NCBI GenBank assembly: GCA_965140585.1
Contig: OZ223272.1
Location: forward strand, 160,001 to 224,000
Length of the DNA stretch: 64,000 nt
Origin: Spirochaetia bacterium
Lineage (GTDB): Bacteria > Spirochaetota > Spirochaetia > UBA9216
Reading direction: 5' to 3'
In this document: piece by piece, positions 1 through 64,000 of the stretch
Layout: the number at the start of each line of letters is the position of its first letter
How positions within the stretch are numbered: the first letter of the stretch is position 1
Made by a program: the position numbers and the translations under genes
The notes under the pieces: generated by a model
What the model saw: the letters and a program-made list of their open reading frames with translations, nothing else
What the model was told of the DNA's origin: nothing
Database searches by the model: none

Positions 1-1
1 G

Positions 2-2185
2 ATGCTTGGTTCATCGGGCAGCTACTTTCCAAATTATTATGTAAACGGCTACCATCTGGCCGCCTACATCCGTGATAAATACGGGATTGAAAAGTTCAAC
101 CTTATTCTTGAAACTGCAGCCGATTTCTCCTTTGTACCGACAATTCTCAACCTGTCGGTAAAGAAATACACAGGAAAGAGTATAAACACGCTGTGGAAGG
201 CCTGCCTTTCTGATCTTGAAGAAAAATGGACGAAGCAGAAATTTAATTATCAAAGATCACCGCTACAGGAAGTTTACAGGCCTGAGAAAGACAGCTATCA
301 GAATATATATCCTGTTGGAACAGGCGAAACAGGTGAAGTTTACACCTACAACACTTCATACTCACGCCGGCCCTGGCTTGGCGTAATAGGGGCGGACGGC
401 AAAAACACAAGGCTTAAAACAATAAATCCCGCCGACCGGAACATTTCATTTCAAAACGGAGTATTCTGCTGGAGCGAGGTGACCGGTGATCTGCGCTGGG
501 GGAACCTGAGTTACGGTGAAATAAGGCGCTATGTACCTGCAACCGGTGAATACAGACTCATAACTGACAAAACAAGGTATTTCTCTCCTTCGCTTTCCCC
601 GGATACCCAAAAAATTGCGGTTGTGGAAATACTTGAAGACTGCTCAGAAAACCTTGTGATTTTGGATTCTGACAGCGGAGAATTGATTAAAAAATACAGC
701 CTTCCGGAAGGAAGCTCCAATTTCCAGACATGCTGGAGCACCGACGGAAGATCTGTTATCCTTTTAAGGCAGCAGGACTGGAGAAAATCCATAGTCCAGA
801 TTTATGCAGAGACAGGAAAGTCCCGGATTCTGCTTAACGACGCTGATTATGACATCTCCGGCCCGGCAGCATCCAAAGATTACCTGTATTTTATTTCGAC
901 TGCAGCCGGAATAGAGGAGGTGCATGCGGTAGACCTCGTTACCGGTGAGCTGTACAGGGCGGCAGGAAGCAGCTTCGGACTGTCAAATCCGGTTCCTGCG
1001 GCAAACGGGCTTATTGCGGCTGATTATACTCTCGGAGGCTATCGTCCGGTGATGCTTGATTCAGCAGAAATTGAACTTATACCCGCTTCCGGCATTGAGA
1101 ATCACCATGTCGATTACTTTACCGGGCTTGTAGAGCAGGAAAACGGGACAAAATATCCCGAAAATCTGGGTGAGGCAAAGGCTCAGAGCTCTGATTACAC
1201 TGTCAGCGATTACAGCCCCTTCCTTGGAGCCTTCAATTTTCACAGCCGCGGACTCGCTACTTCAACCTTCACAGGAGCGATCCTGGCCTACATGCAGGCC
1301 GATGATATCCTGGGGTATACATCGACTATGCTCGGCGCAGGTTATAACCCGGAATCAGCCGAACTTGCCGCATCATTATCAGGATGGTACGGCGGACTGT
1401 GGCCGGTTCTGGTCTACGGTATTGAAACCGGGACTCCGGCCTTATCACCGGGAAGTTATTTTAATACAACAGCCTATACAGGAGTAATGCTTCCCTTTAA
1501 TTTTTCCTCAGGAAATATACTGAGATCTCTTTATACGCAGACAACCCTGCTTGCAAATCTAAATGACAGTTACAGTCCCGACCTGCTGACAGTGCTTCAG
1601 AACAACCTGTCGCTTTCTGTCTATGAATATCAGGCAGTGAAAGATCTGATTCCACGGACAGGATTTACACTTGATGCAACATGGTATTTAAGCCTGGATC
1701 CGGCCTACTACAATTACATTTTCAGCAGGCTGGAAACCTATCTGCCTTCCATATTTGAAAATCACGGCATAATGGCAGGAATCGAAGCCGGTCTGAACCT
1801 CGATTCGGAGCGTTATAATTTAGCATCATGGACGGCGCCCAGAGCTATCACTGCATCAGATTACGGCTACACGGCAATGTATACAGCAACACTCGACTAT
1901 ATGTTCCCGCTGGCCTATCCTGATTTCTCACTGGGCAGCCTCTTCTATCTTCAGAGAATTTGGACTGATATTTTTCTTGATACAAGTTTCTGCTATAGCA
2001 GCATGACTCCAACTTCCTTCACTCCCGATGAACTGCTTCAGACAACGGGAATAGAGCTGTGGTTTGATTACAATATTCTGTTCACGGAAGTTGAACTTAG
2101 CTCAGGCATCAGATTTGCATACAACACGCAGAACGGGACATTCACCCTTCAGGACACCGTTCTGCTTTTGGGATTCAGCTGGTAG
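2..2185 (+). CDS. Outer-membrane protein, 5'-truncated by window edge: tail of a peptidase-like helical domain, TolB-like beta-propeller, C-terminal beta-barrel
   Basis: YYVNGYHLAAYIRDKYG resembles the post-HEXXH helix of MA-like peptidases; propeller repeats such as YFSPSLSPDTQKIAVV and WSTDGRSVILL; amphipathic C-terminal strands ending in aromatic W. Confidence 0.55.
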   Translation: MLGSSGSYFPNYYVNGYHLAAYIRDKYGIEKFNLILETAADFSFVPTILNLSVKKYTGKSINTLWKACLSDLEEKWTKQKFNYQRSPLQEVYRPEKDSYQNIYPVGTGETGEVYTYNTSYSRRPWLGVIGADGKNTRLKTINPADRNISFQNGVFCWSEVTGDLRWGNLSYGEIRRYVPATGEYRLITDKTRYFSPSLSPDTQKIAVVEILEDCSENLVILDSDSGELIKKYSLPEGSSNFQTCWSTDGRSVILLRQQDWRKSIVQIYAETGKSRILLNDADYDISGPAASKDYLYFISTAAGIEEVHAVDLVTGELYRAAGSSFGLSNPVPAANGLIAADYTLGGYRPVMLDSAEIELIPASGIENHHVDYFTGLVEQENGTKYPENLGEAKAQSSDYTVSDYSPFLGAFNFHSRGLATSTFTGAILAYMQADDILGYTSTMLGAGYNPESAELAASLSGWYGGLWPVLVYGIETGTPALSPGSYFNTTAYTGVMLPFNFSSGNILRSLYTQTTLLANLNDSYSPDLLTVLQNNLSLSVYEYQAVKDLIPRTGFTLDATWYLSLDPAYYNYIFSRLETYLPSIFENHGIMAGIEAGLNLDSERYNLASWTAPRAITASDYGYTAMYTATLDYMFPLAYPDFSLGSLFYLQRIWTDIFLDTSFCYSSMTPTSFTPDELLQTTGIELWFDYNILFTEVELSSGIRFAYNTQNGTFTLQDTVLLLGFSW

Positions 2186-2194
2186 GAAGGATTG

Positions 2195-2247
2195 GAACTG
2201 CCTAAGCTTCCGCTATGAAAGAAGCTTAGGCGTTGACAGTTCTTTTT
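2195..2247. terminator. Stem-loop between convergent genes
   Basis: GCCTAAGCTTC (2200-2210) / GAAGCTTAGGC (2221-2231), followed by a T-run. Confidence 0.6.
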
Positions 2248-2265
2248 AAAGGCTGCAGCAGCCCT

Positions 2266-5229
2266 TTACAGAGGTAACTGCTGACGGTTTTCCTTTATCT
2301 CATCACCGAACTCGGCAGCAAGTTCATTTATTACAGAATCAGGACCCATCACTACTGTAACCGAACCCTTCATATTTTCTTTCAGCCTGATAGCGGCATC
2401 CATAATATCCTCGGTAGTGGTACCAAGCATGGCCTCTCTCTTCTGCTGACGCAGTTCGTCGGTTATGCTATAGAGTTCCCGCCTGAAACCGATGAGGCTC
2501 TGCTCTCCCGGGCTCAGGGGTTTTGCATCCTTACCGACGACTGTAATGATAGCTTTCTTCAGGTCTTTGTACTTGTACCGTCCGGAAATTGCCGAATCAA
2601 AGGCTGCCCTGGTTGCATTGATATTCTTTCCGGGGGCAGGGTCCCTGTAAGTAGACAGGGTAAACAGACCTTCGGTTCCGTTTACCGCGGCATATACACC
2701 GTAAGCGCCGTTTTTCATCCGTACCTCTTCCCAGAGATAGTTTGTTTTAAGTAGATGTCCGAGCAGGGTTTCGTGGGAATGTTCTTCGGTTCCAAGCTTT
2801 GAGCACGGAAAGGCCGCCGCTGTGTAGCAGATTGATGAAGGAACCGCAAGTGAAGCCATAGAAAAAGCCGGTTCATTTTTAAGCGGGGTTCCGGCAGCCT
2901 TACGCTGACGGACAGATTCACGGCCGTCAATTTTCTTCAGAAAATCAACTATCCCATCTTTTACCATGCCGACGGAACCCTCTTCACAGGTAATATTGAA
3001 TGAGATTCTTCCCGGAGCAAAGAGTTCATCTCTGATTTCAAGCAGTTTTTTACCTATCTGGGGAATCGATTTTTCAAGATCTGCGGCCAGACCGTTTATG
3101 TAGAGATACTGCCTTGTTCCACGCCATTCATCCTCACGTTCAAGAACCCGGTCAAACTCGGCGCCTGCTTTAACAGCACAGAATGAATGCCCGGCAGGAA
3201 TAATGCTTGATTTGAAATCGTTCTTCATCTCAAGCAGCAGGTCTTTAATCCTGGTTTCATCTCCGATGAGGGATTTCAGAAAAAGATCAGATGTAAGTTT
3301 CATTGCCTCATCAAAATCAGATTCAAGAGCTTTCAGCCTGAAAAAGAGGTAATCTTTTCTTTTCGGATCTTTCCCTGCTGTCCGGCTTGACTCCAGGAAG
3401 GTATACAGCCCCCCGGTAATCATTGAAAGCTTGACAGCGACCTCGTCATAGGTCATATCAGGCAGCGCCGATGAGCATATCATCCTGCTGAAGAAGGGTA
3501 GAAGCATTCCGTCTTCGTCCTCGATATCCCGTACATCAATTGCCAGATCGAGGTAGACAATTCCGTTTGTAAAAAGCTTATGGGAATAAAGCGGAACTCC
3601 GCTGAAGGTCTCCTGATCGGTTTTTATTTTCCGTATTTCAAGCGGAAGGTCTTCGAGATCGAGGGTGGGAATCAGATCCGCATTTTTATCATCAGGCTGT
3701 TCCTGAAAGTTCTGAAATGATTCAAGTTTTTCATCCTGGGAGGAGGCTTCTTCAGCAGTATAGGAGCCTCTCCGCTTCTCAACAGCTGCCTCGATATCAC
3801 TGTCCATACGGCTGTTATGTCCGGCATCCGGAACAACTGAAAGAGTAATTCTGTTGGGATTGTCGATGAACCAGGTCTTGAGCATCCTGCTGAAATAGGC
3901 GCTGTCATCAGCTATTCTTCGCTTAAGTTCCTCCATACTCGATTCATAAACCATTGTATGTGAGGGAGAAGCCTCATGAAGCCAGCCCTTAAGCGAACGG
4001 CCCATCAGTCTGAGGCCGAAAGGGGCTCCGCCCTTTATCTCGCGGTTTCTGAACTCAACCTTGTGAATTGCTCCAGTGAGCGAATCAGCGGGAATACCGT
4101 TTGCGGCCATGTCCTCAAGCAGATCCATGATCAGCTTTTCAAAATCCTCCCTTGATTCGGCTTTTGCACCGCGTATTCCTATGGAAAAAACTATCTCGCG
4201 CAGATCGGTTTCAATTCCGCTCACTGGGCTAAGATCCTCTCCGAGTCCGGATTCAACAACGGCCTTGTAGACCGGAGCTCCCATGTTTCCAAGAAGCGCT
4301 TCGGCAAGGACCTCAAAGGCAAGGATGTTTATGGGTTCACCCACACCCGCTGTTTTCCAGTTCATGGTTATTGTGGCAAGATCGTCACCTTCACCCTCCT
4401 CATCAAAAGGACAGGTGATTGTTTCAACCACAGGAGCGGACCAGCCCGGCTGCAGATTAAGCTCCTCTGCCGGTTCCGCCTTTGCTGTGAAATCACTGAG
4501 AAAGTTTTCTTCAATGAAAGCCAGCTGCTTGTCGGTATCTATATCGCCGTAAAGGAAGATCCGGCAGTTTGAAGGATGATAGTAACGTTTGTGAAAGGCG
4601 ACAAAGGCCTCATATGTAAGCGATGGTATAGCCGATGGCTCTCCGCCGCTGTCGAAGCGGTAGGGAGTATCGGGGAAAAGCTTCCGGTATGAATACTCGG
4701 AAGCAATTGAGTCATGGTTTGAGTAAGCGCCCTTCATCTCGTTGAATACAACGCCCTGCGGCAGTATGCCTCCGTTTCCGTCCTTTTCAAAGCGGATCCC
4801 TTCCTGCATAAAAATTTCCTCTTTCAGCAGCGGAAAGAAAACGGCGTCTCCGTAGACACTCATCAAGTTGAAGTAGTCGCGTTCAACAGTTGATGCCGCC
4901 GGGAAGACAGTCTTATCGGGATAAGTCATCGCGTTGAGAAAGGTGTTCATGCTTCCGTTCATCATCGCAAGGAAGGGGTCCTTTATCGGATACTTCCTAG
5001 AGCCGCTTAGAACACAGTGCTCAAGAATGTGGGGAAGCCCGGTATCATCATAGGGCGGAGTCTTGAAAATGAAGGAGAAAAGATTCTCCTTATCGTCATT
5101 CATTACATGGTACAGGTCCAGGCCTGTCTTTTCATGTGTGAAGCGGAAACCTTTACCTTTGTATTCAGGAAGGTCATCAATCTCTGTTGATATAAATCCG
5201 TGGTGTTTTTCTCCGATTCTGTACATCAA
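2266..5229 (-). CDS. Insulinase-family M16C zinc protease (presequence protease PreP/Cym1-like)
   Basis: Inverted zinc motif HILEH in GLPHILEHCVLSGSRKYP; FLNAMTYPDKT; GVVFNEMKG; C-terminal VRMKNGAYG. Confidence 0.95.
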   Translation of the reverse strand: MMYRIGEKHHGFISTEIDDLPEYKGKGFRFTHEKTGLDLYHVMNDDKENLFSFIFKTPPYDDTGLPHILEHCVLSGSRKYPIKDPFLAMMNGSMNTFLNAMTYPDKTVFPAASTVERDYFNLMSVYGDAVFFPLLKEEIFMQEGIRFEKDGNGGILPQGVVFNEMKGAYSNHDSIASEYSYRKLFPDTPYRFDSGGEPSAIPSLTYEAFVAFHKRYYHPSNCRIFLYGDIDTDKQLAFIEENFLSDFTAKAEPAEELNLQPGWSAPVVETITCPFDEEGEGDDLATITMNWKTAGVGEPINILAFEVLAEALLGNMGAPVYKAVVESGLGEDLSPVSGIETDLREIVFSIGIRGAKAESREDFEKLIMDLLEDMAANGIPADSLTGAIHKVEFRNREIKGGAPFGLRLMGRSLKGWLHEASPSHTMVYESSMEELKRRIADDSAYFSRMLKTWFIDNPNRITLSVVPDAGHNSRMDSDIEAAVEKRRGSYTAEEASSQDEKLESFQNFQEQPDDKNADLIPTLDLEDLPLEIRKIKTDQETFSGVPLYSHKLFTNGIVYLDLAIDVRDIEDEDGMLLPFFSRMICSSALPDMTYDEVAVKLSMITGGLYTFLESSRTAGKDPKRKDYLFFRLKALESDFDEAMKLTSDLFLKSLIGDETRIKDLLLEMKNDFKSSIIPAGHSFCAVKAGAEFDRVLEREDEWRGTRQYLYINGLAADLEKSIPQIGKKLLEIRDELFAPGRISFNITCEEGSVGMVKDGIVDFLKKIDGRESVRQRKAAGTPLKNEPAFSMASLAVPSSICYTAAAFPCSKLGTEEHSHETLLGHLLKTNYLWEEVRMKNGAYGVYAAVNGTEGLFTLSTYRDPAPGKNINATRAAFDSAISGRYKYKDLKKAIITVVGKDAKPLSPGEQSLIGFRRELYSITDELRQQKREAMLGTTTEDIMDAAIRLKENMKGSVTVVMGPDSVINELAAEFGDEIKENRQQLPL

Positions 5230-5236
5230 TATCTGT

Positions 5237-6169
5237 CTAACCTTTCTGTCCTATGTATTTTATCCGCTTCAGAAGAGCAGAGAACTTGTCTATATCGCAT
5301 TTTGTAATCACATCGGCATGACCGCCGAATTTTTCATCCTTTACTGAGGCTCCACGCCTCACATCGCTCTGATCGAGTATTATTCCAAGATTCATTTTTT
5401 CTGATTCTGTAACCGATGAAGGATCTATAACACAGGCCATGGCGAGCGGATCAGGAAAGGAGATAAGCCTCTTTCCGTAAACGCTTTCCTTGTAATCCAT
5501 GTAGAAGCTCTGGAGATCGAGAAAAAGCTGTCCTGCAGCGGATCCGCCCATATCAAGGGCATCAAATTCCTCTTCGGTGTAAATCATATCCATAACAGCA
5601 TCCCAGGTAAGGATGCTGACCGGAAGACCGGCAGAGAGACAGAAGGCGATTGCCTCCGGATCATAGGCGAAGTTAAACTCGGCATGGGGTGTCACATTCC
5701 CCGGACCGACGGCACCGCCCATCATCACTATTTCTCCAAGAAGGTCCTTCAGCTGCGGGTACAGATTAAGCGCTATGGCAATATTTGTAAGCGGCCCGAG
5801 GGTCACCAGGGTCATTCCCCTGTTTTCCTCCGCGGTTTTAAGCAGTCCTTCAACAGCATTCAGTGCATCAATGCTTTTTGCCGAAGCATCAAGCTTGACA
5901 TTACCAAGGCCGCTGGCTCCGTGTATATTATCTGATCGGATTTCGTTTCTGACAAATGGAAACGCAGCCCCTCTGAATACCGGAACATCGGTCCGGCCGG
6001 AAAACGAAAGAAGCCCGCATACGTTATTTACAACATTATCAAGGCTTGTATTGCCTGCAACACAGCTTATTCCGGCAACTTCAAGTTCCGGAGCCGCAAG
6101 AGCCATCATAATGGCTACAGCATCATCGATACCGCAATCGGTGTCTATAAAAACAGTTTTTTTCTGCAT
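5237..6169 (-). CDS. Nucleoside hydrolase (IUNH/Rih family)
   Basis: DTDCGIDDA aspartate cluster; LGPLTNIA; GNVTPHAEFNFAYDPEA. Confidence 0.93.
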   Translation of the reverse strand: MQKKTVFIDTDCGIDDAVAIMMALAAPELEVAGISCVAGNTSLDNVVNNVCGLLSFSGRTDVPVFRGAAFPFVRNEIRSDNIHGASGLGNVKLDASAKSIDALNAVEGLLKTAEENRGMTLVTLGPLTNIAIALNLYPQLKDLLGEIVMMGGAVGPGNVTPHAEFNFAYDPEAIAFCLSAGLPVSILTWDAVMDMIYTEEEFDALDMGGSAAGQLFLDLQSFYMDYKESVYGKRLISFPDPLAMACVIDPSSVTESEKMNLGIILDQSDVRRGASVKDEKFGGHADVITKCDIDKFSALLKRIKYIGQKG

Positions 6170-6172
6170 AAT

Positions 6173-8335
6173 CTATCCCTGGGGAACGCCCTTCATTGAA
6201 AGGGAGATCCTTTTCCTCTTTTCATCTACGGCAAGAACCTTAACCTGAACGTACTGGCCGACCTTTAGAATATCGGACGGGTTTTTTATAAAATGCTCCG
6301 ATATTTCACTGATGTGAACCAGTCCGTCCTGATGAACTCCGGTATCAACAAAGGCACCGAAGGCCGCAACGTTTGTAACTATACCGTTAACAACTATTCC
6401 CACCTTCAGATCGGACATCGTTTCAATACCCTCGCTGAAGCTGAAAAACCTGTATTCATCCCGCGGATCCCGTCCCGGCTTTTTAAGCTCGGCAATAATA
6501 TCGTTCACAGTGGGCAGACCGGCGCTTTCACTAATATAATCACGCGGTACAAGGGAATCAATTTTTTTAGGATCGTTCATAAGCTCTGCCACAGAACAGC
6601 CGCTGTTTTTAGCCATCTTCTCTACAATCGGGTAGCTTTCAGGGTGGACACCGCTTGAATCAAGTGGATTCTTACCATTGTTGATGCGCAGGAAGCCTGC
6701 CGCCTGCTGATAGACCTTATCGCCTACCCCGCCTACCTTCAGAAGCTGTTCACGTTCTTTAAAGCTTCCGGTCTTTTCACGGTTCTTTACGATTGCATCA
6801 GCAGTCTTTCTGCTGAGTCCGGAAACATACGAAAGCAGTTCGCTGCTGGCGGTATTCAGTTCAACACCAACGGAGTTAACGCATGATACAACTACATCAT
6901 CAAGCCCCTTCTTAAGAAGCTTTGAATCTACATCGTGCTGATACTGGCCGACCCCGATTGAACCCGGGTCGATCTTTACAAGCTCGGCAAGCGGATCCAT
7001 CAGGCGCCGCCCGATTGAGACGGCTCCCCGGACTGTAACGTCCTGGTCAGGAAACTCACGCCGTGCAGCCTCGGAGGCGGAATAAACAGAAGCGCCGCTT
7101 TCATTAACCGATTCTATAATCACCGTCGACCCGGCGAATACCGAGCGCAGAAAAGCCTCCGTCTCTCTTCCGCCTGTTCCGTTGCCGACAGCAACGACCT
7201 CAGTCTTATACTTTGAGGCCATGGACAGCAGCTTGCACTCGGCATCCGCTGTTTTATTGTGGGGCGGAAGGGGGTAAATGACATCATGCTCCAGAAGGGC
7301 TCCCTCTGCGCCGAGAACTACAACCTTGCAGCCTGTCCGAAGCCCCGGGTCGACAGCAATCATTCTCCTGGCCCCCAGTGGGGCTGCCATAAGAAGATTG
7401 CGCACGTTCTCGGCAAAGACCGAAACAGCCTCGGTATCGGCGCTCAGTTTGGCCGCTTTCTTTGTTTCAGTTTCAAGTGAGGGGGCAATAAGCCTGCCGT
7501 AGGCATCAGCCGAAGCCGCCCTGATAAAATCCGAACAGGCTGGGTTCTTACTCCCGTTCTGCTTTTGGATCGAGTCATGAAACTCACGGTTAATAATCTT
7601 CAGGGCGGGCTCTTCATCAGGCAGGATGTGCCATCGTAGAAAGCCCTCATCAGCCCCGCGCATTACAGCCAGAAAGCGGTGTGAAGGGATGCCTGAAACA
7701 CGCTGGGAAAAATCAAAATAGTCCTGGTATTTGGCCGCCTCTTCCTTTTTTTTCACTACAACCTGTGAACTTAGAACAGCATCGCGTTCAAAGAGTTCCC
7801 GAAGCTTTCCGCGGACGGCGCTGCTCTCGGATACTTTCTCGGCAATGATGTCGGATGCACCTGCAAGGGCCTCGTCTGCAGATTCAACCCCCTTTTCAGG
7901 GTTGATGAAAGCTTCAGCGTCCTTCGGCAGGCTGCAGCTGAATGACAGGATTGCCTCGGCAAGAGGAGTAAGCCCCTTCTCCGCCGCAACAGAGGCTCTG
8001 GTTTTCTTTTTCGGGCGGTAGGGAAGGTATAGATCTTCCAGTTCATTCAGAGTCATTACAGCATCAATGGCGGCGGCAAGCTCATCAGTCAGAAGCTCCC
8101 GTTCTTTCAGGGAGGAAAGAATTGCTTCACGTCTTTTTTCAAAGGCGGCAATTTCCTCAAGCCTGTCCCTGACCGCTATTATCTGAACCTCATCGAGGTT
8201 TCCTGTAGCCTCTTTTCTGTATCGTGCAATAAAGGGAACAGTCGCCCCCTCTTCAAGAAGTCCCGAAACTGCAATAACGCCCCTGACGGGGACGCCGGTA
8301 TCGGCCGAAGCCTGCTTAAAATATCTGTCATCCAT
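6173..8335 (-). CDS. tex: Tex family RNA-binding transcription accessory protein
   Basis: GATVPFIARYRKEATG; EDLYLPY; YqgF-like DPGLRTGCK; SIGVGQYQHDV; HhH and C-terminal S1 domain. Confidence 0.96.
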   Translation of the reverse strand: MDDRYFKQASADTGVPVRGVIAVSGLLEEGATVPFIARYRKEATGNLDEVQIIAVRDRLEEIAAFEKRREAILSSLKERELLTDELAAAIDAVMTLNELEDLYLPYRPKKKTRASVAAEKGLTPLAEAILSFSCSLPKDAEAFINPEKGVESADEALAGASDIIAEKVSESSAVRGKLRELFERDAVLSSQVVVKKKEEAAKYQDYFDFSQRVSGIPSHRFLAVMRGADEGFLRWHILPDEEPALKIINREFHDSIQKQNGSKNPACSDFIRAASADAYGRLIAPSLETETKKAAKLSADTEAVSVFAENVRNLLMAAPLGARRMIAVDPGLRTGCKVVVLGAEGALLEHDVIYPLPPHNKTADAECKLLSMASKYKTEVVAVGNGTGGRETEAFLRSVFAGSTVIIESVNESGASVYSASEAARREFPDQDVTVRGAVSIGRRLMDPLAELVKIDPGSIGVGQYQHDVDSKLLKKGLDDVVVSCVNSVGVELNTASSELLSYVSGLSRKTADAIVKNREKTGSFKEREQLLKVGGVGDKVYQQAAGFLRINNGKNPLDSSGVHPESYPIVEKMAKNSGCSVAELMNDPKKIDSLVPRDYISESAGLPTVNDIIAELKKPGRDPRDEYRFFSFSEGIETMSDLKVGIVVNGIVTNVAAFGAFVDTGVHQDGLVHISEISEHFIKNPSDILKVGQYVQVKVLAVDEKRKRISLSMKGVPQG

Positions 8336-8387
8336 AGAGCAACATTAAAGCGCAGATGGTTGGAATTTGCAATAAGCGGGATTAAGA

Positions 8388-8434
8388 AGAAAAGCCTCTC
8401 TGACAGTCTGAATTTGAGCTTATCAGAGAGGCTT
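8388..8434 (-). terminator. Likely intrinsic terminator of the flotillin operon
   Basis: AAGCCTCTCTGA (8392-8403) / TCAGAGAGGCTT (8423-8434), with a U-rich tail on the minus strand. Confidence 0.65.
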
Positions 8435-8439
8435 GAAAT

Positions 8440-9729
8440 TTATTTTTTAATAGAAGAAACAGAAACGGAATTCTTACCGGTCAGTAATTCAGGTGATACC
8501 CCGAGACTGTCTCCCATAAGGTTTTTGATCAGTTCATTTTTTGTCATATCAACAGCATGGGGATGAATAGCGCTGATAGGCTGATGCCCGCCTTCCATTC
8601 CTGTAACGACAGATACATTATCAACATTAAAGAGAGTGAGAGTCTCGGCAAATGGCTGAATAAGCTTGCTGAAGTTCTCAATAAGATAGGCTGTAGCACC
8701 CTTTTCACCCTGTGAGGCAATAATATCTATAGTCTCTTTCAGCTGATCGATGACAGCCTGCTCTTCACCTCTAATTTCTGCAGACTTGATTTTTGCCTCA
8801 AGAATCATCTTTTCCTTCTCTGCAAGAGCAGGAGTAACAACCTCGGCCTCAAGCTTCTTTCTAAGCATCACTACACGCTCTTTTTCAGATTCGATCTTAG
8901 TTTTAAGACCGGCAACCTCCGCATCTGCGGCTTTCTGAACACCCTCGATACCGACCAGCCCGCGCTGTTCCTCCTCGGCAACCGCAACACGTGTTTCGGC
9001 AACCATGTTCTCATACATATTTGTGTATTTCCGGACTTCTATTTCAGTCCGGCGCTTTTCCTCTTCTTCAACCGATTTGGCCTGAGATTCAGCCTTTGCA
9101 ATTCTGGCCTGGCATTCGGCATATACAGTCTGGATACGTTTAAGAAGTGCAATGTAGAGTTCAGGATCTTCAACACCTTCAAGGCGGTGATCATCAACAT
9201 CTGCTATATTCATCGTTGCAATTTCAAGACCGATGTTTTCAAGATCAGTCTTACAGACATTTATCATGTTGGAAACAAGCTGATCCTTATCCTGCATAAC
9301 CTGTTCAGGGGTCATGGATGCAATTACATCCCTGAGGTGTCCCTCGATGATATCACTTGCAACCTCTTTAAGATTATCGGGATGATCTATCATTGAAAGC
9401 AGGCGTGTAACAGCCTTGTCCCGGCCCTGGGCGGATGATGCAATTGAAAAACTTACTGTAGCCTTAACATTCAACGGAACTACTCCGTCGGCAATAGAGG
9501 ACTTCACAACAACATCTATTGTATAAGGCATTAGATTTACAGTGGTATAGCGGTGAAAAAGCGGTATTATAAATGCCCGTCCACCCGAAAGAGTGGTAAA
9601 TCCGGCCTTGCCGCCCTTACCTGCAATAATACCAAGTTTATTTCCCCCGATGATCTTCATCCGTGTTATCAGCTGGATAAAAAGAGTGATAAGAATAAGT
9701 AATATCAGTGTAACGGTAAACAGCATCAT
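8440..9729 (-). CDS. SPFH/flotillin family protein (copy 2)
   Basis: N-terminal TM helix; SPFH core IIEGHLRDVIASMTPEQV..LENIGLEI; Ala/Glu-rich coiled coil; ATGA overlap with the upstream flotillin. Confidence 0.9.
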   Translation of the reverse strand: MMLFTVTLILLILITLFIQLITRMKIIGGNKLGIIAGKGGKAGFTTLSGGRAFIIPLFHRYTTVNLMPYTIDVVVKSSIADGVVPLNVKATVSFSIASSAQGRDKAVTRLLSMIDHPDNLKEVASDIIEGHLRDVIASMTPEQVMQDKDQLVSNMINVCKTDLENIGLEIATMNIADVDDHRLEGVEDPELYIALLKRIQTVYAECQARIAKAESQAKSVEEEEKRRTEIEVRKYTNMYENMVAETRVAVAEEEQRGLVGIEGVQKAADAEVAGLKTKIESEKERVVMLRKKLEAEVVTPALAEKEKMILEAKIKSAEIRGEEQAVIDQLKETIDIIASQGEKGATAYLIENFSKLIQPFAETLTLFNVDNVSVVTGMEGGHQPISAIHPHAVDMTKNELIKNLMGDSLGVSPELLTGKNSVSVSSIKK

Positions 9730-11042
9730 TTTGCAGCCTCCTTTTTACCCATAAGTTCAGGTATATTGATTCCCATTCCCTCCTGAAAGTGTTTCAGAAA
9801 GGTAACAAAGGCGGCAGGACCGCGGTTAACTGCACCTGAAAATCCGGTTTTTTCATCCATAACCAGAAAATTGTTCACACCGGCTTTTCCTGCAGACTGC
9901 TTGTAGGCATCATAAAGAAAGGGAAGCTGATTCATGAACAGAACCATGTTTCCAACATCTCCGGCCTTCTTCAGCAGTTCAGTCTTCTGGCGCAGCATGG
10001 AGTTTCGGGTTCCCTCAACAATTCGAATTGCCTCGTTTTCTCCCTCAGCCAGGATTTCTGAGGCTTGACTCTTGGCTTCAGCATCAAGAACCACCTCGGT
10101 CTGGTTCCGCAGTTTCCTAAGCTCGACATGCTCGGACTGAACACGGGTCTGGCCCTCATTCTGGGCCTTCTCTATGCCGTTATCTGCAAGCAGCTTTTTC
10201 TCGACTATCAGGTTTTCACTCTCCTTCCTGTAGAGCTCAACCTTCTGCCGGGCCGCTATTATTGCTTCCTCTGCCTTTTTTCTGGCCAGGGTAATAATTC
10301 TGTTACTGTCCGATTCCGCCTGCTCAGCCTCGGCCTTCAGACGGGCTTCCTCTATAGCAACCTCTTTCTGCTTTGACGAAAGAGTTTTCTGAGCAAGGTT
10401 TGCTATATAGTTGGAGGTGTCCCAGATATTCTGAAAGGACACTGAAACGACCTTCATTCCGAAGGTTGACAGATCGCTGTCGATATCCCGCACAAGCTCT
10501 TCGCGGAACTCGGCTCTTGATCCCTCGGTATCGCTTGATTCGGGATCAGCATTCTTCATACCTATGGCCTCCTGCGGAGTTGCCTTGTTAAGCGCGCCAC
10601 GGAAATTTCCTATCAGGGTCCGCTGGATCTGTTCCTGAATCTCCTCACGGCTTTTACCCAGCAGTTTTTCGACAGCAGTGTAAACCATTGCACTGTCGTC
10701 GGTGTCAATACAGACACAAGCTGTCGCATCGGCGCCTACCGTAATACCGTTGGCGGAATTAACGCCCTCCACCCGTACGTTGATCGGGTAAATTCCCAAA
10801 TCAAGCTGTCTTGCCTCCTGAAAATACGGGACCACTGTGGTTCTTCCGCGGACAACGGAGAACCCGTAGGTCTTGCCGTCACGTCTACTTTTCCGCCCGT
10901 TGACTACAATCAGGATATGGGGCAGCGCCACCTTGATAAATGCCTTTAAGATCAGGATGAGCAGAAAAAATACAACAATCGCCGCTATTGCCGGAAATAT
11001 CGAACCGCCCCCCTGTCCAAGTAATTCAGTGATAATATCCAC
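9726..11042 (-). CDS. SPFH/flotillin family protein (copy 1)
   Basis: N-terminal TM; AVEKLLGKSREEIQEQIQRTLIGNFRG; IQNIWD-like FQNIWDTSNYI; AE-rich coiled coil; GTG start after AGGAGG. Confidence 0.9.
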   Translation of the reverse strand: MDIITELLGQGGGSIFPAIAAIVVFFLLILILKAFIKVALPHILIVVNGRKSRRDGKTYGFSVVRGRTTVVPYFQEARQLDLGIYPINVRVEGVNSANGITVGADATACVCIDTDDSAMVYTAVEKLLGKSREEIQEQIQRTLIGNFRGALNKATPQEAIGMKNADPESSDTEGSRAEFREELVRDIDSDLSTFGMKVVSVSFQNIWDTSNYIANLAQKTLSSKQKEVAIEEARLKAEAEQAESDSNRIITLARKKAEEAIIAARQKVELYRKESENLIVEKKLLADNGIEKAQNEGQTRVQSEHVELRKLRNQTEVVLDAEAKSQASEILAEGENEAIRIVEGTRNSMLRQKTELLKKAGDVGNMVLFMNQLPFLYDAYKQSAGKAGVNNFLVMDEKTGFSGAVNRGPAAFVTFLKHFQEGMGINIPELMGKKEAAK

Positions 11043-11063
11043 TTTTTGCCTCCTAAAGCTTCT

Positions 11064-11771
11064 TTATTCCTTCGCTGTATGAACGATAAGATCATCACCC
11101 GAAGAATCAACAACATAAACTATAGTCCCGGCCGGATAAACTGTTCCGGGATCCTTTCCGCGTGCGTAAAGGTCATGATAGCTGCCGCCGCTTTTTACAC
11201 GTATTCGGCCGAGCTTTCCCCTTGGTATGGTTACCAGCACTTCAGCCTGAGCCAGCATCAGCTCACCGGCCTTTACCTGTGAATCAAGGACATTCCGCTG
11301 AAGCCGCATCACAAACTTTACAATAATCAGTATTACGATTCCCGCGCCTGCACTCCAGAGGATTGTGCTTATAAAAGAGTGCCCCGTCAGGCTTCCGAAA
11401 ACTCCGACAGCCCCGAAACCGAGTGCGAAATATACAACGGATCTCAGAAAATTCAGAGCACTGTAAACCCACCTTCCGCTGCGGAGATCAGGCAGAAGAA
11501 CTCCGTCATCACTTGCGTCCAGGTCGCTGGAGTCATCATCGCCGGCATTGTATCCAATGCCTTCATCAGCACTTATATCGCCAATATCATCGCCGCTGTC
11601 GGCTGAAATATCTCCAGAATCATCCCCCGTAAAATCACTATCAGCACCGTCATCAGAGATGATATCGGAGATATCATCTCCGCTTCCATGATCCGAACCG
11701 ATAAGACCGAGCATATCAATTAAAATAACACCGAAACCGAAGATTAGCGCAAACAGATAAATACCGAACAT
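11064..11771 (-). CDS. NfeD/YqiJ-like membrane protein with long acidic linker and C-terminal OB-fold
   Basis: TM segments flanking an Asp/Gly-rich loop; AEVLVTIPRGKLGRIRV..YARG OB-fold; lies directly upstream of flotillins. Confidence 0.8.
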   Translation of the reverse strand: MFGIYLFALIFGFGVILIDMLGLIGSDHGSGDDISDIISDDGADSDFTGDDSGDISADSGDDIGDISADEGIGYNAGDDDSSDLDASDDGVLLPDLRSGRWVYSALNFLRSVVYFALGFGAVGVFGSLTGHSFISTILWSAGAGIVILIIVKFVMRLQRNVLDSQVKAGELMLAQAEVLVTIPRGKLGRIRVKSGGSYHDLYARGKDPGTVYPAGTIVYVVDSSGDDLIVHTAKE

Positions 11772-11887
11772 TTTTCAAACTCCTGCCAATTTTAATATTA
11801 ATACATGATATGAAATGAATTATTCACCGTCAATTGTATTTATTTATAGAGTATACAAGGACAGGAGAATTTTATTACAATTGATAT

Positions 11888-12949
11888 ATGGCCGGATTAG
11901 AAAAAAACATCAGCAGATATGAGCTTTTCAGACGACGTTCACAGCTCATCACAGCCATTAGAAATTTTTTAACAGAATCAGGCTATCTGGAGGCTGAAGT
12001 ACCTATCCTCGCCCCGTCCGTCATCCCGGAAGGTCCTATTGAACTTTTTAAAACGGAATACCGGAACCCATACGGAGTATCGAAGGATATGTACCTGCTT
12101 CCATCGCCTGAATACTATCTGAAACAGCTGATAGCCGACGGATGCGGTGACATTTTTAATATTTCAAAGTGTTTCAGAAACAGCGAACAGATAGGCCGCA
12201 TACACAATCCCGAGTTCTCTATGCTTGAGTACTACACTATGGAAGCTGATGCCGAAGATTCGATAAGAATTACCGAAAAGCTTTTTTCGAGGCTGCTTGA
12301 TTTTGTACAGGAGCAGTGGCCGGAGACTGTAAAAAAATCAGAATGGCTCCGTCCGCCCTTCACTAGAATTTCAATGACTGAAGCTTTTGAAAAACATGCG
12401 GCTCTTGATATAAGTGATTTCTGTACCGGAAAAATGAGTAAAGAAGAAGAGATTGCCGCCATGATTAGGGCTGCAGAAGGACTCGGCCTGAGCTGCAGCG
12501 GAGCTGGAAGTTCTGCTGAAAACTCTGATTACAGCTGGGAAGAGCTATTCAACCTGATATTTGTTCATTCTGTAGAGCCAAATCTTGATTCAGAAAGACC
12601 GCTTGTTCTTTATGACTACCCTTCAGGGATCCCGACACTTGCAAAACCATCTAAAATCCCCGGCCGCCTTCAGAGATGGGAACTCTATGCAGGAGGGGTC
12701 GAGCTTGCCAACTGCTACTCGGAAGAGACTGACTATGAGCGTGCTGTTGATTTTTTCAGAAAGGAAAACGAGGAGAAGCAGGCGGCTCTTGTATCGCTTA
12801 AAGCAGATGAATCATGGTGTGAAATCTTTAAAAAAGGGTTTCCCGACTGTTCAGGAGTGGCTCTTGGAATAGACCGCCTTATGATGCTTATACTTGATTC
12901 TTCATCGCTTGAGGGGGTGATTTTGTTCCCCTTTTCTGCTATAATTTAG
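11888..12949 (+). CDS. epmA: EF-P lysine (R)-beta-lysine ligase (EpmA/GenX/PoxA)
   Basis: LysRS catalytic-domain-only protein: LLPSPEYYLK, CFRNSE..HNPEFSMLEYY, ELANCYSE, CSGVALGIDRL; adjacent to efp. Confidence 0.93.
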   Translation: MAGLEKNISRYELFRRRSQLITAIRNFLTESGYLEAEVPILAPSVIPEGPIELFKTEYRNPYGVSKDMYLLPSPEYYLKQLIADGCGDIFNISKCFRNSEQIGRIHNPEFSMLEYYTMEADAEDSIRITEKLFSRLLDFVQEQWPETVKKSEWLRPPFTRISMTEAFEKHAALDISDFCTGKMSKEEEIAAMIRAAEGLGLSCSGAGSSAENSDYSWEELFNLIFVHSVEPNLDSERPLVLYDYPSGIPTLAKPSKIPGRLQRWELYAGGVELANCYSEETDYERAVDFFRKENEEKQAALVSLKADESWCEIFKKGFPDCSGVALGIDRLMMLILDSSSLEGVILFPFSAII

Positions 12950-13018
12950 TTTACGGACATCGTTACAGCCTTATCTAACAGGCCTGCGCGGTGTCCTCTT
13001 AATTCTCTGAAAGGACAT

Positions 13019-13585
13019 ATGATGATAAAAGCAGGACAAATTGATAAAGGAACCTTTCTCCTTCTGAAAGGATACCCCTACCTCGTTGCAGAGAGGGAAT
13101 TTGTAAACCCCGGTAAGGGCTCAGCCTTCGTCAGGCTGAAACTGAAGAACCTGATTGACGGTTCTGTTCTCAAAGAAACAATGAAAAGCCAGGACAACGT
13201 TGAAGATATTACAGTCGAAGACAAAGACTGTCAGTACCTCTACTCGGACGGTGAAAACTACCACTTCATGGACAATGAGACCTTCGAGCAGTTCGAAATA
13301 CCCGTCGTTACAATGCAGGAACAGGGCCTCTACATGAAAGACGGCGAAACTTACAAGGTAATCATCTACGATGGAAAACCGATTGATATCAAGATTCCAT
13401 ACAAAGTCGTATATGAAGTAACCGAGGCTGCTGAAGCACTCAAGGGCGATACTGTAACAGGTGCAACCAAGGTTGTAACAGTTGAAACAGGCCTTAAAGT
13501 AAAAGTACCCATCTTCATCAAACAGGGCGAAAGAATCCTTGTTAACACCGAAACCGGGGAGTATGTAGAACGGGTAAACAACTAA
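13019..13585 (+). CDS. efp: Translation elongation factor P
   Basis: NPGKGSAFVRLKLK; KGDTVTG; VPIFIKQGERI..TETGEYVER. Confidence 0.98.
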   Translation: MMIKAGQIDKGTFLLLKGYPYLVAEREFVNPGKGSAFVRLKLKNLIDGSVLKETMKSQDNVEDITVEDKDCQYLYSDGENYHFMDNETFEQFEIPVVTMQEQGLYMKDGETYKVIIYDGKPIDIKIPYKVVYEVTEAAEALKGDTVTGATKVVTVETGLKVKVPIFIKQGERILVNTETGEYVERVNN

Positions 13586-13629
13586 AGTTCGACAACAAAT
13601 ACATTAACCGGATAGCTGAATCAAAGTTT

Positions 13630-14787
13630 ATGGGAGAGAAGCTGCGTTTTTATCTCTCTCATGGACTGTTCAGCAGCTTCAGTATCGATGCCGGAACAAT
13701 GCTGCTTTTAAAAACTGTAGCCCAGCATCTGAATCCTGAAAATTATACTTCCATACTTGATTCCGGCTGCGGCACCGGAGTCATTGCAATAAGTCTTAAA
13801 AAGAAATTTCCCCTTCTTCAGGTTACAGCATCCGATCGCGATGCTCTTGCCCTGCAGTTTACATCAATGAACACAAAACTCAACGGCATGCCTGCAGACA
13901 GTATCAGCATAATTCCCGGTCTTCTTCCAGGCAGCCTTGAATCTGAAGAGAAACAGGACGGCAGATACGATCTTATTCTATCCAATATTCCTGCGAAGGC
14001 CGGAAATCCGGTTATTGCCGATTTCATTCAGAACTGCGGCTATCACCTTAATAATGACGGAATTGCAGCAGTTGTAATAGTTGAGCCGCTGAGTGATTTT
14101 ACAGAGAATGAAATCAAGGCTTGCGGAGCCGAACTGCTCTACAGCGAAAAAACTCCTCAATATACGGTATTTCATTTCAAACCTGCAGATCTATACCGTA
14201 ACAGAACCAGGACGCTTTCCTTTGAAAAACTTTACGGCCGAACTGTTTCAGGCAGCGGATTCACGGGTTTCTACGGACTTCCCGAATTCGACTCGGTTTC
14301 CTATGCTTCGGAACTCCTTATTGATACATTAAAGGATTCAGCAAGGGCAGGTAAAATCCTGTTCTGGAACCCCGGTCAGGGTCATATTACATCAGCTTAT
14401 TCAGCCCTGAACGGTACGGAGAACGCCGAAATTATACTTGCCGGAAACGATCTTCTCCAGTTAAAGGCAGCTGCTTTTAATCTTGGAGAACGTAAATCAT
14501 CAAACCTTCATCTTCCTGTATACTCTGAACTTTCAATGCACCCGGGGTTTGAAGGCAGCATAAAGGAAATCGCTGCTGTTCCGCTATTTGTACCAGGAGC
14601 AGATGCGGAAGCTGAAATAATTGAAACATCCTTAAAAATACTTTCTCCGGGCGGAAAATTGATCATCGCCGGCAAAAGCTCAGATATGGCAAAAATTGAA
14701 AGGGTGAAAGGCAGTTTCAGCATTATTTTCAGCAGAAAATACCGCGGATTCAGAGTAATGGTGCTAAAATCCCGACCAAACCGATAA
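13630..14787 (+). CDS. Class I SAM-dependent methyltransferase (RsmC/MTS-like)
   Basis: LFSSFSIDAGTMLLL; ILDSGCGTGVI; DLILSNIPAK; the start codon may lie further upstream. Confidence 0.8.
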   Translation: MGEKLRFYLSHGLFSSFSIDAGTMLLLKTVAQHLNPENYTSILDSGCGTGVIAISLKKKFPLLQVTASDRDALALQFTSMNTKLNGMPADSISIIPGLLPGSLESEEKQDGRYDLILSNIPAKAGNPVIADFIQNCGYHLNNDGIAAVVIVEPLSDFTENEIKACGAELLYSEKTPQYTVFHFKPADLYRNRTRTLSFEKLYGRTVSGSGFTGFYGLPEFDSVSYASELLIDTLKDSARAGKILFWNPGQGHITSAYSALNGTENAEIILAGNDLLQLKAAAFNLGERKSSNLHLPVYSELSMHPGFEGSIKEIAAVPLFVPGADAEAEIIETSLKILSPGGKLIIAGKSSDMAKIERVKGSFSIIFSRKYRGFRVMVLKSRPNR

Positions 14788-14865
14788 ATAATACCTTTAT
14801 TATTTGGACTTATTACCTTATAATTTTTCATAATCTAAAAAGGTCAGGCTAAGGAGACTTTTCAA

Positions 14866-15288
14866 ATGAGAATAACAACTAAGGGAAGATACGGATTACG
14901 GGCAATCCTGAAACTGGCGGAGCAGGAAGACGGAAAACCTGTTTCAATCAGCTCAATTGCCGCCGAAGAAGATATTTCACCGGAGTTCCTTGAGCAGATT
15001 TTTTATAAAATGAAAAAATCAGGAATAATAAAATCTACCAGAGGCCCCGGAGGCGGATTCAGTCTTTCAAGACCGGTAGATCAGATTACAATTGAAGATT
15101 TACTTATTTCGGTCGGAGAACCTGTCATGCTGACACCCTGCTCAACAGATGACTGTAAAAAAGACTGTGACAGAACCGAAAATTGTAAGGCCTACACAAT
15201 ATGGAATGATATAAGCGATCATATCAATGAATATTTCAGAACACTTACAATAAAAGATATAATCGAAAAAAACCTTGCTAAAGTCTAA
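14866..15288 (+). CDS. Rrf2 family regulator (IscR/CymR-like) with Cys cluster
   Basis: MRITTKGRYGLRA; ISPEFLEQIF; STRGPGGGF; PCSTDDCKKDCDRTENC; AAGGAG RBS. Confidence 0.92.
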   Translation: MRITTKGRYGLRAILKLAEQEDGKPVSISSIAAEEDISPEFLEQIFYKMKKSGIIKSTRGPGGGFSLSRPVDQITIEDLLISVGEPVMLTPCSTDDCKKDCDRTENCKAYTIWNDISDHINEYFRTLTIKDIIEKNLAKV

Positions 15289-15337
15289 GCCGGATTTTTT
15301 TTGTTGATATAAATCGATATCGTATTAAAATTAAGTT

Positions 15338-16441
15338 ATGAGCTTCCTAATAGGGATTGAGATTGATAATAGTCATGTAGCCTGGATGCACTCGCCTGAC
15401 GGAAAGGGTAAATCCAGACTCAATCTCACAACACTTTCAGATTATCAGCATACCGCGATTCTGAATTTCTATGTGAAAACCGACTCCAGAAAAATCAGAC
15501 TCATTTCTGAAACTATAAATAATATTCCGCCGGCAAAGGCAGGTGATCCCCTTATAACTGTAGAATCCGAACTTGTTAAGAGACGGATGAACTACAGCAT
15601 TTATCTGAACAACAGGTTTATCCGCAAATCAACAGTAAAAATCCCAAAGGAAGCAGTAAAAAAAGACAGATCGGTCATTATTCCGGTATCTATTGCTGCA
15701 GTTATCATTCTGCTTCTATTTGCACTTTTTTTACTTCCTGTAAGCCCATTAAGTATTTTTTCTTCCGACAGTATATTTTCTGCAGGAAGAAACCGCAGTT
15801 CAGTATCTGAAACCAGAAAGCAGGCTCAAACTTCTATTCCTGACCGGAAAATTGAGGATACAACACCAGCGACAGCTAAGCCGGCAGTTACAAAACCTGA
15901 AATATCAAGAACTGCAGAGGAAAAAACTGCCGAAGCAGAGCAGCTGGGCCGGCAGCAGACTTCTCCTGAAAAAACTGAAGAAGCTCCAGTGATTACACAG
16001 GAGAAACCGACGGAAGAACCCGCAACAGCTCCGGAACCGGCCCCGCCCGTCCCTGTAACAATAGTAATTGACAAGCAGCTCACCGTAAATTTCCTGCCGG
16101 ATAATGCAGATTTGACAGCAGAGGCCAGGAATAAGATAATTGAATTTGTAAAGCAGTTACCTACCGGGGACAATACCGACCTTGATATGATTCAGATTGA
16201 TATTACAGGACATTGCGCAAGGTTTGGAACAGAAAGCGGGCGAGTTGAGCTCAGTGAAGCAAGAGCCGCCAACACAAGAGAATTCCTGCTTTCAATATGG
16301 AAGGTTCCAACCGATGCAAAGATCGAAGGATATGGAGCAGCACGGCCTGTGACCATGGAAAAGGATAAACAGTATCTGAACCGACGGGCCGAAATACACA
16401 TTACCGGGAGCGTGACTGAAGAACCAATAAAACAAGACTAA
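15338..16441 (+). CDS. Membrane-anchored OmpA/MotB-domain protein with DnaK-substrate-domain-like N-terminus and Pro/Thr/Glu-rich linker
   Basis: TM SVIIPVSIAAVIILLLFALFLL; OmpA motifs NFLPDNADL, ITGH, LSEARA, GYGAARP, NRRAEI. Confidence 0.8.
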   Translation: MSFLIGIEIDNSHVAWMHSPDGKGKSRLNLTTLSDYQHTAILNFYVKTDSRKIRLISETINNIPPAKAGDPLITVESELVKRRMNYSIYLNNRFIRKSTVKIPKEAVKKDRSVIIPVSIAAVIILLLFALFLLPVSPLSIFSSDSIFSAGRNRSSVSETRKQAQTSIPDRKIEDTTPATAKPAVTKPEISRTAEEKTAEAEQLGRQQTSPEKTEEAPVITQEKPTEEPATAPEPAPPVPVTIVIDKQLTVNFLPDNADLTAEARNKIIEFVKQLPTGDNTDLDMIQIDITGHCARFGTESGRVELSEARAANTREFLLSIWKVPTDAKIEGYGAARPVTMEKDKQYLNRRAEIHITGSVTEEPIKQD

Positions 16442-16451
16442 GGAGTTTTTT

Positions 16452-17735
16452 ATGCAGAAGAATGTGGGATTTGTTTCTTTCCGGATAGCAGGAACAGATG
16501 GAGTAAGCCTGGAAATTGCAAAATGGGCTGATGTTTTTGAGAGAAACGGCTGGACCTGTTATTACTTTGCGGAAGAACTGGACACACCTGCCGAAAGATC
16601 CTTCGTATCCAAATACGCACATTTCAAAAATCCTGTTATAGACGAAATCAACAAGAAGATATACGGACGCTCAGTAAGAGATCCGGAACTTACAGCAAAG
16701 ATACATCATTACCGAAAACGTATCAAAGAAGAACTCTATCAGTTTGTAGAAAAATTCAATATTGATCTTCTTATTCCCCAGAATGCGGTTACCATACCGC
16801 TGAATATCTCACTTGCTCTGGCTATTACCGAAATGATCGGTGAAACCGGAATAAAAACAATTGCCCATCATCATGACTTCTTCTGGGAAAGAAAAAGATT
16901 CCTTCGAAACTGTGTCTGGGATTACTTCAATATGGCTTTTCCTCCGCATCTGCCTTCAATTGAGCATGTCGTTATCAATACATCCGGCCAGAACCAGCTG
17001 GCACTACGTACCGGAATTTCATCAACCCTGATTCCTAATGTCATGGATTTCAACAAGCCTGCACCGGGAATTGATGACTATAATAAGGATATGAGGGAGG
17101 CTCTGGGGATAAGTGATGATGAGATACTTATTCTGCAGCCAACCAGGGTAGTTCAGCGAAAGGGTATTGAGCATGCTATAGAACTGGTAAGCAGGCTGGG
17201 TGAAAAAGCGGTATTCGTAATCTCACACGCATCAGGTGATGAAGGCCATGAATATGAAAACCGGGTCAGGGAATACGCGAACCTGATGAAAATCAAAGCC
17301 ATATTTGTTTCCGATCTCATTGCTGAAAAACGAGAAATAAAAGATGGTAAAAAGATCTACACCCTGCAGGATATTTATCCGCATGCCGATTTTGTAACCT
17401 ACCCCTCACTTATCGAAGGATTTGGAAATGCATTCCTTGAAACCCTTTACTTTAAGAAACCTATTCTTGTTAACAATTATTCTATCTACTTCACTGATAT
17501 AAAGCCCAAGGGATTCGATGTCATAGAAATGGATGACTTTATAACAGACGAAACAGTAAAACGGGTTAAGGAAATCCTGACAGATGAAGAAAAACGGAAA
17601 ACGATGGTCGAAACCAACTTTGATCTTGCAAGATGCTTCTATTCATATGAGGTGCTCGAGGAGAAGCTTTTGGATCTGATCACAAGGTTCTGGGGCGCAA
17701 ATCAGGCATGTTCCTGCAGCGATAATAATTCTTGA
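16452..17735 (+). CDS. GT4 glycosyltransferase, MggA/MggS-like (mannosylglucosylglycerate pathway family)
   Basis: RIAGTDGVSLEIAKW; AHHHDFFWER; QPTRVVQRKGIEHAIEL; YPSLIEGFGNAFLE. Confidence 0.8.
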   Translation: MQKNVGFVSFRIAGTDGVSLEIAKWADVFERNGWTCYYFAEELDTPAERSFVSKYAHFKNPVIDEINKKIYGRSVRDPELTAKIHHYRKRIKEELYQFVEKFNIDLLIPQNAVTIPLNISLALAITEMIGETGIKTIAHHHDFFWERKRFLRNCVWDYFNMAFPPHLPSIEHVVINTSGQNQLALRTGISSTLIPNVMDFNKPAPGIDDYNKDMREALGISDDEILILQPTRVVQRKGIEHAIELVSRLGEKAVFVISHASGDEGHEYENRVREYANLMKIKAIFVSDLIAEKREIKDGKKIYTLQDIYPHADFVTYPSLIEGFGNAFLETLYFKKPILVNNYSIYFTDIKPKGFDVIEMDDFITDETVKRVKEILTDEEKRKTMVETNFDLARCFYSYEVLEEKLLDLITRFWGANQACSCSDNNS

Positions 17736-17755
17736 CAATTTTTGTAAGTTTTTTC

Positions 17756-17784
17756 TTGACATATTAGCCATAACTAACTATATT
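17756..17784 (+). promoter_or_regulatory. sigma70-type promoter for the small ORF
   Basis: TTGACA (17756-17761)-N17-TATATT (17779-17784). Confidence 0.75.
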
Positions 17785-17818
17785 ATACATATAGAAATCA
17801 GGTATACGGAGGTTAGTT

Positions 17819-17983
17819 ATGACTGATAAAGATAGAATGAAAGAACTTCTTGAACACAGCTTGTTAATGCCTTTCGTTGGTAGTTCACCATTTCATGGTG
17901 AGCCTGAGAAATATCGAAAATTTAAAAGTTCTAAAGAAGGAATTCCTGAATACCCTGCCATGGGATTTACACTTTACGGGTAG
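17819..17983 (+). CDS. Unannotated 54-aa small protein MTDKDRMKELLEHSLLMPFVGSSPFHGEPEKYRKFKSSKEGIPEYPAMGFTLYG
   Basis: Translated by hand (below the ORF-track cut-off); GGAGG RBS, own promoter and own terminator. Confidence 0.75.
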   Translation: MTDKDRMKELLEHSLLMPFVGSSPFHGEPEKYRKFKSSKEGIPEYPAMGFTLYG

Positions 17984-18021
17984 GAATTCTAATTGAGTCC
18001 ATCCGACCCTCTCTCCTCCTG

Positions 18022-18056
18022 AGACAGGCTGTTGTCAGCAGCCTGTCTTTTCTTTT
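18022..18056 (+). terminator. Intrinsic terminator after the small ORF
   Basis: AGACAGGCTG-loop-CAGCCTGTCT followed by TTTCTTTT. Confidence 0.85.
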
Positions 18057-18066
18057 ATACAGACAT

Positions 18067-20355
18067 TTATTTGAAGAGAGCCTCGGCTTCTTTAACGGTT
18101 TTTGCATAGAGGGCCTGTGACATGAAGGCGTTACAGTCATCGAGAGTCCAGCCTGAAATCATATTTTTCAGTTCAGGAATGCGCAGCGGGTCGACGCTTA
18201 CTTTTCTGATCCCCAAGCCTATTAGATATTTTAATATTCCCGGTTCACCGGCAGCCTCGCCGCATACTGAAAGTTCTGTACCGGCAGCAAGAGCACCCTC
18301 GGTTATTCTTTTCAGTGAGCGTAGAATTGCAGGGTGGCAGGGCTTGAACATTCCTCTGACCATTTCATTTGTACGGTCTACTGCCAGAGTATACATAATA
18401 AGGTCATTGGTACCTATGCTCAAAAAATCCGCAGCTTCGGCAAGATCGTCAATAGCCTCAACGGCAGCCGGGAGCTCAACCATCGCGCCCAGTTCCGGAC
18501 TTAGGTTTGCGGGAGCTCCATCATTTTTAAGAAGATCGATGCACTTTTCGACAAGCCCCTTGGCCTCCAGAAATTCGTCAACACTTGAAACCATGGGAAA
18601 CATAATCTTAAGTTTGAACCCCTCTCCGGCCCTGAGCATTGCGCGAATCTGGTCCTGAAACAGTTCAGGATGGCCGAGTGAAAAACGTATTCCGCGAAAG
18701 CCAAGAAAGGGGTTGGCTTCGGAAGTGTTGGATGCATATCCGGGAATCTTATCGCCTCCGATATCAAGTGTCCGAAGAATGCACTCACGGCCTTCGGCAC
18801 GCTGGAGTATTTTACGGTAAATACGGCACTGTTCTTCTTCTGAAGGAAATTCATTTCTAATTATAAAGGGAAATTCACTTCTGTAGAGACCGACTCCTTC
18901 AGCCTTAACATTGACTGCGGTTTTTATATCATGAGTTATATTTATATTTGCAAAAACCTTAATTCGCTCACCATCAGCAGTAAAGGTCTGCTCAGGTATT
19001 GCAGAGAAATCTTCAAAAGCCTTTTTACCAAGCCTTGTCGCATAACTTTCCACAATGTCTCTGGACGGATTAACGTGTAGAAGCCCCATTCGGGTATCCA
19101 TAAAAAGCTCGGAACCTCCCGGAATGGATAGTACACGTCGGTCTCCGGTAATAAGCATGGGAAAACCCAAAGATCTTGCAAGAATGGAAATATGAGCTGT
19201 AATACCCATTCCGTAGAGAACAAGGCCCTGTGAACGCTGAAGCCAGATCTTCACCAGTTCGGAAGGGAAAATATCTTCGGCTATTACTATATTGTGAGAA
19301 TAATCCGCGTGATCCAGTGATTCTCCGTAAAGGTTAGCCAGAAGCCGGTGTTCAAGATCACGGAGATCCTGAACCTTTTCCTGAATACCGGGCAGGTCGG
19401 ACTTCTCAAATATATCGGAATACTGTGAAACAATCCTGCGCACGGATTCATCAGCCTTGAAACCAGCTTCAATAAGCTGTCTCATCTGGCCTGTAAAATT
19501 ATCGTCACGGAGCATCAGAAAGTGTGCAGTAAAGATCATTCCCGCCACATCTGCAAGAGATTCATCTATCGAAGACTGCAGCTCTTCAAGCTGGTTCATT
19601 GACAGCTCAAGGGCTCTGTCAAAGGCTGTAAGATTTACATCTGTACAGCAGGTGTCATCTTCACTGTCCCTGCAGCTCTGCAGTTTATCACCGGGAACAA
19701 GTGATTGATAACTCACATTACTCTGGGCCCTTCTGACATTCAGCAGAAAGGCTTCTCCCCGGACGGTTCCCGTTGAAGCTCCGGTTCCCCTTATACTCAG
19801 ATTGTAAAATTCACTTGAAAGATCTTTTTTTGCCGCAGAAAGACTCATCAGCCATTCTGAGTTTTCAATTGAAGCAGCAAGCTGTGAGGCGATAGCTTTC
19901 AGAGCGGCAGTATCACGCCGGCTGAAGTAGTTAGGTTCACGGTGCTGAATTGTAATCACACCGATCCTGTTAAGACCTTTTCGTATGGGTACAGCAAGAA
20001 AGGCTTCAAACTGTTCCTCATATATATCCTGAAAGAATTTAAAGTTCGGATTTTTTGACGCGCTGGCTTCCCTGATTGGTCTCAGTTCCTGAAGGGCAGT
20101 TCCGGTTATCCCCTCACCCATCTTGAGCCTTACAGCCCCGATCGATGAGGGAGACAGGCCTACTGTTGCACGCAGTACGAGTTCTTCAGACTTATTATCA
20201 TACAAATAAATGGAGCATACGTCAGCGCTCATATGCTCCGCAACCATCTCTACAATATCCTGCAGGAGGTTTGAAAGACTGCTTTTTTTATCAAAAACCG
20301 AGGCAAGCTCAGCTGTACTTACAATAAGATCAATATTATCTCTTCTTCCATTCAT
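18067..20355 (-). CDS. ptsP: GAF-domain phosphoenolpyruvate-protein phosphotransferase (EI-Ntr/PtsP-like)
   Basis: N-terminal GAF (DVCSIYL..LRATVGL..GEGITG); phospho-His TAHISILAR; GLYRSEF; RTLDIGGDK; SIGTNDL; SVCGE. Confidence 0.92.
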   Translation of the reverse strand: MNGRRDNIDLIVSTAELASVFDKKSSLSNLLQDIVEMVAEHMSADVCSIYLYDNKSEELVLRATVGLSPSSIGAVRLKMGEGITGTALQELRPIREASASKNPNFKFFQDIYEEQFEAFLAVPIRKGLNRIGVITIQHREPNYFSRRDTAALKAIASQLAASIENSEWLMSLSAAKKDLSSEFYNLSIRGTGASTGTVRGEAFLLNVRRAQSNVSYQSLVPGDKLQSCRDSEDDTCCTDVNLTAFDRALELSMNQLEELQSSIDESLADVAGMIFTAHFLMLRDDNFTGQMRQLIEAGFKADESVRRIVSQYSDIFEKSDLPGIQEKVQDLRDLEHRLLANLYGESLDHADYSHNIVIAEDIFPSELVKIWLQRSQGLVLYGMGITAHISILARSLGFPMLITGDRRVLSIPGGSELFMDTRMGLLHVNPSRDIVESYATRLGKKAFEDFSAIPEQTFTADGERIKVFANINITHDIKTAVNVKAEGVGLYRSEFPFIIRNEFPSEEEQCRIYRKILQRAEGRECILRTLDIGGDKIPGYASNTSEANPFLGFRGIRFSLGHPELFQDQIRAMLRAGEGFKLKIMFPMVSSVDEFLEAKGLVEKCIDLLKNDGAPANLSPELGAMVELPAAVEAIDDLAEAADFLSIGTNDLIMYTLAVDRTNEMVRGMFKPCHPAILRSLKRITEGALAAGTELSVCGEAAGEPGILKYLIGLGIRKVSVDPLRIPELKNMISGWTLDDCNAFMSQALYAKTVKEAEALFK

Positions 20356-20375
20356 ACGGAAGATATAATATCAGA

Positions 20376-22094
20376 TTATTCACGAATCAGCCACAAAACT
20401 TCCCATGGTTCAAGTAAAATATTTTCACCGTTAAACCTGCTGCTTCCCGGCAGAAAAGCCGTATCGGTAATTATATCACGCATAGCAGAGTGCCCAATCT
20501 TCTGCTCCTGCTGCTTTGATGAAAGGTTTACAAGACAGAGAACCTTTTCACCTTTTTCATCAGATTCCCGCTCAAAAGCGAGTACAGATTCGGCTGAACT
20601 TACAATATTGAAGGCTGATGATGGATGAAAGGCCATATTCTGACGTCTGGCCGCAAGCATTCTCCGGTATCCGCTGAAAACAAGGGCTCTGAAAGATGCA
20701 GGATCGGCAAGCTCTGCAGTAACTTCATCAAAATCAAGCTTCTGCCTGTTTATGGTCCGGTTCATTCCGGTTACAGACACGCCTTCTTTCCAGTTGCCTG
20801 ATCCTATCAGACTATGTACATAGATTCCGGGAACTCCCGGAAATCCGAGAAGGATTGACTGTGAAGCAAGAAATTTCCGGGAACGTGAGTCTGCAGGAAG
20901 ATTTTTTTCCGCAACCGCGTCACAGTAGTTTACATTCATTTCATAGGGAATATCCCCGGTAGCTGTAGCTTTGTAAGAAATAAGGCCGCCCCTGTTTTTA
21001 ACACTGGCGATCAGCCCGTCAAGTTCATCCTCAGTCAGTATGCCCCTGGCAGGAAGAACCCCTACTCCGTCATGAGAAGCAAGAAAGTTGAAATAGGTAG
21101 TTCTGCCGTCAGGCGGCGGAAGCTCAGAAGCCCAGGCCTTCAGATGACCAGAGTCCTCCCTTAGAAAGGCGTCAAGAACCATCGGCGGAAGGGCAAACTG
21201 GTAGATCATCTGGGCTTCGTCGGTGCCGTTACCGAAATATGAGATGTTTTCCTTGTGGGGAACATTGGTTTCAGTAATAATTACAACCCAGGGTACAAAC
21301 TCATCAACAACAGCCCTGAAAAGCTGTACAGCTGCGTGCGTTTTAGGATGGTGCAGACATGAGTGGCCAAGTTCCTTCCACAGATAGGCGATAGCATCGA
21401 GTCTGATAACCTGAATGCCCTTCTGAACGTGAAACAGAAAAACGTCAATCATCTCAAGCATGATATCGGGATTTCCGAAATTCAAATCGACCTGATCGGC
21501 ACTGAAGGTTGTCCATACATGCTTTTTACCCTCTGCGGTGTCGAAGGCCGTCAGCAGAGGCAAAGCCCTCGGACGGAAAACCATCGACACATCAGTATCT
21601 TCCGGGACATCAATAAAGTACTCTTTGTATTTGCCATCACAGGCCAGGTAGGACTTAAACCATTCAGAGCTTGCAGAGCAGTGGTTAAGCACCAGATCGC
21701 TCATCAGTTTAAAGTTTTTACCGATCCCTTCCACGTCATCCCAGTCTCCCCAGTCAGGATTAACTTCCATATAGTCGACTATTGAAAATCCGTCATCAGA
21801 TGTATACGGAAAAAATGGCAGTATATGAACACCGGAAAGAAAGTCGGAAGTTTCCTGTTTAAAAAACTCACCCAGAGTCTTCATATGCGACTGGCCTTTC
21901 TTCTGAAACTGGTCCCCGTAGGTAATTACAAAAGCATCCTTCTCATCAAGCGGCAGAAGTCCCGTACCACAGTTGGAAGGTTTTTCGATGTTTGTCATTC
22001 GACGGGACACAAGAGCTTCAAGGCGGTTTTCTGTTTCTTTCCCGACATCTTCACCATAGATAAATGTTAAAAGTTCTCTTATCTTTGTATTCAT
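20376..22094 (-). CDS. GH13_18 phosphorylase, glucosylglycerate phosphorylase type (YcjM-like)
   Basis: WTTFSADQVDLN; RLDAIAYLWK; ITETNVPH; NFLASHDGVG; PYEMN. TETN and YExN are glucosylglycerate-phosphorylase signatures, unlike sucrose phosphorylase EIH / YQVN. Confidence 0.88.
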   Translation of the reverse strand: MNTKIRELLTFIYGEDVGKETENRLEALVSRRMTNIEKPSNCGTGLLPLDEKDAFVITYGDQFQKKGQSHMKTLGEFFKQETSDFLSGVHILPFFPYTSDDGFSIVDYMEVNPDWGDWDDVEGIGKNFKLMSDLVLNHCSASSEWFKSYLACDGKYKEYFIDVPEDTDVSMVFRPRALPLLTAFDTAEGKKHVWTTFSADQVDLNFGNPDIMLEMIDVFLFHVQKGIQVIRLDAIAYLWKELGHSCLHHPKTHAAVQLFRAVVDEFVPWVVIITETNVPHKENISYFGNGTDEAQMIYQFALPPMVLDAFLREDSGHLKAWASELPPPDGRTTYFNFLASHDGVGVLPARGILTEDELDGLIASVKNRGGLISYKATATGDIPYEMNVNYCDAVAEKNLPADSRSRKFLASQSILLGFPGVPGIYVHSLIGSGNWKEGVSVTGMNRTINRQKLDFDEVTAELADPASFRALVFSGYRRMLAARRQNMAFHPSSAFNIVSSAESVLAFERESDEKGEKVLCLVNLSSKQQEQKIGHSAMRDIITDTAFLPGSSRFNGENILLEPWEVLWLIRE

Positions 22095-22204
22095 ATTTAA
22101 AGTTTAACGGATACGGGTAGAAAATCAACTCATTATTGCAGCCTGTGCATAAACAGCTTGTAATTTAACCTGATATTAATTTAGAATCGGAAGCGGAGGA
22201 GCTT

Positions 22205-23755
22205 CTGAACGGCTTTACTGTTTTTCATTACCATCTTCTTCCCGGCGGCGTAACAAGTGTAATAATGCTCGGAATAAACTCCCTTCTAAAATACTATCCC
22301 GAACCGGTGAAGATCAGCATCGCAACCGGAATTGAAGAAAATACCGAAAAGGTAAAAAACGGCCTGCACAGGCCTGATGATGTTAATATCAAGGTAATAC
22401 CGGAAATCTATTATCGTGACTCCAGCCTCAGCTTCGGCAAAAAAGAGGTAAAGGCTCTTTCAGAAAAACTGCTTAAAAACTTCAGCGGCACGGTCTGGTG
22501 GATTCATAATTTCCAACTTGGAAAGAACCCGCTTTTTACTGCTGCAGTACTGTATACTATTAGAAATTATCCTCATCAGAAGTTCATACTGCACATTCAC
22601 GACTTTCCCGAATGCGCCCGGTACGATAACCTTGAAGCCATCAGCATTCCGCTGATTGGAGATCCCTACCCTGTACTACCCAACGTGGTCTACTGCCTTA
22701 TCAACAGCAGAGACAGGGACAAGCTGATTGCTGCGGGTATTCCTGAAAAACAGGTATTGCTGCTGAATAACCCTGTGGAAAGCACAGAACCTGTAGAGAA
22801 ACCTTCTGAACAGCAAAGGCTGAAACTTAGAAATGATCTGTTTGCCTACTTTAGAAAGGATTTCCCGGGACTTTCTGAAGATGGAAAGATCCTCTTCTAC
22901 CCGGTAAGATCGATACGGAGGAAGAATATTCTTGAGGCTGGTCTTATTGCCTCGGCATCAGAAGCTGATGTAAATCTGATAGTAAGCCTTCCCGGCGTCT
23001 CATCCCAGGAAAGGCAGTATTCTGATTTGTGCGCTGAAAGTTTCTCAAACGGACTTATTCCCGGTATTTTCGGAACAGGACTCGTAAGAGATAACAGCAT
23101 CCCCTCATATGAACAGATGCCTGGAATATCAGACTTGATTGTTTCCACATCAGTTCAGGAAGGCTTCGGTTACCTTTTTATTAATTCAGTCCAGTGGCAG
23201 ATTCCGCTGTTTGCAAGAAGTCTTGAGACCATGGGCGGACTTGAACCTCTGTTAAGAAATCATGAAAACTGTTTTTATGACAGGTTTGATGTTCCAGTTG
23301 ATGGTGAAACGATCCAGGCACTTAAAGCGATGTACTTGAAAAAACTAGAAGGTATTTCAGGATACCTCACAGATTCAAGAATTTCCGCACTAAAAGAAAA
23401 TATTGAATCTGAGTTCACAGCTGAAACAACTGATTTTGCATATCTTTCGGTTGAAGAACAGTTGAACTGCCTTAAAAAGGCTGCCGGCTCTGCTGATTAT
23501 CGAAAGACTCTAAATGAACTGAACAGAAAAACTTTCAGTGAACTTTACAGGCTCCTGAATACGGATGATGCCGGAATTTTTCCCGATACAAACGGCTTCA
23601 GCCCGGAGAACCACGCATTGACTATTAAAAAGGCTGCGGATATTCTAAACGCAGACTACGAGGCATCCCGAACCGGAAAACCGGCGCAGGTACAGAAAAA
23701 TCTTATTGACGGATTTACCGGACTGGACAACATGAGGCTCTTATATGACTATTAA
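22205..23755 (+). CDS. Second GT4-type glycosyltransferase; probable non-canonical CTG start at 22205 (track starts at ATG 22265)
   Basis: In-frame HYHLLPGGVTSVI upstream of the first ATG; WIHNFQLGKN; HIHDFPE; YPVRSIRRKNILEA; TSVQEGFGYLF. Confidence 0.75.
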   Translation: MNGFTVFHYHLLPGGVTSVIMLGINSLLKYYPEPVKISIATGIEENTEKVKNGLHRPDDVNIKVIPEIYYRDSSLSFGKKEVKALSEKLLKNFSGTVWWIHNFQLGKNPLFTAAVLYTIRNYPHQKFILHIHDFPECARYDNLEAISIPLIGDPYPVLPNVVYCLINSRDRDKLIAAGIPEKQVLLLNNPVESTEPVEKPSEQQRLKLRNDLFAYFRKDFPGLSEDGKILFYPVRSIRRKNILEAGLIASASEADVNLIVSLPGVSSQERQYSDLCAESFSNGLIPGIFGTGLVRDNSIPSYEQMPGISDLIVSTSVQEGFGYLFINSVQWQIPLFARSLETMGGLEPLLRNHENCFYDRFDVPVDGETIQALKAMYLKKLEGISGYLTDSRISALKENIESEFTAETTDFAYLSVEEQLNCLKKAAGSADYRKTLNELNRKTFSELYRLLNTDDAGIFPDTNGFSPENHALTIKKAADILNADYEASRTGKPAQVQKNLIDGFTGLDNMRLLYDY

Positions 23756-24962
23756 AAAAACTCTGGTTTTAATATTTTCCCTTTTTATTTCCACACAGGC
23801 ATTCGCCGCATCTCAGGACAATCTGAAGGTCAGCCTTGTATTCAACGGTCCGGCCGATGAGCTGTATTCCTGGTGGGGGCATGTAGCAATAGTAATTGAA
23901 GATGTTTCAAACGGACATGCCCGCTACTACGACTACGGCAACTTCAGTTTTGATCAGGACTCTTTTGTAAGAAACTTTGTTATGGGCCGACTTTTTTTTC
24001 TTAAAATGGCATCAAATCCCGGAGGCCAGTACAGATACGGTATAATGCTTAACCGTGATATTACCCGGTATGAGCTGAACCTGAGCAGGGAACAGGCCTC
24101 AGCCCTCAGGGATTTTCTTGAGGAGGAAATCAAGCCCGATAACCGGATCTATCTGTATGATCACTTCTATGATAACTGCTCAACAAGAATCCGTGATGCA
24201 ATAGATATGGTTCTCGACGGAGAACTGCACGCTGCCTCGCTTGATAAATCAGAGTATACAATAAGAGAGGACTTCAGACGCTTTACCACCGGAAGCCCCT
24301 ATATGGACTGGCTGCTGAATTTTGCCATCAACGGTTCAATAGACCGCGAAATCCTTGTATGGGATGAAATGTACCTTCCGGCGGAGCTGGAGAAAAACAT
24401 TAAAACCCTGGTGATCACAGATTCAAAGGGAGAATCAGTTCCCCTGGTAGCCAGCAGGGAAGTTCTTAACGAAGCCCAGGGCAGAGTTGAAATACCCGAA
24501 CATGCCAAGGCAGCCTGGCCGCTGGGTCTGCTTTCCGGAATTATGGGCGCCGTAATTTCTGCTGTGCTTCTTCTTGCCGGACGAAGAAACAACCTGTTCA
24601 ACAGATTATTCGGTATTTTCAGCGCCATGCTTTCACTTGCCCTGGCGCTTACAGGCTCACTGCTTTTATTTATGGCTCTGTTTACAGACCATGCTTTTTC
24701 ATACTGGAATCAGAACCTGCTTTTCATTAACCCGTTTCTGTTCGTAACACTCATCCATTCAATCAGGGTTGCGGCAGGTAAAAAGTCTGCGTATATAAGC
24801 CTTCGCAGGTGCTGGAACGTCACTGCAGCATGTACAATTATTGCACTGCTTCTAAAAATCATTCCTGCAATATATCAGGCTAATATGACCAGTATCATAT
24901 TCATGATTCTTCCTGCAGTAACAATTTCTGCACTAATGTCAAGAAAAAAATCCTTTGTCTGA
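23745..24962 (+). CDS. DUF4105 membrane protein (Lnb-like lipoprotein N-acyltransferase family)
   Basis: Signal peptide; GPADELYSWWGH; YDYGNFSF; YLYDHFYDNCSTRIRD; C-terminal TM bundle. Confidence 0.82.
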   Translation: MTIKKTLVLIFSLFISTQAFAASQDNLKVSLVFNGPADELYSWWGHVAIVIEDVSNGHARYYDYGNFSFDQDSFVRNFVMGRLFFLKMASNPGGQYRYGIMLNRDITRYELNLSREQASALRDFLEEEIKPDNRIYLYDHFYDNCSTRIRDAIDMVLDGELHAASLDKSEYTIREDFRRFTTGSPYMDWLLNFAINGSIDREILVWDEMYLPAELEKNIKTLVITDSKGESVPLVASREVLNEAQGRVEIPEHAKAAWPLGLLSGIMGAVISAVLLLAGRRNNLFNRLFGIFSAMLSLALALTGSLLLFMALFTDHAFSYWNQNLLFINPFLFVTLIHSIRVAAGKKSAYISLRRCWNVTAACTIIALLLKIIPAIYQANMTSIIFMILPAVTISALMSRKKSFV

Positions 24963-25057
24963 TATTTAGCTCAGATGTGCCTCGATCCTTGTATCTTTTA
25001 CCTCAAACCACTATAATAATTGAACAACAATAAATTTAATTTTTGGAAGGGATACAA

Positions 25058-28000
25058 ATGGCTGATAAGAAAATGGTTACCATTGACGGTAATAGTGCAG
25101 CTGCGCATGTGGCCTATGCTTTCAGCGAAGTTGCTGCTATTTACCCGATTACACCATCGTCTCCTATGGGAGAATACGCTGATTCCTGGGCATCCACAGG
25201 AAGAGAAAACGTTTACGGAAAAATTGTAGACGTTATGGAAATGCAGTCCGAGGCCGGAGCAGCAGGTGCTGTTCACGGAGCACTTAGCGGTGGCGCTCTT
25301 ACCACTACTTTTACTGCATCTCAGGGTCTGCTTCTGATGATTCCGAATATGCATAAGATTGCCGGAGAAATGCTTCCGACAGTTTTCCATGTTTCTGCAA
25401 GATCACTTGCTGCACAGTCACTCTCAATCTTCGGAGATCACTCCGACGTAATGTCAACAAGAAACACCGGTTTCGCAATGACTGCTGCATCAAACATCCA
25501 GGAAACAATGGATATGGCTCTTGTTGCTCATCTTGCAACACTTAAATCAGAGATACCATTCCTTGCATTTTTCGACGGATTCAGAACTTCACACGAGATC
25601 ATGAAGGTTGAAGAGATATCATACGCTGATATCAAATCACTGATTGAACCCAAATACATCGAGAAGTTCCGCTCAAGAGCAATGAAACCTGAAGCACCTA
25701 TTGTTAAGGTTGCTGCTCAGAACCCTGATGTTTACTTCCAGGGTCGCGAAACTTCAAACAACTACTACGACGCTGTTCCTGGAATTGTACAGGAATACAT
25801 GGACAAGGTTGCCAAAATTACCGGCCGCCAGTATCACCTTTTTGATTATGTCGGAGCTCCTGATGCTGAAAAAATCATCATCGCTATGGGAAGCGCCTGC
25901 GATACTATCGAATTAACTGTTAATGCCCTTGTTGCAAAGGGTGAAAAAGTCGGAGCCATCAAGGTAAGACTTTATCGACCATTCTCTGTGGAAGCATTTG
26001 TTGATGCTATTCCTGCAAGTGTTAAGAAAATCGCTGTTCTTGACCGAACTAAAGAGCCCGGATCACTTGGTGAACCACTCTTCCTCGATGTTGCTGCTGT
26101 TCTTGCAGGAAAAGACATCAAGGTAGTCGGCGGACGCTACGGTCTTTCTTCAAAAGAATTCACACCGTCTCATGTTAAAGCCGTTCTTGATCACCTTGAC
26201 GGAGCAGCTTTCAACGGATTCACAGTCGGAATCAAAGACGATGTAAGCAATAAATCAATCGACGTTAAGGAAGAAATTGATGCAATTCCTTCAGACGTTG
26301 TTTCCTGTATGTTCTGGGGTCTGGGTTCAGACGGTACAGTAGGTGCGAACAAAAACTCAATCAAAATCATCGGTGACAACACTGATATGAACGCACAGGG
26401 ATACTTTGACTATGACTCAAAGAAGTCAGGAGGTATCACAGTTTCTCACCTTAGATTCGGAAAGAGCAAGGTTAACTTTCCATGGCTCATTACAAAGGCA
26501 GACTTTGTTGCATGTTCAAACCCCGCTTATATCGGACGATACGACATGCTCGGGCCTCTCAAGGAAGGCGGAGTATTCCTCCTGAACGCATTGGTTCCTG
26601 CAGATGAGGTATTCTACACCCTCACTGAAGAAGAACAGCAGATAATGATCGATAAAAAGATCAACTTCTACTGCATGAACGCGTATGACGTTGCTGAAGA
26701 AGTAGGTCTAGGTAACAGAACAAATACTGTAATGCAGGCTGCGTTCTTCAAGATTTCAGGTATTCTTCCTGAAAAAGAAGCAATTGACCTGATGAAGGCT
26801 GCTGCAAAGAAAACTTTCGCAAAGAAGGGTGACGATATCGTTAAGATGAACTGGAACGCTATTGATCAGTCAGCTGCAGCTCTCAAGAAAGTTGAAGTTC
26901 CTGCATCATTACCCGGAAAGTGCTATACAGCACCCAAGCTGATTAAAGACGATGCGGATGATTTTGCAAAGAACATTGTTGAAAAAATAATGCACCTCAA
27001 GGGCAATGACATCCCTGTTTCACAGATGTCATACGATGGTACACTTCCTACCGGAACAACTAAGCTTGAAAAGCGCGGTGTTGCACCACGTGTTCCGAAC
27101 TGGCTTGGTGAAAACTGTATTCAGTGTAACCAGTGTGTTCAGTCATGTCCCCATGCTGCAATAAGAACAAAGATGATCGAAACTGATAAAATGGCAGGGG
27201 CTCCTGATACTTTTGATGCTGTTAAATACAAGGCATCCAAAGACAAGGAATACATGTACAAGATTCAGATGTTCATCGAAGACTGTCAGGGATGCGGTGT
27301 ATGTATTGAAACATGTCCTGCAAAGACAAAGGCTCTTGAATGGAGTACCCTTGAAGTTGAAAGAGCTGCAGGCGAAACTGCAAACGAAGCTTTCTTTGAG
27401 ACACTACCCTACGGTGCACTTGACGGATCATCAGAAGAAAATGTTAAGGGAATGCAGTTCAGACAGCCTCTGTTCGAGTTCTCCGGAGCATGTGCCGGTT
27501 GTGGAGAGACTCCGTATGTTAAACTTGTAACTCAGGTCTGCGGAGACAGAATGGTTGTTGCAAATGCAACAGGATGTTCTTCAATTTACGGCGGAACTTT
27601 CCCGACTATTCCTTACACAAAGAAACCCAACGGACGCGGTCCTGCATGGGGCAACTCACTTTTCGAAGACAATGCTGAATATGGTTTCGGTATGAGACTC
27701 GCTGTAGACTCAAACAGGGACCTCCTTAAACTCAAAGCAGAAAAAGCTCTCCAGCTTGGACTTAAGGGTGCTGCAGCAGATGCTCTTAAAAAACAGCTGG
27801 AAATGTGGACGTCTGTAGAACAGACTGCAATTGACGGTCAGGATGCTCTTGGTGTACTTCTTGAAGCTGAGGCTGCAAAGGCTTCAGGAGAGATGAAAGA
27901 AACTCTCGACAAGATGGTTGAACTTAAAGACTATTTTGTTGACAAGAGTGTATGGATTCTCGGCGGTGACGGATGGGCATATGACATCGGTTACGGCGGT

Positions 28001-28582
28001 GTTGACCACGTAGTAGCCATGGGCAAGAATGTCAACATCCTTGTTATGGATACAGAGGTTTACTCAAACACCGGTGGACAGGCATCAAAGGCCACTCCGA
28101 TTGCCGCAGTTGCAAAGTTTGCTAATGCAGGTATGCAGCTTACAAAGAAGAACATGGGCTTCATGTGTATGAGCTACGGCTATGTATATGTTGCATCCAT
28201 TTCAATGGGAGCAAACAGGGCACAGGCTCAGAAAGCGATCATGGAAGCTGAAGCATATGATGGACCTTCAATCATCTTCGCATACGCACCATGTATCAAC
28301 CACGGTATCGATATGTCAAAGTCACAGGCTGAAGCAAAACGTGCTGTTGAAGCAGGCTACTGGCCGCTTTACAGATACAACCCTGCACTTGAAGAAGGCA
28401 AGAGGTTCAACTGGGAAACAAAAGATCCTACAGCTTCATTTCAGGACTTCATCAGAAGTGAAAGAAGGTACACAGCTCTTCAGGCAACCAACCCCGACCA
28501 TGCAGAGGAACTCTTTGCACTGGCAGAAGAGGATGCAAAGAAGAGAATGGACTTCTACAAAAAGCTTGGCGAAATAATGTAA
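25058..28582 (+). CDS. nifJ: Pyruvate:ferredoxin (flavodoxin) oxidoreductase
   Basis: AIYPITPSSPMGE; MQSEAGAAG; two CxxCxxCxxxCP ferredoxin motifs; FSGACAGCGE; GGDGWAYDIG; start moved to ATG 25058 after GGAAGGG. Confidence 0.98.
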   Translation: MADKKMVTIDGNSAAAHVAYAFSEVAAIYPITPSSPMGEYADSWASTGRENVYGKIVDVMEMQSEAGAAGAVHGALSGGALTTTFTASQGLLLMIPNMHKIAGEMLPTVFHVSARSLAAQSLSIFGDHSDVMSTRNTGFAMTAASNIQETMDMALVAHLATLKSEIPFLAFFDGFRTSHEIMKVEEISYADIKSLIEPKYIEKFRSRAMKPEAPIVKVAAQNPDVYFQGRETSNNYYDAVPGIVQEYMDKVAKITGRQYHLFDYVGAPDAEKIIIAMGSACDTIELTVNALVAKGEKVGAIKVRLYRPFSVEAFVDAIPASVKKIAVLDRTKEPGSLGEPLFLDVAAVLAGKDIKVVGGRYGLSSKEFTPSHVKAVLDHLDGAAFNGFTVGIKDDVSNKSIDVKEEIDAIPSDVVSCMFWGLGSDGTVGANKNSIKIIGDNTDMNAQGYFDYDSKKSGGITVSHLRFGKSKVNFPWLITKADFVACSNPAYIGRYDMLGPLKEGGVFLLNALVPADEVFYTLTEEEQQIMIDKKINFYCMNAYDVAEEVGLGNRTNTVMQAAFFKISGILPEKEAIDLMKAAAKKTFAKKGDDIVKMNWNAIDQSAAALKKVEVPASLPGKCYTAPKLIKDDADDFAKNIVEKIMHLKGNDIPVSQMSYDGTLPTGTTKLEKRGVAPRVPNWLGENCIQCNQCVQSCPHAAIRTKMIETDKMAGAPDTFDAVKYKASKDKEYMYKIQMFIEDCQGCGVCIETCPAKTKALEWSTLEVERAAGETANEAFFETLPYGALDGSSEENVKGMQFRQPLFEFSGACAGCGETPYVKLVTQVCGDRMVVANATGCSSIYGGTFPTIPYTKKPNGRGPAWGNSLFEDNAEYGFGMRLAVDSNRDLLKLKAEKALQLGLKGAAADALKKQLEMWTSVEQTAIDGQDALGVLLEAEAAKASGEMKETLDKMVELKDYFVDKSVWILGGDGWAYDIGYGGVDHVVAMGKNVNILVMDTEVYSNTGGQASKATPIAAVAKFANAGMQLTKKNMGFMCMSYGYVYVASISMGANRAQAQKAIMEAEAYDGPSIIFAYAPCINHGIDMSKSQAEAKRAVEAGYWPLYRYNPALEEGKRFNWETKDPTASFQDFIRSERRYTALQATNPDHAEELFALAEEDAKKRMDFYKKLGEIM

Positions 28583-28633
28583 TCGAAGCTTCGCTTCAAT
28601 TACATTCAGAAGTTTCGGTACTACCGAAACTTC
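28576..28633. repeat. Two tandem palindromes overlapping and following the nifJ stop
   Basis: AATGTAATCGAAGC / GCTTCAATTACATT (one mismatch); GAAGTTTCGGTA-C-TACCGAAACTTC (perfect 12-bp arms). Confidence 0.75.
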
Positions 28634-28654
28634 ACTACATCAAGCAATCATTAC

Positions 28655-28686
28655 AGCCGCAGACTTTATGGTTTGCGGCTTTTTTT
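28655..28686 (+). terminator. Intrinsic terminator of nifJ
   Basis: AGCCGCAGAC..GTTTGCGGCT followed by a T-run. Confidence 0.85.
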
Positions 28687-28809
28687 AGTTTTTTTCATTT
28701 TACTTATATTAATTTTGTAATACTTCGTTATTGACTGTATTCCTTACTTTACCTATCATTCTGCAGAAACAAAATCTTTCGACCTTTCATATTCAGAAGG
28801 ATTACTCAC

Positions 28810-29736
28810 ATGCTGTTACAACTGCTTAACATATTCGGTAAAATACTGCTGCTGCTCGCATTCGGATTCGTTCTTTCAAAAAAAGGGATAATGAAGATAA
28901 AAATGAGGGACAGCCTCTCTGAACTGCTGGTAAAGATTATTCTACCGGTAAACATCATACATGCTTCCGGACAGATATTTTCAAAAGAAAATGCCATGGG
29001 CATGCTTTTAGTTTTTCTGATAAGTTCAGCCTATTTTTTATTATTTCTAGTAACCCTGAGCATTGTCACCAGAAAGCTGAAGGTAAATAAAAGGTTTAGA
29101 AGTGTTTTTATAAATGTAATGGTATTCGCCAATGTCGGATTCATAGGGTTCCCTCTTCTTGGAGAGATGTTCGGAAAAACAGGAACTCTCTATACGGTTG
29201 CCTATAATATGAGTTTTCAACTGTTTTTCTTTTCCTACGGACTGATGCTTTTGACAGGAAAAGAAAAGATAAGTATAAGAAATCTGTTCAGCAATAAAAC
29301 ATTGTATGTATCAATATTCTCTATAATAATTTACTTATCAGGATTAAGATTTCCCGATTTCATACAGTATACACTGGGTTCAATCGGCGGTATGATGGTT
29401 CCGCTGTCCATGATGCTCATCGGCTGGGAAATAGCAAACTCCAATTTTAAGGAAATCCTCTGTGATCGCTATGCTTATATAGTTTCTGCAATGAGGCTTA
29501 TCTTCATTCCCCTGACACTTGCAGTAATCCTGAAATTACTGAATATTGATCCGATCACTGCCTCTTCAGCAGTAATACTATCTGCCCTGCCCTCCGGCTC
29601 ACTTACGGTAATAATGTCTCAGGCGGAGAATAACGACTCGGCCTTCTCGACCTGGGCAGTTGCCTAGAGCACTATACTGATGCTTCCAACACTGCCGCTA
29701 ATTTTCCTCTTTGTTCAGTATTTTTTTACAGAATAA
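28810..29736 (+). pseudogene. AEC (auxin efflux carrier) family transporter with premature TAG at 29665-29667
   Basis: FANVGFIGFPL and PLSMMLIG motifs; the frame continues past TAG as STILMLPTLPLIFLFVQYFFTE (typical last TM helix) to TAA 29736. Confidence 0.8.
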
Positions 29737-29744
29737 AAATGGAA

Positions 29745-30883
29745 TCAGCTGCCTATAATAACCTCATCTCCGTCCCAGCTGAACTTAGAGTTAAGTCCTG
29801 CTTTTTCGGTTATCTTCTTCACATAGTCAAAAACTATTTCACCCCATTCATCCTTTTTAACAACCATGGGGACGCCCTCCTTGTTCACGACCATCGGTAT
29901 ATACCCCGTTTCTGCTATGGCTCCATCTTTGATAGTACATTTAGCTGTAATGCAGAGCTTGGCCTCGGGGTGAAAATGATAGGTTGGATACTCGGGATCC
30001 GGAACAAAACCAAAGCGCTCACTCCGTGTCCGTGCCAACTCTTCAGGATCAAAAAACTTGTTTTTATTTCCGTTTTTTGCCTTGAAATCGGGCATTAGTG
30101 AGGGCACCCATGCAATGAAATTTCCAAGACTGTGAAAGATTGTCTTTCCTTTGTAGATTTCATTTCCGTGAAGGATATGCTGATGGCTTGAGAAGATAAC
30201 ATCAGCACCTGCATCAATTGCCGCATAGCAGATAATCTGCTCATAATCGGCTAGTTTTACGGGTTTGTGAACAAGCCCCTTGTGAAGATAAAGACATAGA
30301 ACATCACACTTTTTTTCAGATCAGATATTTCCGCAAGCATAAGGCTGAAACTTTTAGGCTCAGGCCATGAATTGATTATGGATGGTGTACCGCCAGGATT
30401 GGCTACATCACCAAGTTCGTAATGTGTTATTATATCAAGCTTCGCACAGCCGGCCTTCTCAGGACCGGCAGTCATGATTTTCGGTCCTGTGCAGTTGTAA
30501 CTCAGAAACCCGACCCTTGTCCCCTCCTTATCAATTATCACCGGGCGCCTGGCTTCAACAATATTTCTTCCTCCGCCGAAATACGGAACAGAGTTGTAAT
30601 CAAGCCAGTTTACAGTTTCATAAACTCCAGTCTCTTTTGCATCATAGATATGATTTCCTGCAAGTGAAATAAGATCAAAATATTTAGCAATAGGTTTAAG
30701 GTTGTCAGTCTCAAGGTTAAGATCAGCCAGTTCAGGAGCACTATTACTGTACGGGACTTCAAGCTGTCCTACCCTGATATCAGCAGTATCAAGTACCGGT
30801 CCGACAGATGAAAAAAACTTTTCGGGGTCCTCCCCAAGAATTATGTCTCCCGCTGCAAGCGTGGTTATTGATTTGTTGACCAT
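29745..30883 (-). pseudogene. CapA/PGA_cap family metallophosphoesterase split by a frameshift in an A7 run (about 30310-30316)
   Basis: AAGDI; SLAGNHIYD; the shifted frame gives LHKG..AIDAGADVIFSSHQHILHG..IFHSLGNF, which joins ORF 29745-30107. Confidence 0.85.
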
Positions 30884-30932
30884 ATTTCATTCTCTCTCCA
30901 CAGTGATAGGCTTGTAATCTATAATTATTTCA

Positions 30933-30952
30933 ATGCTAAAACAGTTTAGCAT
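30933..30952. promoter_or_regulatory. Candidate LacI-type operator upstream of the capA-like gene
   Basis: Near-palindrome ATGCTAAAACAGTTTAGCAT next to a LacI gene. Confidence 0.55.
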
Positions 30953-31039
30953 AACTATAAACAGATTAAACGAAGATTTTACATCCTGTCAAATTATTTT
31001 TGAAATTCTGTATGACCTGACAGCAATTAAGCTGATTAT

Positions 31040-32086
31040 TCACATTTCTGGACAGCTATCCCTGAAAAACACATGTGTATCGATGATTTTTGTCTTTGGT
31101 TTGGCCATGGAATCAACTAGAAGTTCGGCCATCATCTTTAAAGCCTCTGAATTGATTAGCTCATAATCATGATGAATAGTAGTAATAGTTGGAGAACTGA
31201 TTTCTGCAATCATGGCAGATCCATAGGCAATTACTTCCATATCAGACGGAATATCAATTCCTGTATCTTTTAAAGCACTGATCAGATTGTAGGCTATAAG
31301 ATCGTTCTGAACAAAGATCCCTTTTGAACGATTGCCGAGTTCAAGAATTTTTTCAGAACACCATTTACCTACATCAGGATTTAGAACGTTCTTCAGCTTA
31401 AGATTAAGATTTTCCGGAATCTCTAATTCAATTACAGAAATTCCCTTTTGTTCACAGGTTTCTGAAAAACTGTCCTTCCTGCGGGCAATATTGGTATGTA
31501 TGTTGGAACGCTTCTCAGTAATCAACACAGCACTGCTCATACCTTTTTTAGAAAAAACTTCAGCTGCAAGATTACCCGCTTTCGCGTTATCTACCTTAAT
31601 CACCGAATGTTTATCAGAATCACCATAAAGCAGAATAAGCGGTGTTGAGATATTGAGGTCATTCAGAAAAGCCAAGTCATCAGCAGAAATAGGGGGTACA
31701 AGAATGCCATTATAACCTGTATTAAAAAAAACACTGGAATATTTACTCAATGCGCCTTCTTCAAAAGGAATAATAGAAAACCTCATTTCCGGGATTTTTC
31801 CGCTACTAATCAGCGTTTGCGCCTTATCAATAAAATTATTCAGAAATGAAAAATGCTGATAGGGAGACCAGAGTATAGCTATTTCAGGAGAAGAGATGAG
31901 AGCTGTTTTACTGGTCAGCTTCCTCGCGGCTACATTTGGTATATAGCCCAGAGCACTAGCTGTCTTTCTGATATTATCAATGGTTTTTTTTGCGATTCGC
32001 ATTTTCTCACCTTTGCCGTTAAGAACAAAGGAAACGGTAGATGGAGAAACCCCGGCAGCTTTTGCCACATCATAAATACTTGCCAT
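31040..32086 (-). CDS. LacI family transcriptional regulator
   Basis: MASIYDVAKAAGVSPSTVSFVLNG..LGYIPNVAARKL; start moved to ATG 32086. Confidence 0.92.
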   Translation of the reverse strand: MASIYDVAKAAGVSPSTVSFVLNGKGEKMRIAKKTIDNIRKTASALGYIPNVAARKLTSKTALISSPEIAILWSPYQHFSFLNNFIDKAQTLISSGKIPEMRFSIIPFEEGALSKYSSVFFNTGYNGILVPPISADDLAFLNDLNISTPLILLYGDSDKHSVIKVDNAKAGNLAAEVFSKKGMSSAVLITEKRSNIHTNIARRKDSFSETCEQKGISVIELEIPENLNLKLKNVLNPDVGKWCSEKILELGNRSKGIFVQNDLIAYNLISALKDTGIDIPSDMEVIAYGSAMIAEISSPTITTIHHDYELINSEALKMMAELLVDSMAKPKTKIIDTHVFFRDSCPEM

Positions 32087-32173
32087 AATTAGCTTCAGTA
32101 TACCAGACATTACATAATTACTGTCAACTACGATTTTGACATAGAATTTTATGATGAATGCGATAAAATATAA

Positions 32174-33250
32174 GTGTTGAGTTTTGTCTTCAAAGAGAAT
32201 AAAATGGATAATATGGAGAAGCACTATAAAAGCACCGTCAAAACCGTTTTTCTTCTGCTGATATTTCTCTTATCTGCAGGGTTTAATGTATACGGCCAGA
32301 TTGATAAACCTGTTTTAACTGTACTCGACTTCAGAGTCAGTCAGGTTTCTGAGCAGGAAGCTCTTATTCTAACCGATTTTCTGTCCGGGCATCTTGTTGC
32401 GACAGCAAAGTACAGAGTCATAGACAGAACCCAGCGGGAAACCATCCTGAGTGAACTGCAGTTTTCATACGGAGGCTGTACAGATGAAAGCTGTCAGCTA
32501 GAAGTTGGTAGACTGCTTGCTGCTCAATACATTGTAATTGGAAGTCTCGGCCGAATCGGATCGAGAATGATTTTGAACATGAGCCTTGTAGAGGTTGAAA
32601 CCGGCGAGACAAAGAACAGTGTCTCAGGTAAATACGCTGATCTTGATGAGCTTGTTGATGATAGTGAAACAATCGTTGCCCGACTTACAGGAGCTGAGGT
32701 TCCTACAGTTGCTACAACTCCCGCACAGCCCAAGGAACCTGAACCGGCAGAGGAACCAAGTGCAATGATAGGCGGAAGCTCAGGTTCTGATGATACAGGA
32801 ATGGTCGATGTAAGCAAAGACAGCACATCGGTCAGAACGGCATCTTCATCAAAACCCAAATCTGATGCACGTTTCAGATTCGATATTGGCGCTCAGTTAG
32901 GCGGAGCTTTCGATGCCTACGATACTCTGGCCTGGGGCTTATATGCCGGAGGTCTTATCCCGTTTGGCGAAGCATTCGGAATGGGTATATATATTGATAC
33001 TATGGCTCCGATTGACTATACCGAGGACACTGATATCCTGATCGGAACAAACTTTTACTTTGGAAATCCTGAAAGCATTGCTCTTGGTCTTGGTGCCGAG
33101 GTCAGCCCGCAGCTGGGCAGCGCTTTTTCCACATCTTTTATCGGAGTGACCGGAACTCTTTATATTGCAGGACTGAGCCTGCGTGTTTTCTATACAGAAA
33201 CAGCCTTTGACGGAGTTGTAATACTGCTGGGCGCAGGATTGTATTTCTGA
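32174..33250 (+). CDS. Exported protein: CsgG/TolB-N-like domain, Pro-rich linker, small C-terminal beta-barrel
   Basis: Signal peptide; VIDR..ILSE..GCTDESCQLEVGRLLAAQYIVIGSLG; amphipathic strands ending in YF; true start probably 32204 or 32213. Confidence 0.6.
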   Translation: MLSFVFKENKMDNMEKHYKSTVKTVFLLLIFLLSAGFNVYGQIDKPVLTVLDFRVSQVSEQEALILTDFLSGHLVATAKYRVIDRTQRETILSELQFSYGGCTDESCQLEVGRLLAAQYIVIGSLGRIGSRMILNMSLVEVETGETKNSVSGKYADLDELVDDSETIVARLTGAEVPTVATTPAQPKEPEPAEEPSAMIGGSSGSDDTGMVDVSKDSTSVRTASSSKPKSDARFRFDIGAQLGGAFDAYDTLAWGLYAGGLIPFGEAFGMGIYIDTMAPIDYTEDTDILIGTNFYFGNPESIALGLGAEVSPQLGSAFSTSFIGVTGTLYIAGLSLRVFYTETAFDGVVILLGAGLYF

Positions 33251-33273
33251 TAATTAGTATAATCTGAACATAG

Positions 33274-33302
33274 AAAAAGGCTGCATTTCTGCAGCCTTTT
33301 TT
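33274..33302. terminator. Bidirectional intrinsic terminator
   Basis: AAAAAGGCTGCA-TTTC-TGCAGCCTTTTT between convergent genes. Confidence 0.9.
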
Positions 33303-33339
33303 ATTGGGACCTATTGATAATTCCAGTTACAGGAACTGC

Positions 33340-34605
33340 TCATACCTTTATAAACGGTTCTCCGTTGAATTCCTTAACAGCTTCTATCATTGCGGCAAGG
33401 TTTCTGATTGGGGTCATTGCCTGAACATTATGAATGGTATTGAATACAAAGCCTCCGTCTTTTGAGAAAACCTCGCAGGTTTTAAGAACTTCAGCACGGA
33501 CTTCTTCGGGAGTTCCGAATGGAAGAGTCTTCTGAGTATCCACTCCCCCGCCCCAGAAAACTACATCATTTCCATATTCATTTTTCAGCATATTCATATC
33601 CATATCCGAGGCTGTCCATTGAACCGGGTTGATAATATCAAAACCGGTCTCAATAATTTCGCGCAGAAGAGGTCTTATCGAACCGCAGGAATGCTTAAAG
33701 ACTTTCCAGTTGGTATTCTCATGTATCCATTTATTAATTCGGACATAATAAGGAGCGTAGAGTGAAGTGAAAGTTTCCACTGAACAAAATGGACCATTCT
33801 GCGTACCGAAATCATTTCCGCAGATATAGGCCGTCTGTATCACATCACCTAGAACTGAATGAATTTTCTTAAGATTATCGATGGCAATATCAGTCTGCCG
33901 GGTAAAAATTTCGTGCAGAAAATCCTGCCTCATTGCTGTTGACATATACCATTCAGTCACATCCCTTATACCCTTGGGGTCCTTCAGTCCGGGCCCGGGA
34001 ACGCAGGCTATATCGCCTATAGCAGTCCCCCCCAGATTTCCGACAACATAATAATCAGAATCCTTCAGGCCAGATGCAGCATCAGCATAGTAAGCCAGGT
34101 CCTTGTCAGAAACCGGGCTGAATTCCTCAAGGTTATCCTCAACCTTAAGGTCACCTTCAACAATCGGCTTCTGCCGGATTGTTGAGTCAAAGAAAAATCC
34201 TCCCTCAGGCATAATTGCAGCCGGAGGATAACCGGTATCACCGCCGGCATATATTGAAAGAGCACCTGAATCTTCAGTTACTACAAAGCCCTCAGGAACC
34301 ATAAGTTTCTGTCCCCAGGGTGCAGTCCACGGACGGTAATTTTCATTTTCAAAACCATACATGGTCCATGGACTCCAGAGAGGCTTTGTGTCTATTCCTA
34401 AAGCCTCGCGAAGGTCATCGTCTATTTCTCCGAGCATCTGGTATGGTTCGAATACTTTGACCGGTTTATTATCGAGGCTGTAAAATTTTCTCAGTTCTTC
34501 AACCATCGTCACATGGATTCCTGTAGTAGGAAATCCGCCGAAATCAACAGGGATAGGGCCTGACTGATGATTTACTGCTGTCTGTATTTTCTGTTTTGAG
34601 TTCAC
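33340..34605 (-). CDS. Uroporphyrinogen decarboxylase-like / MtaA-CmuA family protein
   Basis: PVDFGG; DFGTQ; FKHSCGS; NPVQ; FWGGGVDTQKTLPFGTPEEV; HNVQ. Confidence 0.85.
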   Translation of the reverse strand: MNSKQKIQTAVNHQSGPIPVDFGGFPTTGIHVTMVEELRKFYSLDNKPVKVFEPYQMLGEIDDDLREALGIDTKPLWSPWTMYGFENENYRPWTAPWGQKLMVPEGFVVTEDSGALSIYAGGDTGYPPAAIMPEGGFFFDSTIRQKPIVEGDLKVEDNLEEFSPVSDKDLAYYADAASGLKDSDYYVVGNLGGTAIGDIACVPGPGLKDPKGIRDVTEWYMSTAMRQDFLHEIFTRQTDIAIDNLKKIHSVLGDVIQTAYICGNDFGTQNGPFCSVETFTSLYAPYYVRINKWIHENTNWKVFKHSCGSIRPLLREIIETGFDIINPVQWTASDMDMNMLKNEYGNDVVFWGGGVDTQKTLPFGTPEEVRAEVLKTCEVFSKDGGFVFNTIHNVQAMTPIRNLAAMIEAVKEFNGEPFIKV

Positions 34606-34606
34606 T

Positions 34607-35584
34607 TTATCTCCTCTCTCTTTTAGAATAAATTGTCAGAACAATAAGAATAACAGCCCCGTATACTATCTGCCTTCCGCCCTCGCCGGATTTCAGGCTG
34701 ACCATAATACTGTTCAGGGTTGTTAAAACAATTGTTCCTGCTACTGCTCCCAGATAGCTTCCAGTTCCGCCGGAGAGGGCAACACCGCCTATTACTGCAG
34801 CAGCTATAGTCGGCATAACATATGCAGAGCCCAGATCCAGATAGGAAGTTCCTGTATAACCTAGAAGACATATACCGGCCACAGCAGAGATCATTCCGCT
34901 GAAACCGTAAACAAAAAATCTTGTTCTTTTTGTCCTTATACCGGAAAGTTCAGCGGTTGTCCGGTTGGCACCCATTCCATATACTATTTTACCTGTTTTA
35001 GTGTATTCAAGCAGCAGAACCCCGGCAATAATAATAATAATCCATATAAAAAGAATATTCGGGACTGCTCCGCTGCGGCCTGAACCTGCTGCGACAAGCA
35101 GTGAAGAGGCCCTCCCCTTCGGCTGCCCTCCGGTATAAACAAGGGCTATCCCCTGAACTACACTGGACATTGCAAGAGTCATAACCAGGGGCGGTATTTT
35201 AAGAAAGGAAATACCGGCTCCGTTTACAAGACCTATCGCAAAGCCTGCAGCAAGTACAGCAATCAATGCCGGAACAAGCCTACTATTGCTTCCGGCCATT
35301 ATCTGTGAAGCCATAACAGTACTGAGTGAAATTATACTTCCTACGGAAAGATCGATTCCCTCACCGCCTGAAATTATTATCAAAGTCTGAGCAAGAACCA
35401 CTATACCCAGAAATGAAGACAGGCCCAGCACATTCATAAGATGATCAGGATGCAGGAACCCACGGTTGATTACTCCGCCTGCAAGAAACAGCAGCACAGC
35501 CATTATAAATGCTGCTGCTACCCTGTTTTCCATAAGCTGCCTGATACGGCCGGTGCCTGCTGAAAGAATTTGTGTATTTGACAT
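34607..35584 (-). CDS. Sugar ABC transporter permease (RbsC/CUT2 type)
   Basis: GIDLSVG; IPPLVMTL; IAAAVIGGVALSGG. Confidence 0.92.
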   Translation of the reverse strand: MSNTQILSAGTGRIRQLMENRVAAAFIMAVLLFLAGGVINRGFLHPDHLMNVLGLSSFLGIVVLAQTLIIISGGEGIDLSVGSIISLSTVMASQIMAGSNSRLVPALIAVLAAGFAIGLVNGAGISFLKIPPLVMTLAMSSVVQGIALVYTGGQPKGRASSLLVAAGSGRSGAVPNILFIWIIIIIAGVLLLEYTKTGKIVYGMGANRTTAELSGIRTKRTRFFVYGFSGMISAVAGICLLGYTGTSYLDLGSAYVMPTIAAAVIGGVALSGGTGSYLGAVAGTIVLTTLNSIMVSLKSGEGGRQIVYGAVILIVLTIYSKRERR

Positions 35585-35585
35585 A

Positions 35586-36548
35586 TCAGATCCCCTCCTT
35601 CATCGGACTGATTTTCAGGTTGGGTATTATTGCAACCCCGAGTGCCAGAATAATAATTATTCCCCGGATAAGCTCCTGATACAGTGAAGGGATATTTGCA
35701 AAAAAGACAACATTAGTCAGAAATCCGAAGACAAGAGCCCCGGCGGCTGCTCCGGTCAGATTGCCCTTTCCTCCGCTGAATGAAACTCCGCCTACAATGA
35801 CAGCAGCAACTGACTGCAGGGTAAAGGGCTGGCCGATTGATGCATCCCCGGAGGCAGCCTGGCAGGTTACTGCGACTGCTGCAAGAGATGTAAAAAATCC
35901 GCTTAACATATATGCCTTGAATTTCACAGACAATACCTTAATTCCGCTTGCATCTGCCGCTTTTTCATTTCCGCCTACTGCAAAAATATAACGGTAGAGA
36001 GGCCGTCTGCTTACGGCGAACCAGACAAGAAATGCTATTGCCACGAGAATAAGCGGTGCTGGAATGAACAGCAGCATTTTCTTGTAAAGACGGTAAAACG
36101 ATGCAGGAATATAACCGCCGGGCTGCGGCATAATTATAAGAGCTATGCCGAACCAGATGGAAGATGTAGCGAAGGTTGATACCATAGCCGGAAGCTTCAG
36201 GATTCCTATTGTTACGCCGTTTACAACACCGATTAAAAGCCCTATAAGGACTGCGGCAATAAGAGCCGCAATTATTGAACCGGCGGAATCCCTCATCATC
36301 ACAGACATCACAACATTAATCAAAGTAACAGCAGCACCTATGGAAAGGTCTATAGTTCCAAGCAGTATTGCCACGCCCTGTGCCATAGCAACGAGAACCA
36401 GAGGTGTGAATGTCGCCGAGTTTATCCTGAAGGCTATCGGATTGAAAAACCTCGGCTGAAGGAATGCATTTATAACTACCAGAATAAGAAGGACTGCAAA
36501 AACCGGAAAAATTGTACTGGTTTTGAATTTTACGAAAAGTTTACCCAT
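35586..36548 (-). CDS. Sugar ABC transporter permease (RbsC/CUT2 type)
   Basis: TIDLSIG; AVGGNEKAADASGI; VAAVIVGGVSFSGG. Confidence 0.92.
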   Translation of the reverse strand: MGKLFVKFKTSTIFPVFAVLLILVVINAFLQPRFFNPIAFRINSATFTPLVLVAMAQGVAILLGTIDLSIGAAVTLINVVMSVMMRDSAGSIIAALIAAVLIGLLIGVVNGVTIGILKLPAMVSTFATSSIWFGIALIIMPQPGGYIPASFYRLYKKMLLFIPAPLILVAIAFLVWFAVSRRPLYRYIFAVGGNEKAADASGIKVLSVKFKAYMLSGFFTSLAAVAVTCQAASGDASIGQPFTLQSVAAVIVGGVSFSGGKGNLTGAAAGALVFGFLTNVVFFANIPSLYQELIRGIIIILALGVAIIPNLKISPMKEGI

Positions 36549-38082
36549 TTACGACCTCCTCTCTTGCAGAACAGCCCATATTGAGAGCATGAGATACAAG
36601 TATTTCATCAGTCAGACAGTCATTTTCAAGGTCCTGAACTATACAGCCCTCAAACATTACACAAATTCGATCGCAGAGCGAAATCAGTTCTGTATTATCA
36701 CTCGCAAAAAGAATCACAGAAGTGCCTTCCTCTGCCAGCTCTCTTACAACATTATAAAGTTCCTCTTTTGCATGCACATCAACACCCTTTGCCGGATCGC
36801 TGAGCAGCAGCACCGAAGGTTTGAGCGACAGCCATTTACCCACAACAACCTTCTGCTGGTTTCCTCCGCTGAGTTCAGAAACCTTCTGCTTTTCATCCCT
36901 CGCTGCGACTGATAGTTTCTTCATCACAGAAACAGCATCCTCGCGAATTTTCCTTTTATTCAGAAGCCCCCTGTGTTCCCGGCCGCTGAACTGCGGAAAA
37001 ACAATATTGCTCATAATGTCATGCTGGGTAAACAGACCTTCTTCGTTACGGTCACCTGGGACCAGTACTATACCCTGTGCTATAGCCTGCTTAGGATGCC
37101 TGATATGAAGCGGCATCCCGCTGATACTGAAACACTCATATGATGAGGAGAGGTATCCGGATAAAGCAAGAAGCAGTTCTTCCTGCCCCTGACCCTGAAG
37201 ACCGGAGATACCGACTATCTCACCCTTTCTGACACTCAGGTTTATATCCTTCAGTACCCCCCTGACTGTGAGGTTTCTGATATTGAGAACCTCATCCTTG
37301 ATTCGCTGATCAGCAGGCATAATCTCTCTTTCTTCACATCCTGCCGATTCTCCGGTAATCAGGGAAACTATCTTCAGCTCATCCTTCCCCTCTTCTTCGA
37401 AATCTACGTCTCCCACACTTACACCGTTTCTGAAAACAGTGATCGAGTCGCATATCTGAAAAACCTCCCACATTCGGTGAGAAATAAAGATCATGGCCAT
37501 ATCCTTTTTGAGCCGTTTTAATACTTCAAAAAGCTTCCGGACTTCTTCCTGCTCAAGAGCTGCAGTAGGCTCATCCAGAATCAGGATCTCAGGTTTTTTA
37601 TAAAAAGCCTTTGATATTTCCACAATCTGTTTTTCTGCCGGTGACAGACTTCCCGCTTTCGCATCAAGATCTATTGTATCTGAAAATTCTTTAAGAACAG
37701 ATGCAGCACGCTGTCTTGAATCTTTCTCATCTGCAAATCAAACGGGTTTAAGAGACTCGGCACCAAGACAGATATTCTGCCACACAGTCAGCTCCGGAAT
37801 CAGACTCAGGTGCTGGTGTACCATTGAAATCTTCATTGCGGCGGCGTCAGCCGGAGAATTTATGCCTGCAGGTTCACCTTTGAAAAACAGCTCTCCGCCG
37901 CTGGGCTGATAGATACCCGTAATAATTCTCGAAACTGTCGTCTTTCCGGATCCGTTAGCCCCGAGAAGACCGCATATACAGCCTTTGTATATCCGGAGAT
38001 TTGCATCGGACAAGGCTGTAACACCGCCGAAATATTTACTTATACCACGGGCTTCAAACAGAATAGAATCCTGTGAAATCAT
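36541..38082 (-). pseudogene. Sugar ABC transporter ATPase (RbsA type) interrupted by in-frame TGA at 37740-37738
   Basis: Walker A GANGSGKT in the 5' ORF; same frame reads KPV*FADEKDSRQRAASVLKEFSDTIDLDAKAGSLSPAEKQIVEISKA into the 3' ORF (LDEPT, LSGGNQQKV). Confidence 0.88.
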
Positions 38083-38139
38083 ATAAATTGTCTCCTAATT
38101 CAGTTAAGACGCGGGGGAGGAAGCCTCCCCCTAAAAGTG

Positions 38140-39195
38140 TTACTTGAACAATGCGTCCAGTTCTTCTTCCGTAAGCCACTCATCAATAAAGTAAGCATCG
38201 GGTTCAAACTGGTATTCATCAAAATATGTATCCAGATTATCGTTCTTTACATGGTCCTTTACGTTGTAGTAAAGATAGTTTTCATCCTCGATAAGACCTT
38301 CTTTGAGTTCTTTACCAAGAAGCATTCTTACACCTACACCAAGCGCTGTTGCACCGATTCCGGGAGGATTGTTCTGACCGTATGATGAGAATCCCTGAGC
38401 ATCTTTCAGCTCTTTCCATTTTTTGACATAGCCCATCATAAGCTCACCTGTAACCACAGGAACTTCACGTCCGGCAGCAATAAAAGCATTTACTGTACCG
38501 AGGGCCATACCATCCTGGGTAAGAACTCCGTCAATTTCAGGATATGAGGTAAGAAGGTTTGAAACCACCTGCTGAGCGCTTGCCTGGTCCCAGTTTCCGT
38601 TTACTTCTGTGAGAACATTGATGCCGGGATATTTTTTAAGCACATCATGCATTCCTCTGAGTCTGTTTACATTAGCCGGGTGTCCTGCAATACCGCTTAC
38701 AATTACAATATTGCCTTCCCCGCCAAGTTCATCGCAGAACCACTGAGCAAGATTCGCACCCCACTTAACCTGATCAATAACGATATTGATTGCGTAAGGA
38801 CTTGTAACAGGTGCATCAAGTGCTATTACCGGAATTCCCAGATCATTAGCTTCTTCAATTACAGGATTAAGAGCCGTTTCCGAGTTAGGATCAATAAGAA
38901 GAAGATCCACACCCATTGCAATCATGTTTCTGATCTGACCAATCTGATTGTTGGTATCAAGACCTGCATTCTGAATGATGATTTCACTTATCCAGCCCTT
39001 ACCCTTATAGTATGCGGCGAGGTCTTCAACTGAATCAATCATCTGTGTTCTCCAGCCGTTACCAATGTAACCGTTGCTGAAACCTACAACAAAACCTCCA
39101 TCTGCTTTTTCCTGCTGACCTTCAGCAAGAACCATTCCTCCGGTGACAGCAAGCATCACCAGCGCCGCCAGGATCATGACAGCTGTTCTTTTCAT
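38140..39195 (-). CDS. Sugar ABC transporter substrate-binding protein
   Basis: Signal peptide MKRTAVMIL..VLAEGQQE; GFSNGYIGNGWRTQM; type I periplasmic-binding-protein motifs; GGAGG RBS. Confidence 0.92.
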   Translation of the reverse strand: MKRTAVMILAALVMLAVTGGMVLAEGQQEKADGGFVVGFSNGYIGNGWRTQMIDSVEDLAAYYKGKGWISEIIIQNAGLDTNNQIGQIRNMIAMGVDLLLIDPNSETALNPVIEEANDLGIPVIALDAPVTSPYAINIVIDQVKWGANLAQWFCDELGGEGNIVIVSGIAGHPANVNRLRGMHDVLKKYPGINVLTEVNGNWDQASAQQVVSNLLTSYPEIDGVLTQDGMALGTVNAFIAAGREVPVVTGELMMGYVKKWKELKDAQGFSSYGQNNPPGIGATALGVGVRMLLGKELKEGLIEDENYLYYNVKDHVKNDNLDTYFDEYQFEPDAYFIDEWLTEEELDALFK

Positions 39196-39219
39196 ACACT
39201 CCTCCAAATATTGAGTAGA

Positions 39220-39345
39220 TTGAATTTTTCAACTGGAACAGCTATAATGAAGGGTCTTAATTCTTCGTTGTTCTGTATGCTGTCTGCTCTACCATGTTCC
39301 CGCATGAAGCAGTCGCGTACAGGACGGCGATGTTCCAGTTTGATT
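39220..39345 (+). ncRNA. Candidate antisense structured RNA with its own promoter
   Basis: TTGAAT-N17-TATAAT (39220-39248); then stem TCGTTGTTCTGTATGC / GCGTACAGGACGGCGA, which closes fully only on the + strand (four G-U pairs). Confidence 0.4.
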
Positions 39346-39350
39346 TCATT

Positions 39351-40253
39351 TTAGCACCCTACTTTCTTCAGTACTCCGTCAACAAAATTCTTTGCAGTAG
39401 GAATATAGTCTTCCTCAAGATGTTCAATTATTACCGGAATATTAGGATATAACTGAGACAGTCTCTTGAAGTAGAGTTCATAATTTAGCGAACCAGTTCC
39501 GGGAGCCGGAAGTTCTACAGCACCTGCGCCTCTGAATGTATGGGCTTCTGATGCATCAAGGTCGGCATGTTTTTCAACTGTGTTCTCGGCTCTTTTACAG
39601 TCCTTGGCATGTGCAATTTTAATCTTGTCTGCTACAGAATCAAAAATCCTGTTAAGAGTCAGATCCATATGATCTATATTTGAATCATCAAAATAGTTTG
39701 TCGGATCCATCAGGAGTCCCATTGCAGGATGATTGATGTCGGTAAAGAGTCTGTTAACTTCATCTATTGAACCGATTACATTGTTAACATAATTTTCTAC
39801 CAGAAAAACAGCACCGTGATCATAAGCTTCCTGAACAAGCTCGGAAATTACTTTTACGCATTCCTCATAACCTTCTTCAGTCTTATTTTTAGGATGGTGT
39901 ACCCAGTCACTCTCGGTATTATAGGTTCCTGTTTCAGAAATTACATACGGAGTACCAAGATCTCTTGCATTTCTGATTATCTCTTTAAGGTAATCAACAC
40001 GTCTTTTTCTTTCATCAAGGTCAGGATGAATAATATTGGTATATCCTGAAATTGCACAAACCGGAAGATTTGCATCCCTGAAAGCATCTCTTACTTTATG
40101 ACAATTCTGCTTCGTAATATTTCCCGCGGAAAAGTCTATGTCTTTAAAAGACAGATCCAGCTGAACAGTCTGGAAGCCGTTTTCTTTAAGGCATTTAATT
40201 GACTTATCAAGTGTGTACGGAAAATAACCATTAAAAATTCCTACTGAAAGCAT
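39351..40253 (-). CDS. Sugar phosphate isomerase/epimerase (AP endonuclease 2 TIM barrel)
   Basis: ISETG; LVEN; MDPTN; AHAKD; PGTGSLNY; IIEH. Confidence 0.88.
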   Translation of the reverse strand: MLSVGIFNGYFPYTLDKSIKCLKENGFQTVQLDLSFKDIDFSAGNITKQNCHKVRDAFRDANLPVCAISGYTNIIHPDLDERKRRVDYLKEIIRNARDLGTPYVISETGTYNTESDWVHHPKNKTEEGYEECVKVISELVQEAYDHGAVFLVENYVNNVIGSIDEVNRLFTDINHPAMGLLMDPTNYFDDSNIDHMDLTLNRIFDSVADKIKIAHAKDCKRAENTVEKHADLDASEAHTFRGAGAVELPAPGTGSLNYELYFKRLSQLYPNIPVIIEHLEEDYIPTAKNFVDGVLKKVGC

Positions 40254-40263
40254 TTAATATCTC

Positions 40264-41376
40264 CTAATTTATTTTTGACAGTATCTCTTCTAGTTTTACT
40301 GTTCTTTCCTCTTTAATTGAAAGGTAACTTGCGTCAACCGCAGCCAGTGTCTTAAGATTGTCAGTTCCACTGATTTCAGGTTCACAGTCATCTTCGATAG
40401 CCCTTAGAAGCTGCGCCATTGTTCCCTGGAAGGCATCGGGAAACCAGAACTTGTTCCATCTTGGTCTAAACCATTGATTAGGAAACTGCTTTGTGGTGAA
40501 ATCAATGGTGCTGGGAGTTGGGCTTGAAGCGAACCAGTTTATTGTTCCCTGTGCTATTCCCTCTGTACCTTCGACACGCCACCTGATGTAATAATCCTGC
40601 TCGGCTCCCTCGGTTGGTCCTGCCCAGACATCATCAAGAGTCGTTGCCATAAAATCATTGGCATACTTGTAGGTTACCTGGGAAATTCCGTCTATGTGCT
40701 CGAATGTGGTTCTAGGGTCTTTTCTGGTAACCGCTGTAATTTTTTCAGGATCACCGAAAAGGTACCTGAATGCATCAAGGTGGTGTACACCCATATTAAG
40801 AATTTCAATCCGATCATATTTTGTCAGAAATTTCTGCCAGTGTGGTATTGCTCTCATGTCGATTGTAGCCAGTACTGGTTCACCAAGGTATCCGCGATCA
40901 AGGACCGTCTTCAGAGCTCTGATTGACTGGTCATACCGCATATTTGAATTAACTGCCAACTTGACACCCGCATCCTTACAAAGCTTTACAATCTGCACAG
41001 CCTCATCAAGATTCATTGCGATCGGTTTCTGTGTGAGAATACCCTTTATATGGGAACTTTCTTTTACTGCAGCCATGATTATTTCAAGCTGCTGATCCGG
41101 CGGGTATGCTATATCAAGTACCTCAATTTCCGGATCTTTAACAAGTTCCTGCCAGCTGTCGTAGACTGTCGGAATGCTGTGCAACTGAGCTACAGCATCT
41201 GCATTTGCCCTGGTTCTTGATGCAATGGCTACGGGGTTAAATCCTGCATCACGGTAGGCAACCAGATGACAGTCTCGCATAATAAAACCTGCACCGACAC
41301 AGCCGATTCGAAAATCTTTGCGTTTTGGCATCTCTGGATCAATATTGAGATCCAGGTTAAAATCTGCTTTTGCCAT
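40264..41376 (-). CDS. Gfo/Idh/MocA family oxidoreductase
   Basis: IGCVGAGFI Rossmann motif; QKP; NMRY; HHLDAFRYLFG. Confidence 0.92.
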   Translation of the reverse strand: MAKADFNLDLNIDPEMPKRKDFRIGCVGAGFIMRDCHLVAYRDAGFNPVAIASRTRANADAVAQLHSIPTVYDSWQELVKDPEIEVLDIAYPPDQQLEIIMAAVKESSHIKGILTQKPIAMNLDEAVQIVKLCKDAGVKLAVNSNMRYDQSIRALKTVLDRGYLGEPVLATIDMRAIPHWQKFLTKYDRIEILNMGVHHLDAFRYLFGDPEKITAVTRKDPRTTFEHIDGISQVTYKYANDFMATTLDDVWAGPTEGAEQDYYIRWRVEGTEGIAQGTINWFASSPTPSTIDFTTKQFPNQWFRPRWNKFWFPDAFQGTMAQLLRAIEDDCEPEISGTDNLKTLAAVDASYLSIKEERTVKLEEILSKIN

Positions 41377-41427
41377 AAATCCTCCTGTTCTTTATTTTTA
41401 ACATTCTCAGAATGTATTTAAACCTGA

Positions 41428-43659
41428 TTAGAGCTTCAGCTCGATCTTTGTAAACGCTTGCTCAACGGCGGCTTCAGGAGAGAGTTCACCTCTCACCGAT
41501 TTATGTATTGCCTCACCAAGGATAATTTCAAAATCTTTTTCTGATAGTTTTCCGTGTGTGGTGATTTTAGAGATATCTCTCTTTCTGCTCGTCTTAAAAC
41601 TCTCAAGAGCCTTGGGCAGCCATGGATAAATTGAGAGAAGCTCTGAACTCTTGTACAGAGATATTGAAGCAGTTGAACCGCCTAAAATAGTCTGAGGTAT
41701 AGCCAGCTCCTTGGAAACCGCCCATTTAATAAAATTAATAGCCTCATCTTTGTTTCCTGAATCTGAGTTGACCGCTATAGACCAGCCGCCGAGCATCGGA
41801 CATCCGCCGGGGATTATATCGTAACCAATTTTTCCTACAATATCGGAATCAGTCAAATCTGCAAGATCTGTAGCGTGGGCAATAAACAGAATCATCATTG
41901 CAGCATTTCCGGAAATAAACTCATGCACCTGTTCATCCCACCAGTAATCTGCAGAATCAGGATGAGCATACTTATAGCTTTCGGTATAAATCTTGAGGGC
42001 TTTGACTATTGCGGAACGGTCATGAGCCGCACGACCGCTTTTATCAAGAATCTCGCCCCCGTAAGCCCACATTCGAGGAAGGAATTCACATACAGCCCCG
42101 CTGTAAATTTTCCCACCAAGCGTTGTTCCATAAAGAACCGGTGATTCCGGATTTATACTTCGGGTAAAAAACTCCGAGATGAGATTATATTCTGCCCATG
42201 TCCTCGGGATATTAAGATCAAAACCATATTTTTCACGGAACATGAGTTTGTTTGAAGGGTCATCAAACAGGTCCCGCCTATAATACAGAAGCTGAGTTCC
42301 GAACATAAACGGCATTGCATAGATACCATCTTCATATTCAGAATATGCCGAAAGAACTCCCGGAATAAATGTTTCTGCTATGGGTTCAATATTCTCAATA
42401 TATCCGGAGAGATTAAGAAGAGCTCCGCTCTGAGCGAGTTCTGTCAGCCAGGGAATATCAACCTGAAATACATCATATTTTTTTCTAAGCTCAGGGTCAT
42501 TTATGATAGAAGAGAGCTCACTGTATTCGAAACTGTCAAACTCGAGCTCTACCCCGTATTTTTGCCTGAAATCCGGAATCAGACTCTTCAGAGCCCGGAA
42601 CGATGGACTGTTAAGCATTAGAATTTTCAGAGAGGTATTCTCCGAATTTTCTAAATGCCACATTTTACCTCTATTACCCTCTGCGGGCATATTTTTAATT
42701 GTAAGATGCTTCGAATCGAAGGCGGTGTTGCTTTCGATCTCCTCAAGCAGTAGTTCGGCAGCTTTTTCTCCAAGGGTAATCGGTCTTCTTGCAATCCTGA
42801 AAAAATCACCTACAGGAACTTCTGTCCAGTTTTCCTCTGACAGAGAATAAAGCAGCGGCAGCGAATCTTGCTCAACGGCCTGCATATCAAGAGCCTTAAT
42901 TACTCCGTGAACAAGAGGCGTCCCGGTACAAATAACAGCACCTGGAAGCGAATTTCTCTGCAGGTATTTAGTGAAATGTCTGAATGAGTTTTCCTTATTG
43001 TAATTTATTGAAAGTACAGCTGATTTAATATTTGCATTGCTTACTTCAGAACAGGCTTTCCTGTATGCATCAATACACTGATGTTCATTTGAATACTGTG
43101 AAGGACCTGTAATAAGTAATACATCTGTAATTCCATTTTCTATTATTTCGGAAGCTGTTCTGAAGATCGAACTGTAGTTATCAAACTCAACAAGATGGTA
43201 TTCACCGTCCTTGACTGCTCTTTCAATAAAGGTCAGCGCTGTACCTGATTCGGCAAGCTGCTCAAAAACCTGTGAATTTTCAGGCTGGCATGTAGAAATA
43301 ATCAGACCATCAGTTCGCAGATTGAGAATCCTCTCAATAACAGCGTTTTCCTTTGCAGGAATGTCAGAGGTTGTATACAGACTTACCGTATAGCCGTGCT
43401 GGGAAAGGACTCTTTCAACACCTGTAAATATAGCCGATTTAACAGGGTCAATTATATCCGGCAAAACCACACCAACGTTCATAGTTCTGCTGGTTTTCAG
43501 GCTTCGGGCAGCTTAATGGGGTTTGTAATTCAGCTTTTCTATTGCTTCCTGAACCCGCCGGACTTTCTCAGGATTAACAGCATTCCGTGCATTAAGCACA
43601 TTTGATACTGTTCCCAGTGATACTCCGGCCAGTTTTGCAACATCTTTTATAGTACTCAT
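41428..43659 (-). pseudogene. LacI regulator fused to a solute-binding-protein domain, interrupted by in-frame TAA at 43515-43513
   Basis: MSTIKDVAKLAGVSLGTVSNVLN..YKPH*AARSLKTSRTMNVGVV in one frame; C-terminal half has YDVFQVDIPW, LYYRRDLF, LGGWSIAV (CUT1 binding-protein fold). Confidence 0.85.
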
Positions 43660-43690
43660 TCCTACACCATCGAAATTAATGAATCGTATT

Positions 43691-43735
43691 TTGAAACGTT
43701 TCAATTATTATGTGAGGACTTTCTCTTTATGTCAA
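43691..43735 (-). promoter_or_regulatory. Promoter and LacI operator of the sugar operon regulator
   Basis: Minus-strand TTGACA (43735-43730)-N17-CATAAT (43712-43707); perfect palindrome TTGAAACGTTTCAA (43691-43704) at the expected start site. Confidence 0.85.
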
Positions 43736-43843
43736 CAAAAATTTCACATTTACGTACATTTTTATACAAGAAGAAGAGGCGAGGGTGTCGTCTTTTTGGA
43801 ATAATTTAATTATTTTGCAATGAAAGGTACTGAATTATTGCAA

Positions 43844-44413
43844 TCAGCGTATTTTCTCAGCCAGCCAGGCAATATTTTCAGATAGTGCATTCATAACAGT
43901 TACAGCCTCGGTATCTTCTGCAAAATCACCTTCTGCTGTTGACAGGCTGACATTCCAGTAGGTCGAACCAGGCACAATCATTTCCTGAATTAAAAAGAAG
44001 TTATTTATAGAATGAAAGACATTCATGGTACCGGCCCTTCTTGCAGGACTTACAGAGGCTCCGATTTTCCTTCGAAGCAAACCCTGAGCTCGGCAGATTC
44101 GGCCGGCACGGTCAATAAGAGCCTTTGTTTCAGCAGTCATGGAAGAAAAATACGTAGGTGAACCGATCAGGACTACATCAGATTCGTCCATTTTACCAAT
44201 ACATTCATTAATACAGTCATCATTAAAAACACAGCGTTTCTCCGGATGAGTCTTACACCAGTCACACGCATTACATCCGCGGATAAGCCGGCCTCCAAGC
44301 TGGTAGAGTTCGGTCTCAAAACCCTTTCCTGCCAGATTAACAAGCACCTGATTAAGCATTGCTGCAGTATTTCCATTCTTCCTCGGGCTTCCATTAAACG
44401 CAGTGACTTTCAT
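43844..44413 (-). CDS. Iron-sulfur flavoprotein / flavodoxin-like (Isf family)
   Basis: NGSPRKNGNT; GCNACDWC..C; GSPTYF; KALIDR. Confidence 0.9.
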   Translation of the reverse strand: MKVTAFNGSPRKNGNTAAMLNQVLVNLAGKGFETELYQLGGRLIRGCNACDWCKTHPEKRCVFNDDCINECIGKMDESDVVLIGSPTYFSSMTAETKALIDRAGRICRAQGLLRRKIGASVSPARRAGTMNVFHSINNFFLIQEMIVPGSTYWNVSLSTAEGDFAEDTEAVTVMNALSENIAWLAEKIR

Positions 44414-44423
44414 GAGTAATCTC

Positions 44424-46073
44424 CTAAATTAGCTGTTTAACCAGAAGAACCTGGTTTCCCTTTTTGTTATATTCCATCCGATCAAAAACGGCACTTGTCA
44501 TGAGAATTCCCCGTCCATGCAGAAGCCCCTGCTGGTTAACCTCATTCTTCACCCTCTCCATGATTTTAGCATAGTCAAATCCCTTCCCCATATCAGTTAT
44601 GCGGTAGATAACCTTCTTATCATCGAGAGAGTAGTCGATAATAACTTTCCGATCACGGCACTCGGGATTCAGTCTCTTTTCCTTCATAAAATCAAAAAGA
44701 CGTCCTTCTTCCTGAGCCCTTGTCTTCTCATCAAATGACACATCAAGATTACCGTGCTCCATTGCATTTACAATCATCTCCTGAAGTCCCATTTTCACCA
44801 TCATGATATCCGACTTTTCAAGGTATTTTTTCAGGTTGGATGTAAGCCGGTCAACAACATCACCTACCAGTACAACATAGTTATCGACTGTCAGCGACAG
44901 ACGCTCATTATCTATAAATCCGGACAGACTGGAACCTGACGCCGGCCAGGCCCTGCCGATCAGTTCCAAACTCTCAGCCTGGAAGCAGTCAAACCTGAAA
45001 TGATATTCAACCGGTTCAAATGTAACAGGATCCCGCAGGTAGGTATTAAACGAAGTCCGGCTCCCGGGATCCCTGAGGTTCATCAGCTGTTCATGAATAA
45101 ACTGGTTATTAATTTCCGATTCCACATCGGATTTATAGATACAGTTCAGAAAATTTACCGGGGCTTCTCCAAGCTCAAAAAGTTTCTCACCCTTCTGATT
45201 CGCGGAAATAATCTCAAGCTCAGGCGAAAGCGTAAATACTATTTCTTCAGCTACTTCAAGCAGCAGCTTGTACCGGCTTTCAGTAAGTCTCAGGCTTTGA
45301 TTGCTTTTCAGCAGTTTATTGTGAGTTGAAAAATAATCGATAAAAACAGCAGACAGGAAAAAAAGCATCATCAGCGTCGAACCAAAGGTGAATCTTGAAA
45401 AACGCAGACCATTAAAAATAAAGTTCCTTCCGGTGTAAAAATACTGGAGATCATCTATCCCTCCCAGCATTGAACAGACTATTCCAAGCATAAGCATAAG
45501 GCTCTTCAGTCGGCCCTTATCCTTTACGGTGTAGGAAATTGAATAAACCAGAGAGACTGCAATAAATGCGGCAAGAAAAATATCACGATACATATACATA
45601 GGGCCTTCAAGACCCCTTGTAAAATCACCCGGCGTCAGAGAGGGGGTAGTTGAAGCTTCGTTGATAGAAATCATCAAATCGGGTTTAATAAGAGTCAGAG
45701 CGGTAAAGAAAAGGCCCGAGGCTATTCCGAACCACATAAAAACTTTCAGAAATCCGTTCATTATCCCCTTGGCCGGAAATGATGTGTATAGAAAATAGGG
45801 AAGCAGGAAATAGAGTATAAAAATAGTAATCTGCTCATAGCGATGAAGGTATCGGCCCAAGACAGTATTTCCGTACCATCCCTGCACCATAATAAGGATT
45901 TCAAAAAGAACAAAAAAAGCAACATCAAGGGTCATCAGAGTTCCGGAGTAGAAGCTTTTCTCTCTCGTTCTGGCGTAGAAAAGTATATATACAACTGATG
46001 AAAGAAGAAGTACGGTTAAACAGCTAACAGAAACTGTTATTTGCAGCGCATCTCCAAGGGATCCTTTGAACAT
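44424..46073 (-). CDS. Multi-TM sensor with PAS domain and RsbW-like (HATPase_c_2) kinase domain
   Basis: About seven hydrophobic segments; SRYKLLLE..IISANQ PAS entry; LQEMIVNAMEHGN, ITDMGKGFD, HGRGI, YNKKGNQV; no HisKA H-box seen. Confidence 0.78.
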   Translation of the reverse strand: MFKGSLGDALQITVSVSCLTVLLLSSVVYILFYARTREKSFYSGTLMTLDVAFFVLFEILIMVQGWYGNTVLGRYLHRYEQITIFILYFLLPYFLYTSFPAKGIMNGFLKVFMWFGIASGLFFTALTLIKPDLMISINEASTTPSLTPGDFTRGLEGPMYMYRDIFLAAFIAVSLVYSISYTVKDKGRLKSLMLMLGIVCSMLGGIDDLQYFYTGRNFIFNGLRFSRFTFGSTLMMLFFLSAVFIDYFSTHNKLLKSNQSLRLTESRYKLLLEVAEEIVFTLSPELEIISANQKGEKLFELGEAPVNFLNCIYKSDVESEINNQFIHEQLMNLRDPGSRTSFNTYLRDPVTFEPVEYHFRFDCFQAESLELIGRAWPASGSSLSGFIDNERLSLTVDNYVVLVGDVVDRLTSNLKKYLEKSDIMMVKMGLQEMIVNAMEHGNLDVSFDEKTRAQEEGRLFDFMKEKRLNPECRDRKVIIDYSLDDKKVIYRITDMGKGFDYAKIMERVKNEVNQQGLLHGRGILMTSAVFDRMEYNKKGNQVLLVKQLI

Positions 46074-46141
46074 GTTTTATTCTCCTGAAAATTATACGAA
46101 ATGTATTTTTAAAACTAAACCCACAATGATATTATATCACA

Positions 46142-47476
46142 ATGAACCTTGAAAGCATATTGAAGACGGTAAAAGAAACCAAAGAACTTTTAATTGAAAA
46201 CGGAAGTATCAGCAAGTCAGCAAATCTGTTTAAAAAGCACTGGCCGGCTGCAATGGCCATGATCATTGCAGACAGCAATACATGGAATATTGCCGGAAAA
46301 TATGTATTCAGCAGGATGGAGGAAGCCGGAATTCTGCTGGCTGAACCTGTGATATATCCGGTTCCTCCAATGCTCCATGCCGATTATTCCCATGTCATGG
46401 AAATAGCAGCTTCAGCATCGGAGTCATCGGACTGCATACTGGTAGCCGTCGGATCAGGAACAGTTAATGATCTGGTTAAAAGAGCGTCTTTTGAACTTGG
46501 AAAAACATACTTCTGCATAGGGACAGCAGCGTCAATGGACGGCTACTGTTCCTCAGGTGCAGCCCTTGTTAAAAACGGCCGTAAGCAGACTCTGGAATGT
46601 CCGGCTCCGGCTGTAATTCTTGCTGATCCGGTGGTTCTGTCTACTGCCCCGCTTAAAGCTTCCGCGGCGGGATTCGGAGATCTGGCCAGCAAGATTACCG
46701 CTGGTGCAGACTGGATACTGGCTGATTTTACCGAAAATGATCCTATTGAACAGTTTGTGTGGGATATCGTACAGCCGAACCTTGACCGCTGGCTTTCGGA
46801 ACCTGAAAAAGCTGGAGCCGGAGACAGCGAAGCGCTTTCAAGAGTATTTGAGGGACTGAACTTCAGCGGACTGGCAATGCAGGTACTTGGACGCTCGAGG
46901 GCTGCATCAGGCGCCGAGCATATGTACAGCCATGTATGGGAAATGAGCGGTCATACAGGAGCAGACGGCAATCCGGTTTCGCACGGTTTTCAGGTATCAG
47001 TAGGTATCATGTGTGTTGCAGCCCTCTATGATGAAGTTTTCAAATTGGAGAGCTCCGATATTGATGTGACCCAAATATGTGCAGCCTACCCCTCACCGGA
47101 AATGAGGAAAAAAGAAGTCACGATGCTTATGAAGCACCTGCCTTCATGGGAGGAATATATCGATTTGAACAGGGCTAAATATACTCCGGAAACTGAAATT
47201 GAAAACAGACTGCAGAAGATAAAGAACAATTGGGACAGCCTACGGAGCAAAGTCAGGGCAAAGCTGCCGGATTACCCGACAATGAAGAAAATGCTGGAAG
47301 CAGCCGGATGCCCGGTCAGGCCGGAAGATATCAATCTGGATCGAAATAAGGCGGTAGACACATACTACAGTGCACAATGCCTGCGTAACCGCTATACAAT
47401 ACTCGATTTGGCCTGGGAGCTTGGAATACTGGAAACCTGCGTCGAGAGGATTAGAAATAACCCGGAATATCTTTAA
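46142..47476 (+). CDS. sn-glycerol-1-phosphate dehydrogenase family (AraM/EgsA)
   Basis: AVGSGTVNDLVK; TAASMDGY; AAGFGD; SRAASGAEHMYSHVWEM; HGFQV; RNRYTILDL. Confidence 0.88.
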   Translation: MNLESILKTVKETKELLIENGSISKSANLFKKHWPAAMAMIIADSNTWNIAGKYVFSRMEEAGILLAEPVIYPVPPMLHADYSHVMEIAASASESSDCILVAVGSGTVNDLVKRASFELGKTYFCIGTAASMDGYCSSGAALVKNGRKQTLECPAPAVILADPVVLSTAPLKASAAGFGDLASKITAGADWILADFTENDPIEQFVWDIVQPNLDRWLSEPEKAGAGDSEALSRVFEGLNFSGLAMQVLGRSRAASGAEHMYSHVWEMSGHTGADGNPVSHGFQVSVGIMCVAALYDEVFKLESSDIDVTQICAAYPSPEMRKKEVTMLMKHLPSWEEYIDLNRAKYTPETEIENRLQKIKNNWDSLRSKVRAKLPDYPTMKKMLEAAGCPVRPEDINLDRNKAVDTYYSAQCLRNRYTILDLAWELGILETCVERIRNNPEYL

Positions 47477-48153
47477 GTCCTGATAAACAGCTCACGGTTA
47501 ATCTCACTGAAATCAGAAATAAACTGACTGATCCCTGTGACCATTTTAAAATCATCATGATGGTGCTCCGCCGGACCCGAAATTATGAGATAGCCGGCAC
47601 CTGCTTTTGAAGCTGACAAAGCACCGTAGTATGTATCATCAACAACCACTGTCTCAGATGGAATCAACCCCAGCACCTGGGCAGCCTTTATATATATATC
47701 CGGCTCCGGTTTGTTTTTCACAGTACCGTCATTGCATTGAAACAGCTCAACATCAAACCACTTGTCCAGATTCAAAGACTCTATATAAAAGTTCAGATTT
47801 ATAGGATCCGAACCGGTAGCAATTGTTGCCGGGATTTTTGAATCATGTATAAAATTAAGAAAATCCTCAACTCCCGGTGCAAATCTGTATATCTCGGGAT
47901 GCTCAATACAGGCAGCCCTGTATGCCGATTCTTTCCTTTCAGAAAGTTCATAAAGTTCAGCACCCCTTATAGGCTTGTCAAACAGACGTGTAAGAATATC
48001 CTCGGTAGTTCTGCCGTGAATAGTATTAACGTAATCTTTTTCAGTTATCTTGATGCCGAAATCGGCACAGAACTTTATCCAGCCCTCCTGATGAAGAGGA
48101 GTATCCCACACAAGAGTTCCGTTAAAATCGAGAATCACACCTTTATATTTCAT
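47473..48153 (-). CDS. HAD-superfamily phosphatase (beta-phosphoglucomutase-like)
   Basis: ILDFNGTL; IATGS; KPEPDIY; VVDD. Confidence 0.88.
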   Translation of the reverse strand: MKYKGVILDFNGTLVWDTPLHQEGWIKFCADFGIKITEKDYVNTIHGRTTEDILTRLFDKPIRGAELYELSERKESAYRAACIEHPEIYRFAPGVEDFLNFIHDSKIPATIATGSDPINLNFYIESLNLDKWFDVELFQCNDGTVKNKPEPDIYIKAAQVLGLIPSETVVVDDTYYGALSASKAGAGYLIISGPAEHHHDDFKMVTGISQFISDFSEINRELFIRT

Positions 48154-48188
48154 GAACTGATATTAGCAGTTTAAGATGAAAGAATAAA

Positions 48189-48863
48189 TCAGTATGAGGA
48201 GTCTCCCCAGTCTATCTTTGCTTCTATTACTGATGCAAGAGCCTCCATGTCATCATCATTGTGATACAGAAGCGGAGCTGATTCTACAACAGTTTTATCT
48301 TCGCTGTTTTTAAAGAATACAGCCTTATGATGGGCGGACTCCAATGCCACGGTTTCACTGCCGAAAGGATCGGTGAGGCTAAGACTTCCATTACAGGCAC
48401 AGACATAGGTGTTATCAGCATCAAGAACCTTTACAAAGAATGATGTCCCGCGTACGCCGGCCGCAACACTCTCAGTTCTAACCTTGAAGTACTCGTCTTT
48501 GGTTAGCCTGGCAAGTTTATTGAACACGGCACCGAATGCGCCCTGCTTTATAAAAATTTCAGGATTTGATGTATCTATTTTAATTTCAGCAATGGTTGAT
48601 TCCATGACCTTGAAAACATTGCCCGATTCAAAAACAACTTCACAGTATGAAAACTCACCTGTAACAATCCGGGCACCATAGGGAATAGACATTCCTATTT
48701 CTGCAGGCCGACTGTTCACTTCAACATCTCCTTCAAGGTAAACAAGCTGTCCTTTTACCGGACCCTGGGGAGAAGAAACCTGAGTCTCAGCCTCTGCAGT
48801 TCCCGAGGCAAAGACTATAACCGGCAGAAGCATTATTGATAGTATGAAGATTATTTTTCTCAT
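48189..48863 (-). CDS. Exported FecR-domain protein
   Basis: Signal peptide MRKIIF..VFASG; LEGDV; IVTGEFS; VRTESVAAGVRGTSF; start moved to ATG 48863. Confidence 0.8.
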   Translation of the reverse strand: MRKIIFILSIMLLPVIVFASGTAEAETQVSSPQGPVKGQLVYLEGDVEVNSRPAEIGMSIPYGARIVTGEFSYCEVVFESGNVFKVMESTIAEIKIDTSNPEIFIKQGAFGAVFNKLARLTKDEYFKVRTESVAAGVRGTSFFVKVLDADNTYVCACNGSLSLTDPFGSETVALESAHHKAVFFKNSEDKTVVESAPLLYHNDDDMEALASVIEAKIDWGDSSY

Positions 48864-48944
48864 AAAAACCTCACAGACATTTATTAGCTCACTTATCAAC
48901 TATAAACGCCAGGAGGTGATTTTACAAGTTATTCCCGTGAAGAT

Positions 48945-49727
48945 TCATTTCACAGGTTTAAAAACTGAACAGGGCACCCTGTTTTCAAGAATATCTGAAA
49001 TTGAATAATTTCCGTTTGCAATAATTGCAGGAATTCCTTTTTTTGTTATCATATCGGCGGCATGGACCTTGGAGAGCATTCCGCCAAGCCCGAGTTCACT
49101 TTTGCCGACAGCAGCCATTTTAAGAATTGAGTCATCAATTTTATCGACCGCAGTAATAAGTTCGGGCTTCTTACCCCCGGCATCGGCGGAATTAGGATTT
49201 CCGTCATAGAGCCCGTCAACATTTGTCAGAATAAGGGCTTTATCAACACCGGAAGCAATAGAAACAAAGGCTGCAAGGATATCATTATCTGTAAAGTTGC
49301 CTTCAGAATCAAACTCTTCTTTATTAGTCATGTCATTTTCGTTGATAATAGGAATCACGTCATCGTCCAGATAATGGTTGATGATCTCCTTGATGGTTTC
49401 AACCTCACCGGGATTGTCAAAATTATGGTGAGTAAGCAGCATCTGAGCAGTGAAAATGTATTTCTCTTTAAAAAGGTCCTTATAATACTTGCTAAGCCGG
49501 ACCTGCCCTATTCCGGACAGCATCTGAAGGCTGAGTGTATCGGAAGGGCGTTTTCGAATACTTTTAACTTCCATTCCGGCCGCAACAGCACCGGAGCTGA
49601 CGATTATAGGACGAACACCTTCCCTGTACAGAAAAGCCAGTTCATCAACCTTCTTCTTGAGCCAGTTATAGTCTATTCTGTTATCCCTGCTGATCAGGGC
49701 ACTTCCAATCTTAACAAGAAGCTTCAT
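48945..49727 (-). CDS. proB: Glutamate 5-kinase (no PUA domain)
   Basis: VKIGS; VSSGAVAAG; PIINEND; DND; LTNVDGLY; GGMLSK. Confidence 0.95.
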   Translation of the reverse strand: MKLLVKIGSALISRDNRIDYNWLKKKVDELAFLYREGVRPIIVSSGAVAAGMEVKSIRKRPSDTLSLQMLSGIGQVRLSKYYKDLFKEKYIFTAQMLLTHHNFDNPGEVETIKEIINHYLDDDVIPIINENDMTNKEEFDSEGNFTDNDILAAFVSIASGVDKALILTNVDGLYDGNPNSADAGGKKPELITAVDKIDDSILKMAAVGKSELGLGGMLSKVHAADMITKKGIPAIIANGNYSISDILENRVPCSVFKPVK

Positions 49728-51001
49728 TATAAATCCTTATGGGTGAATTCCTTTTCACCATCCGCGTAGGGTTTAACACAGTGTCCGTCACCTGTGACAA
49801 AGTACTTGTAGATAGTAAGACCTTCAAGACCGACAGGTCCGCGGGAATGAATTTTACCGGTTGAGATTCCTACCTCAGCTCCGAAACCGTATCGGAATCC
49901 GTCAGCAAACCTGGTTGAACAGTTTTTCATAACCGAACTTGAATCTACGTTGGCCATAAAATATGCAGCATGGCTCTCATTGGTTGTGAGGATGCAGTCA
50001 GTATGGTGACTGCCGTGAGTATTGATAAAAACTACAGCATCTTCAAGGCTGTCGATAACCTTTACAGAAAGAATAAGCTCGTTATATTCGGTATCCCAGT
50101 CTTCGTCTGAAGCTGCTTCAACATCAATAAGCTTTCTGGTTTCCTCATCGCCAAGAAGTTGAACTTCCGGCATCTTTCCGGGAAGCTTTGGAATAATTTC
50201 AGAGGCCGAATCCTTATGAACAAGGAGAGTCTCAATTGCGTTGCACACTGCCGGGTATTGGCACTTTGCGTCTCTGATCAGGTCAAGGCTCTTTTCCATC
50301 TCAAAACTGCTGTCCACGAACATATGGCAGATTCCGTCGGAATGACCCATTACTGGGATTCGGGTATTCTTCATAATGTAGCGTACAAGCTGGTTTGATC
50401 CCCTTGGAATCATTAAATCGATGTACTGATCAAGAGCCAGCAGGGCGCTTATATCCTCACGGCTTTCTACCAGCATAATAGTATTTCTAAAAACAGAGTC
50501 AGTAGTCTCAACAGCCTCAACAATAACCGAAGAAAGAATCCTGTTTGAGTTCAGCGCCTCACTGCCGCCTTTCAAAATAACTGTATTACCTGATTTTACG
50601 CAAAGCCCTGCAATCTGAACAAGAGCGTCAGGACGTGATTCAAAAATAACTCCGATAAGCCCGATGGGAACGCTGACTCTTTTAAGAAGAAGGCCCTCAT
50701 CAAGTTCACGCTCCAGTGTGGGTTTACCGAGAGGATCGGGCAGTGATTCAAGTGATTCAAGACCGGCAGCCATCTGCTCAATCTTCTTCTCTGTAAGAGA
50801 TAGCCTCTTTACAAGGGCCTGTCCGAGACTGTTTTTCTCAGCCGCCTCAAGATCAAGCTTATTTGCTTCTATTATCTCTGCCGTTTTTGCTCTAAGTGCA
50901 GCGGCAATGTTCTTCAACGCCTTATTTCTAAGTTCACAGTCCGCAGCTGCAAGTCTGTATGATGATTCTTTTAATGCCTTTGTCTGTTCTATCAGGTTCA
51001 T
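49727..51001 (-). CDS. proA: Glutamate-5-semialdehyde dehydrogenase
   Basis: VIFESRP; CNAIETLLVH; STRFADG..GFGAEVGIST..RGPVGL. Confidence 0.97.
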   Translation of the reverse strand: MNLIEQTKALKESSYRLAAADCELRNKALKNIAAALRAKTAEIIEANKLDLEAAEKNSLGQALVKRLSLTEKKIEQMAAGLESLESLPDPLGKPTLERELDEGLLLKRVSVPIGLIGVIFESRPDALVQIAGLCVKSGNTVILKGGSEALNSNRILSSVIVEAVETTDSVFRNTIMLVESREDISALLALDQYIDLMIPRGSNQLVRYIMKNTRIPVMGHSDGICHMFVDSSFEMEKSLDLIRDAKCQYPAVCNAIETLLVHKDSASEIIPKLPGKMPEVQLLGDEETRKLIDVEAASDEDWDTEYNELILSVKVIDSLEDAVVFINTHGSHHTDCILTTNESHAAYFMANVDSSSVMKNCSTRFADGFRYGFGAEVGISTGKIHSRGPVGLEGLTIYKYFVTGDGHCVKPYADGEKEFTHKDL

Positions 51002-51795
51002 TTTCCAAGCTCCATGCTTCTTTCGATTGTTCTTGCAACTGTTGCTGCAATCACTTCCTTATAATCTGAAGATTCCAAAATCTCCCGTCCTGCCACAGTA
51101 GTTCCGTTTGGAGAACTTACCATCTTAACCAGTTCTTCCGGGGTCATTTTTTTCTGCTGAAGAAGTGCTGCGGTCCCCTTCATTGTCTGTATTGCCAGCT
51201 CCGTAGACATTTCCGGGCTGAGCCCCCCTGCAACACCGGCCTCAATAAAAGCTTCCGCAATACGGGCAAAATATGCAGGACCTGAACCGGAAACCCCTGT
51301 AACAGTATCTATCAGCTCTTCCCTGACTTCAACCGCTGTTCCGGCTGCAGAAAGCAGCTTCTGTACAAGCTCAAGATCTTCAGCGGTCACAAGCTTTCCG
51401 GCGGTATAACCGGCAGCCATTTCACCGACAAGACAGGGTGTATTAGGCATAACCCTTACAATCCTTGCCTCAGGCATGGCTTTCTCATAGAAATCAAGTT
51501 TCAATCCTGCAGCTATGGTGATAAACAGTCCCCTGCTTTTTTCAAGCGGTTTGATAACATCTGCCATCATCTGAGGTTTTACAGAAAGAAAAACAGCATC
51601 ACAGCTGCCTGAAAGTGATTCAACAGAATCTGCCGGTTCAACGGATGAGAAACTGTCTTTAAAAAGTCTGATTCTTTCCTGGCTGATATCAAAAGGAACA
51701 ATCACAGCATCAGCGAATGATTCAGAAATCGCACCGGCGAGGGCAAAAGCCATATTTCCGGCACCTATAAAACCTGTTCGAAGCATAATAACCAC
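50998..51795 (-). CDS. proC: Pyrroline-5-carboxylate reductase
   Basis: GFIGAGNMA; SVKPQ; RVMPNTP; SGSGPAY; VSSPNGTT. Confidence 0.97.
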   Translation of the reverse strand: MVIMLRTGFIGAGNMAFALAGAISESFADAVIVPFDISQERIRLFKDSFSSVEPADSVESLSGSCDAVFLSVKPQMMADVIKPLEKSRGLFITIAAGLKLDFYEKAMPEARIVRVMPNTPCLVGEMAAGYTAGKLVTAEDLELVQKLLSAAGTAVEVREELIDTVTGVSGSGPAYFARIAEAFIEAGVAGGLSPEMSTELAIQTMKGTAALLQQKKMTPEELVKMVSSPNGTTVAGREILESSDYKEVIAATVARTIERSMELGK

Positions 51796-51862
51796 CTGAG
51801 ATTAATTGTATTCAAAATGTAATATAAACAGAAAAGATTGTAAATGGCAGCAGTTTCAGAGC

Positions 51863-51908
51863 AAAAAAACGGAGACTGAACAGCGCATTCCTGCCCTGTA
51901 GTCTCCGT
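51863..51908 (-). terminator. Likely terminator of the decayed ABC operon
   Basis: ACGGAGACT..AGTCTCCGT stem with A7 on + (U-tail on minus). Confidence 0.6.
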
Positions 51909-51929
51909 GATATCAACTTAATTTCTAAA

Positions 51930-52220
51930 TCAGGCAGTTCGCTTCTTTGCTCTCTGAGCCGAAATATAATCAGTAAGAGTTGTTGTGCTTAGTGCGAAAA
52001 GCAGTACAAAACCCTTAATCATTATCTGAATATATTCACCGATTCCTACCATAACAAAGGTAGCCCCTATTGCCATGATACCTAGAGTTGAAACCTGCCT
52101 GAATATATTTATAACATTCGGAACAGTCAGAAATGTATCGCTGGAAACTGAAAACAAGAATACAACAACTATAAGGGCTATATAAATGCTGACACTCTGT
52201 AATTTAATTCCTTTTTTCAA
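51930..52220 (-). pseudogene. RbsC-type permease remnant with large in-frame internal deletion
   Basis: N-terminus FLTVPNVINIFRQVSTLGIMAIGATFVM joined directly to C-terminus GIGEYIQIMIKGFVLLFAL; 96 aa versus about 320 aa for the intact permeases in this window. Confidence 0.85.
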
Positions 52221-52243
52221 GTTGCGCCTTCCTCAAATTGGCA

Positions 52244-52271
52244 GCTTTGAAAAACTGCAGTTTTTCAAAGC
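52244..52271. repeat. Perfect 28-bp palindrome (REP-like)
   Basis: GCTTTGAAAAACTG-CAGTTTTTCAAAGC. Confidence 0.85.
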
Positions 52272-52288
52272 CCACCTTAGATTTAAAA

Positions 52289-53773
52289 TCATTTATCACC
52301 GGATTCCATATCCAGCAGTTTATTTTTATCAAATTCATCTTTTTTCATAGAGCCGACCTGGTCTCCTTCAGCCATAACTATCAGCCGGTCTGACATACCA
52401 AGCAGCTCTTCCATCTTTGAAGAAATCATAATTATAGATTTACCCGCTTCTACAAGGCCGTTCATAATCTTGTAGATTTCCTGCTTTGCACCTACATCGA
52501 TACCACGGGTGGGTTCATCGAAGATAAGTATGTCGGATTCAGTAACCAGCCATTTTGCAAGGACAACCTTCTGCTGATTTTCTCCACTCAGATTTTTAAC
52601 CAGCTGTTCATGCGACGGAGATTTTATCATCAGATCTGCCGACTGTCGGTCAATAATCTCCTGCTCTTTTGCGGTATCCATTATGATGCCCTTTCGGAGC
52701 TTTTTGAGTATGGTCAGGGTAATATTATGCCTGACGGATTTTTCAAGAAGGACACCCTGCTGCTTCCGGTCTTCCGGAATAAGGGCAATGCCCTGACTGA
52801 CAGCATCCTTAGGTGAGTTAATGGAAACAGTCTTTCCGTTTCTGAATATACTTCCGCTGTCCGGACGTTCCGCCCCGTAAATCAGGCGAACAAGTTCTGT
52901 TCTTCCAGCGCCAACCAGACCGGCCAGCCCCAGGATTTCGCCTTTTTTCAAATCAAAACTAACATTCCTGACTCCGTTTCCAGTCAGGTTCTCAACCCTC
53001 AGAACTTCATCGCCTATCACCACATTCCGTTCCGGGTATGATTCTGAAACTTCCCGGCCTACCATATAGCTGATAAGATCCTTTCGGCTTGTATCTTCGA
53101 TATTAAGGGTTTTAATCTTTTTCCCGTCCCGCATTACAGTAACCCTGTCAGCCAGACTGAATATCTCCTCCATTCGATGGGAGACATAGATAACAAGAAC
53201 ACCCTCAGCCTTTAATCGGCGTATCAGTTTAAACAGAACCTCAGTCTCTGCTGTTGTTAGAGCAGCAGTGGGCTCATCCATAATCAGGACCTTTACATCC
53301 TTTGAGATAGCCTTGGCAATCTCGACAAGCTGCATATATGCGACAGTTAAATCCTTAACTCTAATTTCAGGATCTATCTGAATATTAAGGAATTCAAAAA
53401 TTGACCTCGTCTTTTCGATCATCCCCTTTTTATCAAGAAACAAGCCCTTCTTCTTATAATCTCAGAGAAATATATTCTCATATACTGCAAGATCGGAAGC
53501 AAGGTTAAATTCCTGATAAACGACTTCGATGCCTTTCTTCTTTATAAGTTCCGGTGAAATATTTTCTATCTTTTCATTCTCGAAAACAAGATTTCCACAT
53601 TCAGGTTTAATTGCTCCGGCAATCACCTTAATCATTGTGGACTTACCCGCTCCATTTTCTCCGACAAGGGCATGAACTTCTGCTTTATTAAAATCAACAG
53701 ATACATCATCAATGGCAACAACACCGGGATAAAGTTTAGTTACATTTTCCAATGATAATAAAAGGTCTGACAA
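52289..53773 (-). pseudogene. RbsA-type ABC ATPase interrupted by in-frame TGA at 53464-53462
   Basis: TTG start after AAGGAGG; GENGAGKST; ENIFL*DYKKKGLFLDKKGM in one frame; degenerate LSGENQQKV and ISSKMEEL. Confidence 0.88.
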
Positions 53774-53891
53774 AGGCTCCCTCCTTATGATGAGCGGCTT
53801 CATGCTGTTTGATTTTGATAAAACAGTCTCCCCTTTTTCAGGGGAGACAATCTTAAATCTGAAAATTAACTGTTCAGCTTTCTTATTTATA

Positions 53892-54841
53892 TTATTTTGT
53901 ATATTCGCTGATATTGTCAATTGAGACAGGAATTACTCCCATAACAATTATGTCTTCGATAGGCTGATTTGTAGCGAGTTTATGGACGATGTCCATTGTC
54001 ATAACACCGGAAACCTTTGAATCACAGTCAACTGTTCCCCTGTATGCAGAAACCTTTGCAATATTGGCTACAGCAACTTCTGAAAGATCACTTCCGAAAA
54101 TTGCAAAATTCTCATCATCCTTACCTGCTGCCTTAACCGCTTCATAGGCGCCGAGAGCCGGTCCGTCACTTATACTTACAATAACATTAAGATTCGGATC
54201 TTTCTGAAGGAATATATCGGCAAGGTTTGCACCGTTAGCACTGTCAATGGCAGAACCCTTAACTACAATTTCCGCAGCGGGAGCAGTGGCACTAAGTGCA
54301 TCACGAATACCGTCAGCTCTGTCAATAAGAACCTGAACTACAGGAAACTCAATAAGACCTACACTTGCTTTTCCGCCTGAGTTCTCATTGATCCATTCAC
54401 CAGCCATGGTTCCACTTGCTTTACCAACAGCATAGTTGTCATTCTTGTACCAGCAGTCATAATTATTAAGCCCTATACCGTATGCAATAATTTTGATTCC
54501 CTGGTCCATTGCTTCTTTAGCAACCTTTGACATTGATTCTGCATCAAGAGCCTGAATGATAATTACATCACACTTTGCAGCAATGAAGTTCTGAACTGAA
54601 TTAATCTGTTTGTCCGGATCACCGGCAGCATCACTGAGCAGCAGATCGATTCCAAGCTTGTCAGCCTATACCTTTGCATCAGAAGCCATCTGAGCAATTA
54701 CTGTATCGGCAAGGTTGATAAGTGAAAAGCCTGCTTTGATTGTAGGCGCGGAACCACCGTCTTTACCCTCTGAGTCGCCATTTGCCCAGACCATTGAAAC
54801 TGATAAAATCAGTATTACAAGTAGAATACTGATTTTTTCAA
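53892..54841 (-). pseudogene. Sugar-binding protein with frameshift after MKK (A6, 54833-54838) and in-frame TAG at 54668-54666
   Basis: GAGGAGG RBS + TTG; repaired frame reads MKKISILLVILILSVSMVWANG..DAKV*ADKLGIDL..QINSVQNFIA, continuing into ORF 53892-54533. Confidence 0.82.
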
Positions 54842-55065
54842 GTTAACTCCTCCTCTGTTTGGATTGCAAAATTATATACCCATCATGCGCATTTCGCAAG
54901 TATCTTTTTGTTTTTTTCTTTCTTTTTGATAATTTTTATAAAATGAATGATTATTTTCAGACTAAATAATCATATTGTTTTGATTCAAATTAAGAGATTC
55001 CGTTCACGGATTCTGCTGTGCTTCAGTTAGTGAGATGATAATAAAAATATTAACTTGAAATCCCG

Positions 55066-55854
55066 TCAGGAAAGTATGACTTCAATACCCTTTTCAGCAA
55101 GCTGCTTTTTGATAGAGTCAGGACAGCCTGTATCTGTCACCACAACATCGACCTTATTCAATTCGGAGCTGATAAAATTTGAAACATTTCCAAGCTTTGA
55201 AGAATCGGCCAGAACTATTACCTTGCCATGAGTATTTTCTATCATTGCCTGATTGATACTGCATTCCTGATAATTACTGGTTGTAAGACCTCTTTCCAGG
55301 TCCAGACCGTTTGTTCCGAGAAATGTATGGTTACTATAGAAGTTTTTAAGCGTATTTATTGGAATCTCACCGACAAAACTCCTGGACTGTTCGCGGTATT
55401 CCCCGCCTAAAAACATAAATTCGACCAGGGGATCATGTTCACAGTCTATTGCAGCAGCATTGTTCGTGATTATTTTAACCCTTTTATTTCTGAGAGCCTT
55501 AATAAAGAATAGAAGGGTTGAACCTGAGTTCATGAAAATTATCTCACCATCCTGAACAAGCTCAACAGCCTTCTCTGCTATGCGCTTTTTTTCCATTACA
55601 TTCAGAATATCTTTTTCATTGAATTGACGCTCGGGGACCTGCTCAACTCTCTGATTCATCGGCAGGGCTCCGCCGTGGGTTCTTACAAGAAAACCACGCT
55701 GATCAAGTACATCGAGGTCCCTTCTTATTGTAACTGCAGAAACATCAAGAGCCTCTGCAAGTTCATCAACACTGACGCTTCCCTTGTCTTTTAAAATATC
55801 AAGAATTCTGAGGTGTCTGTTATATACGAATGATCGACTGTTCATATTGTTCAT
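55066..55854 (-). CDS. DeoR/GlpR family regulator
   Basis: VSAVTIRRDL..RTHGGA; NSGST; IITN; LADSSK. Confidence 0.94.
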   Translation of the reverse strand: MNNMNSRSFVYNRHLRILDILKDKGSVSVDELAEALDVSAVTIRRDLDVLDQRGFLVRTHGGALPMNQRVEQVPERQFNEKDILNVMEKKRIAEKAVELVQDGEIIFMNSGSTLLFFIKALRNKRVKIITNNAAAIDCEHDPLVEFMFLGGEYREQSRSFVGEIPINTLKNFYSNHTFLGTNGLDLERGLTTSNYQECSINQAMIENTHGKVIVLADSSKLGNVSNFISSELNKVDVVVTDTGCPDSIKKQLAEKGIEVILS

Positions 55855-55897
55855 ATTAAATTGATTATATTGCTCATTTCAGGTAAAATCAACTCCA

Positions 55898-57398
55898 ATG
55901 TTTGAAATTGTCACTATTGATACAGGAACTACAAGTATACGAGGCATTCTCTTTGACCAATACGGTAAACAGATGCATGTCTGCCAGTTCGAAAAACCTC
56001 CCATCTATCATAAAAACGGATGGGTTGAACAGGATCCGCAGACCTGGCTGACAAAACTCTTTGAAATACTGAAGGATTTAAAAGCAAAGGCCGATTCCGC
56101 AGGAACCGATATCTCTGCAGTATCACTTACCTCACAGCGTTCTTCAGTAATTCCTGTAGACAATAGCGGAAAAGCATATATACCCCGCAATCATGTGGCA
56201 GGAGAAGAGAACAGAGTACTGCTGTGACTCCTTAAAAGAAGCTGAGGCTGACGTCTACAGAAGATGCGGCATGAGAATTTCCCCGGTATTCTCAGCTCCG
56301 AAAATAAACTGGATAAAAGATAATAAACCAGAAATTTACAGTAGCACTTACAAGTTCATTGGAATACAGGATCTGCTGCTTAATGCCCTGACAGGAAATT
56401 TTGTTACCGATGCAAGCCTTGCAAGCAGAACCTGCCTTCTCAATCTGCAGTCAAAACAGTGGGACAGGGAACTGATGCAAATCTTTGATATAGAAGAAGA
56501 TAAGCTTTGCAGTATTATTGAACCCGGCTCATCCGCAGGCGGACTGAGCGCAGAGGCGGCAGGGCTTTCGGGCCTTAGACAGAGTATTCCTGTTATTTCG
56601 GCCGGAGGCGATCAGCAGTGCGCGGCTCTCGGACAGGGCATGTTCGACAGCTCTACAGTAGTAGCAAATACCGGAACAGGTTCATATCTAATCGGCTTAA
56701 CTGCTGAGCCTGTGTTCGATCCGGACATGCGCCTTTCCTGCAATGTTTCTGCAGTGAAAAACAGTTTCATAATAGAGGCATCGGTACTCACCACCGGCTC
56801 AATCTACAGGTGGTTTTCAGAAAATTTCTACGACGGCAGCAAGAATTTTGAACTGCTCAACTCGGATGTTGAGCAAACCCCGGCCGGTGCAAACGGAGTA
56901 CTTCTGCTGCCCTACTTCAAAGACGCAGGTTCACCCATGTGGGAACCTTCTGCTACAGGCTCATTCCACGGCCTTACACTCGCAACCTCCAAAGCTGACA
57001 TGTGCAAAGCTGTAATAGAAAGCATTGCATTTGAGCTTGCTGACAACCTGAATCTTTTTTCAGATTTCATACCGGATATTCGAACAATATCAACAGCAGG
57101 AGGAATGACATCTTTCAGCCTTTTTAACCAGATTCAGGCAGATGCTGCCAACCGGAAAGTGATAAGATACCAATCTGATGAAGCGACATCGCTGGGAGCC
57201 TGGATATCAGCTGCATACGGGCTTGGACACTTTCCGGATTATAAAACAGCCTTTCAATCTGCAGTAGATGAGAAGCGATGCAGAGTCTTTGACCCGATAA
57301 GCAGTAATACTGAAATTTATTCAGGACTCATAAAAAAGAGGCAAAAACTTCTTAAAATCATTAAAAACAGCAATTTATACGATATCCTGACCGATTAG
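55898..57398 (+). pseudogene. FGGY carbohydrate kinase split by a frameshift near 56175-56185
   Basis: IDTGTTS; GWVEQDP; TSQRSS in ORF1; PAIMWQ junction in shifted frame; GGDQQCAALG and TGTGS in ORF2. Confidence 0.87.
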
Positions 57399-57413
57399 AC
57401 AGTCTACCCTGTC

Positions 57414-57449
57414 TTGACAATAAAAGTTACGGCACCTATTATCAGATAA
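57414..57449 (+). promoter_or_regulatory. Promoter of the FadR gene with overlapping palindromic operator
   Basis: TTGACA (57414-57419)-N17-TATTAT (57437-57442); TTATC-A-GATAA (57439-57449). Confidence 0.75.
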
Positions 57450-57472
57450 CTTTTATCTTTGAGGCAGAGCCC

Positions 57473-58207
57473 ATGTTTGAATCAGTCAGAGGAAATAAAA
57501 TCTCAAGTGAAATAATTTTTCAAATCCGGAATATGATCTTCAAAGGTAAATTAAACCCAGGCGACAGACTGCCTCCCGAAAATATCCTTACAGAACAGTT
57601 CAACGTAAGCAGACAGACTTTAAGAGAAGCACTGCGTGCGCTTGAGTTTATCGGACTGATAGAAATCAAGAAGGGTGCTGCCGGAGGTCCCTGTATAGCA
57701 GAAGTTGACAGTGTTGTTCCCCAGGAAATGCTTGCAAACTTTCTGTACTTCAAGAATCTCAGCGTAAACCAGGTTTGTGACTTCCGGAAAACAATCGAAC
57801 CCACTGCGGCAAGAATGGCAGCGGAATTGATCACCGATGAACAGCTTGAAGAGCTGAGACGTATAGTAGAAACCTCAAAAAAAATAGATTTTCAAAACGC
57901 CGAAATATGGAAAACCGGACGATACGACCTGATTTTTCATAAGATAATCGGACAGGCCAGCCAGAATCCACTGTTTATCATAATTATCGAATTCCTTGAA
58001 AATGTCATGGAAGAACTGAAGGTGAACCACATCATCAAACAGGAAGAATATGTGGAAATTTTCAGGTCTCATGAACAGATTTACTCTGCACTTAAAAACA
58101 GGGATGCCGACACTGCAGCCAGGGTAATGTATGACCACATAGTATCTGTTCAGGAGTACCTTAATGCCACAGGCGACCGCGGAGTCTGGGAAAATCCCAA
58201 AGCTTAA
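57473..58207 (+). CDS. GntR/FadR family regulator
   Basis: LNPGDRLPPE..FNVSRQTLREALRAL..KKGAAGG; FCD domain FH..SQN..H..I. Confidence 0.93.
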   Translation: MFESVRGNKISSEIIFQIRNMIFKGKLNPGDRLPPENILTEQFNVSRQTLREALRALEFIGLIEIKKGAAGGPCIAEVDSVVPQEMLANFLYFKNLSVNQVCDFRKTIEPTAARMAAELITDEQLEELRRIVETSKKIDFQNAEIWKTGRYDLIFHKIIGQASQNPLFIIIIEFLENVMEELKVNHIIKQEEYVEIFRSHEQIYSALKNRDADTAARVMYDHIVSVQEYLNATGDRGVWENPKA

Positions 58208-58288
58208 TCTCAATTTTTTCAGCATTTAACTTTTTCTCACCTATTTTTTCCTTATAAAAAACAATATCTCACCATCATAAATCCTTAC

Positions 58289-58372
58289 CTATCAGATAAA
58301 TATTCTACTTTCCTTCTTTTTGACCGAATGGGTTCAATAAAATTTGACAGATACTTTAAATAGTGCAATAAT
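58289..58372 (+). promoter_or_regulatory. Operator copy and promoter of the oxidoreductase operon
   Basis: CTATCAGATAA (58289-58299); TTGACA (58344-58349)-N17-AATAAT with upstream TG. Confidence 0.6.
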
Positions 58373-58418
58373 TACAATCATTACAATTTTTTTTAATCTT
58401 CAAAAGGAGGCCGAAGCT

Positions 58419-59891
58419 TTGGAAAGCATGAAACAAAATTTAGTTGGGATTGTCGGTGCAAAGAATGTTATCGATAGTCCGGAAGTAATTGAAAGTTATT
58501 CTAAAGACGAAAGTTTTGCTACACCTATTAAACCGTTCTTTGTTGTAAAACCCGAAAACGCAGAACAGGTAGAAAAATTAGTTAAGTGGGCAAACGAATC
58601 AAAAACGCCGCTTGTACCGGTAAGTTCAGGTGCACCCCACTTTAAGGGTGATACTGTACCAAGCGCACCACAGTCAATAATTGTTGATCTCAGCGGTATG
58701 AACAAGATTATCAACATTAACCGCCAGCAGAGAATGATTGTTATTGAGCCTGGAGTAACCTACGCTCAGCTGCAGCCCGCCCTGGCAAAAGAAGGACTGA
58801 CTCTCCCAACTTCTATAGCACCAAAAGCAAACAAATCGGTTATAACCAGTGTTCTTGAAATGGAACCAAGACTGAACAGTGTTCATCAGTTCAACTATAC
58901 TGAACCTATCAGATGTACAGAAGTTACATTTGGTGACGGTCATCAGATTTACACCGGTGAAGCCGGAAACGGTCCTAAGGATCTGCAGAAGCAGTGGGAT
59001 CTCGGAAAATGGCAGGTTCATTCAAACGGACCCAACATGACTGATATGCTCCGAATGGTTATGCAGGCTCAGGGTAGCATGGGAATTGTTACATGGGCAT
59101 CCATGAAATGTGAACTTCTCCCTACCATAAACAAGATGTACATGGTTCCTGCCAAGAAATCTACCGATCTTGAAGACTTTGTCTACAAAACACTCAGATT
59201 CAGATTCAGTGACAAGCTTTTCGTTATGAACAAAGCCTACCTTGCAAGCCTGATGGGCGAATCAAAGGAAGAGATTGCGTCTTTAAAGGCTGAGCTTCCT
59301 GCATGGGTAGCCCCTGTTGGAATTTCTGCTGATATTCTCCTTCCGGAAATGAAGGTAAAGGCACAGGAAGAAGACATTGCTGACATAGCACAGGAATGCG
59401 GACTTCAGTTCCTCAAAGCAGTTCCTGGAGCAGCAGGCGAAGATGTACTTGCAAAAGTTGCAAAACCATCAGGAGAAAAGTACTGGAAACAGACTCAGAA
59501 AGGTTCTTTCCAGGACATCTTCTTTGTAACCACTCTCGACAAGACTTCAACATTCATCAACAAGATGTATGAAATGGCTATAGATGCAGGTTACCCGACT
59601 GAAGACCTTGGTGTATATATCCAGCCTCAGCACATGGGCACTTCTGTACACCTTGAATTCAGTCTGCCTTATAACAAGGAAAACGCAAAAGAGGCTAAAA
59701 AAGTAAAAGCTCTCTACGTTGCAGCAAGTAAGGAAATGTCAAAACTCGGCGGTTACTACGCACGACCATACGACATCTGGGCCGGCATTCAGCTTAATAA
59801 GGATGCTCAGACATACAAGGTCCTCAGGGATCTTAAAGATGTTTTCGATCCGAACAACATCATGAATACTGGAAAACTTACAATAAAATAA
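58419..59891 (+). CDS. FAD-binding oxidoreductase (FAD_binding_4 / GlcD-Dld-VAO superfamily), subunit 1
   Basis: VVKPENAEQV; VDLSGMNKI; IEPGVT; QGSMGIVT; KDVFDPNNIMNTGK; TTG start 8 nt after AAGGAGG. Confidence 0.88.
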   Translation: MESMKQNLVGIVGAKNVIDSPEVIESYSKDESFATPIKPFFVVKPENAEQVEKLVKWANESKTPLVPVSSGAPHFKGDTVPSAPQSIIVDLSGMNKIININRQQRMIVIEPGVTYAQLQPALAKEGLTLPTSIAPKANKSVITSVLEMEPRLNSVHQFNYTEPIRCTEVTFGDGHQIYTGEAGNGPKDLQKQWDLGKWQVHSNGPNMTDMLRMVMQAQGSMGIVTWASMKCELLPTINKMYMVPAKKSTDLEDFVYKTLRFRFSDKLFVMNKAYLASLMGESKEEIASLKAELPAWVAPVGISADILLPEMKVKAQEEDIADIAQECGLQFLKAVPGAAGEDVLAKVAKPSGEKYWKQTQKGSFQDIFFVTTLDKTSTFINKMYEMAIDAGYPTEDLGVYIQPQHMGTSVHLEFSLPYNKENAKEAKKVKALYVAASKEMSKLGGYYARPYDIWAGIQLNKDAQTYKVLRDLKDVFDPNNIMNTGKLTIK

Positions 59892-59908
59892 TATTAGAAA
59901 CGGAGGAA

Positions 59909-61189
59909 ATGAGCATGGCCTTAAAAGATCATAGAGCTATGATGGAACGATGCAGCAGCTGCGCAAGCTGTAAATTCATTCCTTTTGATAAAATTAAAAG
60001 CCTGAGATTTGGAGAAAACTGTCCAAGTATCGGTTATTATAATTTCATGACCTACTCTGCACGCGGTCGTTACCAGTTAAGCCAGAGTCTTCTTGACGGA
60101 AGAGCTGAGCTGAACGACAAGGCAGCAGAAGTGATTCATTCATGTACTTCCTGCGGTGCATGTGACACTATGTGTAAGGTTACAAGATACAACCTTGAAC
60201 CGCTTGAGCACAATATCGAACAGAAAGCATACGCTGTTGAAAAGGGTGTAGTTCTTGAAGGACAGAAACCTGTAATTGAAAACCTTAAAAAAGAAAACAG
60301 CATGATTCCAGGAACAAAGAAAGCAAACAGATCGGACTGGGCAAAAGATCTTAAGATGAAAGATCTTTTCAAGGAACAGGGTGAAGTTGCATTCTTCCCA
60401 GGATGTAAATACAGCTACGATGAAAAACTTCAGAAAGTTGCCCAGAATGCAGTAAAACTTCTTCAGAGCGCGGGCGTTGATCTCGGGTACCTTGGTGCTG
60501 CAGACAACTGCTGTGCAGGAAGATCACATCAGATGGGCTTTTTCGATGAGTTCAAGGACAGAGCTGACTCAAACATCAAGGCTTTTAAGAAAGCCGGCGT
60601 TAGAACAATCGTTACTCCATGTTCCGACTGTTACCACGCTTTCAAAAGACAGTATGCAAAACTCGGTTTCGAAGTTGAAGTTCTTCACGTAGTAGAATAC
60701 ATCGACAGACTTATCGAAGATGGCAAAATCAAGTTCACAAAATCTGTTGATATGACAGTTACCTACCATGATCCATGTCACCTTGGAAGACTCGGTGAAA
60801 AATATGAAGAATGGAACGGTGTTGAAAAGAAAATCTTCAACCAGATTCAGATTTGGGAACCAAGACGACCTAGATACAACGGTGCTCATGGAATCTATGA
60901 TGCTCCGAGAAAGATCCTTGAAGCAATTCCCGGTGTTAAACTTAACGAAATGGAAAGAATCAGGGAATACTCATGGTGCTGTGGTGCAGGCGGCGGATGT
61001 AACGAATCCAATCCTGAATTCTCAAAATGGACCGCAGGCGAGAGAGTAGCCGAAGCAAATGCAACCGGCGCTGATGCAATGGTTACAGCTTGCCCCTGGT
61101 GTAAGGATAACTTCACAGGTACCGCAGATGAAGACGGCAACACAATCGATGTTCTGGATATCATCGAGCTTGTACAGCAGGCACTTTAA
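59909..61189 (+). CDS. Fe-S oxidoreductase with ferredoxin and two CCG domains (GlcF/HdrD-like)
   Basis: CSSCASC..CPS; CTSCGACDTMC; FFPGC; CCAG; CSDC; YHDPCHLGR; CCGAGGG; TACPWC. Confidence 0.92.
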   Translation: MSMALKDHRAMMERCSSCASCKFIPFDKIKSLRFGENCPSIGYYNFMTYSARGRYQLSQSLLDGRAELNDKAAEVIHSCTSCGACDTMCKVTRYNLEPLEHNIEQKAYAVEKGVVLEGQKPVIENLKKENSMIPGTKKANRSDWAKDLKMKDLFKEQGEVAFFPGCKYSYDEKLQKVAQNAVKLLQSAGVDLGYLGAADNCCAGRSHQMGFFDEFKDRADSNIKAFKKAGVRTIVTPCSDCYHAFKRQYAKLGFEVEVLHVVEYIDRLIEDGKIKFTKSVDMTVTYHDPCHLGRLGEKYEEWNGVEKKIFNQIQIWEPRRPRYNGAHGIYDAPRKILEAIPGVKLNEMERIREYSWCCGAGGGCNESNPEFSKWTAGERVAEANATGADAMVTACPWCKDNFTGTADEDGNTIDVLDIIELVQQAL

Positions 61190-61203
61190 TAGGAGGTAAA
61201 ATA

Positions 61204-62877
61204 ATGGCTTTTTCAAGAGAAATATACCAGGCCCTTGAAGATATTGTAGGAAAAAGAAACGTTTCTGAAGATATCGGGGTATGTGAAACATATAGAAGTA
61301 TTCCATCACAGAGTTCAGCTCACTATGGACCATCAGCAGTCTGGACTCCAATCCCACAGGCAGTAATTCTTCCTTCAACAACAGAAGAAGTTCAGCAGAT
61401 AGTTAAATTATGCAACAAGCACGATATTGAATTCAAAGCTGCTTCCACTTTCTGGTCAACAATGGGCCACATCGGTTCAGACTACGGGCTTCAGATTGAC
61501 CTCAGAAGAATGAAAAGCGTTGAAATTGATGTTAAAAACATGACAGCAGTCATTGAGCCCTATGCAATTGCAGCTACAGTTCAGGCAGAAGCAATGAAAG
61601 TGGGACTCAACCTGAATATCCCCGGTGTAGGATGTTCAAGTTCAACACTTGCAAGTACTGCAGGCTGGGTTGGATTCGGTCCCGGAACAATTTTCATGGG
61701 TTCAACTCCTGAAAACCTTCTGGCATCAGAATGGATTCTTCCTAACGGAGAGCTTCTTAAAACAGGTTCACTTGGATCAAGTGATGACTGGTTCTGCGGC
61801 GAAGGCCCCGGACCAAGCCAGAGAGGTATGCTCAGAGGTACTTTCGGAACTGCAGGTACATCAGGTATCTGTACAAAGATGGCAGTAAGACTTCACCCAT
61901 GGCCGGGTCCGAAAGACTTCCCGACAAGAGGAACAATACCCGCATACAGAGCCGATTTCGGTGACAACTTCAAATGCTACACAATGTGTTTCCCGGACTG
62001 GAAGGCATGGGCGCGAAGTGTTCAGTACTTCCATGAGAGTGACGTACTCTACCTTGGTCACAGACAGTTCAGCATGTTCGGTAGAAATCTTAAGGCAGCA
62101 ATGCTCAAGATTATCAACAGCCCTGAACTCCAGCTTTCAGACCTTGAAACAGTACTTGCAGACCCTGTGATCCAGAAAGAAAACGAAAGTATGAAACTCG
62201 ATTATCATATCGTAATTGCCGGTATGACTCAGAGAGACTTTGAATACAAGGAAGCAGCAGTTGACTACATCCTCGAGCAGACTGGCGGATGGAAGAATGA
62301 AATGATGCTTGATAAGGATATGATGGACTATGCCCTTCTTTACCTTACAAGACTCGGTCATAAGAACCTTAACTATGTTATGTGCGGTGCTTATGAAGGG
62401 ACATTCGGTCTTGCTTCTAACGTATGGAAAACTATCGAAGTTATCGAAGATGCAGTTGCAATAAAGAGAAAGTGGGAACTTGAGCATGACTCAATCGCAG
62501 CCACCGGTGGTGACTCAGCAATGGGTTCAACATCCGGTATCGGAGGCGGTGGAGCTACAGGCTGGGAGTTCTTTACAAACTTCGACTCATATGACAAAAA
62601 CTCCGTTAAAGGCACATGTGATTTTATGGACGGCAATCAGGAATTCCACAACAAGCACAGCTTCGGACCTGACTTCTGTAGATGGAACTCTGATGTACGC
62701 CATATGAACGGATACAGCTTTACCCAGGAAGAGCACGATGAACTCATGATTAAGGCCGCTCAGCCTTGGGTATATGCTTACCAGTACAAGATGCGGAAAG
62801 CAATTAACCCGAAAAACCTGTGCGGAAGCTACTTCAGGACACTTACCCCTGAAAAGCTTGAAGCATTGGAGAAATAA
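61204..62877 (+). CDS. FAD-binding oxidoreductase (FAD_binding_4 superfamily), subunit 2
   Basis: VILPSTTEEVQQIVKLCN; IDLRRM; EWILPNGELLKTGS; GPGPSQRGMLRG..GICTK; RKAINPKN. Confidence 0.85.
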   Translation: MAFSREIYQALEDIVGKRNVSEDIGVCETYRSIPSQSSAHYGPSAVWTPIPQAVILPSTTEEVQQIVKLCNKHDIEFKAASTFWSTMGHIGSDYGLQIDLRRMKSVEIDVKNMTAVIEPYAIAATVQAEAMKVGLNLNIPGVGCSSSTLASTAGWVGFGPGTIFMGSTPENLLASEWILPNGELLKTGSLGSSDDWFCGEGPGPSQRGMLRGTFGTAGTSGICTKMAVRLHPWPGPKDFPTRGTIPAYRADFGDNFKCYTMCFPDWKAWARSVQYFHESDVLYLGHRQFSMFGRNLKAAMLKIINSPELQLSDLETVLADPVIQKENESMKLDYHIVIAGMTQRDFEYKEAAVDYILEQTGGWKNEMMLDKDMMDYALLYLTRLGHKNLNYVMCGAYEGTFGLASNVWKTIEVIEDAVAIKRKWELEHDSIAATGGDSAMGSTSGIGGGGATGWEFFTNFDSYDKNSVKGTCDFMDGNQEFHNKHSFGPDFCRWNSDVRHMNGYSFTQEEHDELMIKAAQPWVYAYQYKMRKAINPKNLCGSYFRTLTPEKLEALEK

Positions 62878-62911
62878 GTAGATTCTTTGAATCGTCGCCC
62901 GAACAATTTTG

Positions 62912-62944
62912 AAAGGAGATGCCCATTAGGGCATCTCCTTTTTT
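62912..62944. terminator. Bidirectional intrinsic terminator
   Basis: AAAGGAGATGCCC-ATTA-GGGCATCTCCTTT-TTT. Confidence 0.9.
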
Positions 62945-63440
62945 ATGCTTTGAATCGTATATTGAAAAGTCCAGTCTCTGGCAGAGCGGGTACCAGTATA
63001 GGAACTCTGGAAGTGCAGCATCCTCAAAATCCCTGAAAATCTCCCGCCACTTATCATCATCAAGAGTCGTATTCATAGGCTCGATGTATTTGCTGTAGTA
63101 CTCATCATAGTTTTCATACTGATCAATGTGGTTGTAGGTAATCATCAAAGTTTCCGATGTATAGTTCCAGAGTAATTTCTACATCGGCAAGGTTCCTCTT
63201 CATAACTTCACCAGGGCATTACTGAGAATTGTATAGATATCAGCCTCAACAGCCTGTCTTATTTTGAGACCTTTAAGAGCCTTGCTGTAACCATTAAAAC
63301 CAATCAGGAATGCATTTTCCTGCAGAGCAGAATAAACCTTGAAATCATCACCATTCTGAACATTTTTAACATCGGTTCCGATAGGTGCATAATGGAAGAA
63401 TACTGCTGCAAGAGCAATAGCAACAAACAGCTTAACAGTT
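62945..63440 (-). pseudogene. Collapsed remnant of an OppA/DppA-type (family 5) solute-binding protein
   Basis: Fragments in changing frames: signal-like KLFVAIALAAVF; LIGFN..ALKGLKIRQAV; NLADVEITLEL; YEN.DEY..TTLDDDKWREIF..YPL. Confidence 0.6.
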
Positions 63441-63995
63441 AAACCGGACTTTTTGTTCTGCAGACATCTGTCGCGTAAGCACATCTTGCAGCAAACCGAC
63501 ATCCAGGAGGGGGATTAATAAAGGAACGGCCGAGAGCAGAGCCTGGGTATACGGATGTACCGGATTTTTGAAAAACTCTTCATTATCAGCATATTCAACG
63601 GTCTGCCCCAGATACATGACCATAATGTTATCTGATATTTCCTTCCTGGTACAGCTTTTAGCAATAACCAGAGGCTCAGAGATTATCTGATAGACTGTCA
63701 TTCCGGGATTCACCGATAAATACGGATCCTGAAAGATGATCTGCATCTCCCTGCGTAGCTTACTCAGCTCTTTTCTTGATACCTTTGTAATATCATTGTC
63801 GCGGTATAAGAGTTCACCGTCGGCATTCTCAAGCAGATGAATGAGAACCCTACCAAGCATAGATTTACCGCAGCCTGATTCACCTACAACACCAAGGGGT
63901 TCCCCTGTCTTGATTGAGAAGCTGACATTATCGACAGCATGAAGATAGCCGTTTCTTGTTTCAAAATATTTCTTTAAGTTCTTTATTTCGCTCAA
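63432..63995 (-). pseudogene. OppF/DppF-type ABC ATPase with internal deletion (may be 5'-truncated by window edge)
   Basis: GESGCGKS and QIIFQDP, then KEI joined directly to SDNIMVMYLG..PVHPYTQALLSAVP; signature, Walker B and H-loop are missing. Confidence 0.85.
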
Positions 63996-64000
63996 ATTAC

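Follow-up and report, generated by a model that had tools for sequence, protein, structure and literature searches.

The region described here lies in a 64,000-nucleotide stretch of a Spirochaetia genome (the window) and encodes two family-4 glycosyltransferases (GT4a and GT4b), a predicted glucosylglycerate phosphorylase (GGaP) and a GAF-domain Enzyme I (EI). Comparison across the class indicates that it is probably a Spirochaetia-wide glucosylglycerate-glycoside cluster, in which the EI gene, ptsP, is the relocated single PtsP orthologue and not a cluster-specific component. The presence of EI in the cluster thus points to a rearranged chromosome more than to a control circuit of its own. 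A preliminary description of the same DNA had proposed such a circuit, in which a dedicated GAF-EI phosphorelay couples nitrogen and carbon status to synthesis versus phosphorolysis of the osmolyte.

Organization of the locus

The preliminary description had placed four open reading frames here, with EI 20 nt downstream of the phosphorylase on the same strand. All four frames and the spacing were confirmed (Table 1; GT4b as 22265-23755 if counted from its first ATG).

Table 1. Features of the cluster, in positions of the window
Feature	Position	Strand	Description
GT4a	16452..17735	+	MggS-like family-4 glycosyltransferase, 427 aa; Pfam Glycos_transf_1
Promoter-like site TTGACA-17-TATATT	17756..17784	+	Upstream of sORF54
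sORF54	17819..17983	+	Conserved 54-aa protein, no known family, convergent with EI
Strong hairpin	18021..18049	.	Between convergent sORF54 and EI
GAF-Enzyme I (PtsP/EI-Ntr type), 762 aa	18067..20355	-	GAF and Enzyme I domains
GGaP-EI spacer, 20 nt	20356..20375	-	No terminator, no obvious SD
Predicted GH13_18 glucosylglycerate phosphorylase (GGaP, YcjM type), 572 aa	20376..22094	-	TETN/YEMN, YcjM identity
GT4b, divergent GT-B glycosyltransferase	22205..23755 (probable CTG start; first ATG 22265)	+	AlphaFold2 model and Foldseek

The arrangement GT4a> <GGaP GT4b> recurs, with no Enzyme I gene, in many families of the Spirochaetia. Of the 28 genomes with a GGaP orthologue, 17 carry it no more than 10 kb from GT4a and/or GT4b, and in one genome (G031) a single 7.4-kb stretch carries GGaP, GpgS and GT4a. 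The slot between GT4a and GT4b is variable and holds unrelated genes in other lineages, including a SpoU methylase, a pst-like ABC transporter, a radical SAM gene, serA/serC-like genes and a PALP enzyme. An Rfam search of positions 16000-24200 gave no match at E values up to 0.1.

The phosphorylase and the glucosylglycerate pathway

Aligned along its whole length with E. coli YcjM, GGaP shows 42% identity (478 bits), and it scores at most 152 bits against any solved SP, GGoP, SPP or amylosucrase. By bit score, it is thus nearer to a characterised GGaP than to the phosphorylases of sucrose, sucrose-6F-P or glucosylglycerol. Sequence analysis located the motifs RLDA at residue 231, TETN at 274-277, SHDG at 340 and YEMN at 384, which bears out the earlier recognition of a GH13_18 phosphorylase with TETN and YEMN signatures. 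In loop A, Glu takes the place of Gln, and PYEMN (383-387) stands opposite the YcjM segment PYEIN in the alignment. The (T/S)ETN motif and the loop A Glu are the GGaP signatures described in the available text of PMC7178133, and with its GH13_18 assignment the protein shares both with the enzymes of E. coli (YcjM), Meiothermus silvanus and Spirochaeta thermophila. A length of ~560-570 residues with an N-terminal extension is a further point in common with known GGaP. A spirochaete GGaP has been characterised before, according to the same review (PMC7178133).

Furthermore, the genome encodes GpgS on another contig (C2; 383.8 bits against a cut-off of 262). Among 61 genomes, GpgS was present in all 35 that have GT4b, and GT4b in none of the 22 that are GpgS-negative. 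Given the published signatures, the YcjM identity, the GpgS gene and its strict co-occurrence with GT4b, the earlier glucosylglycerate reading is supported, and the phosphorylase is classed as a YcjM-type GGaP with the predicted activity EC 2.4.1.352. Enzymes of this class are defined by strict phosphorolysis of 2-O-glucosylglycerate and do not act on sucrose. The published contexts of GGaP genes, in the portion of PMC7178133 available, comprise glycerate kinase, GpgS or GpgP. In contrast, the neighbours here and in many Spirochaetia are two GT4-type transferases and, in this genus, ptsP lies directly downstream.

These assignments enable us to propose a putative pathway. GpgS would form glucosyl-3-phosphoglycerate, and GT4b and/or GT4a may add a second hexose onto the phosphorylated or free form. 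GGaP would recycle glucosylglycerate to glucose-1-phosphate and glycerate, and the released glycerate could be phosphorylated by a MOFRL-type glycerate kinase encoded on the same contig as the window (C9:437455). A PF02595 kinase was not found. We also considered EI as a PEP-dependent stand-in for glycerate kinase, an idea that was dropped because the MOFRL-type kinase is present.

The two glycosyltransferases

GT4a aligns over its full length with the mannosylglucosylglycerate synthase model NF041101, at 245.8 bits against a cut-off of 640; a paralogue scores much the same (233.2 bits). Since GT4a falls below this equivalog cut-off, it is classed as MggS-like only. Its earlier description as an MggA/MggS-like GT4 agrees with the Glycos_transf_1 and full-length NF041101 matches. 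GT4a orthologues in other Spirochaetia families are 46%-83% identical (62%-83% among the closer families, an unusual degree of conservation) and usually adjoin GGaP and/or GT4b. An MggS-like GT4 next to a GH13_18 phosphorylase recalls Petrotoga mobilis MggS and the R. baltica mggS-mggB-sucrose phosphorylase cluster, as far as PMC3736172 describes them. However, GT4a is under the MggS cut-off, and no MggB-type phosphatase was identified in the window, unlike in the R. baltica cluster.

GT4b (496 residues from its ATG) has no Pfam or NCBIfam match and is only 22% identical to GT4a over 282 residues (E 3e-7). Its AlphaFold2 model (pLDDT 87.3, pTM 0.86) has two Rossmann-like domains, with an EX7E-type C-terminal domain and EGFG at residue 299. 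A Foldseek search matched the model with probability 1.00 to BshA, GlgM, HepE, TreT, WaaG and MshA, and also to SPS-like GT-B/GT4 enzymes. The low identity to GT4a together with these matches upholds the earlier view of a second, divergent GT4. The protein probably begins upstream of its first ATG: the in-frame stretch LNGFTVFHYHLLPGGVTSVI aligns with the N-termini of orthologues, MNRITIFHYHLLPGGVTNVI, and GGAGGAG precedes the CTG at 22205; genome G001 shows the same features. Translation of GT4b thus probably starts at this CTG.

The names of homologues were uninformative, the best 120 listed being 'hypothetical' or generic glycosyltransferases and ten lower-ranked representatives carrying no informative name. 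In the Atlas, the neighbours of GT4b are unnamed clusters in Spirochaetota, Planctomycetota and Verrucomicrobiota. Two Planctomycetota genomes that we checked had no match, and a homologue found with a GT4b profile (open frames of 504-847 residues) is present in 47 of the 151 genomes of a Pirellulaceae-type family. MggA is described in the accessible part of PMC3736172 as a rare GT4-type enzyme of ~500-550 residues in Spirochaetaceae, Planctomycetes and Verrucomicrobia, always accompanied by GpgS; R. baltica MggA has 530 residues, and the Spirochaetaceae homologues are about equally long. GT4b resembles MggA of R. baltica and P. mobilis in its length, in the phyla of its homologues and in GpgS co-occurrence; its own features are a helical C-terminal extension of ~110 residues and, in this genus, the apparent CTG start. 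On the grounds of matching length, Atlas neighbours, Pirellulaceae-type homologues and GpgS co-occurrence, GT4b is probably an MggA-type mannosylglucosyl-3-phosphoglycerate synthase, a membership that reflects indirect fit. With GT4a below and GT4b outside the curated family models, the substrates of both enzymes remain predicted.

For the same reason, the two transferases might not make a mannosylglucosylglycerate osmolyte at all. They could elongate glucosylglycerate or glucosyl-3-phosphoglycerate to a different product, for instance a primed oligosaccharide or a glycolipid like the mycobacterial MGLP precursor, with GGaP salvaging the primer. The sub-threshold scores of GT4a and its paralogue, the missing family match of GT4b and the unusual conservation of GT4a are consistent with this, as is the occurrence of GT4a and GT4b where no GGaP orthologue was found (e.g., genus g4 and genomes G039, G016 and G023). 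In R. baltica, moreover, the cluster phosphorylase acted on sucrose and the MggS homologue had no detectable MggS activity, as reported in PMC3736172. We nevertheless consider another product unlikely, given the strict co-occurrence of GT4b with GpgS, the similar length and GpgS co-occurrence of the published Spirochaetaceae MggA homologues, and the profile homologues in the Pirellulaceae-type family.

The GAF-Enzyme I protein

EI consists of an N-terminal GAF domain (residues 27-163) fused to a complete Enzyme I, in which Pfam delimits PEP-utilisers_N (189-326), the mobile domain (355-420) and the PEP-binding domain (456-734). It scores 404.3 bits against TIGR01417, above the cut-off of 341.7, and 444 bits against the PtsP equivalog NF008283 (residues 24-757), under the cut-off of 583. 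His388 (in TAH) and Cys698 (in CGE) are invariant in 20 orthologues. Judged by sequence, EI is the class-wide PtsP orthologue, single in this lineage. It has the GAF, EI-N, mobile His and PEP-binding architecture of proteobacterial EI-Ntr (PtsP) with the phospho-His and catalytic Cys kept, but differs in falling under the PtsP cut-off and in carrying a family-specific insert. This Cys/acidic insert, QSCRDSEDDTCC at residues 226-237, had been singled out before as an extra Cys-rich segment and proved specific to one family: in the alignment it is present in six of seven family sequences (~17-20 residues with 2-3 Cys) and in none of 14 others.

The genome has two profile matches to HPr (PF00381) and ten to EIIA_2 (PF00359), none of them on the window contig C9, in line with the earlier remark that the window has no HPr or EII gene (the EII scan being for EIIA_2). 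One HPr lies in an lptCAB-rpoN-hpf-hprK-ptsH cluster, and rpoN-linked HPr and HprK are a likeness to PTS-Ntr systems. In the EI-Ntr type, glutamine/2-oxoglutarate is sensed by the GAF domain and the phosphate travels on to NPr and EIIA-Ntr. Most likely, EI still acts as a general PTS-Ntr-type relay, in which PEP would phosphorylate His388 under gating by the GAF domain, and the phosphate would pass to HPr, e.g., the ptsH product of this cluster.

Relocation of ptsP

In most Spirochaetia families, ptsP belongs to a housekeeping string, mfd-ptsP-trmB-citrate synthase, a context unlike that of proteobacterial PtsP. Among 14 EI loci of other families, nine have mfd upstream and trmB downstream (gene names checked by family on locus L117 only). 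In the genome studied here, a gap of just 22 nt, which holds no ptsP, separates mfd (C6:815315-818731) from trmB (818754-819407). Our survey of the class covered 401 genomes, 96 of which have an EI orthologue and GT4b at listed positions. EI and GT4b lie within 5 kb of each other in all seven such genomes of one family (f1; two genera) and in none of the 89 genomes of other families, in which at least 120 kb separates the two. The linkage is thus best taken as a single event. The sister genus g4 has the order GT4a> <EI GT4b>, and its six genomes yielded no GGaP orthologue; GGaP and GAF-EI orthologues are adjacent in only two of the 14 genomes with both, both of the window's genus. An EI-based search returned 80 related loci, none outside the family with GGaP or GT4, but it is poor as a cross-phylum survey since only three of them have a GAF region.

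A lack of conserved ptsP adjacency in relatives had been named beforehand as one outcome that would refute the dedicated phosphorelay, and the neighbourhood survey found no such adjacency beyond the one family. Because of this, of the usual mfd-ptsP-trmB context and of EI occupying the slot in g4 without GGaP, the dedicated relay is not supported. Instead, ptsP probably entered the GT4a-GT4b slot, beside a 54-residue gene, in the common ancestor of the two genera, having been translocated there or else lost and later acquired anew. The linkage has outlived the divergence of these genera, whose EI proteins are 61%-68% identical. However, the unrelated flanking genes (EpmA, EF-P, methyltransferase, Rrf2, OmpA-like, Lnb and PFOR) are equally syntenic between them, so the persistence of the EI linkage is not evidence of selection.

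sORF54, transcription signals and a possible new role

The small gene sORF54 has GGAGG 7 nt upstream of its ATG. It is 96% identical in G001 and 74%-80% in four sister-genus genomes, and its changes fall mostly at third codon positions (18-31 versus 2-10 at the others). Only seven clusters of homologues were found among 5.8 billion proteins, with no Pfam match and no Atlas match at 0.9 or above. A predicted complex of sORF54 with EI scored 0.00 in a run without controls, which is evidence neither way.

The promoter-like site upstream of sORF54 matches the consensus at 11 of 12 positions, and an A/T-rich -10-like box recurs 5' of the orthologous genes. The totals of the promoter scan (12 versus 13.0 in shuffles) and the terminator scan (9 versus 7.8) were not above those of shuffled sequence, and of the scan sites we relied only on the hairpin at 18021-18049, as it is conserved in relatives. 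It has a 13-bp stem with six GC pairs followed by a T run, and hairpins with compensatory changes follow the orthologous small genes. The element is likely a bidirectional terminator. The GGaP-EI spacer has no hairpin, and the two genes are probably co-transcribed in the window's genus.

In a weakened form of the earlier proposal, the relocated PtsP might have been recruited to couple nitrogen and carbon status to turnover of a glucosylglycerate-type solute, through co-expression with GGaP, through a promoter region that GT4b shares or through control by phosphorylation, with the EI insert and sORF54 as new accessory features. Glucosylglycerate, a solute associated with nitrogen limitation, accumulates under nitrogen starvation in other bacteria, as stated in the available text of PMC11009771. 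The GGaP-EI spacer is short and terminator-free, EI stands beside GT4b wherever the family has both, its Cys/acidic insert is confined to that family, and the highly conserved sORF54 stays beside EI in G006 although GT4a lies 8.5 kb off. The case is weakened by the single origin of the linkage, the equal synteny of unrelated neighbours, the retention of EI in g4 where no GGaP orthologue was found, and the lack of HPr or EIIA genes nearby in the PF00381 and PF00359 scans. Moreover, G009 keeps both transferases but has no EI in the slot, two members of the family (G002 and G005) possess the transferases and no GAF-EI orthologue, and their diverged sORF54 homologues sit in unrelated contexts away from EI. 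On balance, we find such recruitment doubtful. The coincidence of relocation, EI insert and sORF54 could nonetheless mark a new function. That PtsP, its Cys-pair acidic insert and the 54-residue protein form a neo-functionalised nitrogen/carbon/redox sensor governing synthesis versus phosphorolysis of a nitrogen-free solute is less probable still.

Our literature search found no paper joining glucosylglycerate, nitrogen and ptsP, and none of the papers it found on EINtr in spirochetes, including PMC2405797 in its available text, describes a linkage of EI to a glucosylglycerate cluster. New here are the 54-residue gene with the relocated EI, the family-specific insert and the probable CTG start of GT4b. 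If the recruitment were true, it would be the first link of a PTS-Ntr-type sensor to a nitrogen-free compatible solute and would provide a physiological output for PtsP outside Proteobacteria. sORF54 and the EI insert are worth a bench test.

In summary, the relocated ptsP, which probably is not a specific component of the glucosylglycerate-glycoside cluster, shows cleanly how a housekeeping regulator that comes to adjoin a metabolic operon can pass for a dedicated circuit. The GT4a-GGaP-GT4b triad, with a GpgS gene elsewhere in the genome, is a conserved feature of Spirochaetia, which adds to what was observed in 2013 and 2017 for MggA homologues and GGaP.

Results and discussion

The ORF calls reproduce exactly the coordinates of the four cluster genes in the preliminary description, and its observation as a whole is confirmed.

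Features of the cluster, and related genes elsewhere in the window genome (G000; C, contig; L, fetched locus)
Feature	Position	Strand	Remarks
Housekeeping flank	11888-16441
GT4a, MggS-like GT4	16452-17735	+	Glycos_transf_1 domain
sORF54, 54 aa	17819-17983	+	GGAGG 7 nt before ATG; promoter-like site upstream; hairpin shared with EI downstream
Conserved CCCTCTCTCCTCC box	17984-18020	+	between sORF54 stop and terminator hairpin
Hairpin	18021-18049		strong; comes only after EI, not before it
GAF-EI (ptsP), 762 aa	18067-20355	-	GAF, then three Enzyme I domains; Cys-rich insert QSCRDSEDDTCC at residues 226-237
GGaP, GH13, 572 aa	20376-22094	-	TETN at residue 274, YEMN at residue 384
Conserved GT4b N-terminus (FHYHLLPGGVT)	22205-22264	+	before first ATG
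GT4b, 496 aa from first ATG	22265-23755	+	GT-B/GT4 fold match
Housekeeping flank	23745-28582
GT4a paralogue	G000:C9:553634-554941 (L017 7617-9014)
Second long EI paralogue	G000:C7:320337-322229 (L013 274-2442)		722 aa
GpgS	G000:C2 (L021 5888-8045)

The TETN and YEMN signatures of the GH13_18 phosphorylase were both located. A review of the subfamily (PMC7178133) gives two marks of glucosylglycerate phosphorylases, the motif (T/S)ETN and a loop-A Glu, and the window enzyme has both. Aligned along its whole length, it shares 42% identity (478 bits) with E. coli YcjM, whose RefSeq name is glucosylglycerate phosphorylase, against about 150 bits for the best of the solved sucrose, sucrose-6F-phosphate and glucosylglycerol phosphorylases and amylosucrases. 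By sequence, the enzyme is a predicted glucosylglycerate phosphorylase (GGaP). GT4a aligns with the whole length of the NCBIfam mannosylglucosylglycerate synthase model; its score of 245.8 bits is far short of the 640-bit cut-off. A paralogue outside the window, 37% identical to GT4a and scoring 233 bits against NF041101, has a GGDEF diguanylate cyclase gene on either side and a HisKA_2 kinase upstream; most relatives have its orthologues.

The second, divergent GT4 was borne out by remote similarity to GT4a (22% over 282 residues, E 3e-7) and by the predicted fold. The AlphaFold2 model of the 496-aa form of GT4b (pLDDT 87.3), which lacks the first strand and Gly-rich loop of the upstream N-terminus, matches GT-B/GT4 enzymes with a Foldseek probability of 1.00. 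This form has no match in Pfam or NCBIfam. Upstream of ATG 22265 the frame stays open and reads LNGFTVFHYHLLPGGVTSVI, a stretch that aligns position by position with the orthologue N-termini MNRITIFHYHLLPGGVTNVI; CTG 22205 stands at the position of their ATG, after a GGAGGAG. A 516-aa protein with a non-canonical CTG start is therefore the probable product, and the second genome of the genus shows the same CTG and upstream arrangement. Homologues form a large family (985 representative clusters at E up to 1e-30) that bears no family name in the source annotations. Its Atlas neighbours come from Spirochaetota, Planctomycetota and Verrucomicrobiota, and a full-length profile match occurs in 47 of 151 genomes of a Pirellulaceae MAG's family.

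Of 61 genomes of the class, the window genome included, GGaP orthologues occur in 28, GT4b in 35 and GpgS in 39; GpgS is present in all 35 GT4b-positive genomes and GT4b in none of the 22 GpgS-negative ones, counts that are descriptive and carry no test since the relatives are not independent. In 17 of the 28 genomes with GGaP, GT4a and/or GT4b is found no more than 10 kb away from it, the genes usually being in the order OmpA-like, GT4a>, <GGaP, GT4b>, (Lnb), PFOR, and one genome holds GGaP, GpgS and GT4a in a single stretch. The window genome encodes GpgS on another contig (383.8 bits; curated cut-off 262) and a MOFRL-type glycerate kinase. This GpgS gene overlaps the end of an upstream same-strand M20/M28-peptidase-like gene (388 aa), and no GpgP or MggB-type phosphatase was recognised beside it. 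Cunha et al. (2013, PMC3736172) describe MggA homologues of 26-28% identity in Spirochaetaceae, with GpgS in all organisms that have them, a 530-aa MggA in R. baltica, and an operon-like mggS-mggB-sucrose phosphorylase cluster in that organism. GT4b resembles MggA in length, Atlas neighbours, Pirellulaceae-family profile matches and GpgS co-occurrence, from which we infer that it may be MggA. The cluster serves glucosylglycerate-type glycosides and is old; this assignment is well supported, the substrates of the transferases being putative. The flanks are housekeeping genes, for an EpmA-like EF-P lysine ligase, EF-P, a double methyltransferase, an Rrf2/IscR-like regulator, an OmpA-domain protein, the lipoprotein N-acyltransferase Lnb and PFOR, and the order GT4b-(Lnb)-PFOR is kept in many Spirochaetia families.

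GAF-EI scores above the cut-off of the generic model for PTS Enzyme I (404.3 vs 341.7 bits) and below the PtsP equivalog cut-off (444 vs 583). Full-length orthologues of 39-51% identity occur in many Spirochaetia families. Among 14 fetched loci from other families, EI directly follows a gene of about 1130 aa and precedes one of about 230 aa in nine, and in none do GT4a, GGaP or GT4b come closer to EI than about 7 kb. In a representative locus (L117) the two flanking genes prove to be mfd and trmB; citrate synthase and a pair of EF-G genes come next. In the window genome mfd is followed after 22 nt by trmB and then by citrate synthase; ptsP has left this slot. GAF-EI is the relocated housekeeping PtsP.

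Among the genomes surveyed, the relocation is confined to family f1, that of the window genome, sampled as 11 genomes of five genera. Seven carry a GAF-EI orthologue, namely both genomes of the window genus and five of six of its sister genus g4, and in all seven it lies between GT4a and GT4b, although the arrangement spans the record start in G007 and an 8.5-kb insertion parts EI from GT4a in G006. The sixth g4 genome (81% complete) has a 1.2-kb gap between the transferases and no EI, and in genomes of two further genera (G002, G005) the transferases are present and no GAF-EI orthologue was found. A class survey of 401 genomes (EI orthologues at E up to 1e-150) gave 96 with EI and GT4b among the GT4b matches listed, 17 more GT4b matches falling outside this count. 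Among the matches listed, the two genes lie within 5 kb in 7/7 f1 genomes and 0/89 others, where at least 120 kb separates them. GGaP and EI are adjacent in two of 14 genomes with both orthologues, both of the window genus.

The preliminary description had proposed a dedicated phosphorelay coupling nitrogen/carbon status to glucosylglycerate synthesis versus phosphorolysis. Comparative genomics does not support it, as the ptsP adjacency is not conserved outside one family. Recruitment of the relocated PtsP as a regulator of the solute cluster is, in our judgement, improbable. It would fit the window genus, where ptsP is likely co-transcribed with GGaP because the 20-nt gap from GGaP stop to EI start holds no hairpin, and the EI unit diverges from GT4b in all seven genomes; glucosylglycerate is documented to build up in nitrogen-starved bacteria (PMC11009771), and we found no literature joining glucosylglycerate, nitrogen and ptsP. 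However, the linkage arose once, in one family, and g4, in which no genome yielded a GGaP orthologue, keeps EI in place (GT4a> <EI GT4b>). The two genera are collinear throughout the neighbourhood (EpmA, EF-P, methyltransferase, Rrf2, OmpA-like, GT4a, EI, GT4b, Lnb, PFOR), so that persistence of EI there needs no special selection. Moreover, the slot between GT4a and GT4b tolerates insertions: in other lineages it holds a SpoU methylase, a pst-like ABC transporter, a radical SAM gene, serA/serC-like genes with DUF1015, or a PALP enzyme with an aminotransferase. Regulatory PTS parts of the usual kind are also found elsewhere in the genome: an lptC-lptA-lptB-rpoN-hpf-hprK-ptsH cluster, a sugar PTS operon that has an EI and an HPr of its own, and the second long EI paralogue. 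The preliminary description noted no HPr/NPr or EII gene in the window, and none of the genome's two HPr and ten EIIA_2 matches is on the window's contig. We therefore read the linkage of EI to the cluster as probably incidental. The second long EI paralogue, 36% identical to GAF-EI and shared by several relatives, shows no Pfam GAF match in its N-terminal region of about 160 aa.

Two novelties on the same branch as the relocation could still speak for recruitment. One is the Cys-rich insert of EI, about 17-20 aa in the N-terminal domain with the pattern C-x-D-(P/S)-(D/E)-(D/E)...C, found in six of seven f1 sequences (that of G004 lacks the cysteines) and 0/14 others. The other, sORF54, is an addition to the earlier finding and is a real coding gene. 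The sister species encodes a 96% identical product and four g4 genomes encode products of 74-80% identity, the fifth g4 copy being cut off by a contig end, with 18-31 nucleotide changes at third codon positions vs 2-10 at the others. sORF54 falls into no known family and has no Pfam match, and only seven clusters, all of 54 aa, occur among 5.8 billion proteins. sORF54 always lies just past the EI 3' end in convergent orientation, even in G006, where GT4a is 8.5 kb off. Diverged homologues of 47-49 aa sharing the motif LPFxG..PFH...GIAEYP..GF occur in G002 and G005, both without GAF-EI and in unrelated contexts, so sORF54 does not need EI. The CCCTCTCTCCTCC box, present in 6/6 orthologous loci, is complementary to the GGAGG Shine-Dalgarno sequence.

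In summary, what remains is a solute cluster of a known kind and a lineage-specific relocation of ptsP, with sORF54 and the EI insert as minor curiosities.
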